From positions 884-64,883 of the forward strand of contig JAFRRK010000052.1 in assembly GCA_017428115.1 (NCBI GenBank): a stretch of DNA of 64,000 bases, in the 5' to 3' direction. Positions 1 to 64,000 of this stretch are shown here, one piece after another. Each line of letters begins with the position of its first letter. The stretch's first letter is position 1. Under the pieces are notes generated by a model. That model was not told where the DNA came from. It worked only from the letters and a program-made list of their open reading frames with translations, and did not search any database. This stretch comes from Bacteroidales bacterium. GTDB taxonomy: Bacteria > Bacteroidota > Bacteroidia > Bacteroidales > P3. The translations under genes were made by a program, and so were the position numbers.

Positions 1-347
1 TTTGAGAGGTCGCGATTCTTGCCGGTGAGCTGCTGGAGGAAATTCTCCATTGTGGTGTCGTAGCGTAGCTGCAAGGCTGCGTAGGCGCGATTGATGGATG
101 TCACCGTGGCCTCGCACTCCTGTCGTGCCGCCGTCATATCGCTCAGCGACATGGTCATGGCCTGACCTTGGCGCACTAGCTCGGCATTCTCTTCGCGGAG
201 TTCCTGAAGCTCTTGTTTGGCAAGGGTGAGGCTCTTCGAGGCCTGAGTATAGTGCGACTGTAATGCCTCATACTCACGCATCGAAACACACGACGACAAT
301 GTCAAGGCACACAATAGGAAACATACAAGTTTTTTCTGTTGGTTCAT
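1..347 (-). CDS. putative lipoprotein, N-terminal part only (gene runs off the window start); possibly OmpA-family-like
   Basis: Own translation of the minus strand from ATG at 347: MNQQKKLVCFLLCALTLSSCVSMREYEALQSHYTQASKSL..., open to position 1. It has a signal peptide with a lipobox-like LSSC, followed by Q/E/L-rich coiled-coil-like sequence. It is absent from the ORF track because there is no stop inside the window. Confidence 0.5.
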   Translation of the reverse strand, partial: MNQQKKLVCFLLCALTLSSCVSMREYEALQSHYTQASKSLTLAKQELQELREENAELVRQGQAMTMSLSDMTAARQECEATVTSINRAYAALQLRYDTTMENFLQQLTGKNRDLS

Positions 348-429
348 ATATTAGTAAAGTATTAAAGAATGCGAAAGAACATCTTTTTCTTTTTAGTTTT
401 AAAAAGTAACGTGATTTAAAATAAAATCG

Positions 430-437
430 TATCTTTG
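430..437 (+). promoter_or_regulatory. Bacteroidetes-type -7 box (TATCTTTG) upstream of the ClC gene
   Basis: Exact match to the TAnnTTTG consensus, about 20 nt upstream of ATG 458. Confidence 0.45.
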
Positions 438-457
438 CCCGATTTAATTTTCGGCAC

Positions 458-2257
458 ATGACATTCGCAGATCTCTATAAGAGGCTACATATTTGGCGTT
501 TGCGGCACATATCAGAGCAGTCGTACCTGTTGCTGCTGAGTGTCGTGGTAGGTGTGTTTAGCGGTCTGGCGGCCGTGTTGCTCAAAACGGTGGTACACCT
601 TTCGGGACAACTGGTGATGAATTTCGGCAATACACACGACTTCACCGGCGGGGGCAACATACTCACCTTCGTCACTCCATTGGTAGGCATACTGCTAACC
701 ATTCTATTTGTGCGTTTTGTGGTGCGTGGCGACATTGGCCACGGTATTCCCAGCGTGCTGCTCTCCATCTCCCGACACAAAGGCAAGCTGCCACCCCGCA
801 ACATGTATTCATCGCTTGTTGCCTCCACCCTCACGGTTGCCTTTGGTGGCAGCGTGGGTCTAGAGGCGCCCATTGCCTCTACTGGCAGTGCCATAGGCTC
901 CAACGTGGGCCGATTCTTCCATGTAAGCCCCCGTGGTGTAAAGCTGTTGCTAGGCTGCGGTGCTGCGGGAGCCATTGCCGGCATCTTCAAGGCCCCATTG
1001 GCGGGAGTGCTGTTCACGGTGGAGGTGCTTATGTTCGACATGACCATGACCACTGCCGTACCCTTGCTCATCTCCGCCCTATCTGCCTCAACCGTAGCCT
1101 ACTTCCTGATGGGGCACGACGTCCAGTTTGCCTTTAAAGTCACAGAGGACTTCACCCTACACCAAATACCGTTCCTCATGGTGCTGGGGGTATTTTGCGC
1201 CTTTAGCTCTGTCTACTTCCTGCGTTGCACCGACTGGGTGGAGTCGTGGTTCTCGAGGCGTAAGAACTGGATGCGTAAATGGCTGGTTGGCGGCGTGGTG
1301 CTGGGAGTGATGATATTCCTCTTCCCACCGCTGTATGGCGAAGGATACTGGGCGCTCACCGAGCTGCTCAATGGTGCCAACGACGACGCACTGTTTGCCA
1401 ACAGCGTTTTTAACATATTCCGAGACAACTCGTGGGTAGCCCTTGCCATCCTATTTGTGCTCATACTGCTCAAGCCCATAGCCACAGCCACTACCATAGG
1501 CAGCGGCGGCGTGGGCGGCACCTTTGGTCCCTCACTTGTTGTAGGCGGCCTCAGCGGCTACTTCATCGCTGCCCTGGGCAACCAATTGGGACTGCCCCCG
1601 CAGTCGACCGCCAATTTCGCCCTCGTGGGCATGGCGGGAGTGATGACCGGCGTGATGCACGCCCCTTTCATGGGGGTATTCCTCATTGCCGAAATCACTG
1701 GCGGCTATGCCCTTATGATACCGCTCCTTATCACTTCCACAGTCACCTACATCTGTGTACAGCCCTTTGAGAATCATTCCATCTATGCTCGCAAACTGGC
1801 TCTTAAGGGAGACCTTATGACCCACAATAAAGATGCCTCAGCCTGGCACCTAATGGACCTCCAGAAACTTATCGAAACCAACTTTGCCACCGTACCTGAA
1901 GATGGCACTCTACGCGATATCGTTGAAGCCATCAAACACTCTAAGCGCAACCTCTTCCCCGTTGTAGATGCCGAAGGCAAATTCCTCGGCCTAATTGTCA
2001 TGGACGACCTACGACAGACCATTTTCGAGACAGAGTTATACGACAAACTGACTGTCAAGGAGCTGATGATGACTTTCGAAGACAAAGACATAGTCCATTC
2101 CAGCGAGTCACTTGTAGATGTGGTCAACAAGTTCCAACTAAGCAACCGCTACAACCTCATCGTAGTTGACGACAGCGGACACTATCTCGGCTTCCTCTCA
2201 CGTGCCAACACCTTCTCCGCCTACCGCCGATTCATCTCCCAAAGTTCAGAAGAATAG
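458..2257 (+). CDS. ClC family voltage-gated chloride channel with C-terminal CBS pair
   Basis: 599 aa and polytopic. It has ClC selectivity-filter-like motifs (GGSVGLEAP, GIFKAPLAG, GVGGTFGPSL) and a C-terminal tail of about 140 aa with a CBS-like repeat (NLFPVVDAEGKFLGLI ... NLIVVDDSGHYLGFLS). Confidence 0.9.
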   Translation: MTFADLYKRLHIWRLRHISEQSYLLLLSVVVGVFSGLAAVLLKTVVHLSGQLVMNFGNTHDFTGGGNILTFVTPLVGILLTILFVRFVVRGDIGHGIPSVLLSISRHKGKLPPRNMYSSLVASTLTVAFGGSVGLEAPIASTGSAIGSNVGRFFHVSPRGVKLLLGCGAAGAIAGIFKAPLAGVLFTVEVLMFDMTMTTAVPLLISALSASTVAYFLMGHDVQFAFKVTEDFTLHQIPFLMVLGVFCAFSSVYFLRCTDWVESWFSRRKNWMRKWLVGGVVLGVMIFLFPPLYGEGYWALTELLNGANDDALFANSVFNIFRDNSWVALAILFVLILLKPIATATTIGSGGVGGTFGPSLVVGGLSGYFIAALGNQLGLPPQSTANFALVGMAGVMTGVMHAPFMGVFLIAEITGGYALMIPLLITSTVTYICVQPFENHSIYARKLALKGDLMTHNKDASAWHLMDLQKLIETNFATVPEDGTLRDIVEAIKHSKRNLFPVVDAEGKFLGLIVMDDLRQTIFETELYDKLTVKELMMTFEDKDIVHSSESLVDVVNKFQLSNRYNLIVVDDSGHYLGFLSRANTFSAYRRFISQSSEE

Positions 2258-2277
2258 CCTCGCCACCCCTCCGTTTT

Positions 2278-2615
2278 TAACCCAAATCGGTCATTAGGGT
2301 TTATGCCAGATTAGTATTTGTTTCGAGCAGATTGACCTCATCGCTGGCGAACGTTGCGTAAAGCGAGAGCAGAGGAAGCTTGCTTGCTATGCCGAGCCAC
2401 AGCAATGTCAACGAAGTTAAGGCGTAGCGGGCTACGGCGAGACAGGGATGTGGACAAGATGCCGAACGTTACCCAATGCGAGAGCATAGCAAGCTTGCTT
2501 GCTATGCCGAGCCCAAGTAACGTCATGGAGCATAAAGAAATGCTGATATGGCATAAACAGACCTGAAAAAAGGAGATTAATTGAAAAGTCGGTCTAATGA
2601 CCGATTTGGGTTTAA
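2278..2615. repeat. 338-bp element bounded by inverted repeats (MITE-like or long-hairpin) with an internal ~65-nt direct repeat
   Basis: The termini TAACCCAAATCGGTCATTAG (2278-2297) and CTAATGACCGATTTGGGTTTAA (2594-2615) are reverse complements with one indel. The internal direct repeats at about 2347-2410 and 2461-2525 each contain the palindrome AGCAAGCTTGCT. The element lies between convergent genes. Confidence 0.6.
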
Positions 2616-2827
2616 CAAAAAAAGGTCGATTTTCTGGATTATAATCCAAAAATTATATATTTTTTTGGATTACGTTCCAACAAATCCATTTTATTAGTTG
2701 TATTAGTGCGTAAGTCAAACAGTCACTCATTTGAGAATCCGTTAGTCTTTGATGCGCCAAGTACTAACACGTTAACTTCAAAAAGACTCACACATTAACA
2801 AGTTAACACATTAACACATTCCTCCGC

Positions 2828-3739
2828 TTATTCTTCATCATTCCCATACTTGTCCAACATTGCCTTTATCTCTTCTTTCATCTCATCCCGTAGTGATTCG
2901 GGTTTCAGCACCTCCACCCTGCTGCCCAATGAGAGTATCTTCTGTTTAAAGTCAAAGGTCGGGCGCACACGAACCGAGAAGACCGAGTATTCCTCATTCC
3001 GTCTCAGTTCCAGTTGGGAGTGATGAAGAGGGAGCGACCGCAGATAGTTGGCCTGAAAAGCATCCACTTTTATCCAAACACTTTCGACGTTCACGTCATC
3101 CCCAAGAATGATGCCATAGCTGTCTTTAAACATCTCCTCCACATCGAAATCGGGGTCTCTCGTGTATGTCTCCTCTTGGATTTCAATATTGCTAATCCTA
3201 TCCAGCGCAAAGATATGATGCGGCATATCCTCAGTGTACTTGCCGACTACGTACCAGCGACGTTCAAACATCTTCAACGCATGGGGTCGGAAGTCGGTGT
3301 AGTGCGTTACATTGTCGCGCCAGTATGCGCCATAGTCGAACCTCATCATCCGCAACTCCTTCATGGCCTGGAGTATGGCGGGCAGTGGGTCGGTGTGACT
3401 CTCTTCTATGGCGATATATTGTGCCAACTCTTGGCTGTCCATCAGAATCCGGTTCACAGCAATAGAGTTGAGCATCCACTGACGGAAATAGCCGTTCTTG
3501 CCGCTGTCGGCTATACGATAACGGTACACGCCGCCCGACACGTAACATTCAATTTCTATTCCGAAAATATCCTTTATCTCCTCGCGGTGACGATGGAATG
3601 TGCGGTCAGAATAAAGGCGACCACCATTAATATCGTCATTGAAATAATAAGCATCGGCAATCTGCTGGAGCGTCAACCCCACATTGCCCGCCTTCATCAC
3701 AGTATCGACAAGCCAGATATATTTCTTCAAGGGTGTCAT
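2828..3739 (-). CDS. WYL-domain transcriptional regulator (wHTH-WYL-WCX architecture, BrxR/CapW-like)
   Basis: The ORF 2828..3940 is trimmed to the internal ATG at 3739 (MTPLKKYIWLVDTV...). The N-terminal HTH-like segment is LTLQQIADAYY. The central region ...ALKMFERRWYVVGKY...IFALDRI is typical of WYL domains. Length is about 303 aa. Confidence 0.8.
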   Translation of the reverse strand: MTPLKKYIWLVDTVMKAGNVGLTLQQIADAYYFNDDINGGRLYSDRTFHRHREEIKDIFGIEIECYVSGGVYRYRIADSGKNGYFRQWMLNSIAVNRILMDSQELAQYIAIEESHTDPLPAILQAMKELRMMRFDYGAYWRDNVTHYTDFRPHALKMFERRWYVVGKYTEDMPHHIFALDRISNIEIQEETYTRDPDFDVEEMFKDSYGIILGDDVNVESVWIKVDAFQANYLRSLPLHHSQLELRRNEEYSVFSVRVRPTFDFKQKILSLGSRVEVLKPESLRDEMKEEIKAMLDKYGNDEE

Positions 3740-3755
3740 AGGTTGTTCTTGTTGA

Positions 3756-4079
3756 TTAAAAAAAATGAAATCGACATAGAGACTTGCCAGCAATTGCACC
3801 ATGTTGAGTGGTATGTACAAATTTTGCGACAACCACTTTACCTTGCCTTCCGCCTTCAGTTTGAACTTGTGCAATTTTTGCACAGGTTGCCTCCCGTTCC
3901 AACTCTTCTGCCTTGTAGATATTGTTGATATGACGAACAATAGAAGTTCTGTCAGTCAGGAAAAGCTCTGCCATCTGTGCTTGTGTCATCCACACAGTTT
4001 CATTCTCAAACCTCACGTCAATCTGTGTGTTGCCATCGGCAGTCTGGTAGATGATTATCTTGTCATTAACGTTCTCCAT
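3756..4079 (-). pseudogene. RhuM-family (virulence protein RhuM-like) N-terminal stub
   Basis: The first ~79 aa (MENVNDKIIIYQTADGNTQIDVRFENETVWMTQAQMAELF...IAQVQTEGGR) match the N-terminus I recognise from ~330-aa RhuM-family proteins. The remainder is unrelated sequence and the ORF stops at 107 aa. Confidence 0.6.
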
Positions 4080-4124
4080 AATCCTATAACGTCACCTGTA
4101 TCATTTTATTGCATGGCAAAAACC

Positions 4125-4484
4125 TCATTTCCCCTCTATTACCTCTTGCATATCTTGCACCAAACAACGCAATGTCTTAAGGCGTTTGATTTGTCGGGAA
4201 TACTCATCCTTGTCAAAATAGAGTGGCACCTCGTGAAAAGGCAGCTGCAATGCGAAGAGTGCTTGCTCCCGTGTAACGTGGTACCGTTTCATCATTGCTT
4301 TGATACGTTCCCTGTTATCGGGAAACTCTACAACCATGTCGGCAATCACCTGCACACTAAAACCTATCATCTCACAAACTTCCGAACATTCAATTACCTT
4401 ATCCAAAAACTCTGGCGTCACCTCTTCTGTAACCGTACACGGGGTATCTAATCCCCGAAATCTTGATTCTGCATATAGTTTCAT
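4125..4484 (-). CDS. hypothetical 119-aa protein, co-transcribed downstream of the ParE-like gene
   Basis: Clean ORF whose start lies 17 nt after the ParE-like stop on the same strand. I recognise no motif. Confidence 0.55.
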   Translation of the reverse strand: MKLYAESRFRGLDTPCTVTEEVTPEFLDKVIECSEVCEMIGFSVQVIADMVVEFPDNRERIKAMMKRYHVTREQALFALQLPFHEVPLYFDKDEYSRQIKRLKTLRCLVQDMQEVIEGK

Positions 4485-4501
4485 AATGTCAATCTTGTTT
4501 G

Positions 4502-6400
4502 TTAATATGGTGTATTGATGTCATTGTCTTCAACGCGTAAATTGCGCATTATAAACTCGCGACGTTCTGGAGTATTCTCGCCCATATAGAATGAGAGAAC
4601 GCTTTGAGTGTCGAAGTCTTCTGGAAGTACTACAGGGTCGAGTCGCATGTCTTTGCCTATAAAAGTCTTAAACTCCTCAGGGGATATTTCTCCAAGCCCC
4701 TTGAATCGGGTAATCTCAGCATTGGGAGTATTTTGGATAGCTACGATGCGCTCTTCATTGGTATAACAATAAGTATTCTTTTGCTTGTTACGTACACGGA
4801 AAAGAGGAGTCTGTAAGATGAATACATGGCCTGTCCGAATGAGCTCTGGATAAAAACGAAGGAAGAATGTGAGCAAGAGAAGCCGGATATGCATACCATC
4901 AACATCGGCATCAGTGGCTATAACAACTCTATTATATCGTAAATTCTCAATACCGTCATAAACGGCAAGAGCATTGTGCAGGAGAAGAAGTTCCTTGTTG
5001 TTGAAAATATCCTCTATGGTTTTCAGATTATAGGTATTCTTGGTTTTCCCACGTAAAGAGAAAACTGCCTGAGTTTTGACATCACGGCTTTGTGTGATAG
5101 ACCCTGAGGCCGATTCACCTTCAGTAATGAAGATGGTACTTTCCAAACGTAGGGTGTGATGGGTGTTGTAATGTATGTGGCAGTCGCGTAGCTTGTTGTT
5201 ATTTAGAGCGACTCTTTTACTATTATCTTTTGCAACCCTTTTAATATCCGAAATTTGCTTACGTTCCTTCTCGTTGGCGTTGATTTTTTGAAGGAGTGCA
5301 TTAGCTGTCTCGTTGTGAATATGAAGATAGTTATCAAGTTGGCGTTTGAGAACATCATACACATAGGTTTTTAACAGAGGACTGTCGTTGCTCCCGTCAA
5401 CCTTGTTGGGTTCGAGACGTGTGGAACCTAATTTGGTTTTAGTTTGTGCCTCAAATACGGGTTCTTGTATACGTATACATAAGGCACAGACGAGACCTTG
5501 ACGGATGACCTCAGGTGAGTAGTCTTTCTTAATAAAATCTTTCACTACACGGGCATAAGCCTCTCGGAAGGCACTCTGGTGGGTACCTCCCTCGGTAGTA
5601 TGCTGTCCGTTAACAAACGAATAGTAATAATCGTTACTTTGGCCATTGATATGAGTGAAGGCGGCTTCAAAGTTGTCCTCCTTGATGTGAATGATGGGAT
5701 AGAGGGATTTCGATTGAAGGTTGTTCTCCAACAAGTCGAGTAGGCCGTTCTTTGAGTAATAGCGCCGACCATTATAGTAAATAGTGAGACCGCTGTTAAG
5801 ATAACAATAATACCAGATACGCCTTTCAATATGCTCCTCAACAAAGTGATAGTCGCCAAATAGTTTTCGGTCAGGGATGAATTCAACAAGTGTTCCAGAT
5901 TCGGTATTCGTGTCGGGAACGATGCCGCTGTCACTGACAAGATTGCCATCAGCGAATTGTGCGCAGCGACACATACCATCTCTGAACGACTGCACTTTGA
6001 AATAACTACTGAGGGCATTTACCGCTTTGATACCTACTCCATTCAAACCAATAGACTTTTTAAAAACCTTGCTGTCATATCTGGCCCCTGTATTGAGCTT
6101 TGAGATTGCATCAACAAGTTTGCCTAATGGAATACCACGACCATAGTCACGGATGCTAACACACCTCTCGTTAAGGTTAACTGTAATATCTATCTTCTTT
6201 CCGAATCCTGATGTAAACTCGTCAATAGAATTGTCCATCACCTCCTTGATTAGTACATAGATGCCGTCGTCATGGGATGAACCGTCACCGAGCTTGCCTA
6301 TATACATACCTGGACGGAGACGAATATGTTCCATATCTTCAAGGTGAATAATGGTATCGTCATTATACGCAATTGCGGAGAGGCTGTCAGTCTGTTCCAT
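4502..6400 (-). CDS. parE: type IIA DNA topoisomerase subunit B, ParE (topo IV B)-type, all catalytic motifs intact
   Basis: Start trimmed to ATG 6400 (MEQTDSL...). Motifs: HIRLRPGMYIGKLGDG (ParE-type N-terminus), GHKL N-box EVMDNSIDE, G1 DYGRGIP, G2 GLNGVGIKAVNALS, QTK loop EAQTKTKLGS, TOPRIM ITEGESASGS and ATDADVDGMHIRLLLLTFF, and KGLGEISPEEF. Confidence 0.9.
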   Translation of the reverse strand: MEQTDSLSAIAYNDDTIIHLEDMEHIRLRPGMYIGKLGDGSSHDDGIYVLIKEVMDNSIDEFTSGFGKKIDITVNLNERCVSIRDYGRGIPLGKLVDAISKLNTGARYDSKVFKKSIGLNGVGIKAVNALSSYFKVQSFRDGMCRCAQFADGNLVSDSGIVPDTNTESGTLVEFIPDRKLFGDYHFVEEHIERRIWYYCYLNSGLTIYYNGRRYYSKNGLLDLLENNLQSKSLYPIIHIKEDNFEAAFTHINGQSNDYYYSFVNGQHTTEGGTHQSAFREAYARVVKDFIKKDYSPEVIRQGLVCALCIRIQEPVFEAQTKTKLGSTRLEPNKVDGSNDSPLLKTYVYDVLKRQLDNYLHIHNETANALLQKINANEKERKQISDIKRVAKDNSKRVALNNNKLRDCHIHYNTHHTLRLESTIFITEGESASGSITQSRDVKTQAVFSLRGKTKNTYNLKTIEDIFNNKELLLLHNALAVYDGIENLRYNRVVIATDADVDGMHIRLLLLTFFLRFYPELIRTGHVFILQTPLFRVRNKQKNTYCYTNEERIVAIQNTPNAEITRFKGLGEISPEEFKTFIGKDMRLDPVVLPEDFDTQSVLSFYMGENTPERREFIMRNLRVEDNDINTPY

Positions 6401-6434
6401 AATGATGTTGCTATTGTTTTTATATTTCAAAATG

Positions 6435-6442
6435 CAAAAATA
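6435..6442 (-). promoter_or_regulatory. -7 box (TATTTTTG on the minus strand) of the ParE-like operon
   Basis: TAnnTTTG match about 35 nt upstream of ATG 6400. Confidence 0.5.
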
Positions 6443-6449
6443 CAACAAA

Positions 6450-6472
6450 GGTGTGCCAAATCATGACACACC
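6450..6472 (-). promoter_or_regulatory. island operator copy 1 (23-bp inverted repeat)
   Basis: Plus strand reads GGTGTGCCAAATCATGACACACC. The half-sites GGTGTGCCA and TGACACACC are near-perfect reverse complements. The motif sits 7 nt upstream of the -7 box. Confidence 0.6.
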
Positions 6473-6563
6473 TCTATTTTATTTTCAATAGACTTGAAAC
6501 CTTACAGTGAATATATTCTCACAAGCAATTCTTGTTTTCCATTTTTTTTGTTCTTTCGAGATG

Positions 6564-6571
6564 CAAAAGTA
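6564..6571 (-). promoter_or_regulatory. second -7 box (TACTTTTG on the minus strand), part of a duplicated promoter module
   Basis: TAnnTTTG match with operator copy 2 located 7 nt upstream. Confidence 0.4.
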
Positions 6572-6578
6572 TAAAACG

Positions 6579-6601
6579 GGAGTGCCACATCGTAACGCAC
6601 C
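6579..6601 (-). promoter_or_regulatory. island operator copy 2
   Basis: Plus strand reads GGAGTGCCACATCGTAACGCACC. The architecture and the 7-nt spacing to a -7 box match copy 1. Confidence 0.55.
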
Positions 6602-6617
6602 TTAAAAATATACCTAA

Positions 6618-7052
6618 TTAGTACATGCTGGCTATTCTTTCTTCAACTAAAGACACTATTGATTCAGCATATTTTTTATGGATATAATCTATAATAGACG
6701 TAGTTTTGGTTCTCGGATTTGTCGTCCATATCAAATCTGCATCTAATAGATTAGTTATCCTTTCGACCTCATTACAGGTTGATCCAGTTGTTCGTGAAGC
6801 ACATACGATTATTTTACAACCATTATCTACTAACTCATTCAGTGTTTCTAACATCCTTGAGTTTGGGTCTCCTTGGCTTTCCACTCCAACGAGAACACCA
6901 TTAACATCCACAATACCAAGAATATCTCCATCATCTCTCAACACCTGAACTTTTCTTGTGTATTTCTTTGAAAGAACATTGTACACTTCTCTAACGGACG
7001 AGGACTTTCCTTGCTGGGCAGAACCCCTATTTACAATTACGAGTGGCTTCAT
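6618..7052 (-). CDS. small (144 aa) P-loop-like protein
   Basis: A Walker-A-like GSAQQGKSS lies at aa 10-18 right after a beta-strand-like MKPLVIVN. A hydrophobic strand KIIVCASR follows later. The start is 11 nt after the upstream gene's stop. Confidence 0.55.
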   Translation of the reverse strand: MKPLVIVNRGSAQQGKSSSVREVYNVLSKKYTRKVQVLRDDGDILGIVDVNGVLVGVESQGDPNSRMLETLNELVDNGCKIIVCASRTTGSTCNEVERITNLLDADLIWTTNPRTKTTSIIDYIHKKYAESIVSLVEERIASMY

Positions 7053-7063
7053 GCTGCTGATTT

Positions 7064-7783
7064 TTATATGATTATTTTTTTATAGAAATCATGAACTGCA
7101 TTTATCATGCCTTGGTCATCATGAGATCGAGGAGATGGGTGATAGTCATCTATTAATAACAGATTGCTCTCTTGGCAAAAATGGCACCATTCATTGTACT
7201 GCAAGAAAACCATATCTGAATAAATATCTTTTGCTATATTCAGCAGGGTTCCACTTCCTCCTCCACATACAATAACATTGGGATTTAATATATTTCTAAT
7301 TTGTTCAACGATGAAATTCCTATCTCTTTCGTAATATGACTGTATAGTACTATTATATACTTTACTTCCGCCTGATATTTTCTTAACATTTACAATTGCC
7401 ATAGGATATGGCAATGCTAACTTAAAATATTCTTCACGAGTTTTATCAAAAACTGGTAGATGATTGGCATCTACTTCGTTCAACGCCCAAATACATTTAA
7501 TCATCGTCATAAAAGTTCGATGGACATTTATCTCATCTGTATCATAGAACGCCCACTCTCGGTAATCACAACCAGGATTTCCATTCGTGTCTTTTACGAG
7601 AAATAACACTTTTCGCTTTGTATTAACCCATTTGTCAACTTCCGCATATTCATCTTTGCAATTCGGGTCTCTATAATATATAAGTCCATCAAAGCAGAAT
7701 ATTTTTTGCATCTCTTCGGAATATGAATTCTTCCAACGAATGCATAATTCTGTTTCCTTTTTATCAAATTCCTTTCCATTCAT
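7064..7783 (-). CDS. hypothetical protein with SMUG-like uracil-DNA-glycosylase-superfamily motifs
   Basis: VLFLVKDTNGNPG (aa 59-71) resembles UDG motif A (SMUG1 GMNPG). HPSPRS (aa 215-220, nt 7124-7141) resembles UDG motif B (HPSPRN or HPSPLS). The intervening strand NVIVCGGGSG fits the UDG alpha/beta topology. Confidence 0.6.
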   Translation of the reverse strand: MNGKEFDKKETELCIRWKNSYSEEMQKIFCFDGLIYYRDPNCKDEYAEVDKWVNTKRKVLFLVKDTNGNPGCDYREWAFYDTDEINVHRTFMTMIKCIWALNEVDANHLPVFDKTREEYFKLALPYPMAIVNVKKISGGSKVYNSTIQSYYERDRNFIVEQIRNILNPNVIVCGGGSGTLLNIAKDIYSDMVFLQYNEWCHFCQESNLLLIDDYHPSPRSHDDQGMINAVHDFYKKIII

Positions 7784-7803
7784 ATCTCATACTTGTTTTT
7801 AAA

Positions 7804-8163
7804 TCAATAATGATATTTCGTTGGGGGAATAATTATGCATGCTTCATTCTGATAAAAGAAACTACCTGATATCTTCTTGTTCTTAGGGGGTAATCCACAA
7901 CCTTTCTCATAAAAGGTCTCTGTTCGTATATCCCATGCAATTTCGGCATTTTCATCTTTAGTCAAAAAAAGAACCCGCAATGGACACTCGTTCCATAGTG
8001 TATTTTCTATACCACTCTCTTTCCGTCTCACTGCTTCATACTCATCAATGTAAAACACTCCTTTATTCATTATACCATCGAGAGCAAAACTATTGTCTTC
8101 TATCATTAACGACTTACGCCATTCTTCGAGAATTCTCTTATTCTCTGCAACGTAACCTTTCAC
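7804..8163 (-). pseudogene. decayed or truncated paralog of the SMUG-like gene
   Basis: GTG start, 119 aa. It aligns by eye with 7064..7783: FALDGIM vs FCFDGLI, RVLFLTKDENA vs KVLFLVKDTNG, KKISGSF vs KKISGGS. It lacks the NPG loop and the entire HPSP half. Confidence 0.45.
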
Positions 8164-8182
8164 ATAAACATATTATTGCTTA

Positions 8183-8205
8183 ATTGTGCCACATCGTGAC
8201 ACTCC
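8183..8205 (-). promoter_or_regulatory. island operator copy 3 (different promoter context)
   Basis: Plus strand reads ATTGTGCCACATCGTGACACTCC. Here a T-run plus GCA lies upstream of the operator, and only a degenerate TAATATGT lies 7 nt downstream. Confidence 0.5.
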
Positions 8206-8232
8206 TGCAAAAAAAATATTGATTGTTTTCTA

Positions 8233-9453
8233 TTACACTAGGCGTTCTACAACTTTCTTGAATATTTCGGTAGTCTTAACATAGTCATATTGATTATCAA
8301 CATAATTTACATATACCCATCGTAGTTTTTCTGTGTGACTATAAAGAATGTCTTTTGTTTTTTGTGTTAGTAAATCTGTATCTAACAATTGGCCGTGATC
8401 TAAATATTCCACTTGACAATATAATGTTGAATAATGTGAACTATCCTTGTCAATACTTACTAACACTTCCTTTCCATCAAAAGGAACTATTATTCTAACG
8501 TTATTATCGGACTCTTTCTGGTCTTTACGTATAGATGGATACTTCTCAATAATATCCATCTCTGCTTTTCGGATTATACCAAATCCAATCTCATCAAACA
8601 TTGACTGAATCTCTTTTTGGAATTCGATAATATTTAATAAGTTTGCTTTAATCTTAGACAAACACTCGTTATCATTTTGGCAATCTTTAAGATTGAAGTA
8701 ATTTAAGAGATAATTTTTTAATTCCATATTCACTGTTTTTTGAATTGTTCGTAAATCAAATAATCCTTCCAAATAATCAACATATTGTTGGACGGCATTT
8801 ATCAAATATGTGTCTTTATACTTTATGTTAGGCAAAATATTATTTTTTAGCCATGGAAGAATGTTCTCTTTGAATGACAAATTGATGAATCTGTCCTCGA
8901 AAAGCTGTTGGTAATCTCCCCACGATTGAGAATTTGGTTCACTTCCTGTTTGAGAAAGATAGACAACAAAGATATCATTCTGATTAAAAAGACATTCTTT
9001 TGTCTTATCAATATATCTTGACAGCTGAGCCTCTTGATCCTGAGCATTGTATATTTTGTTTTCAATAATTATTGCATAATTGCCGACCTTATCCCTTACC
9101 CACAAATCAATACGAGCTTCTTCTTGTGTGATTTTTGGCTTTTTAATATTAATCCTATCAAATTGCCTCGATTTGCTCTTTGACTTTATATAGTCAACAA
9201 ATGATTGAAGAATCTCCCATTCTTCTCGTTCATTGACAAATTGAAGAAGTTTCAGAAGAATTCGACTATGTCCATTCTCATTAATATGGAGTTCGTCTAT
9301 CACATTGATGTGATACGGCAACTTCAGTTTCTCCTCCATATAACGTTTATGGAATTCTCTTGAGAAATTAAGAAGTTTTTTATATTCAATATCAACTGCA
9401 TGTATAATATTTTCATACAGTTTTAAGGCGGATTCTATTTCTTTTTCCGACAT
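8233..9453 (-). CDS. PD-(D/E)xK nuclease family protein
   Basis: RIDLWVRD ... YAIIIENKIYN supplies the D...(D/E)xK signature (D-x(n)-E-N-K). 406 aa and AT-rich. Confidence 0.7.
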   Translation of the reverse strand: MSEKEIESALKLYENIIHAVDIEYKKLLNFSREFHKRYMEEKLKLPYHINVIDELHINENGHSRILLKLLQFVNEREEWEILQSFVDYIKSKSKSRQFDRINIKKPKITQEEARIDLWVRDKVGNYAIIIENKIYNAQDQEAQLSRYIDKTKECLFNQNDIFVVYLSQTGSEPNSQSWGDYQQLFEDRFINLSFKENILPWLKNNILPNIKYKDTYLINAVQQYVDYLEGLFDLRTIQKTVNMELKNYLLNYFNLKDCQNDNECLSKIKANLLNIIEFQKEIQSMFDEIGFGIIRKAEMDIIEKYPSIRKDQKESDNNVRIIVPFDGKEVLVSIDKDSSHYSTLYCQVEYLDHGQLLDTDLLTQKTKDILYSHTEKLRWVYVNYVDNQYDYVKTTEIFKKVVERLV

Positions 9454-9476
9454 GATATAATATGCTTTTCGTGTTG

Positions 9477-9484
9477 CAAAGATA
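9477..9484 (-). promoter_or_regulatory. -7 box (TATCTTTG on the minus strand) upstream of the PD-(D/E)xK gene, without an operator
   Basis: Exact TAnnTTTG match about 25 nt upstream of ATG 9453. Confidence 0.4.
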
Positions 9485-9524
9485 CAAACATTTTTTATAT
9501 CTGCGCATTATATATCAAATAATT

Positions 9525-11207
9525 TCAAGATAAAAAACCTATTCGTCTGGTCTTGGCATTGTTAATCCGCTCGTTGTCACAATGGGGAGTAAGTAGGTCG
9601 ATTGTGGGAACATTGTTGCCATGCAGGATGGCATCAATGGCATAGTGGCGGGCGATATTCTCTATCTGGCCACCGCTAAAGTCGTACCGCTCGGCCAAAA
9701 GGGTGGCATCAGTGTCGCTTAGGTCGGGCAGCAGTTCATGCCAGATGGCGGTGCGGGCTTCCACTGTGGGTTTGTCGAAGCGTATCTTATAGAGGAAACG
9801 CCGCTCGAAAGCATTGTCCATATTCTGAGCCAGATTGGTGGTGGCAATCAGTATTCCGTCGAGGGTCTCCATCTCCTGTAAGATGATGTTCTGAAGCGAG
9901 TTCTCCATTTTGTCCACAGCACGTTCCGCACCCTCCTGTCGCTTGCCGATGATGGCATCTGCCTCGTTGAAGAGGAGGATGGGCACAAGGGTACTCTCTT
10001 TGACCCGCTGGCGGTAGGTATCGAAGAGAGCTTTCATGTTCTTCTCACTCTCACCGACCCACTTGCTCTTCATCTCGGAGATGTCCACCTGCATAATGTC
10101 GCGACCTGTGCGTCGAGCCAATTGCATCACCGTCTCGGTCTTACCCGTGCCAGGAGCCCCATAGAAGAGACAGGTGAGTCCACAACGGAAACCCTGCTCT
10201 TGCAGACGGGCATGAATGTCGCTGTAGTTCTTCTCCTCAAGCAGACGGGCAAGGTCGTCAATACGATGGGTGATGTCGTCGGAGTAGAACAAGGTACGGG
10301 GCTTGATGTCGGAAGCGATAATCATATTGCGCAGCGTCCTCTTCCCTTCGAGTGAGGGAAGTTGCAACTCGTCAAGCAAGTCTCGCTTCGCCTTCATTGT
10401 AAGCCTATAATGCTCCTTGTCCCCCATCCCATCGTTGTTGCTATATTCTATCAAACCCAATCGTTGAAGAAAGTTGACACCCTGCTCCAATTCCGTCCTT
10501 ATCATACGCATATCCTTCTTGCTATATATGCAATCAATATCATGAAAGCCAATACAATCATCGTTGTTGTTCACAAACAGATGACAGAACATGATAAGCA
10601 GAACAAATTCTTTGTCAAATTCTTTGTCACATATTTCGGGGATGAGGTTCTGCACCTTTTGTACGAACAACAGCTGCTGGTTATGGTGAAACAGCATCTT
10701 GAAACGTTCTACGGCAGCAGCAATATCCATCTCATCATCGTCCACCCTGTCAACAATGTCTGCAAACTCATTGAACAACTCATGGCAGGTAAGCCCGGAA
10801 CAATCCTTGGGCGTGTAGGGCTTATTCACTTTGAAAGCTTCCACCACATCAATAGGCACACGGTAGGAAACAGAACTCGACGAACGGCTACGAACAATCA
10901 AACCTCGGCGTACCAACTCGTCAATATCATTCATATAACGGATCATCCGCGTGGTACGGCAGCCCGTATATTTTGCAATGTCGCTTGCCTCGATTCTTGA
11001 GTCATCACTTTGGTCAAGAAACAACGCCATCATCACGCTCTGCTCTTTTGTGAGGCTGAGCTTGTCCGACAGATGCTTAATAAAACGCGCTGCCTTGCAA
11101 TAAAACTCTGGCGACAACTGCGATTCTTTTGCCAATTCCACGATGTTCTCGACTGCCGAAAGTAAGTCTAACTTTCTTTTCCCTTGTGTTTTACTTGCTG
11201 TTTCCAT
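9525..11207 (-). CDS. classical-clade AAA+ ATPase with an N-terminal region of about 340 aa carrying two wHTH-like modules
   Basis: Start trimmed to ATG 11207 (METASKTQGK...). Walker A is FYGAPGTGKTE. Walker B region is ILLFNEADAI (Asn where Asp is usual). The SRH/Arg-finger region is NLAQNMDNAFERRF. wHTH-like segments are IAKYTGCRTTRMIRYMNDIDELVRRGLIV and GVNFLQRLGLIEY. Confidence 0.85.
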   Translation of the reverse strand: METASKTQGKRKLDLLSAVENIVELAKESQLSPEFYCKAARFIKHLSDKLSLTKEQSVMMALFLDQSDDSRIEASDIAKYTGCRTTRMIRYMNDIDELVRRGLIVRSRSSSSVSYRVPIDVVEAFKVNKPYTPKDCSGLTCHELFNEFADIVDRVDDDEMDIAAAVERFKMLFHHNQQLLFVQKVQNLIPEICDKEFDKEFVLLIMFCHLFVNNNDDCIGFHDIDCIYSKKDMRMIRTELEQGVNFLQRLGLIEYSNNDGMGDKEHYRLTMKAKRDLLDELQLPSLEGKRTLRNMIIASDIKPRTLFYSDDITHRIDDLARLLEEKNYSDIHARLQEQGFRCGLTCLFYGAPGTGKTETVMQLARRTGRDIMQVDISEMKSKWVGESEKNMKALFDTYRQRVKESTLVPILLFNEADAIIGKRQEGAERAVDKMENSLQNIILQEMETLDGILIATTNLAQNMDNAFERRFLYKIRFDKPTVEARTAIWHELLPDLSDTDATLLAERYDFSGGQIENIARHYAIDAILHGNNVPTIDLLTPHCDNERINNAKTRRIGFLS

Positions 11208-11233
11208 ATCAATAATCTTTTTATATCCGACTG

Positions 11234-11241
11234 CAAAAATA
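11234..11241 (-). promoter_or_regulatory. -7 box (TATTTTTG on the minus strand) of the AAA+ gene
   Basis: TAnnTTTG match about 27 nt upstream of ATG 11207. Confidence 0.5.
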
Positions 11242-11248
11242 CGACAAT

Positions 11249-11271
11249 GGTATGCCATTTCGTGACACACC
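11249..11271 (-). promoter_or_regulatory. island operator copy 4
   Basis: Plus strand reads GGTATGCCATTTCGTGACACACC, located 7 nt upstream of the -7 box as in copies 1 and 2. Confidence 0.6.
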
Positions 11272-11363
11272 CAATAATTTATTTATTATTAAAAAAAAAG
11301 ATAACTTATATGCTTTGTCGGCAAAACGGCCAAGCATTCAGGGATTCTTATAGTTCTTAATTG

Positions 11364-12407
11364 TCAATCCTTGATGACAAACGCCTGTTGCTCGCCGTCG
11401 ATGTTGAATTGGAGGGTGGCACCGTCGGGGCGGACGTCGATAGTGACGGGTGCGCCCATCACCAAGGGGAGATTCACCTTGCCATGGCCTGCAGGGAGGC
11501 CACAGAGGAGGGGAATCTTGTATTTTTCAATATATTGATGCAGCATTGCCTCGACACTCTCGTAGGAAAACTCTCTCTCACAATCGGTAAAGTCACCCAA
11601 CACAATGCCCTTGCAGCGGTCTAACACCCCGTTCATGGCAAGGATGGTGAACTGGCGGTCGATATTGTGCATGCCCTCCTCTACCTCTTCGATAAAGAGG
11701 ATGAGGTCGTTTCCAATAGTGGCATCGGCCTGAGTGCCAAGGTTGGGCGCAAAGGTGCAGATGTTGCCACCTACCAGTATTCCACTGGCATGGCCCACGA
11801 TGTTTTGGGGATGCGGCGGCAACTCGTAGCGAGGCACCTGCCCCATTAGCAGGTCGCGCAACAGAGTGCTATTCAAATCGGTGCCGCCTTTGGCCAAGAA
11901 CATGCTCATCGTACCGTGGATGCTCATCACGCCCGCCCGAGCCAACAAGCCATGTAGTGTTGTGACGTCGCTGAACCCCACCAGCCACTTAGGGTGTGCC
12001 CTCCACTCGGCAAGAGGTATTTGGTCGATATAATGAATAGTGCCATACCCACCACGATTGCAAATAATTGCCTTGATGCTGGTATCGGCCAACGCCCAAC
12101 GGAGGTCGCTCACCCTTTCTTCCACAGTGCCGGCATATCTGCCCAAGTAGACCTTGCCGACATTGGGCCCTACCACGGGCACCAACCCCCATCCTCGCAG
12201 TACCTCGGCGGCTTTTTCCACCTCATCCATCGACTTAAAATATGAAGGTGACACAAGTGCCACCCTATCGCCCACCTTCAGATAGTCGGGCTGCATGCAA
12301 CGCAGTGCGACAGAACCCCTAATGGGCTTGCCCTGACCATCTGCACCGATTGGCGACAACGTGAATAGCAAGCCAACCATCAATAGAATAAAACCATTAT
12401 ATTTCAT
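11364..12407 (-). CDS. LD-carboxypeptidase (peptidase S66, LdcA-like), secreted
   Basis: Start trimmed to ATG 12407 (MKYNGFILLMVGLL..., signal peptide). S66-like segments are VALVSPS, GGYG, GFSDVTTLH and the C-terminal GHG. Confidence 0.8.
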   Translation of the reverse strand: MKYNGFILLMVGLLFTLSPIGADGQGKPIRGSVALRCMQPDYLKVGDRVALVSPSYFKSMDEVEKAAEVLRGWGLVPVVGPNVGKVYLGRYAGTVEERVSDLRWALADTSIKAIICNRGGYGTIHYIDQIPLAEWRAHPKWLVGFSDVTTLHGLLARAGVMSIHGTMSMFLAKGGTDLNSTLLRDLLMGQVPRYELPPHPQNIVGHASGILVGGNICTFAPNLGTQADATIGNDLILFIEEVEEGMHNIDRQFTILAMNGVLDRCKGIVLGDFTDCEREFSYESVEAMLHQYIEKYKIPLLCGLPAGHGKVNLPLVMGAPVTIDVRPDGATLQFNIDGEQQAFVIKD

Positions 12408-12539
12408 ATCTTTATGATTAAAAATAAGACCCTTACAACCATGCAAAGACAATTGCCCAAACATCCATCCTAGAGAAAGGGACAACACCAGCTAAAGCGA
12501 TGCAAAGATAGGCATTTTATTTCAATCCATAAAAAAAAC

Positions 12540-13046
12540 TAAAGTTTGACAAGCCATTTTACTTCAAAAAGTGACATGTTAGAAGCTGTTTCTTAGTAAT
12601 ATTTTCAATAAAAATCAGCGGGTTGCCAACATGCCTGTTATAACGTGACACCCCAAGGGGCGATACATGCATCCATCCCCATTGTCATTGTCATCGTCAT
12701 CATCGCACACTTTACTTCGTGGCATTGCTTTGGCTCGGCAAAAGAAAGCTCGGTTTCTTTGCTCTCGCCCTGTACAACGTTGTGCCACTTCTTTTTCTAA
12801 AAGTGGCACCCTAATTATTGCCCTTTTTCAGAATAATTATAACTAAAGGACTGCAGCACCCACCTCAACCACACACCATACCTTCGTCGTGCCTTCGCCG
12901 TGCCTTCGTTTCCGGAAGCGAAAACAGGGCGAAGGCAGGAACAAGTCAGCCAGTCTCCGTCACAAAACAACCCAACCGAAGACCGGAAAAAGGAAAACGT
13001 AGGGCTAAAAACAACTCGGAATGCAAGCCTGATTATACTTGTCAAC
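12540..13046 (+). repeat. intergenic repeat family, copy A (full length)
   Basis: Alignable by eye to the reverse complement of 30096-30775 and, over its 3' half, to 37385-37642. It contains the hairpin GTGCCACTT...AAGTGGCAC and tandem 11-mers CCTTCGTCGTG/CCTTCGCCGTG/CCTTCGTTTCC at 12881-12913, followed by a CGAAGGC complement. Confidence 0.75.
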
Positions 13047-13160
13047 AAAAATATAAGCTACATGAGAATACACTCACAGTCATGCCAATCATCACTTATA
13101 GCATTCGATTGCATTGAGATTGAGAAGAAGTTTTTTTTTTGGTATATTGCTTTTTTTTTG

Positions 13161-13168
13161 TATCTTTG
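13161..13168 (+). promoter_or_regulatory. -7 box (TATCTTTG) upstream of the M28 peptidase gene
   Basis: TAnnTTTG match preceded by a T-run, downstream of repeat copy A. Confidence 0.4.
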
Positions 13169-13243
13169 CTTGATTGTATCGTGTGTAAGCTGCACACCAA
13201 TTAATTTATTGTCAGAAAAATATAAAAAATATATAATAACAAA

Positions 13244-14926
13244 TTGTTAATGAAAATGAAGAAATTCATTGCCCTATTTGCCATTTTGGCGATGCTGTCG
13301 CCTTTTGGAGCCTGCCCACAGGCTAATGCCCAAAGCAAGAAAAAAGACAAGACCGAGAAGAAAGCCAAGGGAGACAAGAAAGGCAAAGCCAAAACAAAGA
13401 AAGAGGCCGCAGCAGAGGCTGAAGCGGCAAAAGCAGAAGCCATAGCGGCAGCAAAGGCTGCTGCCGAGGCACGCGAATTGGAGCTGGCATCGATGGACAC
13501 ACTGTTGAGAGCCAACACCGACACGCTGATGAAACATATACGCACACTTTCGTCGTCGCAGTACGAGGGGCGTATGGCCGGCTCGAAGGCCTATTTGGAG
13601 GCCGCCGAGTATTGCGCCGATGTGCTGGCATCGTATGGAGTAAAACCTTTCGACGGAGAATGGGGGCAATATTTTCAGGTAGAATACAACGAGATAGAGA
13701 ATTGTAATTTTGACACATACGTAAATGACAACGACACACGCACGCGATATGTGCTGGGACGCGACTATGTGTGCTCGAGTATGACGGGCCGCGGCTATAC
13801 CAATGCTCCGGTAGTGTTTTGTGGATGGGGTATAGACAACCTTGCCTTCGACGAATATGCCAAAGTGGATGTGCAAGGCAAGATAGTGCTCTGCCTATCG
13901 GGGGTTCCGGAGTTTCTGCCTGGAAATGTGGCAGGTCGCTACACCACCCTGCGCCAAAAGGCCGAAGTGGCGATGAAACACGGTGCCGTAGGACTAGTGT
14001 GTATCAACATGTCGGAAAGCTGCCGTCCTTATGAGGTGCAGCATCATGCTTATTGTGGCGAGGGTGCCCACCAGGCAACATTCCCCGTGGTGCAGCCCAC
14101 CCGCGACATGGGGGAAGCACTGTTGAATAATGAGCAGATGACGCTAGATTCGGTATACGAGGCTTTGCAGAACGACATGACGCCACAATCGTTCCACCTA
14201 CGCAAGAAATTTGAGATAAACATCAACGCCAAGTATCACCCCAAGGCCACGACAGCCAATGTGGTGGGAGTGCTGCCCGGCGTGGACGACAAGATGAAAC
14301 ACGAATATATCGTTGTGGGAGCACATCTAGACCATGTGGGTATACAGGGGAGCACATGCCTGTTTCCTGGTGCTGACGACAATGCGAGCGGCGTGGCAGC
14401 AGTGCTTGAATGCGCCCGATTGCTGACGAGTTATGCGCCTGCCGAGATTGAGTATAACAAACGCTCAATAGTGTTTGTGCTCTTCTCTGGCGGCGAGCTG
14501 GAGCAGTTGGGGTCGAGCATATTTGTGTCGAACTTCCCCAAACTGAGAAATGTAGAATGCTTTATCAATGCAGAGTGCATCGGCTCGGGCGATAGCATTA
14601 ACGTGCTTGGCAACAAACGCTTTCCCCAGCTATGGAATATAGCATCGCATAACGACTCAATCTCCACCAAGTCGCTGCTAAGAGGCTACAGAACAATGCC
14701 TCGAGGCGATGCAGCGCCATTTGCACAGATAGGCATTCCCTCAATAGTGTTTACCAACCACATGGGTGGTACTTACGACCACGTGCCCAGCGATATTTCG
14801 GAGAATATCAACCGCGACGTGCTCACCAAACGTGCCAGCCTGATGGCCGAGGTGGTATACGAACTGTCATTGGGCGACTACCAAGGACGGTCGTTCCGCT
14901 CGAAACGGTTCAAGTTTGAAGAATAG
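13244..14926 (+). CDS. M28 family metallopeptidase with PA domain and a Lys/Ala/Glu-rich N-terminal linker
   Basis: Signal peptide. M28 zinc-ligand contexts are VGAHLDHVG and GADDNASG. The true start may be 2-4 codons downstream (MKMKKF). Confidence 0.8.
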   Translation: MLMKMKKFIALFAILAMLSPFGACPQANAQSKKKDKTEKKAKGDKKGKAKTKKEAAAEAEAAKAEAIAAAKAAAEARELELASMDTLLRANTDTLMKHIRTLSSSQYEGRMAGSKAYLEAAEYCADVLASYGVKPFDGEWGQYFQVEYNEIENCNFDTYVNDNDTRTRYVLGRDYVCSSMTGRGYTNAPVVFCGWGIDNLAFDEYAKVDVQGKIVLCLSGVPEFLPGNVAGRYTTLRQKAEVAMKHGAVGLVCINMSESCRPYEVQHHAYCGEGAHQATFPVVQPTRDMGEALLNNEQMTLDSVYEALQNDMTPQSFHLRKKFEININAKYHPKATTANVVGVLPGVDDKMKHEYIVVGAHLDHVGIQGSTCLFPGADDNASGVAAVLECARLLTSYAPAEIEYNKRSIVFVLFSGGELEQLGSSIFVSNFPKLRNVECFINAECIGSGDSINVLGNKRFPQLWNIASHNDSISTKSLLRGYRTMPRGDAAPFAQIGIPSIVFTNHMGGTYDHVPSDISENINRDVLTKRASLMAEVVYELSLGDYQGRSFRSKRFKFEE

Positions 14927-14979
14927 TAGAGGCATGCCTTATTTCTTGTATATAGCTTTCTAGTTTATCGTTTAAGCAG

Positions 14980-17451
14980 ATGTACACACTCTTTAAGAAA
15001 GAACTGGCCAGTTTTTTTTCATCACTGATAGGATACTTGACCATTGTTGTATTCCTCGTTTTGACGGGGTTGATGCTATGGGTTTTTAAGTCGGATTTCA
15101 ACATCCTAGACTACGGTTATGCCGGAATGGACGGGCTGTTTGTGGTAGGGCCATTCCTTTACCTTTTCCTCATTCCAGCCATCACAATGCGCATGTTTGC
15201 CGAGGAGAAGAAAAACGGCACAATGGAATTGTTGCTCACCAAACCGTTGAGCGAGATGAAGCTCATTTGGGCAAAATTCCTGGCCGGATTTGCATTGGTA
15301 TTCATCTCGCTGCTCCCCACGTTGGTGTGCTACTTTAGTGTGGTTGCTCTTGGCGACCCCGTAGGCAATATTGACACTGGAAGCGTAATAGGCTCGTACA
15401 TAGGGATGCTACTACTGGGGGCTGCCTTTGTTTCCATTGGGCTGTTTGCCAGTTCTATTACTAACAATCAGATTGTTGCTTTTATTTTTGCTGCCCTGAT
15501 GTGTGCTTTCATGCATTTGGGATTTGAAGCGATATACCGCATGGGATTCTTGGGTGATGCCGACCTGTTTGTCCGCTCTTTGGGCATGAGCTATCACTAT
15601 GAATCGATTAGCCGGGGTGTAATAGACAGTCGCGATGTGATTTTTTTTGCCAGTGTGATAGCGGTGTTTATGATGGCGACGCGTATTGTGCTGCAAAGTC
15701 GCAAATGGCATGGCTGGCGAAACAAGAAGGACCAAAGGAGAAGTCATTGGATAGAGCTTGGTGCTGGAATACTTATCGTAGTATTTGTCAACATCATCGG
15801 GTACTATGTATTTGGCCGTTTCGACCTTACGTCGGAGAAAAGGTACACCCTCTCCAAGTCGACAAAGAACCTTTTGAAAAAGATCGATGAGCCGGTGCTG
15901 TACCGGGTTTATCTTGAGGGGGAGTTTCCGGCTGATTTTAAACGTCTGCAGAACGAGACGAAGGAGATGCTGAACCAGTTTAGAGCCTACAACAAAAACG
16001 TACAATACGAATTTGTCAACCCAAACGACTTCGACGACCAACAAGAGCGGCAAGTGTTTTATCAGAAGCTGGCACAAAAAGGCATTCAGCCCACCCAGAT
16101 ACAGGTGAGCACGGGCAATGGGGTGACGACCCAGGTGCTTATACCGGCAGCAGATGTTGTTTACAAGGGCAAAGAGACCTCGATACAGCTGTTGCAGAGT
16201 CAGAAGTATGTAGACCAAACACAACTGCTCAACAACTCGATACAAAGCCTGGAATATGTGCTGTCGAATGCCATACGAGCCCTTTCGCAAGGCCAAAAGC
16301 CCAGCATCGCATTCATGCGAGGGCATGGCGAACTGCCCCTGCCCAACATGTCGGACATGATAGGAGCGCTGTATGAGTATTACAATTTAGACACAGTGCG
16401 GATGGCTGAGAATATAAACTCACTCACCACACGAGTGGTAGACCCCAAAGATTCGACCTATCACTTCCGCAACAAATACGACCTCATCGTTATTGCCAAA
16501 CCCACTGCAATGTTCAGCGACAGGGATTTATACATACTAGACCAATATGTTATGTATGGCGGCAAATTGTTGTGGCTTGTCGACCCACTAGATGCCGACC
16601 TAGACAGCCTGGCACATGCTGGACAGGCTGTGGCAACACGACTCCCTCTAAACATTGACGAGATGCTATTCACTTATGGGGCACGCATCAATCCCGATAT
16701 CATTATGGACATCCGCTGCAGACCCATTCCGATGACAGTGGGCATGGTCGGGGATAAACCGCAGATTCAATTCCAGCCATGGATGTATTTCCCTGAAATT
16801 GTGCCACTGTCGCAACACCCTATTGTGAGGAACCTCGACCTTATCAAAACCGACTTCATCAGTAGTATCGACCTTATTGACAACGATATTGAGAAGACAG
16901 TGCTGCTTGCCACATCAGAGTATTCTCGTGTGAAGAACGCACCAGCCATCTACGACCTGAACGAGGCCAAGATAGAGCCTGATAGGAGATTGTTCAACCG
17001 TCAAAACATCCCCGTGGCAGTATTGCTGCAGGGCAGCTTCAAGTCGATGTTCCGCAATCGGCTGACACCTGACTTTATGGAAATACCCTCCATGGGCTAC
17101 CGTGAAGTGGGTGACAGCACAAGAATGATCATCCTCTCCGATGGCGACATTATTAAAAACCGTTTCAACTACAACGACGGCACAGGCTACCCCCTCGGTT
17201 ACGATTTCTATACCGAAACCATGTATGCCAACAAAGAGTTGCTGCTGAACTGCATAGACTACCTTGTGGGCGAAGAGGGTTCTATAGCCAGCCGCTCGCG
17301 CGACATAAAGATACGCAAATTGAACGTAATGAAGATTAAGGAGGAGGGAATACGCTATAAGCTGCTCAACCTCTTGCTCCCTTCGGGCATCATCATCCTT
17401 GCCGGTATTGTAATCTTCATCATCCGACGCAAACAATATTGTAAAAAATGA
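14980..17451 (+). CDS. fused GldF-like ABC-2 permease and GldG-like protein
   Basis: The N-terminal ~240 aa is a polytopic ABC-2 permease (MRMFAEEKKNGTMELLLTKP). The remainder resembles GldG (RFDLTSEKRYTLSKSTKNLL..., with a C-terminal TM anchor). Confidence 0.75.
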   Translation: MYTLFKKELASFFSSLIGYLTIVVFLVLTGLMLWVFKSDFNILDYGYAGMDGLFVVGPFLYLFLIPAITMRMFAEEKKNGTMELLLTKPLSEMKLIWAKFLAGFALVFISLLPTLVCYFSVVALGDPVGNIDTGSVIGSYIGMLLLGAAFVSIGLFASSITNNQIVAFIFAALMCAFMHLGFEAIYRMGFLGDADLFVRSLGMSYHYESISRGVIDSRDVIFFASVIAVFMMATRIVLQSRKWHGWRNKKDQRRSHWIELGAGILIVVFVNIIGYYVFGRFDLTSEKRYTLSKSTKNLLKKIDEPVLYRVYLEGEFPADFKRLQNETKEMLNQFRAYNKNVQYEFVNPNDFDDQQERQVFYQKLAQKGIQPTQIQVSTGNGVTTQVLIPAADVVYKGKETSIQLLQSQKYVDQTQLLNNSIQSLEYVLSNAIRALSQGQKPSIAFMRGHGELPLPNMSDMIGALYEYYNLDTVRMAENINSLTTRVVDPKDSTYHFRNKYDLIVIAKPTAMFSDRDLYILDQYVMYGGKLLWLVDPLDADLDSLAHAGQAVATRLPLNIDEMLFTYGARINPDIIMDIRCRPIPMTVGMVGDKPQIQFQPWMYFPEIVPLSQHPIVRNLDLIKTDFISSIDLIDNDIEKTVLLATSEYSRVKNAPAIYDLNEAKIEPDRRLFNRQNIPVAVLLQGSFKSMFRNRLTPDFMEIPSMGYREVGDSTRMIILSDGDIIKNRFNYNDGTGYPLGYDFYTETMYANKELLLNCIDYLVGEEGSIASRSRDIKIRKLNVMKIKEEGIRYKLLNLLLPSGIIILAGIVIFIIRRKQYCKK

Positions 17452-18539
17452 AAAAGAAAAATATAATCATCCTATCCGCCGTTATTGTTATCGGCATTGT
17501 GGCACTGTTGACAGCACGGCAGGGGGCAAAGTCCTCCACATTTGAACAAGACTTCCATATAGAAGACATTGATGCCGTTACCAAGATATTCATGGCCGAC
17601 AAGCAGGACAACCAGGTGCTCTTACAACGTGTTGCCGACAGCACGCACGACACCATGTGGACAGTGAACAGCATATACCCTGCAAGCCAACCCATGATAG
17701 ACCTCCTTCTTGAGACATTGCACGACATGCGCATACGCCAACAAGTGAACAAGAACGCCGTTCCCCAGGTTGTGAAATTGCTGTCAGCACGTGCCATTAA
17801 AGTGGAGGTATACCAACAGCGATATTTTATCAACTGGTTCAATGGCAAACTGAAACTTTTTCCTCACGAGAAATTAGCAGCCACCTATTATGTCGGACAC
17901 GAGACCCAAGACATGATGGCATGCCACATGTTCAAAGAAGGAGACAAAGTGCCATACATTATTCACATACCCGGGTTCAGAGGATACCTTACCCCACGAT
18001 TTGTTACCGACCCCATGGCGTGGCGCAGCCACAGTATTGTTCATTGGGACATCCGCCAGCTGCAACGCGTAGAGCTAGAGATACCCTCAACCCCCGAAGA
18101 GTCCTTTGCATTAGAGCGACAAGGCGATGGCTTTGCATTCGAATTGACACAGACGCACACCTATGTGCCCAATTTCGACACTGCACGTGTTGCCCAGATG
18201 CTCTCATGTTTTGCCAACCTTAACTTCGACGAGTTTGCCAGCCGGGTGCCAAACAGCAGTATAGACACCTCTCTCAACGCCGGACCGCGTACCATACTGC
18301 GCATCACTAATACCGAAGGTATCACTCGGGTAGTGAAGAGCTATCTTAAATACAACAACCCCAACGACACGTTGGCTATGCCCGATGATAGCATGTACGA
18401 GATGTTCGACCTCAACCGTCTGTATGCCACTATTGACGACAAGGACACGGTACTTATACAATACTATGTGTTTGACAACATCTTGCAGCCGGCCAGTTTC
18501 TTTCTTGGCCAGCAAAAGAGTCCCTTTGCCAAAGAATAA
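17448..18539 (+). CDS. membrane-anchored hypothetical protein (DUF4340-like, GldG-associated)
   Basis: ATGA start/stop overlap with the upstream gene and an N-terminal TM helix. A protein of this kind usually follows gldG. The family name is assigned from context and memory only. Confidence 0.5.
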   Translation: MKKKNIIILSAVIVIGIVALLTARQGAKSSTFEQDFHIEDIDAVTKIFMADKQDNQVLLQRVADSTHDTMWTVNSIYPASQPMIDLLLETLHDMRIRQQVNKNAVPQVVKLLSARAIKVEVYQQRYFINWFNGKLKLFPHEKLAATYYVGHETQDMMACHMFKEGDKVPYIIHIPGFRGYLTPRFVTDPMAWRSHSIVHWDIRQLQRVELEIPSTPEESFALERQGDGFAFELTQTHTYVPNFDTARVAQMLSCFANLNFDEFASRVPNSSIDTSLNAGPRTILRITNTEGITRVVKSYLKYNNPNDTLAMPDDSMYEMFDLNRLYATIDDKDTVLIQYYVFDNILQPASFFLGQQKSPFAKE

Positions 18540-18542
18540 TAG

Positions 18543-19304
18543 ATGAAGCCGCTGATACTCATAACCAACGACGACGGAGTAACTTCCCGAGGGCTGCGCC
18601 ACCTTGCCGCAGTGGCACAGGAGTATGGCGAGGTTGTTGTGATGGCACCTGACCACAATGCGTCAGGGGTGAGCTCATCTATCACCTTCACCCGCCCGTT
18701 GAGGGTGAACCTCATAAGCCAAGAAGAAAGCATCAGCATCTATTCGTGCGACGGCACCCCAGTCGACTGCGTCAAAATAGGCATAGAACATTTCTGCACA
18801 CGAAAACCAGACCTAGTCCTATCCGGCATCAACTATGGCAGCAACGCATCTATCAACACAATTTACAGCGGCACTATTGGGGCAGTGCTTGAGGCTTGCA
18901 TAAAAGGATGTCAGGCTGTAGGGTTTTCACTGCTCAACCACAATCCTGATGCCGACTTTGATGCTTGCACACCATCCATACGGCACATATTGAGCTACGT
19001 TCTTCAGCATCCTATTCCCGACTTCACAGCCCTCAACGTAAACATACCACGCCTCCCAGCAAACCAAATAAAAGGTATAAGAGTATGCCAGCAGGCTCGA
19101 GCCACATGGAAAGATATCCTTGAGAAACGCATCGACCCCATTAGAAGACCTTATTGGTGGTTGTCGTTGAAACTAGTGTGTGGAAACCCTCCGCATGATA
19201 GTGATGAGCATTTTCTTGCCGAAGGCTATGTCACCGTTGTTCCCATCCAACCCGACTTTACTGCCACTCAACACCTTCCAAGTCTCAAAAATATAGAAAT
19301 ATGA
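18543..19304 (+). CDS. surE: 5'/3'-nucleotidase SurE
   Basis: The N-terminus MKPLILITNDDGVTSRGL...MAPDHNASG is the SurE signature. Confidence 0.9.
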   Translation: MKPLILITNDDGVTSRGLRHLAAVAQEYGEVVVMAPDHNASGVSSSITFTRPLRVNLISQEESISIYSCDGTPVDCVKIGIEHFCTRKPDLVLSGINYGSNASINTIYSGTIGAVLEACIKGCQAVGFSLLNHNPDADFDACTPSIRHILSYVLQHPIPDFTALNVNIPRLPANQIKGIRVCQQARATWKDILEKRIDPIRRPYWWLSLKLVCGNPPHDSDEHFLAEGYVTVVPIQPDFTATQHLPSLKNIEI

Positions 19305-19591
19305 AGCAGCTACTACATAAAGACAGCATCGCCACAGGCATCATAACAACACTTATTTCTGAGATACTCTGTGCCGCAATGGTATGCATAGTCTTATTGA
19401 TAATGGGCACCCCCTTTACCGAACACGCTCGATGGTTTGCCATTTCGTTTGTTCCTCCTCTGCTACTACTGCGTCACTACGCCAAAACAAAAGATTATCC
19501 CACAACCCTCAAAAGCGTTATCAGCACATTCTTCATCACCTTTGTGGCGTATATGTGGATAATGATGAAATATAAGTTTATCACATTTTGA
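19301..19591 (+). CDS. small membrane protein
   Basis: Start overlaps the surE stop. It has three hydrophobic helices and sits between surE and lpxB. Confidence 0.5.
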   Translation: MKQLLHKDSIATGIITTLISEILCAAMVCIVLLIMGTPFTEHARWFAISFVPPLLLLRHYAKTKDYPTTLKSVISTFFITFVAYMWIMMKYKFITF

Positions 19592-19592
19592 T

Positions 19593-20702
19593 ATGAAGTA
19601 CTATATCATTGCAGGCGAAGCTTCGGGCGACCTCCACGGTGCCAACCTAATGCGGGCATTGCTTCGACAGGATGCCGAGGCGCAGTTCCGTTTCTGGGGA
19701 GGCGATGCCATGCAAGATGTAGCAGGCAATCCCGTACGCCATATCCATGACCTGGCTATCATGGGTTTTATCGAAGTGCTGACACACCTGCGCAGCGTGT
19801 TGGGAAATATCCATTTCTGTAAACAAGACTTACTACAATACCACCCCGATGCAGTCATCACAATAGATTATCCCGGCTTCAACCTAAAGATAGCCAAATT
19901 CGCCCATCAGCATGGAATAAAGACCATCCACTATATTTCGCCACAACTATGGGCATGGAAGAAAGGACGCATCAATGGGATGAGACGCCACCTCGACAAA
20001 CTATGCTACATACTTCCATTTGAACAGAAATTTTTCGCAAACAACAATTTCCCTCAGGCCGTATACGTGGGACATCCATTGCTCGATGCCGTCGCTCAAT
20101 ACCGACAGAAACCCTCCGACTCAATTTATTACGACAAGCCCATCATTGCCCTACTGCCCGGCAGCCGCCGCCAAGAAATAGAACGGGTACTGCCCACCAT
20201 GCTTACCATTGCCGACCATCATCCCGAATACCATTTTGTCATTGCCGGCATGACACTGATTGACGATAGTCTATACCAACAATTGATTGGCCGTAGAGCA
20301 AACCTCTCTATCGTCAAAGATAGAACATATCCTCTTCTCAGCAAAGCTTTTGCTGCCATAGTATGTTCTGGCACCGCCACATTAGAGACGGCACTTTTCA
20401 ATGTGCCACAAGTGGTGTGCTATCGTGCCAATGCCCTCTCGATAGCTATTGCCAGAAGACTCATCGGCACAAAAATCAAATACATCTCACTAGTCAACCT
20501 GATTGCCGACCATCCCATTGTTACCGAACTAATTCAAAGTGATATGAGCATTCAGCAGCTGGAAAAAGAATTTGCTCATATCACCTCCGACACCACCTCT
20601 AGGCAGCTGATGCTTGAACATTACACCCACCTACGCACCCTTCTAGGCAATGCCGGAGCATCCGACCGTGTCGCTAAAGAGATAATAGAAGTACTAAATT
20701 GA
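19593..20702 (+). CDS. lpxB: lipid-A-disaccharide synthase
   Basis: MKYYIIAGEASGDLHGANLMRAL is the LpxB N-terminal signature. 369 aa. Confidence 0.9.
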   Translation: MKYYIIAGEASGDLHGANLMRALLRQDAEAQFRFWGGDAMQDVAGNPVRHIHDLAIMGFIEVLTHLRSVLGNIHFCKQDLLQYHPDAVITIDYPGFNLKIAKFAHQHGIKTIHYISPQLWAWKKGRINGMRRHLDKLCYILPFEQKFFANNNFPQAVYVGHPLLDAVAQYRQKPSDSIYYDKPIIALLPGSRRQEIERVLPTMLTIADHHPEYHFVIAGMTLIDDSLYQQLIGRRANLSIVKDRTYPLLSKAFAAIVCSGTATLETALFNVPQVVCYRANALSIAIARRLIGTKIKYISLVNLIADHPIVTELIQSDMSIQQLEKEFAHITSDTTSRQLMLEHYTHLRTLLGNAGASDRVAKEIIEVLN

Positions 20703-22030
20703 AGAAATCCCTGCTCATAATAATCTGCCTTCTATCACTTGTTGTAGATGCCTCAGCCGAACGAGTGAGGGTTCGACTTTTTTCAAACAACAGCATCGAC
20801 AACATAGCCATATCGTTCGACCTTGGAACATATAATATCTACGCTGACGACACCATACTGATTGAACCCGAGGTAGGAATTGGCAAATCTATTGAACTTA
20901 CACCCGTAGGTCAAAAAGTACATGTCACTATCGATGGCTACAACTACGGCAACCACAACACGATTCATTTCACTGCCAACGACACTGCCTGCATACTCTG
21001 CCTCAATCCCAGAAATCTAAAACACAGAACATACGAAGGCGACCTGCATGTCTCAGTCAACAAGAATGGCAAACTATTCATTATAAACGAGGTGGAGTTT
21101 GAAACATACATCGCTGGCGTAGTACAATCTGAAATATATGGCGACAGTCCCGACATTTTCCGCGTGCAAGCCATCATCTCCCGCACATGGGCATTAAAAA
21201 ACATCAACAAACATCGTTCAGAAGGCTATAACTTTTGCGACCAAGTGCACTGCCAAGCATACCTCAACCGTTGCGTTCGTCCCGACATCATGCTTGGCAC
21301 TATGCTCAGTAGCGGCATGACCATAGTCGACAACCAAGGAAAACTAATTGACACACCTTTTCATTCTAACAGCGGCGGACAAACTGCCAATTCTGAAGAC
21401 GTTTGGCGCAGCGCCGTACCATATCTACGCTCAGTCAACGACACATTCTCCTACCACATGCGCCAAAGCGAATGGGTCAAAGTAATCAACAAAGATAAAT
21501 GGCTCAACTACTTCGCATCTAAGCACAAAGTAGACATCCACAACGATAGTATACGCAACCTGCTCCTATCTTTCAGCCAATCCGAACGGAAAGTGCGCCT
21601 ATGTGGAGTCCCTCTCACACGCATCCGCACCGACTTCCAACTCAAATCTACTTTCTTTTCAATAATCTACGACAGCGTCACCGAACGTCTTACCCTTTCT
21701 GGACATGGATTTGGTCATGGAGTGGGGCTAAGCCAAGAAGGTGCCATACGCATGGTAGGTCTCGGAATCAGCTACGACAGCATAATCCACCACTACTACA
21801 CTAGTGCCCACATTCAAAAAAATGATATTTACCCAAGTTCTTACGTCGAACACTACATCCAACAAATATCCCAAATCATAGAAGAAGACAAACAATCCAA
21901 CACCCAAACCAAATCTAAGAAAGACGATTGGTTAGGCAGACTATTCCGCCTCCGTGACCGCGAAGAACGTGAAGAAGTCTACGACCCCACAACCGAAGAA
22001 CTCGAAAACGATTGGAAATACGACTGGTAA
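20699..22030 (+). CDS. SpoIID/LytB domain protein
   Basis: Signal peptide. YIAGVVQSEIYG...QAIISRTWAL...FCDQVHCQAY...FHSNSGGQT are SpoIID-domain motifs. Confidence 0.8.
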   Translation: MKKSLLIIICLLSLVVDASAERVRVRLFSNNSIDNIAISFDLGTYNIYADDTILIEPEVGIGKSIELTPVGQKVHVTIDGYNYGNHNTIHFTANDTACILCLNPRNLKHRTYEGDLHVSVNKNGKLFIINEVEFETYIAGVVQSEIYGDSPDIFRVQAIISRTWALKNINKHRSEGYNFCDQVHCQAYLNRCVRPDIMLGTMLSSGMTIVDNQGKLIDTPFHSNSGGQTANSEDVWRSAVPYLRSVNDTFSYHMRQSEWVKVINKDKWLNYFASKHKVDIHNDSIRNLLLSFSQSERKVRLCGVPLTRIRTDFQLKSTFFSIIYDSVTERLTLSGHGFGHGVGLSQEGAIRMVGLGISYDSIIHHYYTSAHIQKNDIYPSSYVEHYIQQISQIIEEDKQSNTQTKSKKDDWLGRLFRLRDREEREEVYDPTTEELENDWKYDW

Positions 22031-22057
22031 TAATAATTGTCAAATATACAAATCACA

Positions 22058-22624
22058 ATGAAGACAAAAATTCTCTTATTCCTCACCCTCGGAATCCTCA
22101 TTGGAACGTCCGCTCGTGCACAACAAATCGAATGGAAAACCATTGAACAAGCCGCTAAAACCGATACGAAAAGCAATACCAAATTGTACTTTATCGACTT
22201 CTACACCTCCTGGTGCGGTTGGTGTAAAAAGATGGACCGAGAAACCTTCACCGACCCCACCGTAGCACTTATTCTAAACAAATACTACATCCCTGTAAAA
22301 TTCAACGCCGAAGGCAATTCCGAGTTCTACTGGAAAGGCGACAAATACAACAATGTGGCCACAGCACCAGGCAATAGGCCCAACACCCACTCATTTGCCA
22401 AAAAGGTACTGGGTGCCAAAATGGGATTCCCATCCTTCGGACTATTCAAAACCGACCAATCTCAACTCACCGTAATTCAAGGATATCAATCTGCCAACGA
22501 CCTTGTCGTCATACTATGGTATTTCGCCTCAGGCGACAACAAACGCTACAACTTTGAAAAATACCAACTAATCTTCGATAAGGAGATACGTCCGTCAATG
22601 AACGCAAAGCTAGCTAGCGAATAA
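22058..22624 (+). CDS. thioredoxin-fold protein, secreted
   Basis: Start trimmed to MKTKILLF (signal peptide). CxxC motif is FYTSWCGWCKKMD. Confidence 0.75.
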   Translation: MKTKILLFLTLGILIGTSARAQQIEWKTIEQAAKTDTKSNTKLYFIDFYTSWCGWCKKMDRETFTDPTVALILNKYYIPVKFNAEGNSEFYWKGDKYNNVATAPGNRPNTHSFAKKVLGAKMGFPSFGLFKTDQSQLTVIQGYQSANDLVVILWYFASGDNKRYNFEKYQLIFDKEIRPSMNAKLASE

Positions 22625-22656
22625 CCTTATATAAAACAACTTAACACTATTACACC

Positions 22657-23604
22657 ATGGGCCTATTCAGTAGAAAAGAAAAGAAAGAGACCCTTGACCA
22701 AGGTCTCTCCAAGACCAAAGAAAGATTCTTCGCAAAACTAACCAAAAGCATCTTGGGCAAATCATCAGTCGACGATAGCGTCCTCGACAATCTCGAAGAA
22801 ACACTCATCACTTCAGATGTGGGGGTAGAAACAACACTGAAAATAATCGACAAACTACAAGAACGCATCAAACGCGACAAATACATAAGCACTTCCGAGC
22901 TCAACTCCATCCTCCGTGCCGAGATATCTACCCTACTCAAAAAACACGATGGCGCATTCCCTGAGGACTTCGATTCACCTCTACCTCACAAACCCTACGT
23001 AGTGCTTGTTGTCGGCGTCAACGGCGTTGGAAAAACCACCACCATTGCTAAATTAGCTTACCAATACAAACAGGCTGGCAAGAAAGTCATGCTCGGCGCT
23101 GCCGACACCTTTCGTGCCGCCGCCGTCGAACAGCTCCAACTATGGGCCGACCGCGTCGATGTCCCCATCGTACAACAAGGCATGAACGCTGACCCGGCTT
23201 CTGTGGCCTACGATACACTCCAATCAGCCATCTCCAAAGGCATCGATGTAGTCCTTATCGACACAGCCGGACGTCTCCACAACAAAGTGGGTCTGATGAA
23301 CGAACTCGGCAAAATCAAGAAAGTGATGCAAAAAATCCTTCCCGACGCTCCCCACGAAGTACTCCTCGTCCTCGATGCCAGCACAGGCCAAAACGCAATC
23401 GAACAAGCCAAGCAATTCACCGCCGCCACACATGTTAATGCCCTCGCACTCACCAAACTCGATGGCACGGCCAAGGGCGGTGTGATCATCGGCATCAGCG
23501 ACCAATTCAATATACCTGTACGATATATTGGACTTGGCGAAAAGATGACCGACCTCCAAACATTCAATGCCGACGAATTTGTCGACAGCCTTTTTGACAA
23601 ATAA
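22657..23604 (+). CDS. ftsY: signal recognition particle receptor FtsY
   Basis: SRP-GTPase motifs GVNGVGKTTT, DTAGRL and TKLDGTAKGG. Confidence 0.92.
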   Translation: MGLFSRKEKKETLDQGLSKTKERFFAKLTKSILGKSSVDDSVLDNLEETLITSDVGVETTLKIIDKLQERIKRDKYISTSELNSILRAEISTLLKKHDGAFPEDFDSPLPHKPYVVLVVGVNGVGKTTTIAKLAYQYKQAGKKVMLGAADTFRAAAVEQLQLWADRVDVPIVQQGMNADPASVAYDTLQSAISKGIDVVLIDTAGRLHNKVGLMNELGKIKKVMQKILPDAPHEVLLVLDASTGQNAIEQAKQFTAATHVNALALTKLDGTAKGGVIIGISDQFNIPVRYIGLGEKMTDLQTFNADEFVDSLFDK

Positions 23605-23613
23605 TCATTCCAA

Positions 23614-24909
23614 TTGAAAATAAACATTATCACCCTCGGTTGTAGCAAAAACACCGTCGACTCTGAAAACGTTGCCGGGCACCTTATTAAAGAGGGCCAC
23701 ACCATCTATTTCGACCGCCAACAAAACGACTGCGACACCGTCATCGTCAACACCTGCGGCTTCATCGGTGATGCCAAAGAGGAATCAGTCAACACTTTAC
23801 TCGAACAGATTCAAGCCAAGAAACACTTTAACCAACGGCACGCCCATGATGCACGTCGGCGCACACTAATAGCCGTAGGCTGTCTTGTAGAACGCTACCG
23901 CGACCAGCTGCGTGTCGAGATGCCCGAAGTAGACGGCTGGTACGGCGTCCACGAGTGGAACAAACTCTCAGCCGACGCAACCAACTTTACCAGCCTCCGA
24001 CAAACTAGCACACCCCCACACTACGCCTTCCTTAAAATTGCCGAAGGCTGCAACCGCAGCTGCTCCTACTGCGCCATCCCACTTATCCGTGGCCGACATG
24101 TCTCACGACCCATCGACGATCTCGTCGCCGAAGCAAAAGACCTGGTCAGCAAAGGTGTCAAAGAGCTCATCATCATCTCGCAAGACACCACATACTATGG
24201 ACTCGACCTCTACGGAAAACGATGCCTTGGCAGCCTCCTCGAGCGCCTAGCCACCGAGAGTGGAGCCTCATGGATACGGCTTCACTACACCTACCCCACC
24301 TCCTTCCCCACCGATGCCATCGATGTCATCCGCCGTCACGACAACATCTGCAACTACATCGACATCCCGCTACAACACATCAACAGCCGTATACTTACCT
24401 CCATGAAGCGCGGTATAGACCGTAAGGGTACCCTTAGACTCCTCGACACCTTTCGCACCCAACTACCAAACGTCTGCATCCGCACCACACTCATCGTAGG
24501 ATATCCTGGTGAAACAGCGCAAGAATTCGAAGAACTGAAACAATTCGTCCGCGACGCTCAGTTCGACCGCATGGGATGCTTTGCCTACTCGCCCGAAGAA
24601 GGCACCCCTGCCGAAGCCCTTGGCGACCCGGTTAGCGAAGAAGAAAAAGAACTACGTGTCAGCGAGCTGATGGCCATTCAAGAACAAATATCCCTAGCCA
24701 AAAACCAAGCCCGCATAGGACACATCTACCGTGTCCTCGTCGACCGTCTAGAAGGCGACAACTACATCGCTCGAACCGAATACGACAGCCCCGACATCGA
24801 CGACGAAGTCCTCATCCCCACCAACACACCTCTCAAGATAGGCGAATTTTACCATGTCCGCATAACCCAAGCCTTCGAAAACGACCTCATTGCACAGCTA
24901 CTCAAATAG
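23614..24909 (+). CDS. rimO: ribosomal protein S12 methylthiotransferase RimO
   Basis: MTTase N-terminus ITLGCSKN, radical-SAM motif CNRSCSYC, and a C-terminal TRAM-like region. Confidence 0.88.
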   Translation: MKINIITLGCSKNTVDSENVAGHLIKEGHTIYFDRQQNDCDTVIVNTCGFIGDAKEESVNTLLEQIQAKKHFNQRHAHDARRRTLIAVGCLVERYRDQLRVEMPEVDGWYGVHEWNKLSADATNFTSLRQTSTPPHYAFLKIAEGCNRSCSYCAIPLIRGRHVSRPIDDLVAEAKDLVSKGVKELIIISQDTTYYGLDLYGKRCLGSLLERLATESGASWIRLHYTYPTSFPTDAIDVIRRHDNICNYIDIPLQHINSRILTSMKRGIDRKGTLRLLDTFRTQLPNVCIRTTLIVGYPGETAQEFEELKQFVRDAQFDRMGCFAYSPEEGTPAEALGDPVSEEEKELRVSELMAIQEQISLAKNQARIGHIYRVLVDRLEGDNYIARTEYDSPDIDDEVLIPTNTPLKIGEFYHVRITQAFENDLIAQLLK

Positions 24910-25266
24910 TCCCGCACCTCATTAACACAAAAATACACATTCCCATTCTTCCTCAACTCCAAACACACATTCCGTCCAAACAACCACAGCTGGGACACAA
25001 CAAACGGCATCTCCAACAGACCAACTTCATGTTGCGCCATCACTAGAAACGCCCCTTCCCAAAAATAGTCACTCACCGTGACGACAACATCGCCTATTTC
25101 GACAGAATTGTCTCGACCGCCCATCAACAACAAAAGCAAAAGCCACAGACATATAGCATAGCATGCGGCCTCTGGGCCATACAAAACTTCTCCCCGCTTA
25201 CACTCACTCCTAAAGACATCAAATACTCATAATCGGTAGAGCCACTTTATTTTTGAATCATTACCA

Positions 25267-25310
25267 TAAAAAAGAAGCACCTCCCCACGGGGGAAGTGCT
25301 TCTTATTTTT
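25267..25310 (-). terminator. bidirectional rho-independent terminator after rpmF
   Basis: AAGAAGCACCTCCCC-acg-GGGGAAGTGCTTCTT hairpin flanked by an A-run and a T-run. Confidence 0.7.
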
Positions 25311-25322
25311 ATATACCAAAAC

Positions 25323-25508
25323 CTATGCCTCAGCGTTCTTTTCAATGGCAAGTTTGCCGCGATAGTATCCGCATTCGGGGCATACGTGGTGGTACATTAC
25401 TGGAGCGCCGCAATTGCTGCACGTCGTGAGCTGGGCTTTCTCCAAACTGTCGTGTGTTCTGCGCTTCGCTGTGCGAGTCTGCGAGAATCTGTGTTTAGGA
25501 TGTGGCAT
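25323..25508 (-). CDS. rpmF: 50S ribosomal protein L32
   Basis: MPHPKHRFSQTRTAKRRTHD plus a CxxC...CxxC zinc ribbon. Confidence 0.92.
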   Translation of the reverse strand: MPHPKHRFSQTRTAKRRTHDSLEKAQLTTCSNCGAPVMYHHVCPECGYYRGKLAIEKNAEA

Positions 25509-25529
25509 AATTAATTATTTTTTATTTGT

Positions 25530-26078
25530 TTATTTATCTAACAATTGTTTCAATGCGTCCCAGCGCGGATCGTTCTCTCTCTCATCATGTGCGCCTTCGA
25601 CGTCTCTCCCATCACTCTCACCATAGTCTGTCACCCCATCTGCAATGTACTGCAGCATCTCTGGGTCGCATTCACCCTCAGCATGCACTTTTTGTATTGG
25701 CATTCTCACCGCCACATACTCATACATCCATTGGGCCAAATCTATCTGGTAAGCACCCTCGGGAAGATACACCACATTCTCGTCCTCGCTCGTCTCCGTG
25801 TCGCTGAACTTCACACACAAATGCTCCACTCCTTCCACCGGCACATCCATCTCCCCTAGGCATCGATCGCATGTTGTCTTTACCACTCCCCGAAAGGTAA
25901 AAGTAAACATCAACATACGCTCCTTACGCTCCAAAACCACTGCAAAATCGACTTTTCCTTCCCTCAATTCTTCATTTTCATACCCCTCAAAGAAGGTTTT
26001 ATCCAGCACATAACCATACTCATATCTGCCTAATTTTAAACCACTAAACTGGACTATTGTATCGATTTTTGACCTCAT
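25530..26078 (-). CDS. YceD/DUF177 family protein
   Basis: Conserved position upstream of rpmF. 182 aa, acidic, with CDRCL...P pattern. Confidence 0.75.
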   Translation of the reverse strand: MRSKIDTIVQFSGLKLGRYEYGYVLDKTFFEGYENEELREGKVDFAVVLERKERMLMFTFTFRGVVKTTCDRCLGEMDVPVEGVEHLCVKFSDTETSEDENVVYLPEGAYQIDLAQWMYEYVAVRMPIQKVHAEGECDPEMLQYIADGVTDYGESDGRDVEGAHDERENDPRWDALKQLLDK

Positions 26079-26150
26079 CTATACACTCTTATTGAGTTTG
26101 CAAAGATACGACTATTTTTCAAAATAGCAAAAAAATAATTCGTTATCAAC

Positions 26151-26185
26151 AAAAAAAACTTTGCCGTCGTCGCGACAGCAAAGTC
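26151..26185 (-). terminator. rho-independent terminator after the mutase gene
   Basis: The minus strand shows the hairpin ACTTTGCTGTCG-cga-CGACGGCAAAGT followed by T7. Confidence 0.65.
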
Positions 26186-26212
26186 TATGAAAAACCAAAC
26201 ATCTCTGTTTTC

Positions 26213-28366
26213 TTATTTACGTGCGGCCAACAGCAGCTCCATCATCTTGATGGCACTTTCGCTGATAACCGTGCCAGGGCCGAAGATGCACGCCGCACCC
26301 GACTCAAAGAGGAAGTCATAGTCCTGCGGGGGAATGACACCGCCCACAACCACCATAATATCCTCTCTACCAAGCTTCTTCAGCTCCTCTATCACCTGTG
26401 GCACCAATGTCTTGTGACCTGCCGCCAAAGAACTTACGCCCAAGATGTGAACATCATTTTCCACTGCCTGTTTGGCAGCCTCTGCCGGAGTCTGGAACAA
26501 GGGGCCCATATCCACGTCAAAGCCCAAGTCGGCATACCCCGTAGCCACCACCTTGGCACCACGATCATGCCCATCCTGGCCCATCTTAGCCACCATAATT
26601 CTCGGGCGACGACCTTCCAACTTAGCAAACTCGTCGGTCAATGCCTGAGCTTTCTTAAAGCTGTCGCTATCTTTTGTCTGCGTACTATACACGTTGCTGA
26701 TAAGATTGATTTTTGCTTTGTAACGTCCATACACCTTCTCCAAGGCATAGCTTATCTCACCCAAAGAGGCACGCTTACGTGCCGCGTCAATCGACAGCTC
26801 AAGCAGGTTGCCTTTGCCACTCCTGGCGCACTCCGTGAGCGCATCCAACGCAGCCTGCACCTCTTCGCTGTTACGCTCGGCGCGCAGTTTGGCCAAACGC
26901 TCTATCTGAGCCTTGCGCACTGCGGTATTGTCCACCTCCAAAGTCTCAATAGGATCCTCGTGGTCCAAGCGATACTTGTTGATACCCACAATGGTGTCCA
27001 CATTGCTGTCGATACGGCTCTGCTTTCTGGCACTAGCCTCCTCAATACGCATCTTAGGCACTCCGCTCTCGATAGCCTTAGCCATACCGCCCAGACTCTC
27101 CACCTCCTGGATATGAGCCCAGGCACGGTGTGCCAGCTCATGCGTCAGGCTCTCCACATAATAGCTTCCTGCCCATGGGTCAACCACACGGCATATATTC
27201 GTCTCTTCCTGCAGATAAATCTGCGTATTACGGGCAATACGCGCACTGAAATCTGTAGGCAGAGCTATAGCCTCGTCCAATGCATTAGTATGCAGGCTCT
27301 GCGTATGGCCCAAAGCTGCGCCCATTGCCTCAATGCAGGTGCGGGCCACATTGTTGAACGGATCCTGCTCAGTCAGCGACCAACCCGAAGTCTGGCTATG
27401 CGTACGCAGTGCCAACGATTTCGGATTCTTCGGGTTAAACTGATTTACAATCTTGGCCCACAACATACGTGCCGCCCTCATCTTAGCTATCTCCATAAAG
27501 TGGTTCATGCCCACTCCCCAGAAAAAGCTCAACCGCGGTGCGAAATCGTCCACGCTCATACCGGCATTGATACCCGCACGCAGATACTCCAGTCCGTCGG
27601 CCAGTGTATATGCCAGCTCAATATCGGCTGTCGCACCCGCCTCCTGCATATGGTAGCCCGAAATCGAAATACTATTAAACTTCGGCATATGCTTCGACGT
27701 ATACTCAAAGATATCCGCTATAATCTTCATCGAAGGCAACGGCGGGTAGATATAGGTATTCCTCACCATAAACTCCTTCAAGATATCGTTCTGTATCGTA
27801 CCCTGCAGCTGCTCCTGCGGCACTCCCTGCTCCTCGGCGGCAATAATATAGAACGCCAAGATAGGCAGCACAGCGCCGTTCATCGTCATCGACACCGACA
27901 TCTTGCCCAAGTCAATCTGGTCAAACAATATCTTCATATCCAGAATGCTGTCCACAGCCACACCGGCCTTACCCACATCGCCCACCACACGCTCATGGTC
28001 CGAGTCGTAGCCCCTGTGCGTAGCCAGGTCAAACGCACAGCTCAAACCCTTTTGTCCTGCCGCGATATTACGACGGTAGAAAGCGTTCGATTCCTCAGCA
28101 GTAGAGAAACCGGCATACTGGCGTATAGTCCACGGGCGCATCACATACATCGTGCTATACGGCCCGCGCAGATACGGCGCAATACCGGCGGCATAATTCA
28201 GATGCTCCATGCCCGCCAAGTCATCCTTACCGTAGACAGGCTTCACATCAATCTGCTCGGGGGTCTTCCAGTTCTTCTGAATATCATTCTCTTTCTCCCA
28301 TTGTACAAAGGTTTCTTTGTTTTCCTTTGCCGAACGGAAGTCGACTTTTGAAAAATCAGGTCTCAT
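26213..28366 (-). CDS. mutB: methylmalonyl-CoA mutase, large (catalytic, B12-binding) subunit
   Basis: 717 aa. Mutase TIM-barrel motifs are present ([18 protein letters not shown]) with a C-terminal B12-binding DxHxxG ([10 protein letters not shown]). Confidence 0.9.
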
Positions 28367-28449
28367 TATCAATCTTTTATATTAATATTCACACTTTACT
28401 ATGAGTTGCAAATATACCCATTTTTTTTAATATATCAATCTTTTTTCTC

Positions 28450-29148
28450 TCAATTCTCCCTGCTCAAGAGCGACAGCAGGCGGATAAACAGGTTGATAAT
28501 GTCTAGGTATATATCCAGCGCACAATCCACCGCGTTGTCGATGGTCTTAGGATACATCTGCGACTTGGCAATATCATACCCTATATATCCCGAAAAGATA
28601 ATCACAAACAGCCAGTCGAATGCCGCACCCCTATACCCCAGCAGGAACGTAGCCACCAGCTCGGCCACAAGGCCCACTAACAGTGCAACAAACAAAGTCT
28701 TTCCTAAGCCCAAAAACAGCTGCGGGCGTATCAGCCCAAGCAGTATCATCGTGGCAGTGACGATGCCCGTCAAAAGCAACGCCTTAGTCACAATAGCCAC
28801 CGGCAACCACGGCACTATCATACACAGCACCACCCCCATAGGCAGCACCAACAAATTGAATCCCAAGAAACTAATCCACGGATTGGACGATTTCACCGAA
28901 ATAGCAATGCCGGCAATAGCCAACACCAGATAGCCCACCAGCAACACCCACGGCTTCACACCTGCCAGCGCGGTAGTGATAGGCACAGCCAGATAGGCCA
29001 CCATCAAGGCGTTCACCAGGAACCCCCATAGCAATGTGCCGCACATCACGGCATTGTACGTCCGGACATCCACCTGGTCGGCAACGCCCGAATTAAGTCT
29101 TTCCTCCTTGCGGCTGTCGAAAACAGCCAGCGACGATGTTTGTGCCAT
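28450..29148 (-). CDS. Bax inhibitor-1/YccA family membrane protein
   Basis: Seven hydrophobic helices and the characteristic C-terminus ALDIYLDIINLFIRLLSLL. Confidence 0.75.
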   Translation of the reverse strand: MAQTSSLAVFDSRKEERLNSGVADQVDVRTYNAVMCGTLLWGFLVNALMVAYLAVPITTALAGVKPWVLLVGYLVLAIAGIAISVKSSNPWISFLGFNLLVLPMGVVLCMIVPWLPVAIVTKALLLTGIVTATMILLGLIRPQLFLGLGKTLFVALLVGLVAELVATFLLGYRGAAFDWLFVIIFSGYIGYDIAKSQMYPKTIDNAVDCALDIYLDIINLFIRLLSLLSREN

Positions 29149-29178
29149 AATCTATATGTTTTAATCAACTAATTTGTT

Positions 29179-29748
29179 TCAACCCTCACCACCATTCAGC
29201 TCCTCAGCCATAGCGAAATACCTCTTTGCCAGCTCCTCATCGCCCATGTCGCGATAGGCGCAGCCCAGATAATAGGCCGCGGCATAGTCCTCCTCGTCCT
29301 CTTCCAATGCCTTCAGATAGCACTGCACGGCCTCCTCATAGCGGTGCATATTGCCATACACCACACCCTTCTGGCACTGCACGCCGTAATACTCAGGCAT
29401 CAGCTCCAACACACGGTCGAAAGCACTCAGGGCCTTCTCAAACAGCGCATACGCCGCCGCTGCCTCCACCTTCAGCTCAGCCTCGTCACCCTCGTCCATA
29501 TCGGGGTGCTGCTCCAAATAATCCAGCCTAGCCCGCTCCAACGACATGTCTATATACTGCAGCCCCGACTGGTTGTAAGCCAGTCCCAAATCAAACCACA
29601 TCTCCACATCGTCCGACCCACGTTGCAGCTCCTTATCAATACGTTGCACATCGGCATTGCCCAACTCGCTAAGCTTTCTTAGATTCTCGTCGAGCATCTT
29701 TATCATCGAAGGTCTGTCAAGTAAATCCATCTTGGAAAATTTTTGCAA
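29179..29748 (-). CDS. tetratricopeptide repeat protein
   Basis: TPR-like repeats (WFDLGLAYNQSG, GVVYGNMHRYEEAVQCYLKALE, YYLGCAYRDMGDEELAKRYF). The start could be an internal Met. Confidence 0.7.
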   Translation of the reverse strand: MQKFSKMDLLDRPSMIKMLDENLRKLSELGNADVQRIDKELQRGSDDVEMWFDLGLAYNQSGLQYIDMSLERARLDYLEQHPDMDEGDEAELKVEAAAAYALFEKALSAFDRVLELMPEYYGVQCQKGVVYGNMHRYEEAVQCYLKALEEDEEDYAAAYYLGCAYRDMGDEELAKRYFAMAEELNGGEG

Positions 29749-30095
29749 ATGTACACAAAAAAATCGAATTATCGCCCTGCCTTACAAAAAAAAATAGCAA
29801 CGCCCGCCACTCTTGCCGTCGCCACTCCATCGCTACGGTGCTCAAAACGGCATCTTCCTCGTCCCCCATATCAACCTTCATCATACACGCATTCAACCAT
29901 TTGACCACTATTTGCCAGTCATCCGCCAATTGCTTCCCAACTGTTTACCGACAGCGAATCTGAAAGCGAACAACAGCCAGTAGCAATCCGCTCTTTAAGG
30001 TAAGGAAGGCTCAAAAATAGTAGGACTCAATTGTGGCGTCACTGAGTCCTCTGCTTTTACGGGAGCTATCCGTGTCGCTGACGAACGTCCATCGG

Positions 30096-30775
30096 GTTGG
30101 CAAGTATTATCAGGCTTGCATTCTGAGTCTTTTTTAGCCATACGTATTGTTTTCCTTTTCACGGTCGTCGGTCGGGTTGTTTGGTGGTGGAGGCTACCTG
30201 CCTTGTTCATGTCTTCGCCCTGTTTTCGTCTCCGGAAACGAAGGCACGACGAAGGCACGGCGAAGGCATGGCATGTGATTGAGGTGAGTGCTGAAGTCCG
30301 CCTGATATAATTATACCTAAAAAGTAAAAAAAATTAGGGTGCCACTTTTAGAAATAAAAAAAGTGGCACAAGGTTGTGCAAAGCGGAGAGCAAAGAAATC
30401 CACCACTTTCTTTGTCGAGCCAAAGCAACGTCGCGAAGTAAAGTGGGAGATGATGACGATGACAATGACAATAGGGATACATGCATGTACCTCCCCCAGA
30501 GGGACAGACTAGAACAGCCGGGTTGGCAACCCACTGATTTTTATCGCAAATGATTAAGTAATGGTTAACTATAAAGGCTCGGAGATCCTTACTCTCAATA
30601 ACCCCGCACGAAGTGTGGGGGCGTTGGATGGCAAGCTACGGGCGTTTCGTAGAAACGCGCTCTCAATAGTTATCATAGTTTCGCCTTGTTATTACACCTT
30701 CACTAAGAAACAGTTTTGTTTGTAAAACGAAAAATCATGTCACTCATTGAAGAAAAATGGCTTGTCAAACTTTAT
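30096..30775 (-). repeat. intergenic repeat family, copy B (inverted relative to A, with a ~158-nt extra segment)
   Basis: Its reverse complement aligns with 12540-13046 end to end. The segment 30545-30702 has no counterpart in copy A. Confidence 0.75.
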
Positions 30776-30795
30776 ATTTAATTGGTTTCTAACCA

Positions 30796-31626
30796 TTAGA
30801 GGTACGTCTTAACGCTGCCATAGTCCATGTCGTCCACCAGCAGACGGCCTTTGGTAGCGTGGCCCAGAAAGCAGCAGTTGATGCGGGCCTCGCCCATTTT
30901 GAGGAGGAAGAGGTCGTCCTGGCTCTCGGGCAACGACACCACGTAGCGGCCACGTTCTTCGCCAAAGAGGAAGGCGTCGAGCCGTATTTCGCGACAGGTG
31001 AGGATGTCGAAGCCCACGGGAGGTGTTTGCTGTGTGGGGCGGCAGCATGCCACCAAGGTGGCAAACAGGCCGCCTTGTCCGACGGCACGTGCCGTGGTGA
31101 TGATGGAGGCATCGAGGAGGCTGCCCAGTATCAGTTCGAGATAGTCGATGTCCTCCTCGACGGTGGTCATTTTCATTGGCTCGGCCACAATATGCAGGCA
31201 GCGGCGGGCATATTCAGAATCGAGGAAGTCGGTGCTGACATTGCCCACCATGTAGAGGTTCTCGCCCCGCGAAATACAGGGGTTGCCACCCTCCAGGGGT
31301 GGGGCTGGAACTACCTCTGCCACCAGTTGTTGTGCCAGGGCTATGCAGTCCTTCACACGCGGCTCGCGAACGTCCTTGTGGGTGGTGTCGGAGCCGGTAT
31401 AGAGGTATTCGTGTTTCTCCACCACATGGTGCTGCCCTTTGAGCCAGCCATAGAGGCTCTGCTGGCGGCCGTTGGCCTCCCACATGGCGAGGAGGGTACT
31501 CAATTCCTCGACCGTGGGCATACGGCCTATGATGCTCTGCACCTCCTCGAAAGCAGGCTGGCTGATGCCCATGGCCTCGACAATCTCGGCCGTGAGGAAC
31601 TCTTCGTTATGTACATTTTGTTCCAT
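30796..31626 (-). CDS. PurL/AIR-synthase-related protein (short, degenerate)
   Basis: The N-terminus GISQPAFEEVQSIIGRMPTVEELSTLLAMWE resembles the PurL N-terminal linker. The usual SEHCSYK motif is replaced by EANGRQQS. Confidence 0.45.
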   Translation of the reverse strand: MEQNVHNEEFLTAEIVEAMGISQPAFEEVQSIIGRMPTVEELSTLLAMWEANGRQQSLYGWLKGQHHVVEKHEYLYTGSDTTHKDVREPRVKDCIALAQQLVAEVVPAPPLEGGNPCISRGENLYMVGNVSTDFLDSEYARRCLHIVAEPMKMTTVEEDIDYLELILGSLLDASIITTARAVGQGGLFATLVACCRPTQQTPPVGFDILTCREIRLDAFLFGEERGRYVVSLPESQDDLFLLKMGEARINCCFLGHATKGRLLVDDMDYGSVKTYL

Positions 31627-31804
31627 GCGGCATTATTAACGCTCCTTGGCCTGTTTTATTGCATTGGGCAAGCACGACAGAGAAATGGCTCACGTTGTCA
31701 TCTACACGACATTGCATGTAAAGTGAGGATTTATTTTCCAACTGTTACAATAAAAAGGATGAAAATGCGTTTTGGGAGTGCAATAGATAAACAAGTACGT
31801 ACAC

Positions 31805-33316
31805 ATGAAAAAACATCTGTCACTGCTAGCAGCCGCGCTGCTATTTTCACTATCTGTAATGGCACAGGCCGATAAGGCCAAGTTTTTTATCGAAGGCCAG
31901 ATAGCCACTCCCACTAAGAGCGGACAGCCGTGGAAGTTGTATAATATCAGGAGCCAGGGCATCACGTTTACTGACAGCGACACCATATACGGTCACGACA
32001 CCGACAAGGGTGTGCAGCTGGTGTTTGACCATGCGGCGACGACGCATCCTCAGGGGTTTGGCTGCGGGCTGAAGTTTTACCGCTGGCAGAACAATAGCGG
32101 CCGTTGGCAGGTGGACAGCGAGGTGGAGAATGCCGAGGCGGCATATACGCAGCAGAAGGTGATGAGCATTATGCTGGTGCTGGACTGCTCGTCGTCAATA
32201 GGTGACGCGGATTTTGTAAAGCTGAAGAATGCGGCAAAGCAGTTTATTGATGTGATTGTGGACAAGTCGAGCGACGGGAATGTGCATATCGGCATCGTTG
32301 GCTTCAACTCGATGAAGAATACCAAGACATTCGACATCCGCCCGCTGACTAAGGAGACGAAGAAGGAGATGTATCAGTTTATCGACACACTGAAGTTGAA
32401 CAACCGGACCGCATTTTACTATGCCATCAACCAGGGGTTGGACAACATAAAGAAGTATGTGGGGAAGTTGAGGATAGACAAGGATAAGAAGTATGACGGC
32501 AACTTTGTGATTGCGTTTACTGACGGGTACGACAACGATTCGTTTGACCCCAAGATTGGCAAGGCGGCAGAGGGTACGGAACATCGCTATTTTCAGCATG
32601 TGAACCAGCGGATTTTGAAGGAGAAGATAGGCGGAGCACCTATCGAGAGCTATGTGCTGGCCATCAGGGGCAACGATGTAGACAGGACGAACACTGATTT
32701 TGAGCGTGTGCTGGGGGCTTTATCACACAATTCGAATGGCGACAAGTTTTACCAACTGTCGAATTTCGACAAGTTGCAGGCAGCTTTTGAGGAGATTGGC
32801 ACAAACCTTATTAATAAGTGGCAGAGCATATATTGCTATATTCCACGGGGCTACGACGGCAGGGTGAGGTGGACCATTGAGTGTGGCGATGTGGCGAGGA
32901 AGTTTTTTATGGGTGTGACCGGCAACCTAGGAGGACTGAAGTATCCGCTGCGCTATAACGAGCTGACACGGCAATATTATAGTGAGGACGGCGGCATTAT
33001 TCTGGCGGCAGGGCTGGACATGACGTTCCCTATCACCAACTTGATATCTGTGGGTGGATATGTGGAGCTGAACGTGTCGAACGGTGTGGGGTTTGGTTTT
33101 ACACCTGAGGTTGCGTTTACGTTCCCGAACAATAGTGCCATTTTGCTAGGCATAGGCTATCGCGGCACAGACCGCTTTAAAAGCAACGGTTTTCTGATGC
33201 GGGCGGGCTATAAGCACACAGGGCCATGGTATTTCACGGCATCCTATTCCGTGGGCTACGGCAACACGTTTATGGTGGGCGTTGGCTACACGATATGGGG
33301 GAGAAAGTTGCAATAG
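31805..33316 (+). CDS. secreted von Willebrand factor A (VWA) domain protein with a beta-barrel-like C-terminus
   Basis: Signal peptide. MIDAS motif is LDCSSS, followed by IGIVGFNS ... FTDGYDN. The C-terminal ~130 aa shows alternating Gly/aromatic beta-strand patterns. Confidence 0.75.
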   Translation: MKKHLSLLAAALLFSLSVMAQADKAKFFIEGQIATPTKSGQPWKLYNIRSQGITFTDSDTIYGHDTDKGVQLVFDHAATTHPQGFGCGLKFYRWQNNSGRWQVDSEVENAEAAYTQQKVMSIMLVLDCSSSIGDADFVKLKNAAKQFIDVIVDKSSDGNVHIGIVGFNSMKNTKTFDIRPLTKETKKEMYQFIDTLKLNNRTAFYYAINQGLDNIKKYVGKLRIDKDKKYDGNFVIAFTDGYDNDSFDPKIGKAAEGTEHRYFQHVNQRILKEKIGGAPIESYVLAIRGNDVDRTNTDFERVLGALSHNSNGDKFYQLSNFDKLQAAFEEIGTNLINKWQSIYCYIPRGYDGRVRWTIECGDVARKFFMGVTGNLGGLKYPLRYNELTRQYYSEDGGIILAAGLDMTFPITNLISVGGYVELNVSNGVGFGFTPEVAFTFPNNSAILLGIGYRGTDRFKSNGFLMRAGYKHTGPWYFTASYSVGYGNTFMVGVGYTIWGRKLQ

Positions 33317-33360
33317 CGCATTGTTATGAACCAATACTATAAAGTGAAAAAAGAAACGAT

Positions 33361-33846
33361 ATGAATAAGCAGCCTTTTTTACATCGCACACCGGTTAAGA
33401 TAGCCTTGCTGACGGTATTGTTTGGCCTTATCATAGTGGTGGGGTTGATACCGCTGACGATAGTACTGGTAATGGACCAAACGCTGTTTATCCGCATACT
33501 GATAGCGGCGGCGGGCATAATATGGGCAATACTGACGGTGAATTATGTGTCGTTTAAGACGGACTATTTGAAGATGTGGAAACAGTGGCGCAGAGAGGTG
33601 CGCCACAACAGAATGAGACACAGCATAGAGCAGTATCCTGAGTATATGGCCCTAAGGGCGAAGTATCCAATGGCAGTGCGACGCTATGAGCAGCACAACC
33701 GCCACCGTGAGCATCCGTTGAGCAACAAGGAGATGGTGGAGAGGGCGCTGGCAGTGAGCGAAAAGGAGTGGGCGGCACGCGAAGAATTTCGCCGCCAAGC
33801 ACAAGAGGAGAAGTCGAGCTATTCCGAAGAGCATCGCCATATCTGA
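33361..33846 (+). CDS. hypothetical membrane protein with an Arg/His/Glu-rich tail
   Basis: Two TM helices followed by a charged helical tail. No family recognised. Confidence 0.5.
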   Translation: MNKQPFLHRTPVKIALLTVLFGLIIVVGLIPLTIVLVMDQTLFIRILIAAAGIIWAILTVNYVSFKTDYLKMWKQWRREVRHNRMRHSIEQYPEYMALRAKYPMAVRRYEQHNRHREHPLSNKEMVERALAVSEKEWAAREEFRRQAQEEKSSYSEEHRHI

Positions 33847-34028
33847 AGAATACGAGTATCTGGCAACACACTTAGAATTGAGAGTGTGTAGTGGTAGAAC
33901 AAACTATTATTGCATTTACGGAGCAACCACCCGTCGCCCACTTTCTGGGAGAGAGGGGGCGAGGAGCAACAGGTTAGCTTTATACGCTCTTAGGGAGCTT
34001 ACGGTATGCAAATCAACCGTCATGAAGT

Positions 34029-34059
34029 AAAAAAGCGGGTGTTATTGCCCGCTATTTTT
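34029..34059. terminator. bidirectional hairpin terminator
   Basis: A5-AGCGGG-tgttattg-CCCGCT-ATTTTT, lying between convergent genes. Confidence 0.45.
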
Positions 34060-34100
34060 GTTATCGGATGGATAATAGATACCCCTGTTGGGACGAGGTA

Positions 34101-35165
34101 TTATTCGTGGTCGTGGTTTTGGGAAGAGGGGAAGAGGAGGTGGTGGATATTGCCCCAAAGACGTTCGGGAGCTGTGGAGGGGAGGTAACGGTATAGCCAT
34201 CGACGCTGGCGGTTGCGCTGCATGCGCGTGCGGAAGCGTTGCAGGAGGGGAAGTCCTGCGGGTATGGGTTCAAGGTATTTCTTCTCAAGAATAAGCTCAC
34301 GCATGCGGCGGATATCGTCGGGGGGGAGGGAGCCTTTGATAAAGACATGGAAGTCGGCTCCGACGAATTCGCCTGCTAACGATGTGAGGATGTTAAAGGC
34401 GGGCAGCATGCCTATGCGGCGCATGAGGGCGCGACAGCTGGCGGGGTCGAGCTGGTCGGCGTTGGCACGTAGGAAGATGCCCCAGTCGATAATGTTGCGC
34501 AGGGGAAGTTTGAACTTGGCAGTGAGGTGGCAAACGGTGTGCATAAGGAGGTAGACGAGGTTGGCCATAGGGTCGAGGTAGCCTTCGGGTGAGACGCGGG
34601 AGAGAGAGGATAGGATGTAGCGTTCGGCACGTCGCTGCGAGATATAGTTAAGGTCGAGGAAGTGGAGGTGGTTTTCAACCTGCACGCCGTCAATGGTCAC
34701 TTCGGCATGTTTGCCATCGAGGGCAGCGTCAGGACAGCCGAGGAGGGCGTTGCCGCGCTGGTAGTTGTCGGTGTTGAGGGGTAGGAAAAAGATATCTATG
34801 TCGCCACAGGCACGGGAGCATGGTATGGGATAGTGGCGCGAAAGGCTCATTCCTTTGATGAGGCCAAGGCGCAGGCCTTGTTGGTCGGCGCGTTGACGCA
34901 ATAGGGCAAGCACTTGCGCTTGGTGTTGGTAATGGTAGTGGGTGCGCTCGGCTGAGAGGGACCAGCTGAGGGCTATGTCGCCTTGTGGCTGCTGGGCTGC
35001 GGGAAGCTGCTCGATAGCGTCGTTGATCATGGTGACTACGCCGTGCTTGCGGGCAAGCCAAAAGAGTTTCTCCCATTCCGAATCGTCGGCAGGCAGGAGG
35101 TCAGGGGGCGTAGCGTTGAGGGAGCTGCGCAGTAGGGCGAGCATCTGGCGGATAGTTGCATCCAT
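34101..35165 (-). CDS. nucleotidyltransferase family protein (NTP_transf_5-like)
   Basis: 354 aa with a GDIDIFF nucleotidyltransferase motif. The overall pattern matches what I recall for the uncharacterised-nucleotidyltransferase family. Confidence 0.6.
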   Translation of the reverse strand: MDATIRQMLALLRSSLNATPPDLLPADDSEWEKLFWLARKHGVVTMINDAIEQLPAAQQPQGDIALSWSLSAERTHYHYQHQAQVLALLRQRADQQGLRLGLIKGMSLSRHYPIPCSRACGDIDIFFLPLNTDNYQRGNALLGCPDAALDGKHAEVTIDGVQVENHLHFLDLNYISQRRAERYILSSLSRVSPEGYLDPMANLVYLLMHTVCHLTAKFKLPLRNIIDWGIFLRANADQLDPASCRALMRRIGMLPAFNILTSLAGEFVGADFHVFIKGSLPPDDIRRMRELILEKKYLEPIPAGLPLLQRFRTRMQRNRQRRWLYRYLPSTAPERLWGNIHHLLFPSSQNHDHE

Positions 35166-35195
35166 AGGGCGGGGCGTTGGGAAAGAGTGATGGGG

Positions 35196-35564
35196 TTAGA
35201 AGAAGGTGACTTTCCACTCGCGACCCTGTTTTACGCATGGGACGTTGAGCTCTGTTTCGTTGCTGTCGGTCTGGATGTTGTTGGCAGTGACCAAGCGTAG
35301 GTAGACGGTGGCGGTGGTGTCGCCATCGTCAATATTGGAGCCGAGGACCTCGTATTCATAGATAGTCATATCCATATTTTCCAACAGGTTGACCAGCTGG
35401 GTGCGCTCGGGCTCCTCTAGGTTGGTGTATGTAAGGGCCTTGGTGTAGTCGTGTTCCTGCGTGGCCTTGTAAAAGTAGTCGACCACTTGGTCGGGTGTTT
35501 TGCTGCCGCATGCCGCAACGAGGATGGCAAGGAGTGAGGCAAGAAGGATGGTGATTTTCTTCAT
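35196..35564 (-). CDS. small lipoprotein (DUF4878-like)
   Basis: Start trimmed to MKKITILLASLLAILVAACGS (lipobox). Confidence 0.6.
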   Translation of the reverse strand: MKKITILLASLLAILVAACGSKTPDQVVDYFYKATQEHDYTKALTYTNLEEPERTQLVNLLENMDMTIYEYEVLGSNIDDGDTTATVYLRLVTANNIQTDSNETELNVPCVKQGREWKVTFF

Positions 35565-35681
35565 GTTTGCAATCGTTGATGTGTTAATTCGAATTTGCAA
35601 AAATACAAAAAATAATCATAATAGTATGTTTTTTTTCTTTATGTCGAATTTTATTACTATTTTTGCACACTTTTTTGAAGT

Positions 35682-36512
35682 ATGGTAGAACTACTGTTAG
35701 GCATAATATGTGGTGTAACCTTGTCGCTGTTTTTCAGCTTCGGACCTGCGTTTTTTTCGCAGCTGAGGACTAGTATACAATATGGCTATAGGAAGTCGTA
35801 CCCTTTTGCATTTGGGGTGAGCGCAAGCGATGTGCTGGTGGTATTCCTGCTGCTAACGGTTCTGCAGAATGTGAACCTCTACGAGGTGCTGCACAATGTG
35901 TGGGTGGCATCGGTAGGTGGCGCGGTGTTGATAATGATGGGGGTGCACTACTTCCGCAAGGAGGTGGACGATATAAAGGAGAAGGAGACGCGCCTAAAGT
36001 TTAAGAGCAAGGAGGGCGAACCTCGGAGGCTGTCGATTTTTGGACAAGGGTTCTTAATCAATATCGTCAACCCCTTTATCTGGATATACTGGATTTCTGT
36101 AATTGCGTTAGTTTCAGGAGAATTGAACCTTACGGTGAATGAACGCTACATCTTTTTTATTGGAATGTTGGGCACCACACTGGCATTGGACATTGTGAAG
36201 TGCAAGCTTGCCTCGATGTTGCAGAAAATGATAACGGCCAAGGTCCTGAACATCACCAACAAGGCATGCGCAATAGTGATGTGGGGATTTGCGGGATATC
36301 TGATAGTGTCGATGATACTATACCAGGTGAGCCCCAAGGCACGTGAACGCGAGCAAAACCAGCCTAACAATAAGACCGAGATGATAAAGAAGCTCCACAA
36401 CCTCCAGAAGATTGACAGCCTAGGCGAGCTGGCCCCCTGGGGACGGAGGCACGACACGGCGATGTATGAGCCTGAGAATAAGAACAAACATACCAACACA
36501 ACATCAGAATGA
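35682..36512 (+). CDS. LysE/RhtB-type translocator-like membrane protein
   Basis: The N-terminal pattern GIICGVTLSLFFSFGPAFF...GVSASD is typical of LysE-type exporters. It has a hydrophilic C-terminal extension. Confidence 0.55.
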   Translation: MVELLLGIICGVTLSLFFSFGPAFFSQLRTSIQYGYRKSYPFAFGVSASDVLVVFLLLTVLQNVNLYEVLHNVWVASVGGAVLIMMGVHYFRKEVDDIKEKETRLKFKSKEGEPRRLSIFGQGFLINIVNPFIWIYWISVIALVSGELNLTVNERYIFFIGMLGTTLALDIVKCKLASMLQKMITAKVLNITNKACAIVMWGFAGYLIVSMILYQVSPKAREREQNQPNNKTEMIKKLHNLQKIDSLGELAPWGRRHDTAMYEPENKNKHTNTTSE

Positions 36513-37270
36513 TACGCGAAGAAACCGTTTTTGGACCCATCTTCAGCCGACGGCTGGGCACATCGCTGGGCATCAACCTACTGCCCGAGAAAGGGAAAAT
36601 ATGCAACTTTGACTGCATCTATTGCGAATGCGGATGGAACAAGGACGGGCACGGCGACAGCCGCCTTCCATCGGCCGCCAAAGTGCGCGCCGACTTGGAG
36701 AACATGCTTGAGCATCTGCGGCGACAGCAGGTGAAGGTAGACTCCATCACCTTCTCGGGCGACGGGGAGCCGACTTTGAACCCCGAATTCCCACAAATAA
36801 TTGACGACACGCTTGCACTTCGCGACCAATTGGCACCTACGGCCAAAGTGTCCGTCCTGTCAAATGCCACCCGTGTGCATCTGCCGCAGATTTTTAAGGC
36901 TGTGCAAAAGGTAGACAACCCCATCATGAAGATTGACGCACCCACCAACGAGCTAATAGCCCGCATTAACAAGCCCGCCGCAGGTTACGACATTGCCCGT
37001 GTGGTAGAAGCCCTGAAACAGTTCAACGGTGACTTCATCCTCCAAACCTGCATGCTGCGCAGCAAAGAATACAACTTCGATTCGTCGCGCCACGAAGTGC
37101 TTGACGGCTGGATGGACATTGTACGGCAACTACGTCCACGCGAAATAATGGTATACACCATCGACCGACCGACTCCCGCTGAGGGACTGGAAAAGTTCAC
37201 CGTAGAGGAAATGACAGCCCTAGTGCAGCCCCTCATCGACGAAGGTTTCCAGCTACAAATCAAGGGGTAG
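36509..37270 (+). CDS. radical SAM protein
   Basis: CNFDCIYC (CxxxCxxC) cluster motif near the N-terminus and FSGDGEPTL SAM-binding motif. Start overlaps the upstream stop. Confidence 0.8.
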   Translation: MIREETVFGPIFSRRLGTSLGINLLPEKGKICNFDCIYCECGWNKDGHGDSRLPSAAKVRADLENMLEHLRRQQVKVDSITFSGDGEPTLNPEFPQIIDDTLALRDQLAPTAKVSVLSNATRVHLPQIFKAVQKVDNPIMKIDAPTNELIARINKPAAGYDIARVVEALKQFNGDFILQTCMLRSKEYNFDSSRHEVLDGWMDIVRQLRPREIMVYTIDRPTPAEGLEKFTVEEMTALVQPLIDEGFQLQIKG

Positions 37271-37384
37271 ACTCGCCCTCTCACGTCATCTCCGCCTATC
37301 CACACACCAACGCCCCACCTCGCTTTCGCGCCCTCCACTCAACCCCGCTTCATTGTCGCATTATACTCACCTTGGCGATAACGT

Positions 37385-37642
37385 GAAAAAGAAAGTGGCA
37401 CCCTGCTTTCTGCCTTTCACAGTATAATTGTACCAGACGGCCCACAGCACTCGCTTCAATCGCACGCCATGCCTTCGCCGTGTCTTCGTCGTGCCTTCGC
37501 TTCCAGCGACGGAGAAAGGACGAAGGCAGGCACTAGACACAGCCCCGCCACCACCAAAGAACCCCTCTAATGATTGTGGAAAGGGAAACAAAAGCGTATG
37601 GGGAAAAACGGCCAGGAATGAATATCAGCATTTACTTGTCAA
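37385..37642 (+). repeat. intergenic repeat family, copy C (3' half only)
   Basis: AAGTGGCACCC...CCATGCCTTCGCCGTGTCTTCGTCGTGCCTTCG...GACGAAGGCAGG...TTACTTGTCAA aligns with 12795-13046. Confidence 0.7.
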
Positions 37643-37751
37643 ACTATTAGGATTAATAATAATCAGTATCTGTAGAAAAAGATTGTGCCAAGTATCACAC
37701 CTAACAAAAGTGGGAAAACAACTTTTTTTTTTGCATATCAATTAATTTGTG

Positions 37752-37759
37752 TATTTTTG
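37752..37759 (+). promoter_or_regulatory. -7 box (TATTTTTG) upstream of infC
   Basis: TAnnTTTG match downstream of repeat copy C. Confidence 0.45.
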
Positions 37760-37941
37760 CAAATCCGAAAAAACTGCAATAATAGGTATTTCGGATAGTA
37801 TAATTATCGCATAAAGAAACAAATAGGATATATTAACCAATATAGGAGAACCAAGCTATAGCAGCACCATTTAACCCTGGCGCCCCAAACAACAGCAATA
37901 AGGGACGCAACAGAGGGCCTCAGAAAAGGGAGCCCGAACAT

Positions 37942-38433
37942 TTGATAAACGAGCGCATCGACGTGCCAATGGTACGTGTGGTGGGCGACGGTATGGAGCC
38001 CACGATAATGAATACCAAGGAGGCGCTGGCTCAGGCATATGAAGAGGGGCTGGATTTGGTGATGATTTCGCCCAACGCCAATCCGCCGGTGTGCAAGATT
38101 ATCGAATACCAAAAGTACCTCTACGAACAGAAGAAGAAGGAAAAGGAGCGCAAGGCCAACTCCACAAAGGTGGTGATTAAAGAGATACGGCTAAGCCCGC
38201 AGACTGACGACCACGACTTTGAGTTTAAGCTGAACCACGCGAAACGCTTCCTAAAGGAGGGCAACAAGGTGAAGGTGGACGTGTTTTTCCGCGGACGCTC
38301 AATAGTGTATAAGGAGCAGGGAGAGGCACAGCTGCTGAAGTTTGCCGAGGCACTGATGGAGTATGGCAAGCCAGAGGCAATGCCACGTTTGGAGGGAAAG
38401 AGGATGCTGATAATCATATCCCCAAAGAAATAG
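37942..38433 (+). CDS. infC: translation initiation factor IF-3 (the real start is probably upstream and non-canonical)
   Basis: INERIDVPMVRVVGDG...PPVCKIIEYQKYLYE are IF-3 signatures. The track start is a TTG. The frame is open back to 37846, with an in-frame ATA at 37858. Confidence 0.85.
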   Translation: MINERIDVPMVRVVGDGMEPTIMNTKEALAQAYEEGLDLVMISPNANPPVCKIIEYQKYLYEQKKKEKERKANSTKVVIKEIRLSPQTDDHDFEFKLNHAKRFLKEGNKVKVDVFFRGRSIVYKEQGEAQLLKFAEALMEYGKPEAMPRLEGKRMLIIISPKK

Positions 38434-38504
38434 AGCCCCTACCACTAGTGAGAAAAGAACCAGGTTATCGTACCATATAGTCTAACTTAAAAAACAGTAA
38501 AGTA

Positions 38505-38699
38505 ATGCCTAAAATGAAAACTAAGGCCGCTGCCAAGAAGCGTTTCACCTTCACCGGCACCGGCAAAATCAAGAGAAAGCATGCTTATCACAGCCACATT
38601 CTGACCAAGAAAGAGACCACGCAGAAACGTAATCTCGACCACACCGCACTGGTGAGCCGCGACGACGAGAAGCGAGTGAAACGTATGCTTCTTCACTAA
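38505..38699 (+). CDS. rpmI: 50S ribosomal protein L35
   Basis: [14 protein letters not shown]...H signature. 64 aa. Confidence 0.92.
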
Positions 38700-38832
38700 G
38701 ACGAGAGCCTTAGGAAAGACAATCGGAGTTATTAACCATTATTTAAAGCACCAAAGAGCAACCGCCTCAACGACGCAAAAAAAAGCCTAGAGAGAGCCGG
38801 TGGCCGCTTAAATGAAAACAAATTAAGAAAAC

Positions 38833-39180
38833 ATGCCAAGATCAGTAAATGCTGTAGCTTCCAGAGCTCGCAGAAAGAAAATCCTCAATCGCACCAAAGG
38901 TTATTGGGGCAGAGGTAAAAACGTGTGGACCGTCGCCAAAAACAAATGGGAAAAGGGCCAGACTTACGCATACCGCGACAGAAGAAACAAGAAGAGAGAG
39001 TTCCGCGCACTGTGGATTAACCGTATCAACGCCGGATGCCGCATCAACGGAATCTCCTACTCTGTGTTTATGGGCGAATTGCACAAGAACAACATCGAGC
39101 TGAACCGCAAGGTTCTCGCCGACCTGGCGATGAACAATCCCGAGGCTTTCACCGCTGTTGTGAAGATGGTAAAGAAATAA
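38833..39180 (+). CDS. rplT: 50S ribosomal protein L20
   Basis: [18 protein letters not shown]...[16 protein letters not shown] signature. Confidence 0.92.
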
Positions 39181-39222
39181 GCCAAAGAAAAACGAGTGAT
39201 TAACCTTTAAAACTTCTATGTC

Positions 39223-39576
39223 ATGGGAAAAAATCAATTAATGCAATATGTAGAGGATTTGGTTGAGCGTAAGGACCTCCCCGAGTTTAAGGCTGGCGAT
39301 ACCATCACTGTCCATTACAAGATTAGAGAAGGAAACAAAGAACGTATCCAGAACTTCCAGGGCGTTGTATTGCAGCGCAGCGGAAGCGGTTCGACTGAGA
39401 CCTTTACTGTCCGCAAGATTACCAACGGCGTGGGTGTGGAACGTATTTTCCCCATTTGCAGCCCGTTTATCGAAAAGATTGAAGTGAACAAGTACGGCGC
39501 CGTGCGCAGAGCTAGAATCTTCTATCTCCGTAATCTTACAGGTAAGAAAGCCCGTATCAAGGAAAAGAGACGCTAA
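39223..39576 (+). CDS. rplS: 50S ribosomal protein L19
   Basis: [30 protein letters not shown]...RRARIFYLR signature. Confidence 0.9.
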
Positions 39577-39606
39577 TCGATTTTCCAACAACGATAATCT
39601 GGCAAA

Positions 39607-39639
39607 GCGACTGTCTCTTTCGGGATACAGCCGCTTTTT
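39607..39639 (+). terminator. probable rho-independent terminator after rplS
   Basis: GCGACTGT...ACAGCCGC stem with one mismatch, followed by T5. Confidence 0.45.
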
Positions 39640-39744
39640 CAATCATAAAAAATTTTGTCATATAGCTGAATCTTCGTATCTTTGCATATTTGAAATAAAA
39701 GGAAAACTTCTAATAACTTATTATATATAAAGGAGAAACAAGTA

Positions 39745-41706
39745 ATGAAAGTAAATGTCAAAGACTTCGGTGTGGTGTCGCCAGAGCAACCTTGCTCCAT
39801 TATCGACATCATCAAAATGGTAAATCCCGACGGATTGAACAATTATTGTGCCGCCAAAATCGATAACAACACTGACCTTATCGACCTCCGAACTACCATT
39901 ACGACCGATTGTGACATTGAGCTGTTGGACACCACCAACAAGGAGTGCCTCTCGGTGCTACGCCACACTGCCGCACACATCATGGCCGAGGCAGTGCAGA
40001 ACCTTTTCCCCGAGGCAAAGATAACCATTGGGCCCGCCACTGAGAACGGCTTCTTCTACGACTTCGATTTCCGTCCCTTCAGCCGCGAGGATTTGGACGC
40101 CATCGAAAAGGAGATGAAGTCCATCATCAAAAAGGCCACACGCTTGGAACGCCGCGAGGTGACGCGCAACGAAGCATTAGAAATTATGACCCAACGCAAC
40201 GAACCATATAAGGTAGAGCTGCTTGAGGCCATCCCTGAAGGAGAAACCATCACCATATATCAGCAGAACAACTTTGTAGACCTCTGCCGTGGACCGCACC
40301 TGCTCAACACCCGCCCTATCAAGGGATTCAAACTGCTATCCTCTTCCAGCACCTATTGGCGCGGCGACAAGAAAAACAAGTCTCTCAGCCGCATCCACGG
40401 CACTGCCTTCTTCACCAAAGAAGACCTTGAAGCCTATCTGCAATATCTAGAGGATGTGAAGAACCACGACCACAACAAAATCGGCCGTGAACTTGAAATA
40501 TTCACCACAGTCGATGTCATTGGCCAGGGCCTGCCCCTGCTGATGCCTAAGGGTACGAAGATTGTTCAGACACTCCAACGCTGGATTGAGGACGAGGAAA
40601 CCCGCCGCGGCTACATGCGCACCAAGACCCCCCTGATGTCCAAGAGCGACCTCTACAAACTCTCTGGCCACTGGGACCACTACCGCGACAAAATGTTTAT
40701 CATGGGCGACCCCGACGACGAAAAAGAAGTGCTTGCGATGCGTCCTATGACCTGTCCATTCCAATACTTTGTGTATAAGAATAGCCAGAAGTCATATCGC
40801 GACCTTCCTTGCCGCTACGGCGAGACCTCTACCCTATTCCGCAAAGAGGACAGCGGCGAGATGCACGGCCTCACCCGCGTGCGCCAGTTCACCATCAGCG
40901 AGGGACACCTCATCGTGCGTCCCGACCAGATGGTTGAGGAGTTTAAGGGATGTATCGACCTCGCTCGCTACTGCCTCACCACCCTCGGATTGCAGGACGA
41001 CGTGACCTACCACCTCTCCAAATGGGACCCCGAAGACACCGAGAAATACATTGGCGATGCCGAAACCTGGGAAACCACCCAGCAGCATATCCGCGACATC
41101 CTCAACGAGCTGAACATCCCCTTCGTCGAAGATGTGGGCGAAGCCGCCTTCTACGGACCTAAGGTAGACATCAATGCCAAGAACGTCTACGGCAAGGAGG
41201 ACACCATGATCACCATCCAGTGGGATGCCCTTATAGCCGAGCGTTTCGACATGTACTATATCGACAAAGACGGCAGCCGGCAACGTCCATATATCATCCA
41301 TCGCACCAGCATGGGCTGCTACGAGCGTACCCTGGCCTGGCTGATCGAAAAATACGAGGGCGCATTCCCCACCTGGCTCTCCCCCGAGCAAGTGCGGGTG
41401 CTTCCCATCTCTGAGAAATTCCTCGACTACGCCGAGAAAGTGACCGCCGAACTACAACGCAACGGAATCGAAGCCACCCTCGACCGCCGCAGTGAAAAAA
41501 TAGGCTACAAACTGCGCGAAACACGTATGCAAAAAGTACCCTACGCCCTACTCATCGGCCAAAAAGAGATGGACGAACAGCTCGTCGCCGTATGGAACCG
41601 TAAAGACGGCGACCTCGGACAGAGCCAACTCGACACATTCATCGACGCCCTCTGCAAAGAGATTCGCACCAAGAGCGTCGAGCTCACAATTCGCAAAAAA
41701 GATTAA
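39745..41706 (+). CDS. thrS: threonine--tRNA ligase
   Basis: TGS domain, editing-domain motif HTAAH, class II core (RVRQFTISEGH, GPKVD) and a C-terminal anticodon-binding domain. 653 aa. Confidence 0.92.
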   Translation: MKVNVKDFGVVSPEQPCSIIDIIKMVNPDGLNNYCAAKIDNNTDLIDLRTTITTDCDIELLDTTNKECLSVLRHTAAHIMAEAVQNLFPEAKITIGPATENGFFYDFDFRPFSREDLDAIEKEMKSIIKKATRLERREVTRNEALEIMTQRNEPYKVELLEAIPEGETITIYQQNNFVDLCRGPHLLNTRPIKGFKLLSSSSTYWRGDKKNKSLSRIHGTAFFTKEDLEAYLQYLEDVKNHDHNKIGRELEIFTTVDVIGQGLPLLMPKGTKIVQTLQRWIEDEETRRGYMRTKTPLMSKSDLYKLSGHWDHYRDKMFIMGDPDDEKEVLAMRPMTCPFQYFVYKNSQKSYRDLPCRYGETSTLFRKEDSGEMHGLTRVRQFTISEGHLIVRPDQMVEEFKGCIDLARYCLTTLGLQDDVTYHLSKWDPEDTEKYIGDAETWETTQQHIRDILNELNIPFVEDVGEAAFYGPKVDINAKNVYGKEDTMITIQWDALIAERFDMYYIDKDGSRQRPYIIHRTSMGCYERTLAWLIEKYEGAFPTWLSPEQVRVLPISEKFLDYAEKVTAELQRNGIEATLDRRSEKIGYKLRETRMQKVPYALLIGQKEMDEQLVAVWNRKDGDLGQSQLDTFIDALCKEIRTKSVELTIRKKD

Positions 41707-41727
41707 AACCAGAACTTTGCAAAGCTG

Positions 41728-41758
41728 GCGGGCACCCTAATCGGTGCCCGCTTTTTTT
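41728..41758 (+). terminator. rho-independent terminator after thrS
   Basis: GCGGGCACC-ctaatc-GGTGCCCGC followed by T7. Confidence 0.8.
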
Positions 41759-41809
41759 GTATCCAATAAAAAAGGCAGGAACGTAATGCCCTGCCTTTAA
41801 ACAATCTTG

Positions 41810-41882
41810 AGCGACAGACGGGGTTCGAACCCGCGACCTGCGGCTTGGGAAGCCGCCGCTCTGCCAACTGAGCTACTGTCGC
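41810..41882 (-). tRNA. tRNA-Gly (anticodon CCC)
   Basis: The minus strand reads GCGACAGTAGCTCAGTTGGCAGAGCGGCGGCTTCCCAAGCCGCAGGTCGCGGGTTCGAACCCCGTCTGTCGCT and folds by hand into a cloverleaf. Acceptor stem is GCGACAG/CTGTCGC. Anticodon stem is GCGGC/GCCGC. The anticodon loop TTCCCAA gives CCC. T-loop is TTCGAAC. Confidence 0.9.
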
Positions 41883-41969
41883 TTATGGCTGTCTGCCCGC
41901 TCATTGACGAGTCAGACAGTTATAATAACACACCTTTTGCCTTTTTATTGTGCACAAAGGTAATTTTTT

Positions 41970-44243
41970 TTATCTGCGACGCTCGCCACCACCACTGCGG
42001 CGACGTTCACCGTCACGGCGGGGACCACGATCGCCATCGCGGCGAGGACCTCGGTCACCATCACGGCGAGGACCACGGTCGCCTTCGCGACGCGGGCCAC
42101 GTGCCGGTTTCTCTTCCTCGTAGCCTTCTGGCTTGGGGAGGAGAGCCTTGCGGCTGAGCTTAATCTTGCCGGTCTTCTCATCTATGTTGATGACCTTCAC
42201 CTGGAACTCGTCACCCTCTTCAATCAAACCTTCAAGCGTCTCAGTACGGCCCCAGTCATACTCGCTGATGTGCATCAAGCCCTCTTTGCCTGGCAGGAAC
42301 TCGAGGAAGGCGCCAAACTCTACAATGCTCACCACCTTGGCATCATACACCTGCCCCACCTCGGGAACAGTGCAAATCTCCTTAATCCACTTAATGGCGG
42401 CTGCAATATCGTCCTTGTTCTGCGAAGCCACATCCACAATGCCGAACTCGCCCACCTCTTCGATATTGATGATGGTGTTGGTCTCGGACTGAATCTTCTG
42501 TATAACCTCACCACCCTTGCCAATAACAGCACCGATAAAGTCCTTAGGGATCTGGATCTGTTCAATACGGGGCACAAAGTCCTTATAGTCGGCACGGGGT
42601 TCGGGAATGGTTTCAAGAATCTTGTCGAGGATGTAGAGCCTACCCTGACGAGCCTGCTCAAGGGCCTTGGCCAACACATCGTAGCTCAGGCCGTCCACCT
42701 TGATATCCATCTGGCAGGCAGTGATACCGTCGCGGGTGCCACACACCTTAAAGTCCATGTCGCCCAAGTGGTCCTCATCGCCCAAGATGTCGCTAAGCAC
42801 AGCCCACTTGTCGCCCTTGCTGATAAGGCCCATGGCAATGCCCGCCACAGGCTTGCGAAGTCTCACACCCGCATCCATCAATGCCATGCAGCCGGCACAC
42901 ACAGTGGCCATCGACGAAGAGCCGTTGCTCTCGAGGATATCAGACACCACACGGATGGTATAGGGACAATCCGTCTCGCTGGGGAGCACCTCCTTGAGGG
43001 CGCGCCAAGCCAAATGGCCGTGACCCACCTCGCGGCGGCTGGTGCTGCCGCTGCGCTTCACCTCGCCAGTGGCAAACCCGGGGAAATTGTAGTGCAGCAA
43101 AAAGCGGCGCATGCCCTCTATCACCGCACCGTCAATCTTCTGCTCATCGAGCTTAGTGCCCAAGGTGCAGGTAGCGAGCGACTGCGTCTCGCCACGGGTG
43201 AAGATGGCACTGCCGTGGGCCGAAGGCAGATAGTCGGTTTCGCACCAAATGGGGCGAATCTCGTCAAGCTGACGGCCGTCCAAACGGGTACGCTCTGCCA
43301 GCACCATGTCGCGCATAGCCTCGCGCTCGGTGTCGTGGTAGTAACGGTCAATCATAAACTTAATATCATCGGTGAGGGTCTCCTCGGTATAGTTGGCATC
43401 GATAAACTCCTGCTTGATAGCTTCAAAGCCCTCTTCGCGCTGATGCTTGTTGGCAATGCCCTGCTTGGAGAAGTCGTAGCACTTCTGGTACACAGCGTCG
43501 TGGATGCGCTGGCGCAGCTCCTCGTCGTTCACCTCGTGGCAGTACTCGCGTTTCTCGGTCTTACCAGTCTCGACGGTAAGCTCGTCCAGCACGCGGCACT
43601 GTATCTTGATAGCCTCGTGGGCAGCCTTCAACGCGCCCAGCATCACATCCTCGCTCACCTCCTTCATCTCGCCCTCCACCATCATGATATTGTCGGCGGT
43701 GGCGGCAACAATAAGGTCGAGGTCGGCACGCTCAATGTCCTCCATGGGGGTATTGATGACATACTCGCCGTCGAGATACGACACGCGCACCTCTGAGACA
43801 GGGCCGTTAAACGGTATGTCGGACACTGCCAGAGCGGAAGCAGCAGCCAGTGCGGCCAGCTGGTCGGGCATAGTCTCGTGGTCGCCCGAGATGAGGGTTA
43901 TCTGCACCTGCACCTCGGCATGGAAGTTGTCGGGGAAGAGGGGACGCAGTGCACGGTCCACCAAGCGGGCAATCAAAATCTCATGCTCCGAGGGGCGTGC
44001 CTCGCGCTTGAAGAAGCCACCAGGGAAACGCCCCATGGCGGCATACTTCTCTTGGTAATCAACGGTGAGGGGCATGAAATCGACGTTCTCGCCCACCTCT
44101 TTCTTAGCGCATACGGTGGCAAGAAGCATCGTGTCGTTCATCCGTACCACGGCAGAGCCGTCGGCCTGTTTGGCCAGTTTTCCAGTTTCAATTTCAATCA
44201 TGCGGCCGTCGCCGAGATCAAACTTCTTTGTGATAATGTTCAT
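41970..44243 (-). CDS. pnp: polyribonucleotide nucleotidyltransferase (PNPase) with an Arg/Gly/Asp repeat tail
   Basis: Start trimmed to [14 protein letters not shown]. It has two RNase PH domains, KH ([11 protein letters not shown]) and S1 ([20 protein letters not shown]), followed by a ~50-aa GPRRDGDR-repeat extension. Confidence 0.92.
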
Positions 44244-44425
44244 TTGTTCCTTTATTGTTTCTTTGTTTCCGCTACGTGTCGCACCGTGCGGCACGCATTT
44301 GCCTAGCATAAACACCTCTATGCAAAGGCGATATAATGATTATTAAAAGCTCTTTCAAAAAAGCCTCCCCAGAGAACCTAGGGAGGCCAACCATAACCAA
44401 ATAAATTATGAAAAACTATTACTTT

Positions 44426-44695
44426 CTACTTTCTCAAGTTAAGCTTCTTGATAAGGGCACGATAGCGCTCAATATCAATAGCCTTCAAATAATCGAGCTG
44501 ACGGCGGCGCTTGCCAACCAGACCGACCAATGCGCGCTCGCTTACTTGGTCTTTCTTATTCTTCTTCATCAGCTCAGTCAGATGCTGGATTCTGTATGTG
44601 AACAGGGCCACCTGCGCCTCAACCGAACCCGTATCTTGGGCGTTTTTACCATACTCGGCGAAAATCTCTTCTTTTTTCTCTTTTGTCAGATACAT
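44426..44695 (-). CDS. rpsO: 30S ribosomal protein S15
   Basis: MYLTKEKKEEIFAEYG...GSVEAQVALFTYRIQHLTEL signature. Confidence 0.92.
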   Translation of the reverse strand: MYLTKEKKEEIFAEYGKNAQDTGSVEAQVALFTYRIQHLTELMKKNKKDQVSERALVGLVGKRRRQLDYLKAIDIERYRALIKKLNLRK

Positions 44696-44962
44696 AACTA
44701 TTTATACTGTTTTTTATCGTTCTTTATCCTTTCGAATTCGGCTGCAAAATTACAACTTTTTTTTCATCCACAAACATTTTTTCGCAAAAAACATTCAATT
44801 TAACTCTTATTAAGAAAGTTCAACCGCCCAACAGCCCACCTTCCACCCCTCCCCAGCGCACATTGCCATTGAAATACAACTGCAACTAGCCATCAAGCCC
44901 ACCTGCCACTCCGCCCCCCTCTTGGTGCCCTTACACTACCGCCCACACTCCCTTCCGTGAAG

Positions 44963-44993
44963 CGAAGGCACGACGAAACCACGACGAAGCCAC
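44963..44993 (-). repeat. weak partial copy D of the tandem 11-mer core of the repeat family
   Basis: CGAAGGCACGA CGAAACCACGA CGAAGCCAC resembles 30244-30270. The flanks are not clearly alignable. Confidence 0.3.
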
Positions 44994-45212
44994 AACGCCC
45001 CACCATGCCATTTACGACACCGCAACACCTCCCCAAACCTCCACACCTGTCCACTCCGACCCTGTTCGCCCTCCCCACTACGGCAACCCAGCAGCACACC
45101 AACAGCAATCGAGTAGCCAGTGGGCACCGGCAGGGGCGACGCAAAGCACGAGCGAGAAGAAAAAATGACGGCCATGAGTACACAAAAAAATGCCCAAATG
45201 CATTTTTTTTGC

Positions 45213-45220
45213 TATATTTG
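45213..45220 (+). promoter_or_regulatory. -7 box (TATATTTG) at the GC-rich/AT-rich junction, about 260 nt upstream of the 1609-aa gene
   Basis: TAnnTTTG match preceded by T8. Composition switches to AT-rich immediately downstream. Confidence 0.4.
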
Positions 45221-45481
45221 CAGTTGGTAAGCAATAGTGCCGCCGAAACATAAAACACATATAACAAAACAGATAGAACAGATAGAAATAATTAAATACA
45301 TATAATAAAGGCGTTTTCGCTTTTCTTGCCACAACTGAAATCTCGACAATTTCATTTTCATTACACAAGAGAAGGGAACGTTCATGGTTTCCGTGAACTT
45401 TTCTTGTTTGTAATGATAGGTAGTCGAGAACCTCAGTTGTGAACAAAAAGGTTTCACGGTTTTTATTACAAAGTCACAAGT

Positions 45482-48400
45482 ATGAGCAGATTGACAAAAG
45501 AACAACAAGAATTATTCGACAATCTTCACAAGGACAGGCTTGAAGATTATAAAGTATTTAGCAAAAAAGATTATGGTGGACTATTTAAAAGCGTAGTAGA
45601 CAAATATCCAGAATCAGCACATTTTATCTATGAATTACTGCAAAATGCGGATGACGCAAATGCAACAAAGGTTAATATCTTACTGAAGCATGATTGTTTG
45701 TTGTTCAAACACAATGGCACTAAACACTTTAATGTAACCCCCCTTAACTCAAACATCGTTGGAGATATTAATGCTATTACAGGCATAGGGAATTCAACAA
45801 AGATAGATACACAAAACAAGATAGGCAAGTTCGGCGTTGGATTTAAATCAGTGTTTCAATATACGGACACTCCCGAGATATATGACGACACATATAGTTT
45901 TAAAATAGAGAATTATATCATACCAACACTTATTGAAGAAGATCATATTGAGCGTAAAAGAGGAGAAACTCTTTTTGTCTTCCACTTTCGAAATTCAAAT
46001 AACAATTATTTCGAGATAAAGAATAGATTAGAGAAACTTCAAAATCCGATACTATTCCTGCATAATCTTAAGAAAATTGTATGGCAAATCGAGGAATCGA
46101 ATGGACTTATAAGCCAAGAATACATTATTGAAAAAACGTTACGGCAAAAGGAGGTTTTCGATGACATTCAAATGGAACTATATGACATTTTCGACCACAA
46201 AGGATTAAAAACCATCTATTTGTTTAGTCAGAATGTCATTGTTACAAATGACAACAAAAAGACAGAACACCCTATATGCGTTGGCTTCTTTTACAATGAA
46301 GAAAAAAAGAAATTAGTAACAGCAAACCAAAACAGGAAAGTTTTTTGTTTCTTTCCCACAAAGGAATCGTTCAAAACCTGCTTCATCTTACATGCTCCAT
46401 TCTTGCTTACAGACAATAGACAGAATTTAAAGCCTAAAGAAGAAATTAATAAGGACTTTGTTAACCACTTGTCTAAGCTTGCAGCTCAATCAGTTGTAAT
46501 CCTAAAGGACTACGGAATAAAACAAAACAATCTGCTTATCAATGAGAATATCACTGAAATATTGCCACAATACGATGACTCCGACAGGCTGGGCAGTGAC
46601 TATGAATACAAAAGAATGTTTGAAGAATCCTTTAAAGAAATAATGCAAAAGAAAGCCTTATTACTATCTAGAAACAAGAAATACAAATATGTAAACAATT
46701 CCTATACATCGCCAATGAGTGTATATGAATTAGTAGAACAAAAGCAACTAGAACAACTTAAGGGATACAAAGACATTGATTTCTTAGAGTGGGAATTAAT
46801 GCAAAACATTAAGAAATGCAAAGCAGGCTGTGACTATTTTGAGGAACTATCAGAATACACTATTGAGAACTTTGCAAACGACATTACCGCAGACTTCATG
46901 GAGAAACAAAACAAAGCATGGATTTTGAAATTCTACACGTTTGTCCGTGAAGAAGCACGCAAATATTGGGTAATCTCCAATCAAACAAAAGGAAGTTCAC
47001 TTGCTTTCAGGAGTGCCCCCATCATAAAAAATCAACGAGGAGAATGGGTTGCGCCATTTAAAGATATAAGAACACCTAATGTATTTCTCCCCATTGGTAA
47101 AGGGGCTAATAATGAATATAATTTTGTTCATCGCGATTATCTATCGGAAGAAATGGCGAAAAAGCTATTTGATGCATTTGAATTTAAAAAGCCTGACACA
47201 TACGACTATATAAGGAATGTAGTCTTAAACAAATATAATGAAAATGCGAATGACATTCCAGACGAAATCATTAAAGATGACTTCAATACCTTACTAAACT
47301 ATTATAGAGAAATACGAGGTACGGAAAAAGAGAAACAATACATTCAAGACTTACGGAGCCAATACTATCTTAGAAGTAAAGACGGCCTTCTTCACCATTC
47401 GAATGAAATCTTCGTTAATAACGAGGAACTTTCAAAATATTTTGAGGGTAATTATGATGCTGACTTTTTTGATTCTTCATTTTATCAAGATTCGTTTAAA
47501 GGATTTCACAATGTTGTTGTGATGGAATTTCTTGATAAAATAATCACAAGGAAAGTACCTCATATTGAAAAAATAAAAGTTAACTATTACTCAGATTATC
47601 AATTACCAAAAGCATATAAGAAGGTCCTCCCATCATATAAATATTACAATGAGTTTATCATCCAGGACTTTGAGCTATTCGGATTCGAGACAGCTTGCAA
47701 AAAAGGTAACATAACAAAAAAGGTATCTGCTTTCCTATGGAACGACGTTGTGTGGCGTTATTCGAAAGAAACAAAATGTACTATTTCTGCGAGCAACACA
47801 CGAAGAAGCACCTACGACAACTATACGACAGACACTAAATTCAGAAGGGATTTATTGGAATTCAAATGGCTGTACAACAGCAAAAATAAAATAGTAAGCT
47901 CAAGAGAAGTTTACCAAGAAGACTTGTGCGTAGAATACGATTTGACAAATGGAGTAAAGGAGTTTATAGAGATAAGAAAAAGAGTAGAAAATCTTAGAGA
48001 GAAGTATAAAGCAACTGAAGAAGAGCAAGAAAGATATGCCCTTGGAACTGAAATAGAAACAAAATATGGAGAACTTACAAAAGAAGAAATGCTTAAAGTA
48101 CTAGATAAAGCATTAGAGGACAAACGAATACAAAAATCAAAAAGTGCTAATAAAGAGCACCTCCTTGAAATGCCTAATAATGGCCAGGATACAGCATCAG
48201 CAGACCATCTAAGTAATACAGAAGAAGACATCAACGAGAAACTTGAGAGAAAATGGGAAGAGAAAAAGAACACCCATGTCAACAAACCCAATTCTTCAAC
48301 AAATCCTAATGGTTCAACCTCGCTTAACATTGAACATACCAAAATTGGTTCAGATTCCAATAACGAACCTTTTTTTGTAGATTCCATCTCACAAAAAATA

Positions 48401-50311
48401 TCTGAAAAGAACGAGCAGGAATCTACATCTCGAGCTGAAAAAGCTTTGATATCAAAAGACACATCTGCACAAGCCCAAGCTGAAGAAACAAAAGAACAAA
48501 TTGAAATATTAGAATTACTGAAACAAACACAAAAATATAGTTTCAAATGGTTCAAGCTATTGATGGAACTAATGCATGCAGGGAGACAAAAAATCACAGA
48601 GAGAAGCGTTCAAATTGATTTTTCAAAGTATGACACAATATGTTCTGACAAAATAATACATTTAAGCGAGCCCTCCATACCTGTTCCCTCGTGGTGTAGT
48701 GATGCTGAAAAGCATTCAATCATTGCTATATCCGAATGTAAATCGACCAAGATTGAAGGAATAGTAGTAATGTCAACAGATAACAGCATTGATATTTCTA
48801 TTGAGATTAATGACCAGATTCTTCAAGCTTGTCTTGATGCTAAAAAGATACGAGTTGTTGCAACTGACAATACTAATTTTATAGATTCTCTTGAGACTAG
48901 ATTCATTCAACTCGACAAAGAAGATGAATTCGATATGAACCAGAACCTTCCGAACAATATTGAATTCATATATGGTCCCCCTGGAACAGGAAAAACAACA
49001 GAACTAGTCAACCAAGTTCATAAGATACTAGAGATTGAGCCCAATGCGAAAATACTTGTATTGACACCTACCAATAAGGCAGCCGATGTTGTGGCAATCA
49101 AAATGTCGAACGATGAAGTCTGTTATAATTACTTATCACGCTATGGAGCAACAGAAAGCCTATACTTAATAGAGGAAGTGGCTTGTGTTACAAATCGTGA
49201 CACTACGGATATGAATATGTACAATATTGTAGTTGCCACCGCTTCTAGATACGCTTACGATTTCGTTCAGCCAGACGATACTGCTATATGCGACTATCCT
49301 TGGGATTACATCTTTATTGACGAAGCTTCAATGATTGATATACTCACAATTACATTTATCCTGTATAAAGGCTCTACTGCTAAGAAAATAATTGTTTCTG
49401 GCGACCCAAAACAAATACAACCTGTCACTCAGAACGACATGCCAGAATATAACATCTTTGACATGGTTTCACTTCATGGTTTCGCTAATGCTATAGACAA
49501 TTACACCCGTTTTCCTGTTATCCCACTAATGATTCAGCACCGTTCTGTGCCAACTATTGGCACATTAGTTAGCCAATTTGCCTACGACGGACTAGTCCAA
49601 TATGATTCAAATCGCTCACCACAGAAGCCACTACAACTTGACGGACTACAAATAAAGGACATCAACTTCCTTGGCTTTGAAGTAGCTGAACTTGACGAGA
49701 TAAAAGGCCTAACAGTTGTAGGACAATCGGCTTTCAACCTATACTCTGCTATTTTTACGTATAATATGGTAGAATATGTAGCTAGACAAATAGAAAAGTA
49801 TCACAATGACTTAGAATATTCAATTGGTATCGTGTGCGCATATCGGGCACAAGCAGACGCAATCAGAAGTATGCTTGAAAACAGGCCATTGAACACTCCT
49901 AATTGTGTAGTAACGTGCGGTACAGTTCATAGTTTCCAAGGCGACGAATGCGATATTATGTTTATCGTCCTCAATCCTCCAGCACAATGTACTAATGGGA
50001 CACATGTAAATAATGAAAATATTATTAATGTGGCCATGAGCAGAGCACGGGATTATCTGTTCTTTATTCTTCCCAAAGGACAACAAAAGGGTTTCTTCAT
50101 GAAAAACCAAATTGGCAATTCTCTCAAAATGGCTGATAGTTCAATAATAGATTGTAGACATGTCGAGAAGGTACTGTTCAACAATGACAATTATATTTAC
50201 GAAAACACTCATGTTTCTTGCCACATGCCCATAAATGTCTTCTGCGATGATAATGCTATTTATGAAGTAAGAATGGGCGAAGAGGCAATAGACATTAAAA
50301 TAAATAAATAA
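45482..50311 (+). CDS. 1609-aa fusion: N-terminal sacsin/MORC-type GHKL ATPase, long middle region, C-terminal Upf1/DNA2-type SF1 helicase
   Basis: The GHKL N-box is ELLQNADDA (aa 51-59, nt 45632-45658), and GKFGVGFKSVF is the G2-like box. Helicase motifs are GPPGTGKTT (aa 1165-1173), LVLTPTNKAADV, IFIDEASMI, GDPKQIQPV, QHRS, VCAYRAQ, TVHSFQGDECD and NVAMSRAR. A Lys/Glu/Ser/Asn-rich low-complexity segment spans about aa 830-1010. Confidence 0.85.
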   Translation: MSRLTKEQQELFDNLHKDRLEDYKVFSKKDYGGLFKSVVDKYPESAHFIYELLQNADDANATKVNILLKHDCLLFKHNGTKHFNVTPLNSNIVGDINAITGIGNSTKIDTQNKIGKFGVGFKSVFQYTDTPEIYDDTYSFKIENYIIPTLIEEDHIERKRGETLFVFHFRNSNNNYFEIKNRLEKLQNPILFLHNLKKIVWQIEESNGLISQEYIIEKTLRQKEVFDDIQMELYDIFDHKGLKTIYLFSQNVIVTNDNKKTEHPICVGFFYNEEKKKLVTANQNRKVFCFFPTKESFKTCFILHAPFLLTDNRQNLKPKEEINKDFVNHLSKLAAQSVVILKDYGIKQNNLLINENITEILPQYDDSDRLGSDYEYKRMFEESFKEIMQKKALLLSRNKKYKYVNNSYTSPMSVYELVEQKQLEQLKGYKDIDFLEWELMQNIKKCKAGCDYFEELSEYTIENFANDITADFMEKQNKAWILKFYTFVREEARKYWVISNQTKGSSLAFRSAPIIKNQRGEWVAPFKDIRTPNVFLPIGKGANNEYNFVHRDYLSEEMAKKLFDAFEFKKPDTYDYIRNVVLNKYNENANDIPDEIIKDDFNTLLNYYREIRGTEKEKQYIQDLRSQYYLRSKDGLLHHSNEIFVNNEELSKYFEGNYDADFFDSSFYQDSFKGFHNVVVMEFLDKIITRKVPHIEKIKVNYYSDYQLPKAYKKVLPSYKYYNEFIIQDFELFGFETACKKGNITKKVSAFLWNDVVWRYSKETKCTISASNTRRSTYDNYTTDTKFRRDLLEFKWLYNSKNKIVSSREVYQEDLCVEYDLTNGVKEFIEIRKRVENLREKYKATEEEQERYALGTEIETKYGELTKEEMLKVLDKALEDKRIQKSKSANKEHLLEMPNNGQDTASADHLSNTEEDINEKLERKWEEKKNTHVNKPNSSTNPNGSTSLNIEHTKIGSDSNNEPFFVDSISQKISEKNEQESTSRAEKALISKDTSAQAQAEETKEQIEILELLKQTQKYSFKWFKLLMELMHAGRQKITERSVQIDFSKYDTICSDKIIHLSEPSIPVPSWCSDAEKHSIIAISECKSTKIEGIVVMSTDNSIDISIEINDQILQACLDAKKIRVVATDNTNFIDSLETRFIQLDKEDEFDMNQNLPNNIEFIYGPPGTGKTTELVNQVHKILEIEPNAKILVLTPTNKAADVVAIKMSNDEVCYNYLSRYGATESLYLIEEVACVTNRDTTDMNMYNIVVATASRYAYDFVQPDDTAICDYPWDYIFIDEASMIDILTITFILYKGSTAKKIIVSGDPKQIQPVTQNDMPEYNIFDMVSLHGFANAIDNYTRFPVIPLMIQHRSVPTIGTLVSQFAYDGLVQYDSNRSPQKPLQLDGLQIKDINFLGFEVAELDEIKGLTVVGQSAFNLYSAIFTYNMVEYVARQIEKYHNDLEYSIGIVCAYRAQADAIRSMLENRPLNTPNCVVTCGTVHSFQGDECDIMFIVLNPPAQCTNGTHVNNENIINVAMSRARDYLFFILPKGQQKGFFMKNQIGNSLKMADSSIIDCRHVEKVLFNNDNYIYENTHVSCHMPINVFCDDNAIYEVRMGEEAIDIKINK

Positions 50312-50388
50312 ATAGTTCTTCAACGTAGGAGAAAGCGGCCTAATATTCATGTACCATGCGCAAAAGGTTGGAATCAGGGGGCTGATAG

Positions 50389-50556
50389 GCGGAGGGGGGA
50401 TACAGGATAAGCAATCTGACACTTGACGAGGGGCGCCTGTGCTTGAAATTGGATGGATATCATCGGCTGGACGACCACTGCGCGGCCATTTACGACAGGA
50501 TGCGCCACGGCGAGCTGATTACGGTGAGCAAGGTGTATCGGCTGTATCATGTTTAA
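50389..50556 (+). pseudogene. possible 3' remnant of a host gene truncated by the insertion
   Basis: A host-like GC-rich open frame with no start codon (AEGGYRISNLTLDEGRLCLKLDGYHRLDDHCAAIYDRMRHGELITVSKVYRLYHV*), from my own translation. The only ATG is 19 codons before the stop. Confidence 0.3.
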
Positions 50557-50644
50557 GAGGTTCGCGCACAACCTAGTCTAACCACCGAATGGGGCAACAG
50601 CCCTTGGGAAATAATCTTTTTACAGATAATTGAAAAAAAAATAG

Positions 50645-50652
50645 TACATTTG
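50645..50652 (+). promoter_or_regulatory. -7 box (TACATTTG) upstream of the Na/Pi cotransporter gene
   Basis: TAnnTTTG match about 28 nt upstream of ATG 50680. Confidence 0.45.
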
Positions 50653-50679
50653 CAGACCGTTTGACAGGTGTGCGTTTGC

Positions 50680-52437
50680 ATGAATATTTGGGACATAATA
50701 CTGATAATTATTAAATTTGCGGGTGCCGTGGTGGTGTTTATCTACGGCATGAAACTGATGAGCGAGGGGCTACAGAGGGTGGCGGGAGGCAAGATGCGCA
50801 GGGTACTGGGGAGGAGGACCAGCAACTCGCTTCGCGGCATAGCCACCGGCACGGCAGTGACAGCCGCCATCCAGTCGTCGACGGCCACCACGGTGATGGT
50901 GGTGAGTTTTGTGAACTCGGGCATACTGACATTGTCTGGTGCCATTGCCGTGATAATGGGTGCGAACATAGGCACCACCATTACTTCATGGATTATCCTG
51001 CTGGGCATGAGCAGCAGTGCCGAGAAGTTTGTGATACCGCTTATTGTCTTTGCCATAGCAGCCCCCTTTGTGTTGATGAAGGGCGACAAGGTGAAGTCGA
51101 TTAGCGAGTTCATCATTGGCTTCGGCACTATGCTGGTGGGTCTGCAGTTTCTGCAGGATGTTATGCCCAATCTGATTCAGCACGACGCCCTGCTGGAGGC
51201 GTTGCATAGCTGTTCGGATTGGGGATTGTGGACGATATTGTTGTTTATTCTTATCGGCGCCCTGCTGACGGTGCTTATCCAGGCCTCGTCGGCGGTGATG
51301 GCCATCACCCTGATTTTGACAGCAAACGGATGGATAGGGCTTGATATAGCGGCGGCTATCATCATGGGGCAGAATATAGGCACTACCCTCACCGCCAACA
51401 TTGCCGCCAGGGTGGCAAACTCGTCGGGCAAGAAGGCGGCCAGGGCTCACTTTGTGTTTAATATGGTGGGCTCGGCACTCACCTTGTTGGTATTTTACCC
51501 CGAGATGAACCTGATAGCCTATCTTGCAGAGCTGGCCACGGGCAGTAATGCCAGGTTAGACTATAGGATGCTACCCGTGGCCTTGGTGCCGCTGGCCATT
51601 ACCATCTTCCACACCTTTTTCAACGTCGTCAACACCATCATCCTCTCGTGCTTTATACCTCAGTTTATCAAGGTTGTCGACTGGATGGTGCCTACTTCGA
51701 AGGAGGAGAACGAGGACGAGTTTCGTCTGCGGTTTATCAGCGGCGGTTTTACCAACACGGCCGAGCTGAACATACAGGCGGCGCAGAAGGAGATAGAGGG
51801 TTTTTCGAGGCGTATACTGCGGATGTTCACCTTTCTGCCCCCACTGCGCACCGCCAAGGATGACGAGGAGTTTGACAAGACCATGGCCCAGATAGAGAAA
51901 TATGAGGGTATATCCGACCGTATGGAGATGGAGATAGCCCAATTCCTCACCAAGACTGCCGCGGCCGACTTGTCGGAAGAGGGGTCGCAAAGGGTTTCGT
52001 CGATGCTGCGCATCGTGGACAACCTTGAAAGCATAGGCGACACGATATTCCAGATAGCCATGACGCGCAAGAACAAGCGCGAAACGGCAGTACACTTCGA
52101 CCAAGGGCTGAACGCCAACCTAAGCCACATGACCGAGCTGGTGCAGCAGGCACTTGACGTGATGGACCAGAACGTGAATGGGGAATTTAAGACGATAGAC
52201 CTCGATGCCGCCTATGAGGCGGAGCAGGCCATCAACAGCTATCGCGACGTGCTACGCAAGCGTCATCTTGACGCGCTTAAGCTGGGCGTGTATGATTTTG
52301 CCGTAGGCAATGCCTACAGCAGCTTGTACGCCCTATATGAAAAGATGGGCGACTATATAATCAACGTATCAGAAGCCATAGACAACAGTGTGAAGTTGGC
52401 CGAGACAATAGGCGAAAGCCCCAATAGCAAAGAATAA
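50680..52437 (+). CDS. Na/Pi cotransporter family protein with a PhoU-like C-terminal domain
   Basis: Start trimmed to MNIWDIILIIIKFAG. Duplicated NptA motifs are present (QSSTATTVMVVSF, QASSAVMAITL), followed by a helical PhoU-like tail. Confidence 0.85.
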   Translation: MNIWDIILIIIKFAGAVVVFIYGMKLMSEGLQRVAGGKMRRVLGRRTSNSLRGIATGTAVTAAIQSSTATTVMVVSFVNSGILTLSGAIAVIMGANIGTTITSWIILLGMSSSAEKFVIPLIVFAIAAPFVLMKGDKVKSISEFIIGFGTMLVGLQFLQDVMPNLIQHDALLEALHSCSDWGLWTILLFILIGALLTVLIQASSAVMAITLILTANGWIGLDIAAAIIMGQNIGTTLTANIAARVANSSGKKAARAHFVFNMVGSALTLLVFYPEMNLIAYLAELATGSNARLDYRMLPVALVPLAITIFHTFFNVVNTIILSCFIPQFIKVVDWMVPTSKEENEDEFRLRFISGGFTNTAELNIQAAQKEIEGFSRRILRMFTFLPPLRTAKDDEEFDKTMAQIEKYEGISDRMEMEIAQFLTKTAAADLSEEGSQRVSSMLRIVDNLESIGDTIFQIAMTRKNKRETAVHFDQGLNANLSHMTELVQQALDVMDQNVNGEFKTIDLDAAYEAEQAINSYRDVLRKRHLDALKLGVYDFAVGNAYSSLYALYEKMGDYIINVSEAIDNSVKLAETIGESPNSKE

Positions 52438-52453
52438 AAAAAAACATCACCTC

Positions 52454-53626
52454 ATGGACACATTGAAATATAATCTACGCGGAGTATCCGCCTCAAAGGA
52501 AGACGTTCACAACGCCATCAAAAACATTGACAAGGGACTTTACCCAAAAGCCTTCTGCAAGATAATACCCGACATACTGGGAGGGGACCCAGATTATTGC
52601 AATATTATGCATGCCGACGGTGCCGGCACTAAATCGTCGCTGGCATACCTCTATTGGAAGGAGACAGGCGACCTGAGTGTGTGGAAGGGAATAGCCATTG
52701 ACGCGGTGGTGATGAATCTCGACGACCTGCTGTGCGTGGGCGCAGTGGACAACATACTGCTCTCGTCAACCATAGGGCGCAACAAACAGTTGGTCCCCGG
52801 CGAGGTGATTAGCGCGGTAATAAACGGCACCGAGGAGTTTCTGCAACAGATGCGCGACCTAGGGATAGGCATACACCTAACGGGCGGCGAGACAGCCGAT
52901 GTGGGCGACCTGGTGCGCACTATTATCGTTGACTCGACCGTGACGGCACGCATGCGCCGCGCAGATGTAATAGACAATGCCCACATACATGCGGGCAATG
53001 TGATTGTGGGTCTGGCATCATACGGCCAGGCAACCTACGAAACCGCATACAACGGAGGCATGGGTAGCAACGGCCTGACCTCGGCTCGTCACGATGTATT
53101 CGCTAAATATTATGCCGAGCATTACCCAATGAGCTATGACTACAACCTGCCACCAGAGGTGGTGTACTGCGGCAGCCGACGCCTTACAGACGCCACGGAG
53201 GTGCCTGGGGTGGATGCCGGCAAGATGGTCCTCTCCCCCACCCGCACTTACGCACCCATCATACGCCGCATACTGGATCAATACCACCCTAAAATCAGCG
53301 GCATGATACATTGCAGTGGCGGCGCACAGACCAAGGTGCTCCACTTTATCGACAAACTGCATGTGGTGAAGGACAACCTATTCCCCATACCGCCCCTGTT
53401 CAAGATGATACAACAAGAGAGCAACACAGATTGGAAAGAGTTGTACAAAGTCTTTAACATGGGTCACCGCATGGAGATATACACCGACGCCTCAACGGCA
53501 CAGGGCATAATAGATATAGCCCACAGCTTTAATGTGGATGCACAGATAATAGGCCACGTAGAGGAATACCCAACCGCTCAGGTGACGGTGGCGACCACTA
53601 ACGGGACATTCGTATATAACTCGTAA
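52454..53626 (+). CDS. purM: phosphoribosylformylglycinamidine cyclo-ligase (AIR synthase), Bacteroidetes type
   Basis: RGVSASKEDVHNAIKNIDKGL...MHADGAGTKSSLAYLYWKETGD matches the Bacteroidetes PurM family as I remember it. Confidence 0.8.
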   Translation: MDTLKYNLRGVSASKEDVHNAIKNIDKGLYPKAFCKIIPDILGGDPDYCNIMHADGAGTKSSLAYLYWKETGDLSVWKGIAIDAVVMNLDDLLCVGAVDNILLSSTIGRNKQLVPGEVISAVINGTEEFLQQMRDLGIGIHLTGGETADVGDLVRTIIVDSTVTARMRRADVIDNAHIHAGNVIVGLASYGQATYETAYNGGMGSNGLTSARHDVFAKYYAEHYPMSYDYNLPPEVVYCGSRRLTDATEVPGVDAGKMVLSPTRTYAPIIRRILDQYHPKISGMIHCSGGAQTKVLHFIDKLHVVKDNLFPIPPLFKMIQQESNTDWKELYKVFNMGHRMEIYTDASTAQGIIDIAHSFNVDAQIIGHVEEYPTAQVTVATTNGTFVYNS

Positions 53627-53654
53627 TTATCAACCCATAATAATCATTTAGACC

Positions 53655-54047
53655 ATGTCCTCAATATTTTCCAAAATCGTAGCTGGTGAGATACCGTGCT
53701 ACAAAGTGGCAGAAACGGAGAACTGTTTCGCCTTTCTAGACATCAACCCTGTGGTACGCGGTCATGTTCTCTGCATTCCAAAGAAGGAAGTGGACTACAT
53801 CTTCGACCTAGATGATGCACTGTATAACGAGCTGTTTGACTTTGCCCACCGTGTGGCACGCAGTGTAAAGCAGGTATGCCCTTGCAAAAAAGTGGGAGTG
53901 GCAGTGCTAGGGCTGGAGGTGCCTCACGCACACGTACATCTCATCCCGATGCAAAGCGAGGGAGACATGAATTTCCACCACCATGTGCAACTCACCGACG
54001 ACGAGTTCCGCACCCTAGCTGACCAATTGGCCAAAGCATTCCAATAA
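53655..54047 (+). CDS. HIT family protein
   Basis: Histidine triad HAHVHLIP. 130 aa. Confidence 0.88.
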   Translation: MSSIFSKIVAGEIPCYKVAETENCFAFLDINPVVRGHVLCIPKKEVDYIFDLDDALYNELFDFAHRVARSVKQVCPCKKVGVAVLGLEVPHAHVHLIPMQSEGDMNFHHHVQLTDDEFRTLADQLAKAFQ

Positions 54048-54133
54048 GTCACACCCACACACAGCAATCCCGCCAAGGACCTGCACCGTCAGACTCCATG
54101 GCGGGATTCTTCATCTCAATATAGTAGGTTATA

Positions 54134-54436
54134 TAAACCCAAATGGGTCATTAGTAAAGGGAAATATAGTACACATGCTGTAAATATCAGATAATCGACA
54201 AAACAAAAGGGGACATCTATAAATCACCTAGAAGAGGTGTGACCATTAATAACACCGTATAAGCCGTAAGGCGCAGTGCGGTGATTGTCAAAACGCAGCG
54301 AGAATGCGTCCCGAAGATGAAGCAAGTCCGGTGGACTTGCGATAGTGGAGAAAAAGCGAAACAAAGAACACAACAACACGAATAAGCAATTTTTTAAAAC
54401 ACACCATAATGTATCATTTCTAATGACGGTCATTAG
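54134..54436. repeat. second element of the GGTCATTAG-ended family (~0.3 kb)
   Basis: The left end TAAACCCAAATGGGTCATTAG nearly matches the left end of 2278-2615. The right end is the palindrome CTAATGACGGTCATTAG. The interior is unrelated to the first element. It lies between convergent genes. Confidence 0.5.
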
Positions 54437-54571
54437 AGAAATGAAAACGTGAAGCATTATAGTTATGTTTAATATCGTATTTACATCATATCCAACCACC
54501 GATATGGGGTAGGTATCTCTGGCGACTAGCTGTACATTATTATAAAGGGGCGACCAAGAACGGGGTATGCA

Positions 54572-55003
54572 TCAGATAATAAAAGTCCAACAGAGGAAAC
54601 GAAGAAACTTACCTAATAGCATGAAAAGAGCACATTTAATGGGAGAAACACGATAGAAACCTAAAGCAATGGCAAACACATCACCTATAAAAGGAAGCCA
54701 GGTAAGCAGAGCGAGCCAAGCACCCCAATTGCTTATACGATTATGTTGGGCTTCCAACTTCTTACGAGAGACATGGAACCATTTCTCAATCCATTCCCAT
54801 TTACCAATCCACCCAATGGCAAAAGAAGTTAAACCTCCAAGCCAATTGCCAAGTGTGGCAAGGAGGAGGCAATAAACAGGTGGACAACCAGCAAGAAGCA
54901 CACCAGCATATAAGGCATCTGATGAGAATGGCACAACAGTGGCTGCAAGAAAAGAGCCGAGGAACAGTCCTAGAAGGCCATAGGATTGAAAAAAGTCGGA
55001 CAT
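54572..55003 (-). CDS. YqaA/DedA-related small membrane protein
   Basis: LGLFLGSFLAATVVPFSSDALYAGVL is the YqaA-family N-terminal pattern. It has four TM helices. Confidence 0.7.
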   Translation of the reverse strand: MSDFFQSYGLLGLFLGSFLAATVVPFSSDALYAGVLLAGCPPVYCLLLATLGNWLGGLTSFAIGWIGKWEWIEKWFHVSRKKLEAQHNRISNWGAWLALLTWLPFIGDVFAIALGFYRVSPIKCALFMLLGKFLRFLCWTFII

Positions 55004-55098
55004 AACCAGGGGGATAGTCGAAAGGTATAAAAAAGCGGCGGAGATGGGCTAAAAACATCATCCGCCGCAGTAAAGGGTTGGTGGTAAAAAAGAAATAG

Positions 55099-55572
55099 TT
55101 ATCGCTCGACAGTTAGAATCTCGAACTGCATGGTACCAGCAGGGACAACAACATTAACCACGTCGCCAGCGCGTTTGCCAAGGAAAGCCTGCGCAAAAGG
55201 CGAAGTTACAGAAATCTTAGCCTGTTTTAGGTTGGCTTCACTTTCAGGGACAATGGTATAGACCTGCTGAGCATTGGTTTTGATATTGCGTATAGTAATT
55301 TTAGAAAGTAACAGGACTTTAGAGATGTCTATTTTCGTCTCATCAAGCAGACGGGCATTTGCAACTAGGTCTTGCAGCTTAGAAATGCGTGCTTCGAGGT
55401 GTCCTTGAGCCTCCTTGGCAGCATCATACTCTGCATTTTCAGAAAGGTCGCCTTTGTCACGTGCTTCAGCAATGGCAGCTGCAGCCGCTGGACGCTCGAT
55501 AGCAATGAGATGGTGCAACTCGTCTTTAAGTTTCTGAAGTCCTTCTTCGCTGTAATAATTTATTTCTGACAT
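55099..55572 (-). CDS. greA: transcription elongation factor GreA
   Basis: AEARDKGDLSENAEYDAAKEAQ signature. 157 aa. Confidence 0.92.
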   Translation of the reverse strand: MSEINYYSEEGLQKLKDELHHLIAIERPAAAAAIAEARDKGDLSENAEYDAAKEAQGHLEARISKLQDLVANARLLDETKIDISKVLLLSKITIRNIKTNAQQVYTIVPESEANLKQAKISVTSPFAQAFLGKRAGDVVNVVVPAGTMQFEILTVER

Positions 55573-55659
55573 GATAGTTGATAATAATGATGGTGTTTAA
55601 AAATTAGGAAAGGCTTTGAAGAGCCTTTCCTAATTTTAGATTATGTAAAAATGGGTCTA

Positions 55660-56736
55660 CTAGAATCTGAAGGATCCACCGAGTACGTGGGTACCACGCA
55701 GATTGTCGTTCTGATGGTAAGCATAGTCGATAGTGAGACTTGTCTTGCCGTCGCCCTTCTTCTTATTGAGTGGAACATTGACGGAAGCACCAGCACAAAG
55801 ACCCTTGCTGGCTGTAGTGCGAGCGTCGTCGTTGAAAATATCGGGTTCATAAACATAACCGCAACGCAGACGCAGAACATCAAATAGGCCATATTCCAAA
55901 CCAACAGCATAGTTATCTTTCAAGAATGCATTGGAAGTGAAGGCTAGGGCAAGGGTGAGGTACTGGTTGGCACTACCAAAAAGAAAATCATAGGAAAGAC
56001 CGATCTTCAAATTGGTGGGCAGCTCCATCTCGGCAGCGGGATATTCACCCGACATGCTGTTGCCAGCAGGGTTGAAGAAAGTAAAGGCGATACCATTACC
56101 ACCGTAATAGAATGCGGGGCCCCAGTTCTTGAGAGTGATACCGAACTTCAACTCATCGTTGGCACCAGTAACATACTGGATACCGGCATCAACAGCGAAA
56201 CCAGAACCCGAGATGTTGTCAGTAGACTCGTTTATGATCTTAATGTTGACACCACCATGAATAGAAGTAGTGAATGAGTGAGCATAGGCAACATTAAGGT
56301 TCATAACCGTGGGAGAGACAGTACCGTTGATAGGCTCGGGACTTTCAACAGTTGTGACATCGATTTGTCCAACATTCGAAGTCACAACGCTCAGACCCAG
56401 CACACCACGGTCGAACATACGAATGCCCAAGCCAAAGGCATTGACATTACCACCGCTGTTGAGGCCAGTATTACCACCATAAAGCATGGTAGTGGAATAG
56501 GTGGCTTCAATCTTATTGATGAAACTCAGACCGGCAATGTTGGAATAGAAGGCATCCAGGCCACGGACATTGGCAACATTGGCACCGCCCCAACCATTGC
56601 TGCTGGCCCAAGGGTTGATAAGCAGCTGGGTGGCACCGGCAGTACCTCTACGTTTGTCGTTGCCAGCCCAAGCAGACTCGACCGACAGCAGCATTATGAA
56701 GGCTACTACTGTGATTATTCTAAATATGTTTTTCAT
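55660..56736 (-). CDS. PorV/PorQ-family outer-membrane beta-barrel protein (T9SS shuttle-like)
   Basis: Signal peptide, then GTAGATQLLINPWASSNGWGGANVANVRGLDAFYSNIAGLS, which fits the PorV-family N-terminal pattern. It has a beta-barrel periodicity and a C-terminal F. Confidence 0.6.
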   Translation of the reverse strand: MKNIFRIITVVAFIMLLSVESAWAGNDKRRGTAGATQLLINPWASSNGWGGANVANVRGLDAFYSNIAGLSFINKIEATYSTTMLYGGNTGLNSGGNVNAFGLGIRMFDRGVLGLSVVTSNVGQIDVTTVESPEPINGTVSPTVMNLNVAYAHSFTTSIHGGVNIKIINESTDNISGSGFAVDAGIQYVTGANDELKFGITLKNWGPAFYYGGNGIAFTFFNPAGNSMSGEYPAAEMELPTNLKIGLSYDFLFGSANQYLTLALAFTSNAFLKDNYAVGLEYGLFDVLRLRCGYVYEPDIFNDDARTTASKGLCAGASVNVPLNKKKGDGKTSLTIDYAYHQNDNLRGTHVLGGSFRF

Positions 56737-56768
56737 TTCTGTCTTTTTTATTAGTTAACATACAATGC

Positions 56769-59700
56769 TTAGAAACCATAATTCTGGAGGTCGACTTTGC
56801 GCATAGTGCCAAACCATTTGACAACACGCTCTCCGATACCCGGAACCTTGAAGTGGATGAGATATACACCACCGGCAATGGGGATGCCATTGTGGTTGTG
56901 GAGATCCCAATCGAGAGTAGTGGCAGAGCCCGAGGTAGGACCAAGACGGCGAACAAGAGTACCGTCGAGGGTGTAAATGGAGACTGTTGTTCCAGTAGGA
57001 ACATTGATGAAACGAACCTTAGTCTCTAACTGGCTAGCAGTCTCATAGGCATCATAGCTATAATAGGGGTTAGGAACGACGCTGATGAGACTGAGAATAG
57101 AATCCTGATAGCTCTTACGGGCAGCATTGTTTGAGGCCTGACCAGTGAGTGTAGCGATATCAGGAGTTAACTCAAACATATACATAGGATAGTTGTTGTT
57201 CTGAGCCTCGGCACCATCAAACAAACGAACAGCAGAGCCATTAGGCGACAGATAGCGACCATAAGGCGAGTTGACATCAATATCAATAGTCACATCGCAA
57301 GGAATATCGATGGGGTTGTCGAAGTGATAGCGTGGGTTAACAAATGGTATATTTACCCAAGCAGCAGATGCAAAGAACAGAGAAGCAGAGTCACGCGAAG
57401 GAATCAGCGTAGTGCTCTCGCCTTCAAGTACACCATGATTGACACGCAAACGATCGGCATCAGTGGAGGGAACAAAATCCATAAGACGCTCAAGCGAACC
57501 AAGCATCTTAACAGCCCAACGACCTGCATCATAAGAAGGAGTCTTGTAAGAAGTGACAACAGAGTTGCGACCATTAACGATATCATAGAAAGTCTGGTCG
57601 GTAGCATTCATCACATAAATGTAATGACGACCGCCGATTACATAATTCTGCGTACCATCCATGAGCTCAGAAACACTATAAGGATTCCACATCATATCAG
57701 CTCCATTATACTGAATATAGCGTGAGTCTTCACCGAAGAGAACATTCAAACGTTCGCCAGTAACGGTATTGATAGCATAACCGGGGAACCAACCCATACC
57801 AGTAGCACTGATATAATCAGGGTTACCTGGATCATCAACATTAGATTCAACTCCGGCTTCGGCAGCAGTACGTCCGAGTTTGTCAACAGAAGCATGACGA
57901 CGAATCTGGAAACGACGAGCATTACCCTGAGACTGAGTATGGTCGTCACACATCTCTAGAACTGGGCAGCGGGTCCACTTAGAAGTGTCGCTAGTGAAAA
58001 CGATGCGGACACTAGGAAGTTTTGACATATCGTTGAAGTTCAACGATTTGTTACGATAGTTATCCATCATCTTACGAGTGATGGTCCACTTGTTGTAGTT
58101 GTTGGCAAACAATGTACTAATTCTTGCCAAGCTATCAAGGATATTGTCATTGGCAACATAATAACGATAGCTGAAACCAGGATGGAAGGGAAGAGTGGAA
58201 ACGACACCATAAGGTGCCCAGCCACCAGCAACACCCTCGAATGACTGATAACGGTCAACACCTATGTATGAAGGATTCTCACGAGGATCGAGTTGAATAC
58301 CTTTATAAAAGTCTTCATCAAGATAATTTTCAGAAAGGCTAATTTCTCCACGGGTGGCAAGGAAGTCATTACGCGAACCATCCGAGAACTGAGTTCCTGA
58401 ACGTACCCAGTTCCAAGTCATATAACTATCATCATCGGGCAGGAACGACAACCAAGGCTTGGTATTATCAGCATAGGTAATTGTTGACCTCAAGACAGCC
58501 TTGTCATTCACAAAACCTCCATAATAACGAGATACAAGGTTCTCGGACTGTTGAGTAGTAATTTGCAAAGGAGTAGCAACACCCTGTGGGTTACTCATAG
58601 CCACTGCAATGCCAAGGTCGAGGAATAGCTGTTCATTATAACGGCCCAACTTGAAATCGGAACGAGCGGTAAGCACATCGCCATAGAGATAAGGATTATC
58701 TGCATAAGTGGGGTCTTCAGGTGACTTAGAGATAGTCCAGCCACAATCATCAATATTATCATCGTTATCAAACTTGATAAGATATTTACCAGCCTTGACA
58801 TTCAAGGGATCAATAATCTCAACGTGGATAGGACCATAGTTCTCTTCATAACGAGGATTAAGAATCTGGCAAGGTTCGGGATTTGCCAACATTCCGGAAC
58901 CATCAGTTCTCAATTTACCAGCAGGTTTGCCAGGGACGCCATAAGGACCCATCAACTCTTCGATAGAAGCATCGGTGAGACGGAGTACAGAGCCACCATT
59001 ACCATAACCCTCAATACGGGTTATATTGGGGCACATGCCGAACTCAGCCTGTACAACAGTACCGCCATTTTCAACAGAGGGGTCATGAGGTATAGCAACG
59101 ATGGGGGTGATTGTTCTTCCGAACTCATCCTTACGACCTGCAAGATAGGGCTCTTTCTGACCATCAAGGAAAGCAGCCTCAGTCTGAGAATACTCCTTAA
59201 AACGGTTTTGAGCATAAGCGATGCAGATAAAGTAATATTCCTTGTTGTTCACCAGATTGATGTTACGACCAGTAGCAAAAGCATCAGTGGTGATACGGAA
59301 TATGTGTTGGATACCCTGGTTGGTACCTTCAACCATGATATTGGGTTGGAGAAGGCCAGTAGTGCTGTTCTGAGTGTAATTAACAAGGGTTCCAATAGGC
59401 AGCTGTGGATTCGACTCAGTCGAATCATAGAAATTACGAATATCGCATTGGGCAACAAGCTGAGCCTTGGTGATATCACGAATATCGGCAATAGACACAT
59501 TAGCATCCTTCAGCTGATAAATCTGATAACCTTCAAATTTATAGCTACGCTGGTCGTCAGAATAGAAATAAGTAGAATCACCAGAAGTATAAGAACGCAC
59601 GATAGCAGGGTCAACTTCAGAATAATGCTCACCATAGTTGTTGCTGCTGGGATTGTCATACTTGATATAAAGAATAATCTCATTGTTCATCTCCTGAACA

Positions 59701-61559
59701 ACCATTGAAGGAGCATCGGGACCATCAAGAACCTTGAAGCAGTTCTCAAATAGAGCCTGACACACATCGTCAATTTCACGAAGAAGGTCAACCGAAGATT
59801 CGGCCTTACCCGAAGCAGCCTGCGCAAAAGGAATACCGACGGTGACATAGTTAAGTGCACCAGGTTTCAAAGTGAAAGGACCAGCTGACTGCATGAAACG
59901 GCGGTCGGCAGGGCTGTTGCCTGCAGTGACCTCAGTCCAAGAATCTACTGCATTACCGTCAGTACCCCAGTACATAGGATCACTATCGCCAGGGAACATG
60001 AAGTCACAGTCGAAATCGGTGGTACCAGTGGTGACACCGTCTCCACCGTACTTCATGCGCTGACCGTTAGTCCAGAAACCACGCAAATAATTATAATAGT
60101 CAGTAGCTTTTCTAGGCTCACCGTTAATACCGGTAGTTGAGTTATTATAGTAAACGAAACGACGCATACCGAAACGTTCGTCATCAACAATGTTATTACC
60201 GAAGTTCACACCATTAATAGCACAGTTACCAATAACATCACCGGGAATAAAGTACCATGCCTGCGGATAATAGAGGTCAGCATCATCAGTAAGGGTAATC
60301 GTATCATAGGAGCCATCGGGCAGACGGTATCTTTCAAGCTGAGAGGGGAAATAAGAACGCATCTTACCAATGTCGATCTTGGGGTTATCCTTACCATCGG
60401 GATCCATATAGGGACCCTGGAAGAAGTCAATACCAACAGCAGGAGGAATACCGGAATAAGAACCCGAACCGGGACCATCTTCCTCGTCACCATTATAGCA
60501 GTAACCAAGACCACGCTTTACGTCGCAACCCACATAGTCATCATAAGCATAACCCAAATCAGGGTCAACCCACTGGCTGAAATAGGTCTCACGAAGCTCA
60601 TATGTAGAACGGTTGATAATCTCATAGGTGTAGAAAGTCATATTGTTGATTTCGTCATTGGTAGAGAAAGCAAAAGCCTGAGCACGGATCTCCATACCAA
60701 TAGGCTGACCTTGAGTTTCAGTATGGACATTACCCATATCGTTGAACACCCACCAAATAGTCTGGTCGCCTTTCAAAACTTGGTCGGAAAGAAGACCACC
60801 AGTAACGATACCAGCCTCAGTTTCAGCAGTAACAGAGACATGAGAAGTGTAATCTCTACCCCACTGAGCCTTTAAAGTACGAGGGCAAAGGTCGTTGTTG
60901 AAATCATAATAAGGATAGTCACCATCCTCCCAATTGTAGACACCATCATGATTGGCATCAAAGAAAGGAGCTAAATAAGGAGACTGATTCTCACCGCCCA
61001 TAGCAGGCCAATTCTTAATGACTGCAGGTATTGCCTCTGGAGCAAACGACTCGTTAGGGGTGGCACCATTCTCATCATAGTCAAACATAGACATAAAGTC
61101 CAAGACTTCTGACTTAGTAATAATGTAGTGTCTGTCGTATTGGTTACAGACTGGGAGATCGATAGAGGCGGTAGACAACTCTAGAGGACCGGGCCAATAG
61201 TCGTCACCATCCTGACCGAAACGCAATGCAGCAATACGGAGCTGGTCATTGACATCTGTACCACCAATCCATAGTGCAGCGCAATAGAGAGGACAAGTGT
61301 TGCTGTTCTTTGGCAGGTGGTACTGAGCCACACTACCATCGTACCACATGTTGCCATAGCCGTTAATCAACGCTCTAACATTGTTGACGTTAAGCTCGGC
61401 AGTACTTTGTGCTCTTTTGCATCGGGCGGCTTGTGCCTTAACGGCTGCCTGGCTGGAATGGATACGCTTACAGGTCTTGCAATCCTCAGCGTATGCCGTT
61501 CCCACCAACATAACACACAGGCAGGCCACCAATACTAATTTGCTAATTATATTCTTCAT
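56769..61559 (-). CDS. 1596-aa secreted protein with a T9SS C-terminal-sorting-domain-like end
   Basis: Signal peptide. The last ~80 aa (TVSIYTLDGTLVRRL...GGVYLIHFKVPGIGERVVKWF) resemble a type A T9SS CTD. The rest is not recognised, and it is not PorU-like by eye. Confidence 0.6.
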   Translation of the reverse strand: MKNIISKLVLVACLCVMLVGTAYAEDCKTCKRIHSSQAAVKAQAARCKRAQSTAELNVNNVRALINGYGNMWYDGSVAQYHLPKNSNTCPLYCAALWIGGTDVNDQLRIAALRFGQDGDDYWPGPLELSTASIDLPVCNQYDRHYIITKSEVLDFMSMFDYDENGATPNESFAPEAIPAVIKNWPAMGGENQSPYLAPFFDANHDGVYNWEDGDYPYYDFNNDLCPRTLKAQWGRDYTSHVSVTAETEAGIVTGGLLSDQVLKGDQTIWWVFNDMGNVHTETQGQPIGMEIRAQAFAFSTNDEINNMTFYTYEIINRSTYELRETYFSQWVDPDLGYAYDDYVGCDVKRGLGYCYNGDEEDGPGSGSYSGIPPAVGIDFFQGPYMDPDGKDNPKIDIGKMRSYFPSQLERYRLPDGSYDTITLTDDADLYYPQAWYFIPGDVIGNCAINGVNFGNNIVDDERFGMRRFVYYNNSTTGINGEPRKATDYYNYLRGFWTNGQRMKYGGDGVTTGTTDFDCDFMFPGDSDPMYWGTDGNAVDSWTEVTAGNSPADRRFMQSAGPFTLKPGALNYVTVGIPFAQAASGKAESSVDLLREIDDVCQALFENCFKVLDGPDAPSMVVQEMNNEIILYIKYDNPSSNNYGEHYSEVDPAIVRSYTSGDSTYFYSDDQRSYKFEGYQIYQLKDANVSIADIRDITKAQLVAQCDIRNFYDSTESNPQLPIGTLVNYTQNSTTGLLQPNIMVEGTNQGIQHIFRITTDAFATGRNINLVNNKEYYFICIAYAQNRFKEYSQTEAAFLDGQKEPYLAGRKDEFGRTITPIVAIPHDPSVENGGTVVQAEFGMCPNITRIEGYGNGGSVLRLTDASIEELMGPYGVPGKPAGKLRTDGSGMLANPEPCQILNPRYEENYGPIHVEIIDPLNVKAGKYLIKFDNDDNIDDCGWTISKSPEDPTYADNPYLYGDVLTARSDFKLGRYNEQLFLDLGIAVAMSNPQGVATPLQITTQQSENLVSRYYGGFVNDKAVLRSTITYADNTKPWLSFLPDDDSYMTWNWVRSGTQFSDGSRNDFLATRGEISLSENYLDEDFYKGIQLDPRENPSYIGVDRYQSFEGVAGGWAPYGVVSTLPFHPGFSYRYYVANDNILDSLARISTLFANNYNKWTITRKMMDNYRNKSLNFNDMSKLPSVRIVFTSDTSKWTRCPVLEMCDDHTQSQGNARRFQIRRHASVDKLGRTAAEAGVESNVDDPGNPDYISATGMGWFPGYAINTVTGERLNVLFGEDSRYIQYNGADMMWNPYSVSELMDGTQNYVIGGRHYIYVMNATDQTFYDIVNGRNSVVTSYKTPSYDAGRWAVKMLGSLERLMDFVPSTDADRLRVNHGVLEGESTTLIPSRDSASLFFASAAWVNIPFVNPRYHFDNPIDIPCDVTIDIDVNSPYGRYLSPNGSAVRLFDGAEAQNNNYPMYMFELTPDIATLTGQASNNAARKSYQDSILSLISVVPNPYYSYDAYETASQLETKVRFINVPTGTTVSIYTLDGTLVRRLGPTSGSATTLDWDLHNHNGIPIAGGVYLIHFKVPGIGERVVKWFGTMRKVDLQNYGF

Positions 61560-61583
61560 ATCATTAATATTTTTTCTCGTTTA

Positions 61584-64000
61584 TTAGAAAGAGTAGGCCA
61601 AAGTGACTTTAAATGTACGCGGAGAGCTATATCTCCAATAGTTGTTAACCAAAGAGATTGCATAAATGTCGCGATAAGAGACAGGATCCAGATTACTATT
61701 GATAACGGTCTGGGTCTCTGGGTCGGTGAGGTAACCATCATCTTCAGTACTACCCGTGACAGGGAAGACGCTGGTAGTATTGCGAATATTGAAGAGGTTG
61801 TTGATGGTCAAAGCAACAGTCAAATTGGTCGGGCGTTTGCCAACTTTGATGGGGAAGGATTTGTCGACAATCATATCGAAGAAGAAGCACCAAGGCAAGC
61901 GAGCACCATAATAGCTTCCCACGATAGTTCCCTGGGTATGGCTGAACTGTTTGGTGTAGGGACGTCCTGACTGGGCGACAGCGATGAAGTTGACACCAAA
62001 GTTCTCAAGCAGCTTGACAGTCTTGGTACGCTCTTCACCATTCTCATCCTTGGTCACACGCGTAATAGTGGGTCCATTGTACTTAGAACCACCCATAAGT
62101 CTGTAGTCAAAGTTGAGCTTAAACTCGTGGCGACGGTCATCATAGATAGGATTGAGCATCTTAAGAGTGGTGTAACCCTCCTTAATAAGCTCGGTCATAG
62201 TAGTGGTCGAAAGACCAGTACCCTCGGCATACTGAAGAGTATAGTTTGCAGCAATACGAATGTTCTTCGACTGACGCAGGTCATAACCCACCGTCAAACC
62301 CTTAATGGTTTTAAAATCGAGGTTGTCGTAAGAATAGTAATTCTGGTTGGGATCGGCACCTGCATACTGAACCAGCTGGATAAGGTCACGGGTTTCTTTA
62401 TAGTAGGCACTGATACTGATAGCCGAAGTCTTATTCAAGGCTTGTTGGAAGCCAAGCTCATAGTTAGTGATGCGCTCAGGCTTTAGGTTGGGGTTGTTGA
62501 AGTATGACTTCTGAGTCATATAGAGATAGCTCAGATAATCGGCACGCCAGTTGTTAGAAGGACGACGGGCGATGATGTCGTAGTTGGCCTTAAACTGAGA
62601 ATTTTCGCCAACAGGGAAGGAGAAAGCAATACGGGGCATCACTACCACCTGAGTCTTATAGTCCTCAAAAGCCTCTTCGCCAACCTCATTGTTAGTCAAA
62701 CGACTCTGACCACGAGTAGTACGGTAAGGCGTAGGCTTACCCGACTTACCAGCCAATGAATTGGGCGAGCTCAGCTCAACACCATTAACATCGTACCATA
62801 TCGATCCATTACGATAGCCATAGATAGTAGGCTCGTCTGCATCGGCAGCATCAACGTAGACCACCCAATCGTCACCAGCACCAGCGTAGATATCGCCAGA
62901 GTAAGGAGCCGAACCATCTCTCAAGTCACGAACAGTATGCGACTCATACAGCAGGTAGGGGTCTTTCAACACGGGCTGGTTGGCATCGAAGAAGTCAACA
63001 CGCACACCAACGTTAAAGATAAGGTCTTGGAAGTAGAACTGATCCTGAATATACCCAGCATAATAAGTGGGAGTGTAAGCAGGGATATAACGATATTTAG
63101 GATTCGAAGGATGATAGAAATCGCTCAAGCTCCAATTGCTGCTGTTATACTTGTGACCGGCATGATCATAACCATAATAGGAAACAATCTGGGAACCATT
63201 GTTGAACAGTTCGTCGGAGGAGAACATATCCAGACCACCGGCTTTCACATAAAGCTCAGGGTTGTACCTGTCAATATCAATCCACGATTGAGAACTGACA
63301 TTGGGATAGCCATGACCAATCAAATAGTCACGGAGAGCTCTATCGAAATAGGTTTGTCCGGCGGTATTAACCAAACGGTCGTAATCGACATACAAGGTAG
63401 TACCTTCCCAACGATAATGCGGGTTGGAGAGATCCATCTGGCTGATATGGGCGTTTGCATTCTGGCGCATGATAGTCCAAAGAGAAGTAGCACCCACACT
63501 ATAAGCAGACTGGTCAACACGGTCATACTGGAAGCCGAGCTCAATAGCATGGCCCTTAATTTCGGCACTTGCCTTAGCTGCCAGATAGATATAGTCGCTC
63601 TGAGAATAGCTGAAGGTTCCATCCTGGTAACCAACATTGTTCAACAGACCAAGAATGTCGGAGGGAGTATCGCCATTAGCAAGACCCTTGAAGTAACGAA
63701 GATTGTCGATATTAGTCAGAAGAGGAGCCACATCAGGTATGCTCAACAACTGCAGGTTATAATTAGCATAAATCTGATTGCCGGCATAAGGCTGGTATGT
63801 ACTCCAATCGATCACGTCGCGCCAGCTGTTCTGGACTTGCGCAGCGCGAGAAATACCGTTATAGTTGAAAGAGGAAACAGGCTCATACGAACGCTGCTGA
63901 TAAGTTTCAACAGTGCCGTTGAAGCCATACTTGAAAACATCATTCAGCGAGCCACCGTAAACCTCGTTGTAAGTGTGAGAACGAGCACGGTTATACATAG
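61584..64000 (-). CDS. TonB-dependent receptor-like outer-membrane beta-barrel (C-terminal ~800 aa; N-terminus lies outside the window)
   Basis: NPNLKPERITNYELGFQQ motif and a terminal ...TFKVTLAYSF. The frame is open to the window end. Confidence 0.75.
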   Translation of the reverse strand, partial: MYNRARSHTYNEVYGGSLNDVFKYGFNGTVETYQQRSYEPVSSFNYNGISRAAQVQNSWRDVIDWSTYQPYAGNQIYANYNLQLLSIPDVAPLLTNIDNLRYFKGLANGDTPSDILGLLNNVGYQDGTFSYSQSDYIYLAAKASAEIKGHAIELGFQYDRVDQSAYSVGATSLWTIMRQNANAHISQMDLSNPHYRWEGTTLYVDYDRLVNTAGQTYFDRALRDYLIGHGYPNVSSQSWIDIDRYNPELYVKAGGLDMFSSDELFNNGSQIVSYYGYDHAGHKYNSSNWSLSDFYHPSNPKYRYIPAYTPTYYAGYIQDQFYFQDLIFNVGVRVDFFDANQPVLKDPYLLYESHTVRDLRDGSAPYSGDIYAGAGDDWVVYVDAADADEPTIYGYRNGSIWYDVNGVELSSPNSLAGKSGKPTPYRTTRGQSRLTNNEVGEEAFEDYKTQVVVMPRIAFSFPVGENSQFKANYDIIARRPSNNWRADYLSYLYMTQKSYFNNPNLKPERITNYELGFQQALNKTSAISISAYYKETRDLIQLVQYAGADPNQNYYSYDNLDFKTIKGLTVGYDLRQSKNIRIAANYTLQYAEGTGLSTTTMTELIKEGYTTLKMLNPIYDDRRHEFKLNFDYRLMGGSKYNGPTITRVTKDENGEERTKTVKLLENFGVNFIAVAQSGRPYTKQFSHTQGTIVGSYYGARLPWCFFFDMIVDKSFPIKVGKRPTNLTVALTINNLFNIRNTTSVFPVTGSTEDDGYLTDPETQTVINSNLDPVSYRDIYAISLVNNYWRYSSPRTFKVTLAYSF

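Follow-up and report, generated by a model that had tools for sequence, protein, structure and literature searches.

The gene at positions 7064–7783 of the window, the 64 000-nucleotide stretch of the Bacteroidales contig JAFRRK010000052.1 analysed here, encodes a 239-residue protein for which an AF2 model, a Foldseek search and family profiles all show the uracil-DNA glycosylase (UDG) α/β fold that had been predicted from the sequence. Because of this fold, the family profiles and the defence- or mobile-island setting, a role like that of the Brig proteins is the best reading: on balance, if only slightly so, it is probable that the protein is an anti-phage UDG-fold glycosylase of the Brig1, Brig2 and Brig3 kind, and that its gene is cargo of a low-GC defence island on a Bacteroidales chromosome. 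Catalysis, the substrate, the defence role and regulation by a WYL protein through a repeated operator are put forward as predictions. The three minus-strand ORFs of 239, 144 and 119 residues were confirmed as first delimited, as was the 11-nt gap between the stop codon of the first and the start codon of the second. The genes considered are the following.

7064–7783, minus strand: 239-residue UDG-superfamily protein, predicted to be a DNA glycosylase (ATG ORF, AF2 model, Foldseek, family profile)
6618–7052, minus strand: 144-residue small α/β protein carrying a Walker-A motif, in the same orientation as the 239-residue gene and 11 nt behind it (ATG ORF)
7804–8163, minus strand: 119-residue GTG ORF, 5′ remnant of a second UDG-like gene of a different subfamily (family HMM)
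8233–9453, minus strand: PD-(D/E)XK_4 nuclease-family protein, island neighbour (PF14281, 9e-20; PADLOC candidate system PDC-S26, 1.2e-36)
9525–11270, minus strand: AAA+ ATPase with an ATPase domain resembling IetA, island neighbour (domain and PADLOC searches)
2828–3940, minus strand: WYL-WCX regulator (PF13280 and PF25583)

Fold and superfamily of the 239-residue protein

The AF2 model (pLDDT 91.3, pTM 0.91) places the core strands at residues 59–63 (β1), 128–132 (β2), 170–174 and 208–213. In a Foldseek search of this model against the PDB, ranks 1–28 are all occupied by TDG, family-4 UDG, UNG or SMUG1 structures, with TDG as the best match (E = 5e-4, prob 1.0). The TM-scores of the UDG matches are modest (0.42–0.49), with prob values of up to 1.0, and the matches in BFVD are viral UDG domains.

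The sequence of the protein taken singly gives no match in Pfam, NCBIfam, PADLOC, PHROGs or the PDB sequences, and a family profile is therefore needed to reach the UDGs. A profile built from 81 relatives matches the S. tokodaii family-4 UDG 4zbx (E = 1.7e-6) and T. maritima TM0511 (E = 0.024), and the family-4 enzymes align without a register shift along β3 and the HP[SA] motif. PF03167 is matched by 37 of the 81 relatives (best E = 3.6e-7), but these matches do not reach the gathering score and lie mostly in the C-terminal half, to which the sequence similarity between the family and canonical UDGs is limited. No Pfam, NCBIfam or PADLOC model describes the family itself. The sequence-only reading had called the protein SMUG-like, but TDG/MUG comes first by structure and family 4 first by sequence, with SMUG1 at structural rank 19 (E = 1.6e-2). 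An hhalign comparison of the family profile with an enterobacterial MUG profile is not significant, the latter being low in diversity (its best 120 matches are all at least 71% identical). A phmmer search of the PDB with relative P0140, whose Pfam UDG match reaches the N-terminal motif, likewise gives no match.

Conserved residues and comparison with known glycosylases

Across the 81 relatives the conserved set consists of K64-[D/E]65-x-N67, D73-x-R75, N132-x-K-K, C173 and H215-P-S. The three segments that line up with the predicted core strands are as follows.

7583–7594, minus strand: K64-D65-T66-N67, putative motif-A equivalent right after β1 (K64 in 80/81 relatives, D/E65 in 81/81, N67 in 61/81)
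7379–7390, minus strand: N132-V-K134-K135, end of β2 (N132 in 69/81 with Glu in 10 more, K134 in 79/81, K135 in 80/81)
7133–7141, minus strand: H215-P216-S217, motif-B equivalent after the last core strand (H215 in 80/81, P216 in 64/81, S217 in 61/81)

The catalytic residue of motif A follows β1 in known UDGs and is the aspartate of GQDPY or the asparagine of G[IM]NPG. From its position in the modelled fold, K64-D/E65 would be the counterpart of this catalytic Asp or Asn of UDG families 1–3. Residues 59–71, VLFLVKDTNGNPG, include the GNPG that had been taken as motif A by comparison with the GMNPG of SMUG1; this assignment fails in the family, where N69 is present in only 27 and P70 in only 15 of the 81 relatives. 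The placement of HPSPRS at residues 215–220 (nucleotides 7124–7141) is correct, and His215, proposed as a candidate invariant position, is lost in a single relative. H215-P-S aligns with the YHPAA and FHPS segments of the family-4 enzymes 4zbx and TM0511, and Asn or Glu occupies position 132 in 79 of the 81 sequences. Conserved residues specific to the family are K64, D73, R75, K134, K135, G138 and C173; an invariant D32-G33 lies within an extra N-terminal extension of about 55 residues. Known UDGs lack any equivalent of the invariant charged residues K64, D73, R75, K134 and K135, which could reflect a different substrate.

Of the canonical families, sequence comparison with the profile reaches family 4 (4ZBX/4ZBY, TM0511) alone. 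It shares with the 239-residue family the β3 signature IIV..G, the β4 signature [YF]HP[SA] and an N-x-x-K after β2. The two differ in motif A, which is GE[AG]PG in family 4 and K-[D/E]-x-N here, in the N-terminal extension carrying D32-G33, which is additional relative to family 4, and in the cysteines: family 4 has four for its [4Fe-4S] cluster, whereas only C173 (76/81) and C174 (50/81) are conserved here. SMUG1 has a motif B of the same HPSPR type as the 239-residue protein; the G[IM]NPG motif A of TDG/MUG and SMUG1 is absent from the family.

Brig1 is an α-glucosyl-5hmC DNA glycosylase (Hossain et al. 2024, PMC11078745). It resembles the present family in its UDG superfamily fold, with the S. 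tokodaii family-4 UDG (4ZBY) as a leading relative of both by structure or sequence, and in its location in a defence island, with ADP-ribosylglycohydrolase genes nearby in some loci. Such neighbours are described at both the Brig1 and Brig3 loci (PMC11078745; bioRxiv 10.64898/2026.02.25.707755). A weak local resemblance, K-[IL]-[ST]-G-G, follows β2 in both proteins, and an hhalign comparison of the family profile with the Brig1 sequence, machine-read from the published supplement, is not significant (prob 0.15, E = 0.4). Brig1 has GLNPG, with Asn, after β1 and lacks the motif-B His, whereas K-[D/E]-x-N follows β1 in the 239-residue family, whose motif-B His is invariant. Only 42 homologues of Brig1 are described, most of them actinobacterial (PMC11078745).

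Brig2, described by Getz et al., is a UDG-like anti-phage glycosylase that acts on hypermodified thymidines, with homologues reported in Proteobacteria, Firmicutes and Bacteroidetes (bioRxiv 10.1101/2025.10.29.685425). Compared through its published description only, it is like the 239-residue family in having a UDG fold although its sequence is barely identical to those of canonical UDGs, in occurring as a single gene in A/T-rich regions associated with mobile elements or defence, and in its three phyla, in all of which the present family is found; the latter is apparently the larger, with 1,920 clusters at 50% identity. The key residues N50, D127 and N225 of Brig3 (cosmid PX942695), likewise compared by description only, have no obvious counterpart in the 239-residue protein.

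Island setting, gene remnant and putative operators

The island has a GC content of 0.36, against about 0.48 in its flanks. This low GC, the PDC-S26 and IetA-like AAA genes close by and the restriction-modification and mobile-element neighbours of relatives support the reading of this setting as a defence or mobile island. Homologues of the AAA+ ATPase adjoin WYL and UDG-like genes in two other loci (L022 and L061).

The 239-residue family comprises 1,920 representatives at E ≤ 1e-3, each standing for a cluster at 50% identity, and its hosts include gut and rumen Bacteroidota, Vibrio and Enterococcus; a search of phage genomes gave no match to the family. Members are lone cargo genes near restriction, GmrSD, toxin-antitoxin and mobile-element genes, an association with defence and mobility that was judged qualitatively from individual loci. 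A Vibrio plasmid member is flanked by restriction endonucleases and an AHH toxin, an Enterococcus plasmid member adjoins an AlwI restriction-modification system and the B. finegoldii member is carried on a mobilisable element. Other members have GmrSD, EcoRI methylase, DUF1016, RelE, PLD nuclease or RhuM-Fic genes as neighbours, and in a cluster of 13 human-gut loci an ADP-ribosylglycohydrolase gene lies directly upstream of the UDG-like gene. The recurrent neighbours elsewhere are DUF6140 and a WYL regulator. Neighbours were counted over 42 UDG-like clusters at 90% identity, 22 of them flanked on each side by 1.5 kb or more; the metagenome scan that supplied the loci was seeded with a single alignment (A1), which biases them towards Bacteroidota.

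The 119-residue ORF had been read as a decayed tandem paralogue of the 239-residue gene. Its homology to the family is clear (family HMM, E about 1e-24), with positions 1–96 of the 256-position model, or about the first 37% of the gene, covering the ORF. Its best relatives are P0164 (53% identity, E = 1e-20), P0224 (49%) and P0199 (43%), whereas the adjacent gene is only 31% identical over 61 residues (E = 2e-4). Distant relatives in another subfamily are thus closer than the neighbour, and the ORF is no local tandem duplicate; judged by its sequence, it is what remains of the 5′ part of an older, truncated family member from a different subfamily. The contigs carrying P0164 and P0224 are too short to show gene context. 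The KKISGSF of the remnant, offered as the counterpart of KKISGGS, aligns at a different family position. The remnant was also said to lack both catalytic motifs: everything beyond HMM position 96 is indeed missing, but LFLTKDEN and DIR of the motif-A region are retained. Rapid turnover of the island is real, but its route is replacement and truncation rather than duplication, one family member having been truncated and another having landed behind the promoter of the first. The promoter and operator region of the remnant probably now drives the 239- and 144-residue genes.

Copies of an inverted repeat of the form GGTGTGTCAYGAnnTGGCACACC, grouped as repeat family D2, recur at the following positions.

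8186–8212, minus strand: operator-like inverted-repeat copy just upstream of the remnant start (repeat family D2, alignment, exact pattern match)
6548–6608, minus strand: putative operator with a −7 box of the Bacteroidetes type (TAnnTTTG), shortly after the end of the 144-residue gene (repeat family D2, alignment)
6419–6479, minus strand: second putative operator with a −7 box, upstream of a gyrB/parE-like gene (repeat family D2, alignment, pattern match)
11218–11278, minus strand: copy resembling an operator with promoter, where the AAA ATPase gene starts (repeat family D2; −7 box read from the alignment)

In other loci, UDG-like genes are immediately preceded by WYL homologues, and the WYL-WCX regulator at 2828–3940 is a candidate binder of the repeated operator. 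Such an arrangement may bring several unrelated defence genes under the control of a single WYL regulator.

Proposed function, alternatives and the 144-residue neighbour

As a Brig-like enzyme, the 239-residue protein would be a monofunctional DNA glycosylase that flips a non-canonical base, probably a modified pyrimidine, out of invading DNA. Within the proposed pocket, D65 after β1 would activate water, N132 at the end of β2 would recognize the base and H215 of motif B would stabilize the leaving group; cleavage of the N-glycosidic bond would then produce abasic sites that block phage replication, by analogy with Brig1, Brig2 and Brig3. D65, N132 and H215 are the candidate functional residues of the family, together with the family-specific K64, D73, R75 and K134/K135. 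Diverse UDG-like proteins do act as anti-phage glycosylases, although six of the seven UDG-like candidates in the sole published screen gave no defence against the phages tried (bioRxiv 10.1101/2025.10.29.685425). If the protein is active, a very large unannotated branch (about 1,900 clusters) would be added to the base-excising immune enzymes, and knowledge of its substrate could point to the DNA modifications used by phages of gut Bacteroidales.

A more detailed version of this proposal is tentative and, taken as a whole, unlikely. It holds that the family is a large unnamed clade of anti-phage glycosylases distinct from Brig1, Brig2 and Brig3 (Brig2 and Brig3 being compared by description), with a UNG-like Asp/Asn/His core and a pocket of basic and acidic residues (K64, D73-x-R75, K134-K135) suited to a hypermodified pyrimidine of Bacteroidales phages, controlled by WYL proteins through the shared inverted-repeat operator and mostly paired with DUF6140 as an inhibitor or specificity partner.

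The protein might instead act as a toxin, or as an effector of abortive infection, and attack DNA, that of the host included, once freed from control. DUF6140 in most relatives, and possibly the 144-residue protein here, would then be a Ugi-like inhibitor or antitoxin, with expression under WYL control. Small protein inhibitors of UDG are established (Ugi, p56), a DUF6140 gene encoding 70–90 residues lies 0–108 nt from the UDG-like gene in ten of the 22 adequately flanked clusters, WYL regulators are directly upstream or divergent in many clusters, and the 144-residue gene holds the position that DUF6140 has in several relatives. However, a small neighbour is missing from many members, among them those of B. 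finegoldii, Vibrio and Enterococcus and those in the largest clusters from the human gut, and DUF6140 varies in position, being upstream or downstream according to the locus. Toxicity and binding by the neighbour proteins remain hypothetical, and a literature search found no mention of DUF6140. This explanation is considered distinctly improbable.

Similarly improbable is a UDG-fold protein that is inactive or catalyses a different reaction: it could sense modified DNA, process DNA or nucleotides bearing ADP-ribose or another adduct, or serve mobile elements as a counter-defence factor. The invariant K64, D73-x-R75, K134-K135 and D32-G33 do not occur in the UDG families known so far, ADP-ribosylglycohydrolase genes are recurrently adjacent and members travel as cargo of conjugative or mobilisable plasmids, all of which would suit such a protein. 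The three canonical catalytic positions (D/E65, N/E132 and H215) are nevertheless the most conserved in the family, which would be unexpected for an inactive scaffold, and all UDG-fold proteins of defence islands characterized so far are glycosylases.

A housekeeping repair glycosylase for uracil, mismatches or damaged bases, replacing or supplementing Ung/Mug in particular lineages, would be consistent with a UDG fold bearing an Asp/Asn/His constellation like that of UNG and with the Y-family polymerase gene that adjoins one relative. It is very improbable given the patchy distribution of the family, the low-GC island in which the gene lies, the members on plasmids and mobilisable elements, the differing neighbours of close relatives, the nuclease, restriction-modification and toxin-antitoxin genes around UDG-like genes, and the truncated second copy alongside.

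The 144-residue protein carries the GSAQQGKSS segment originally noted, at residues 10–18, the core of which is listed here.

7002–7025, minus strand: Walker-A-like G10-SAQQ-G15-K16-S17 (ORF and alignment of 24 homologues)

Among the 24 homologues G10, G15 and K16 are invariant, and the conservation of S17 reaches at least 90%. In the AF2 model (pLDDT 93), which has a β1-loop-α1 topology (β1 at residues 4–9, α1 at 16–30), the GxxxxGK[ST] motif falls between β1 and α1, and E58 or D43 could serve as Walker B. Foldseek matches are weak (best E about 7e-3) and fall partly on EF-Tu and designed P-loop proteins, partly on Pth and MTAN. Searches of Pfam, NCBIfam and the PDB sequences give no genuine match, those in the PDB being spurious hits to designed repeat proteins. 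PHROG 1238 matches at E = 1.5e-6; the SIS or phosphoheptose-isomerase identity to which it led was rejected, an hhalign comparison with E. coli GmhA giving prob 0.08.

The 144-residue protein is not a conserved partner of the UDG-like gene, and the two-gene variant with an NTPase partner that had been envisaged is not supported, the pair occurring in only one of the 22 adequately flanked clusters, that of the window's own lineage. An obligate system in which a P-loop NTPase acts as sensor, loader or regulator of the glycosylase is thus highly improbable: the genes share a strand with 11 nt between them, the arrangement is identical in at least six places among the 23 metagenome contigs carrying the exact 239-residue protein and the Walker A is invariant, but contigs with the pair all carry that identical protein and therefore represent one lineage, to which the 144-residue gene is confined among the 22 adequately flanked of the 42 clusters, UDG-like homologues at 72%, 71% and 61% identity lack it, and none of the nine loci with a 144-residue homologue outside the lineage has a UDG-like gene. 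Under the preferred reading of a Brig-like glycosylase, the 144-residue gene would be an independently mobile small gene that is co-transcribed here by chance; its homologues are found in capsule loci, beside PLD and GmrSD genes and in an AAA_15 island.

Fold and superfamily of the 239-residue protein

Three minus-strand open reading frames are considered here.

7804–8163, minus strand: 119-residue ORF with a GTG start
7064–7783, minus strand: 239-residue ORF
6618–7052, minus strand: 144-residue ORF, starting 11 nt past the stop of the 239-residue ORF

As a single sequence, the 239-residue protein found no match in Pfam, NCBIfam, PADLOC, PHROGs or the PDB sequences. A profile built from its 58 close homologues reached 1,920 cluster representatives (E ≤ 1e-3) in a library of 1.8 billion proteins. 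The AlphaFold2 model, with 33 homologues as input (pLDDT 91.3, pTM 0.91), was compared with the PDB using Foldseek, and ranks 1–28 are all uracil-DNA glycosylase (UDG) superfamily enzymes. The top match is human TDG (E = 5e-4, probability 1.0, TM 0.42–0.49), and further matches include the family-4 UDG 4ZBY and bacterial, herpesvirus and human UNG. Matches in BFVD comprise polymerase-fused UDG domains of phages, herpesvirus UDGs and a crAssphage UDG. The profile of 81 diverse relatives aligned with the family-4 UDG of S. tokodaii (E = 1.7e-6) and with T. maritima TM0511 (E = 0.024), in both cases in register across strand β3 (IIVC.G) and the [YWF]-H-P-[SA] motif. Matches to PF03167 occur in 37 of these relatives, all sub-threshold (best 3.6e-7), and the Pfam UDG matches fall mainly in the C-terminal half of the protein. 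The UDG fold claimed by a sequence-only reading of this DNA is borne out by the model and its structural matches, and the protein is a member of the UDG superfamily.

Conserved residues and the predicted active site

The two peptides singled out in that reading lie at residues 59–71 (VLFLVKDTNGNPG) and 215–220 (HPSPRS, nt 7124–7141). The proposed pairing of a UDG fold with two conserved motifs stands for the fold and, in part, for the motifs: His215 is present in 80 of the 81 relatives, but the GNPG of motif A is not conserved (Asn69 in 27, Pro70 in 15). Conservation lies instead directly past strand β1 (residues 59–63 of the model), at Lys64 (80/81), Asp/Glu65 (81/81) and Asn67 (61/81), and in the loop after the motif-A region, at Asp73 (80/81) and Arg75 (77/81). 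Strand β2 (residues 128–132) ends in Asn132 (69/81, with Glu in ten more), followed by Lys134 (79/81), Lys135 (80/81) and Gly138 (77/81); Cys173 of β3 is found in 76 relatives, and past the last core strand His215 is accompanied by Pro216 (64/81) and Ser217 (61/81). Asp32-Gly33 of the N-terminal extension is essentially invariant.

In UDG families the catalytic residue immediately precedes a proline in the loop after β1, being the Asp of GQDPY in family 1 and the Asn of G[IM]NPG in families 2 and 3. Since K-D-P-N is a common reading among the relatives, Asp/Glu65 would occupy the canonical catalytic position. Motif order and predicted secondary structure likewise suggest that Asn132, at the end of β2, takes the place of the base-reading Asn of UNG and His215 that of the motif-B His. 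This Asp, Asn and His constellation resembles that of UNG rather than that of SMUG and, with SMUG1 only at rank 19 in the Foldseek search, the earlier SMUG label is not retained. A family-4 Fe-S enzyme is ruled out because the family has no conserved four-Cys set. To our knowledge, Lys64, Asp73-x-Arg75 and Lys134-Lys135 are without counterpart in the described UDG families.

With Asp, Asn and His at these positions, the predicted substrate is a pyrimidine of the uracil or thymine type. Asn67 takes the position of the GQDPY Tyr of UNG, a residue that keeps out 5-substituted bases, so that a 5-substituted base is a reasonable but unproven guess.

The 119- and 144-residue ORFs and their genomic setting

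The family HMM covers the 119-residue ORF end to end (positions 1–96 of 256, E ~1e-24), which makes it the 5' third of a UDG-like family member. It retains RVLFLTKDEN and DIR of the motif-A region and is without all downstream parts, including β2, β3 and the His motif; of the two catalytic motifs it was said to lack, only the latter is thus missing. Its nearest relatives are the distant subfamily members P0164 (53% identity over 83 residues, E = 1e-20), P0224 (49%) and P0199 (43%), compared with 31% identity over 61 residues to the adjacent 239-residue protein. The supposedly shared KKISGSF and the KKISGGS of its neighbour fall at different family positions. The ORF is therefore what is left of an older, distinct family member and not a decayed tandem copy.

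The 144-residue protein has 26 homologues, 23 of which were aligned with it. Within its Walker A-like GSAQQGKSS (residues 10–18, as originally placed), Gly10, Gly15 and Lys16 are invariant and Ser17 occurs in at least 90%; further motifs are E58-S-Q-G-D-P-x-S-R and I-I-V-C-A-x-R-x-x-G-x-T. In its model (pLDDT 93), β1 and α1 are joined by a Gly-rich loop, the arrangement seen in P-loop NTPases. Foldseek matches are weak and mixed (E ~7e-3 and above; EF-Tu, designed P-loop proteins, peptidyl-tRNA hydrolase and MTAN), and a PHROG label of phosphoheptose isomerase was rejected after failing against E. coli GmhA. Homologues elsewhere lie in capsule loci, between a PLD nuclease and GmrSD, and in an AAA_15 island; at the loci examined outside the window's lineage they never adjoin a UDG-like gene. 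The family recurs within Bacteroidales capsular-polysaccharide biosynthesis loci (L027, L029 and L033), and a PLD nuclease flanks the homologue in locus L031.

The window is Bacteroidales chromosome, with flanks encoding a CLC channel, LD-carboxypeptidase, M28 peptidase, SurE and LpxB; GC content is 0.36 at 6001–10000 compared with ~0.48 in the surroundings. Upstream on the same strand are a PD-(D/E)XK_4 gene, matching the PADLOC candidate system PDC-S26 (E = 1.2e-36), and a gene for a 581-residue AAA+ ATPase with an IetA-like ATPase domain. A Bacteroidales MAG carries an annotation of the exact 239-residue protein, which also occurs on 23 metagenome contigs, with identical gene order in at least six places; these contigs are a single lineage.

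A 55-nt element, consisting of the inverted repeat GGTGTGTCAYGAnnTGGCACACC, 8–10 nt and a Bacteroidetes-type -7 box (TAnnTTTG), occurs in four copies within a 5-kb island.

11218–11278, minus strand: copy at the start of the AAA gene
8186–8212, minus strand: repeat alone, with a degenerate -7 box, upstream of the 119-residue remnant
6548–6608 and 6419–6479, minus strand: two copies between the 144-residue gene and a gyrB/parE-like gene

Its core of 14 specified bases has three exact matches in the 64 kb, far above chance. The element also precedes an operon of a small gene and a WYL gene in locus L009; in the related loci L048–L050 and L052–L054 it follows closely downstream of the UDG-like gene. 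The WYL-WCX protein of the window (2828–3940) is homologous to WYL proteins adjoining UDG-like genes elsewhere and is probably the binder of the inverted repeat, its putative operator. The stretch from the remnant to the start of the 239-residue ORF is free of -7 boxes, so that the 239- and 144-residue genes are probably transcribed from the remnant's promoter.

The gyrB/parE-like gene (4502–6448, minus strand) encodes a type IIA topoisomerase B subunit scoring far under the NCBIfam cut-offs (394 versus 740 bits). The gene follows immediately after the element and is collinear with the WYL regulator and two small ORFs, and its position holds other genes in the syntenic loci L008, L009 and L054; it could be either a housekeeping ParE or an island gene. 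A 107-residue ORF (3756–4079, minus strand), itself without a Pfam match, shows homology to the N-terminal region of a 331-residue RhuM-Fic protein of L009 (2e-26) and looks like another truncated island gene. A second low-GC stretch (44001–50000, GC 0.335–0.425), adjoining a segment of 0.578 GC and ~2 kb from a tRNA-Gly gene (41809–41882), may be another island.

Neighbourhoods elsewhere and relation to Brig glycosylases

UDG-like genes were collected from 126 loci in genomes, metagenomes and plasmids, forming 42 clusters at 90% identity, 22 of them with flanks of 1.5 kb or more on each side. Among these 22, the 144-residue gene or a second UDG-like fragment is confined to the window's lineage; the proposed two-gene system of glycosylase and NTPase thus fails the co-occurrence test (1/22). 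In ten of the 22, the UDG-like gene is abutted by a DUF6140 gene (PF19637, 70–90 residues), which is absent from the window. This neighbour, on either the upstream or the downstream side, occurs in about half of the family clusters (loci L001, L005, L010–L017, L020, L024, L059, L061, L062, L064, L069, L071, L111 and L113). No literature was found on DUF6140, a possible small partner or inhibitor of the UDG-like protein. A WYL-WCX regulator lies within 4 kb in eight of the 22, and a more sensitive search added others, some divergently transcribed. Homologues of the 581-residue AAA protein adjoin a WYL regulator and a UDG-like gene on unrelated contigs (L022 276–1946, L061 2610–4478), which hints at a recurring neighbourhood.

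Recurrent or notable neighbours include GmrSD, an EcoRI-type methylase, DUF1016 and RelE; RhuM-Fic, DUF932, AAA_14/DUF4143 and a PLD nuclease also occur, the last as a Nuc-like ORF that overlaps the UDG-like gene at its 3' end (L009 8665–9228). An ADP-ribosylglycohydrolase (PF03747) lies directly upstream in a human-gut cluster of 13 loci (L087 4867–5859 and 12 others) and in L017 (232–1191); an Alistipes contig likewise has one close to the UDG-like gene. The gene lies between NgoPII and HaeIII endonucleases and an AHH toxin on a V. alginolyticus plasmid, adjoins an AlwI R-M system on Enterococcus faecium plasmids and is cargo of a mobilisable element in B. finegoldii (tblastn only); hhalign confirms family membership of the Vibrio (99.5%) and Enterococcus (99.3%) proteins. 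It was found in no phage genome searched. The predicted defence role is supported by these neighbours, assessed qualitatively, and by carriage on plasmids and mobile elements.

The best-supported reading is that the 239-residue protein is a stand-alone Brig-like defence glycosylase, a predicted further member of the Brig-type anti-phage enzymes; the original observation is largely real. Brig1 has a UDG fold and acts on alpha-glucosyl-5hmC (PMC11078745). The UDG-like Brig2 acts on hypermodified thymidines, and its homologues, numbering over 500, come from Proteobacteria, Firmicutes and Bacteroidetes (bioRxiv 10.1101/2025.10.29.685425). Brig3, with weak UDG homology, acts on 5hmC and has an ADP-ribosylglycohydrolase in its locus (bioRxiv 10.64898/2026.02.25.707755). 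Such a neighbour is common to the Brig1 and Brig3 loci and some of the UDG-like loci. By sequence-profile comparison, which gave no significant similarity, the present family is not Brig1, and it is possibly a new clade of Brig-type glycosylases; since its phylum spread matches that of Brig2, compared by description only, identity with the Brig2 family is a live possibility.

One family protein, P0163 (L044 2960–4936), is a 658-residue fusion with the UDG-like domain at residues 401–655 and no Pfam match in its N-terminal 400 residues; its gene adjoins an LHH toxin and an AAA_14/DUF4143 gene. Locus L005 carries a second, far more distant UDG-superfamily gene in the same island, 4 kb downstream (9683–10504; 273 residues), with a weak PF03167 match and E = 2.4e-5 against the family profile.

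Follow-up and report, generated by a model that had tools for sequence, protein, structure and literature searches.

Among the closest described systems are several prokaryotic defence proteins. Tiamat, an anti-phage system, occurs in hotspots and islands, and its mechanism is not established (PMC13139388, PMC12629846); the preprint of Millman et al. does not include it. Mokosh, represented by MkoA/MkoB in type I and by MkoC in type II, carries a PLD-family nuclease, to which type I adds a Ser/Thr kinase domain, and its defence requires the ATP site of the Upf1-like helicase (bioRxiv 10.1101/2022.05.11.491447). ATPase and effector mutants of VcSduA each lose defence (PMC12137116), and the 2008 survey of paraMORC proteins described SF2 helicases in neighbouring genes, not fused SF1 helicases (PMC2292703).

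Here we describe a single gene from a 64,000-nucleotide stretch of gut Bacteroidales DNA, referred to as the window, whose product combines a predicted Tiamat-like module with a predicted helicase of the Upf1 type and is a good candidate for an immune protein that has no nuclease. The reading that we favour, with a probability of roughly 0.55, is that of an autonomous, horizontally acquired single-gene conflict protein, directed against phages or plasmids and belonging to the Tiamat lineage, in which an SF1B helicase replaces the nuclease. We infer the defence role from homology, strain polymorphism and gene neighbourhoods, and these are discussed below together with the alternatives.

A strain-variable insertion between housekeeping genes

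The coding sequence (45482..50311, + strand; 1,609 aa from an ATG start) is deposited as MBQ6069007.1, 'AAA family ATPase [Bacteroidales bacterium]', in GenBank. As first remarked, it stands alone between rpsO (44426-44695, - strand), with pnp before it, and a Na/Pi cotransporter gene (50668-52437, + strand). Two contigs of the same species, L010 and L013, carry an empty-site allele, and three others (L008, L009 and L012) carry occupied alleles. Identity between the window and the empty-site contigs is ~98.9% as far as 45086 and resumes at 50313, and because the flanks of the empty allele are ~99% identical the gene is recognised as a strain-variable presence/absence insertion between housekeeping genes. 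The inserted segment spans 45087-50312 (5,226 bp, GC 0.354) and contains a promoter-like motif, a structured leader and one gene, with no other gene. The first-pass annotation had proposed an AT-rich insertion of a single gene, which the empty-site allele and the base composition (35% GC vs about 48% in the flanks) bear out, except that the inserted unit reaches beyond the ORF to which it had been confined. GC is 0.33-0.38 over 45500-49500 vs 0.50-0.60 in the adjoining genes and 0.47-0.48 in the window outside the insert, and in six other Bacteroidales contexts the gene is likewise AT-richer than its flanks. The occupied and empty alleles within one species constitute a natural isogenic comparison.

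The right junction is exact and lies 1 base past the stop codon, and the left junction is blurred inside a variable C-rich stretch at ~45050-45090. Divergence is raised only in the last ~330 nt of this C-rich left flank; on the right, identity stays at 99.6% as far as the junction. An import that carried along a long stretch of diverged donor sequence was therefore rejected. Comparison with the empty allele shows neither a target-site duplication nor terminal inverted repeats, and the insert has no recombinase. The 13-nt direct repeat GCCATTTACGACA (45007 and 50485) was rejected as a target-site duplication since the empty allele has the right-hand copy only; that copy is 173 nt away from the insert, and by our own estimate chance alone would produce ~0.3 such pairs. 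A tRNA target was discarded since the sole tRNA found (Gly-CCC, 41809-41882) is 3 kb off. The empty allele holds 91 unique bp where the insert sits, and these show no similarity to the insert and were dismissed as a remnant of it. Nor was a third allele found at the site, as all short rpsO contigs match the occupied-type flank.

The -7 promoter consensus of Bacteroides is TAnnTTTG, and the motif TATATTTGCAG (45213..45223, + strand), located inside the insert, is read as a putative promoter of the Bacteroidetes type because it resembles this consensus. The form TANNTTTGCAG occurs four times in the window vs 0.76 expected, and three of these occurrences each precede a gene, namely rpsO (site at 44742-44752, - strand), the fusion gene and the Na/Pi gene (site at 50645-50655, + strand). 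The fusion gene thereby appears to bring its own promoter-like motif of the host type. Folding of the ~250-nt 5′ leader predicts a long nested hairpin (45330..45440, + strand), and the 266-nt stretch 45225-45490 has a minimum free energy of -62.4 kcal/mol (z=-3.6 vs shuffles). An inner hairpin (45380-45398, + strand) was scored as terminator-like and is followed by a T-run. In the sole homologous leader, that of locus L018, 7 of 31 hairpin pairs are preserved by two-sided changes. The leader matched no family in Rfam, and its motif gave 0 matches in JGI metagenomes.

Domain layout of the fusion protein

Motif invariance was judged over 55 homologs of 43-69% identity, and AF2 models were made as monomer fragments covering aa 1-830 and aa 1000-1609. 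Pfam assigned SACS PF25794 to aa 34-136 (E=3.7e-18) and AAA_11, AAA_12, AAA_19 and AAA_30 within aa 1145-1529; AAA_11 and AAA_12 had been anticipated, as had a HATPase_c_3 match, which was not obtained. From motifs, the first-pass annotation had proposed that a GHKL ATPase is joined to an SF1 helicase of the Upf1/Dna2 type, and Pfam, AF2 and Foldseek corroborate this. The GHKL and SF1 motifs were located correctly, and judging from the 55 aligned homologs both ATPase motif sets appear invariant across the family.

The first 320 residues (45482..46441, + strand) are predicted by Pfam, NCBIfam and AF2/Foldseek to form a GHKL (Bergerat-fold) ATPase domain of the sacsin/Hsp90 type. The GHKL residues E51, N55 and D58 in YELLQNADDA, and G115, G118 and G120 in GKFGVGFKSVF, are invariant in the 55 homologs. 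The NCBIfam family P_loop_sacsin matches this domain with E=3e-23, and sacsin SR1 crystal structures can be aligned to it through motif I and the Gly-rich lid (family profile E=5.6e-12). The alignment to sacsin is gappy at motif II, where the canonical Asp (DxGxG) is not evident and an invariant H77-N78-G79 is found in its place, as in sacsin; because of this replacement, ATP binding by the N-terminal module is taken as an assumption. The AF2 model of aa 1-830 (mean pLDDT 88) retrieved Hsp90, TRAP1, sacsin, GyrB/ParE and MutL/PMS1 in Foldseek, with ~530-590 aligned columns against full-length Hsp90/TRAP1 (E=1e-10), and there were no MORC structures among the top 50 matches. Of the sacsin/MORC-type label first given to the domain, the sacsin half is thus retained, with Hsp90 beside it, and the MORC half is not; within the GHKL superfamily, the wider MORC/paraMORC framing had pointed to a branch to which the protein does not belong.

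The N-terminal module extends to about residue 810. A mostly helical region resembling the Hsp90 middle domain in Foldseek (aa 321-560; 46442..47161, + strand) is followed by an alpha/beta region common to TmtA (aa 561-830; 47162..47971, + strand). The PADLOC TmtA model PDLC03972 matches aa 13-812 along model positions 8-806 of 1302 (E=5.8e-46), and eight more TmtA models match the window protein with E=1.5e-41 to 2.8e-13. Only about 30% of aa 561-830 is conserved, with P571, Y585, L650, Y668, P693, S749 and W753 as the only residues invariant in homologs of 30-69% identity, and conserved residues of a catalytic type are not present in this region across homologs. Taken together, the models and profiles identify the N-terminal module as a TmtA homologue with a predicted sacsin/Hsp90-type N-terminal plus middle domain fold, and not as a MORC protein.

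The Lys/Glu/Ser/Asn-rich stretch noticed at the outset corresponds to a variable linker (aa 831-1010; 47972..48511, + strand), which is composed of 63% K/E/S/N/T/D/Q, is 30% conserved, varies from 161 to 188 aa among homologs and is probably disordered. Behind it, aa 1011-1140 (48512..48901, + strand) are modelled as a helix plus a beta-rich accessory domain, 54% conserved, with W1023, H1032, F1047 and W1071 invariant; AF2 places the strands at aa ~1041-1129, directly before RecA1, where they may form a counterpart of the 1B/1C-type barrel and stalk domains of Upf1-like helicases. The ~800 residues between the ATPase motif sets, initially considered free of recognisable motifs, are thereby reduced, as ~140-560 falls to the Hsp90-like N-terminal and middle domains and ~1011-1140 to the accessory domain, while ~561-1010 stays unassigned, as does the tail 1536-1609.

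The helicase core, RecA1 plus RecA2 (aa 1141-1535; 48902..50086, + strand), is of the Upf1-like SF1B type according to Pfam, PADLOC and Foldseek, and motifs I, Ia, II, III, IV, V and VI are intact. Invariant in the 55 sequences are G1165-T1172 with K1171, T1195-K1199, D1280/E1281, G1307-D-P-x-Q1311, Q1352/R1354, T1481..G1487 and R1521 (NVAMSRAR). The AF2 model of aa 1000-1609 (pLDDT 84, pTM 0.82) and Foldseek matches to SETX/Sen1, Upf1 (6EJ5), Ighmbp2, Dna2 and ZNFX1 (E=1e-18 to 3e-25, with E<=1e-21 for Upf1, Sen1 and Ighmbp2), in addition to PADLOC matches to MkoA PDLC03920 (E=1e-33) and MkoC (E=2.9e-16), make us confident in predicting an Upf1/Sen1/Dna2-like SF1B helicase at aa ~1011-1535. 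The C-terminal tail (aa 1536-1609; 50087..50308, + strand) is 55% conserved, retains C1558, H1577, C1580 and H1581 in 51-55 of 55 sequences and is found in 79 of 89 helicase-fusion representatives.

In agreement with the first-pass annotation, which saw no evident nuclease, none was found in the fusion protein by Pfam, by the fold search with the N-terminal module or by motif search. Pfam scans at permissive settings gave no match in aa 140-560, 561-830, 831-1140 or 1530-1609. The AlphaFold search for a hidden nuclease or sensor that had been recommended, performed with AF2 and Foldseek on the N-terminal module, gave GHKL proteins only. HKD and HNH motifs were absent from the protein (no H.K....D and no HxK), and neither PLD families (Pfam, PADLOC) nor kinase families (Pfam) matched it.

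Family distribution and competing explanations

The helicase fusion is present in 89 of the best 150 cluster representatives and in 61 of 72 metagenome loci, and it spans Bacteroidota and Bacillota, with full-length homologs of 30-32% identity on a Chryseobacterium plasmid and in the Firmicute Sutcliffiella. A scan of species genomes with the full-length alignment, in which generic Walker A matches are abundant, yielded at least two loci. This distribution among sequenced relatives points to a large and old family. Its members are labelled only as 'AAA family ATPase' or 'exonuclease V alpha subunit' in the databases, and since the best TmtA model is only ~60% matched the family is probably missed by current defence-system callers. 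Counts of defence systems in Bacteroidales from gut and rumen may consequently be too low.

The genomic location of the gene differs in every lineage examined, and the contexts of homologs, a survey of which had been called for, are variable, often include defence or toxin genes and are not those of a conserved housekeeping gene. The Sutcliffiella homolog adjoins a C5-methylase, a MutH/Sau3AI-like endonuclease and a PIN protein, and that on the Chryseobacterium plasmid a methyltransferase and helicases. Bacteroidales loci have PIN, Fic and DUF3791/DUF3990 genes and an AAA_15/21 pair beside an integrase element as neighbours, and type I restriction-modification genes are included among those of the metagenome loci. 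A PADLOC census of near and far genes recorded restriction-modification genes in both sets, as per-family counts with no background control and no enrichment statistic. In the window, and likewise at several further loci in Bacteroidales, the fusion gene has no known defence gene as its neighbour.

The methyltransferase, endonuclease and helicase genes next to the distant homologs, together with the nearby type I restriction endonuclease genes, favour the idea that the protein is a component of a larger system, in which the GHKL-helicase senses or remodels, the effector (a nuclease, for instance a restriction enzyme or an RNase of the host, or another protein) is encoded elsewhere and the solo Bacteroidales copy acts in trans with resident systems. 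The polypeptide without a nuclease points the same way, as do the same-strand ORFs situated <200 nt upstream in 28 of 47 metagenome loci and <200 nt downstream in 18 of 30. We nevertheless regard this explanation as unlikely. A constant partner gene was sought and rejected, since the adjacent genes form many small unrelated clusters across 61 loci, and the downstream helicases of L001 and L022 are not orthologous. Furthermore, the insertion in the window consists of one gene alone, and several other contexts are solo too.

The surroundings of the insertion site are genes of translation and RNA turnover (rpsO, pnp and thrS), and the gene has a normal host promoter motif. These observations would suit an accessory factor of nucleic-acid metabolism or quality control, such as a remodeller of R-loops or RNA-protein complexes or a chaperone-coupled helicase for certain growth conditions, and so would the nearest structural relatives, which are eukaryotic (Hsp90/TRAP1/sacsin and Upf1/Sen1/Ighmbp2), and the lack of a toxin-like effector. 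Such a role is less probable still, given the presence/absence of the gene between ~99% identical strains, its foreign base composition, the different location per lineage with a plasmid copy in a methyltransferase/helicase cluster, and the homology of the N-terminal module to nuclease-tailed Tiamat proteins. Very improbable is a selfish gene or one serving mobile elements (for example in inter-element competition or in plasmid or ICE maintenance) as the relic of a decayed element, in spite of the full-length plasmid homolog in Chryseobacterium, one homolog a few kb from an integrase/excisionase/T5orf172 element and one partial N-domain relative on a contig labelled as phage, since recombinase, repeats and other element genes are all missing from the 5.2-kb insert, IMG/VR viral contigs yielded no relatives, 50,697 phage records gave partial matches and no full-length relative, and the N-terminal module matches only 13 of 72,556 plasmid records.

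For the favoured reading, that of a self-sufficient conflict protein of the Tiamat lineage, the following sequence of events may be envisaged. The Hsp90-like GHKL module would dimerise on ATP binding, as GHKL ATPases do, and this clamp or gate would recognise nucleic acid or protein derived from the invader. Recognition could then license the attached helicase, which would engage single-stranded RNA or DNA and translocate 5′ to 3′, whereby polymerases and other proteins might be stripped or RNA:DNA hybrids and replication intermediates unwound in a manner similar to Sen1/senataxin. Transcription or replication of the invader would be blocked directly, or its nucleic acid would be exposed to host nucleases. 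By analogy with the Tiamat proteins that have DUF3883 or HNH tails, the helicase presumably occupies the effector position, but the roles could also be reversed, the helicase then being the sensor. Because no nuclease or recognisable toxic effector was found, the killing or blocking route is conjecture. We are rather doubtful of a bolder version, a nuclease-free immune protein with two motors, in which the Hsp90-like clamp senses a phage cue, either nucleic acid or protein, and frees an Upf1/Sen1-like translocase that halts transcription or replication of the phage through displacement of proteins or RNA, without cutting. If true, it would represent a bacterial counterpart of restriction of the senataxin, ZNFX1 or MOV10 type, and the Tiamat module would be a portable sensor or gate for interchangeable effectors (DUF3883, HNH, helicase or a second HATPase). 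Nuclease-free defence would also add a non-degradative, helicase-driven interference, with a tie to the eukaryotic Upf1-like antiviral helicases.

Comparison with known systems

Shedu proteins of the VcSduA/paraMORC3 type are, like the fusion protein, single polypeptides, and their N-terminal GHKL domain is thought to gate a C-terminal effector via a dimeric clamp. They belong, however, to another GHKL branch (HATPase_c/paraMORC), and their effector is a DUF4263 PD-(D/E)xK nuclease and not a helicase. Nuclease-helicase immunity (Nhi) of staphylococci is described as one multifunctional enzyme serving as an immune system, as is proposed for the fusion candidate. The Nhi helicase is reportedly Upf1-like, and Nhi is said to have a nuclease domain and no GHKL module.

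Among eukaryotic proteins, Upf1, Sen1/senataxin, ZNFX1, Ighmbp2 and Dna2 have the SF1B fold and motif set in common with the fusion helicase, but they are only ~15% identical to it and none has a GHKL module. Several of these helicases work without a nuclease of their own, displacing proteins or RNA. The N-terminal module, in turn, resembles sacsin SR1 and the Hsp90 family in motif I, the Gly-rich lid and the N-terminal plus middle domain fold, whereas those proteins act in a eukaryotic chaperone context, have no helicase and are ~12-20% identical to it.

Mokosh has the Upf1-like (COG1112) SF1 helicase in common with the fusion protein, and type II (MkoC) is also a single polypeptide. Unlike the fusion protein, Mokosh has no GHKL module, and conversely neither its PLD nuclease nor its Ser/Thr kinase is present in the fusion protein, where the match to MkoC is confined to helicase positions 825-940.

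Tiamat is the nearest relative. In PADLOC and DefenseFinder it is, like the fusion protein, a single gene for one large protein, and its N-terminal ~800 residues are homologous to the fusion protein through the GHKL domain, the middle domain and the alpha/beta region to ~aa 810. A characterised system of exactly the architecture described here did not appear in the literature searched, in line with the first impression that it had no known equal, but the protein is no orphan in view of its TmtA and Mokosh helicase matches. The canonical TmtA architecture was deduced from PADLOC model coverage and annotated relatives. Proteins with strong matches to TmtA models have a nuclease at the C-terminus, either HNH or DUF3883 with a restriction-endonuclease fold (PMC3710099; bioRxiv 10.1101/2024.10.26.620412). 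Neither was found in the fusion protein. A near-full-length TmtA with an HNH tail covers model positions 27-1335 of 1486 (E=2.8e-170), and a relative with a DUF3883 tail matches its TmtA model with E=2.5e-83. The fusion clade, in contrast, stops matching TmtA at model positions ~806-940 (~922-938 in related helicase fusions) and continues with the linker and the Upf1-like helicase. As judged from these alignments, one N-terminal module appears to be followed by differing tails, with HNH, DUF3883 or an Upf1-like helicase in that position. The helicase fusions thus give access to the Tiamat module in another, very abundant architecture, and a family that retains these ~800 residues but has a helicase where the nuclease would be suggests that the module is a portable sensor or regulator.

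An insertion between rpsO and a Na/Pi transporter gene

The gene encoding the GHKL-helicase fusion (45482-50311, +) is one open reading frame with an ATG start and 1,609 codons, flanked on one side by thrS, tRNA-Gly, pnp and rpsO and on the other by genes for a Na/Pi cotransporter, an AIR-synthase-related protein, a HIT protein and greA. GC content is 0.33-0.38 over 45500-49500 versus 0.50-0.60 in the adjoining pnp and Na/Pi-transporter genes, and the reading frame, GC profile and neighbours all bear out the first-pass annotation, which had described a lone AT-rich gene at this place. In GenBank the product, from a Bacteroidales MAG, is named just 'AAA family ATPase'.

As had been claimed at the outset, the segment is genuinely inserted, and its edges can be placed. 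Among contigs encoding exactly the window's S15 protein, L008, L009 and L012 are occupied alleles that match the window at 100% identity; L010 and L013 are empty alleles, in which rpsO and the Na/Pi gene are ~850 bp apart. Since the match between the window and the empty allele, at ~98.9% identity, stops at 45086 and restarts at 50313, the insert is bounded at 45087-50312, and its 5,226 bp (GC 0.354) stand in place of 91 bp found only in the empty allele. The right junction is exact, 1 base past the stop codon, and the left junction falls between genes in C-rich DNA whose own sequence varies unusually much (85-95% identity versus ~99% elsewhere). Comparison of the window with the empty allele revealed no target-site duplication, terminal inverted repeat, recombinase or long diverged donor flank at the insert, and a 13-nt repeat that seemed to bracket it proved not to be such a duplication. 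The gene is AT-richer than its flanks at every Bacteroidales locus examined. Numerous metagenome contigs stop 60-150 bp past its stop codon (L004, L005, L018, L019, L020 and L021), which fits assembly breaks at a strain-variable junction, since such breaks are expected in many assemblies when a gene varies between strains.

Three further features were observed around the insert. The non-coding C-rich stretch at 44800-45090, upstream of rpsO, has a GC skew of -0.36 and is found in both occupied and empty alleles. The rpsO start is overlapped by a sub-threshold match to the Rfam S15 leader (44639-44748, -; 20 bits against a gathering threshold of 39.5, E=0.3), and the gap separating the insert from the Na/Pi gene holds a 37-aa ORF, MKLDGYHRLDDHCAAIYDRMRHGELITVSKVYRLYHV (50443-50556, +), which is a gene call in the empty alleles too.

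Inside the insert, the motif TATATTTGCAG (45213-45223, +) fits the Bacteroides -7 promoter consensus. The pattern TAnnTTTGCAG has four sites in the window, at 11231-11241 (-), 44742-44752 (-), 45213-45223 (+) and 50645-50655 (+), versus 0.76 expected, and three of these closely precede local genes (rpsO, the fusion gene and the Na/Pi gene); it probably reflects the promoter -7 element of the organism plus start-site context. The ~250-nt leader that runs from the promoter-like motif to the ATG contains a nested hairpin of ~110 nt (45330-45440, +). RNA folding of the 266-nt stretch holding it gave z=-3.6 versus shuffles, the outer stem is kept via seven two-sided changes in the sole homologous leader (L018), and the inner hairpin (45380-45398) with its T-run scores terminator-like. 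The hairpin, carried by just these two sequences, could be an attenuator. The leader matched no Rfam family, and its motif was absent from the JGI metagenomes.

Domain structure of the fusion protein

Motif conservation was judged on an alignment of 55 full-length homologs (43-69% identity). The GHKL residues E51, N55, D58, G115, G118 and G120 and the helicase residues G1165-T1172 (including K1171), D1280/E1281, Q1352/R1354 and R1521 are invariant in this alignment, and stand where the first-pass annotation had placed both motif sets. Its Pfam expectations held for the helicase, where AAA_11 and AAA_12 were found together with AAA_19 and AAA_30 over aa 1145-1529, but not for the N-terminus, where HATPase_c_3 was not matched and SACS was found instead (aa 34-136, E=3.7e-18). 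NCBIfam returned a sacsin N-terminal ATP-binding-like domain (E=3e-23).

The AF2 model of the N-module (aa 1-830) reached a mean pLDDT of 88. Its closest structural matches were full-length Hsp90/TRAP1 (~530-590 aligned columns, E ~1e-10), followed by sacsin SR1, GyrB/ParE and MutL/PMS1 N-terminal regions, and when a profile of the family was aligned to sacsin SR1 crystal structures (E=5.6e-12), both motif I and the Gly-rich lid fell on their counterparts. On the Hsp90/TRAP1 fold matches and the SR1 alignment, the N-module therefore belongs with its middle domain to the Hsp90/sacsin branch of the GHKL superfamily and not to the MORC branch, to which it had initially been assigned. With the reservation that an invariant H77-N78-G79 stands where the canonical motif II Asp belongs, the module would bind ATP. 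The alpha/beta region at aa 561-830 is conserved at only ~30% and had no Pfam match at permissive thresholds. Its invariant residues among homologs down to 30% identity are solely Pro, Tyr, Leu, Ser and Trp; Asp, Glu, Lys and His are absent from the set, a pattern which argues against a catalytic domain. A poorly conserved linker of variable length follows (aa 831-1010), 63% polar or charged.

In the AF2 model of the C-module (aa 1000-1609; pLDDT 84, pTM 0.82), a helix and a beta-rich domain (~aa 1041-1129) precede RecA1 and RecA2, and a small tail ends the chain. Foldseek matches, with E-values from 1e-18 to 3e-25, were senataxin/Sen1, Upf1, Ighmbp2, Dna2 and ZNFX1. It is a Upf1-like SF1B helicase with all motifs intact, and the original reading of a full Upf1/DNA2-type motif set is upheld by Pfam, fold and invariant residues alike. 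Near-invariant Cys and His residues in RecA2 (C1475, C1479, C1490, C1503 and H1508; 49904-50005) and in the conserved tail at aa 1536-1609 (C1558, H1577, C1580 and H1581; 50153-50224) could be metal sites. Pfam, fold and motif searches found no nuclease fold, PLD HxK motif or HNH motif anywhere in the protein, in agreement with the first reading.

Family, neighbourhoods and rival explanations

The matches listed, out of 3,439 hits, included more than 120 full-length homologs with the same Pfam set, of 1,533-1,665 aa and all but one of at least 1,578 aa. An N-module search of a library clustered at 50% identity gave 4,358 clusters (953 at E<=1e-30), and in the best 150 of these the same helicase was present in 89, with the tail too in 79 of the 89. 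When the first 600 pattern matches in JGI metagenomes were checked, 521 proved to be relatives, and of 72 genes that could be recovered 61 had the helicase. The C-terminus of some other relatives is unassigned, while others have a second HATPase_c or are extended at the N-terminus; the latter two are further signs that the N-module combines with different partners. The second HATPase_c, of histidine-kinase type, replaces the helicase at the C-terminus of P0216 and P0235; the extensions had no Pfam match and measure 126-166 aa in P0137-P0139, P0142, P0147 and P0149, and 343 aa in P0132.

Homologs had been expected in variable rather than housekeeping contexts, and the neighbourhood indeed differed at each locus compared. 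The gene lies 3' of ftsY, a radical-SAM gene and UPF0102 (L004), between DUF389 and Fic (L006), amid small hypothetical genes (L007), 3' of a PIN toxin pair (L019), 5' of a SIR2 gene (L027) and 5' of DUF3791/DUF3990 (L029). At L024 it is 3' of an AAA_15/AAA_21 pair with an integrase/T5orf172 element nearby. This locus (1-9907), where the homolog directly follows an AAA_15/AAA_21 ATPase and 237-aa gene pair and the integrase, T5orf172, HTH_17 and AAA_23 element lies a few kb away, is a compact defence-islet beside an integrative element. Full-length homologs of 30-32% identity are found on a Chryseobacterium plasmid (L001), amid methyltransferase, DEAD-helicase and helicase genes, and in the Firmicute Sutcliffiella tianshenii (L022), adjoining a C5-methylase, a MutH/Sau3AI-type endonuclease, UvrD-like helicases and a PIN protein. 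A conserved 106-aa ORF exactly 38 nt upstream in one sub-clade (L051, L052, L054, L055 and L102) may be a lineage-specific partner or regulator.

That the protein depends on a nuclease acting in trans is the strongest rival, if an improbable one. At metagenome loci, type I restriction subunits, C5-methylases, HEC-06, HmaB and PDC-S68 are among the neighbours; restriction-modification genes are, on per-family counts, as abundant among far neighbours (the control) as near, and no enrichment is claimed. Same-strand ORFs are often tightly adjacent and split into small unrelated clusters, the downstream helicases at L001 and L022 are not orthologous, and no constant partner gene emerged across the neighbourhoods compared. 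Somewhat less probable still is a non-immune accessory remodeller, a role that the Hsp90- and Upf1-like folds favour and the changing, partly defence-associated contexts speak against. Service to a mobile element is very unlikely: the plasmid homolog speaks for it, but an IMG/VR search found no relatives on viral contigs, and phage records held partial matches only. One such record, the unannotated 16.8-kb human-faecal 'Bacteriophage sp.' contig MT835838.1, encodes at 2888-3766 a relative of GHKL aa 29-338 (31% identity).

Proposed working and relation to known systems

A single strain-variable, horizontally moving gene carries two intact ATPase engines and a flexible linker, and we consider it, at a probability of about 55%, a defence gene of the Tiamat lineage that acts autonomously. 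Upf1-like helicases move along single strands in the 5'->3' direction and displace proteins, Sen1 dislodges RNA polymerase, and GHKL ATPases with middle domains are ATP-driven dimeric clamps. In VcSduA the GHKL module is proposed to control access to a nuclease, and defence requires the ATPase as well as the nuclease (PMC12137116). From its position, we infer that the helicase would be the effector here. Based on these clamps, VcSduA gating, the helicase's position and the Upf1/Sen1 activities, we propose that the GHKL clamp might sense the invader and then license loading of the helicase, which would halt transcription or replication of the phage, or lay its nucleic acid open to host nucleases; these details are considerably less certain than the defence role itself. 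The family is abundant, poorly annotated and easy to test, and its candidate role might prove to be nuclease-free immunity.

A literature search found no fusion of a sacsin/Hsp90-type GHKL ATPase and a Upf1-like helicase described as a defence system, in line with the first-pass annotation, whose author knew of no characterised defence system with this exact architecture. The classic paraMORC survey dealt with another branch of the GHKL superfamily, whose members are associated with SF2 helicases encoded by adjacent genes (PMC2292703). A search with PADLOC models, as had been suggested, matched TmtA, the Tiamat protein (E=5.8e-46, aa 13-812 against positions 8-806 of 1,302), eight further TmtA models and, both on the helicase, MkoA (E=1e-33) and MkoC (E=2.9e-16) of Mokosh.

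The complete TmtA layout was gauged by scanning plasmid-borne relatives, and in two of these the N-module is joined to nucleases. One, a 1,561-aa haloarchaeal protein named 'HNH endonuclease', covers almost the whole of a TmtA model (positions 27-1335 of 1486, E=2.8e-170) before its HNH domain, and a 'DUF3883 domain-containing protein' beside NERD and Qat genes matches in two stretches (E=2.5e-83). In all helicase-fusion proteins, and likewise in their nearest helicase-less relatives, the match is confined to the first ~800-940 model positions. DUF3883 has been termed a restriction-endonuclease-fold domain (PMC3710099), and Tiamat is counted among single-gene PD-(D/E)XK systems (bioRxiv 10.1101/2024.10.26.620412), its mechanism still being called unknown in 2026 (PMC13139388). 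The fusion protein thus shares its N-module with TmtA, but carries a Upf1-like helicase where Tiamat has its C-terminal nuclease; with Mokosh it shares the helicase but not the defining nuclease. Because the defining nuclease of both is absent, we file it as a variant apart, a member of neither Tiamat nor Mokosh.
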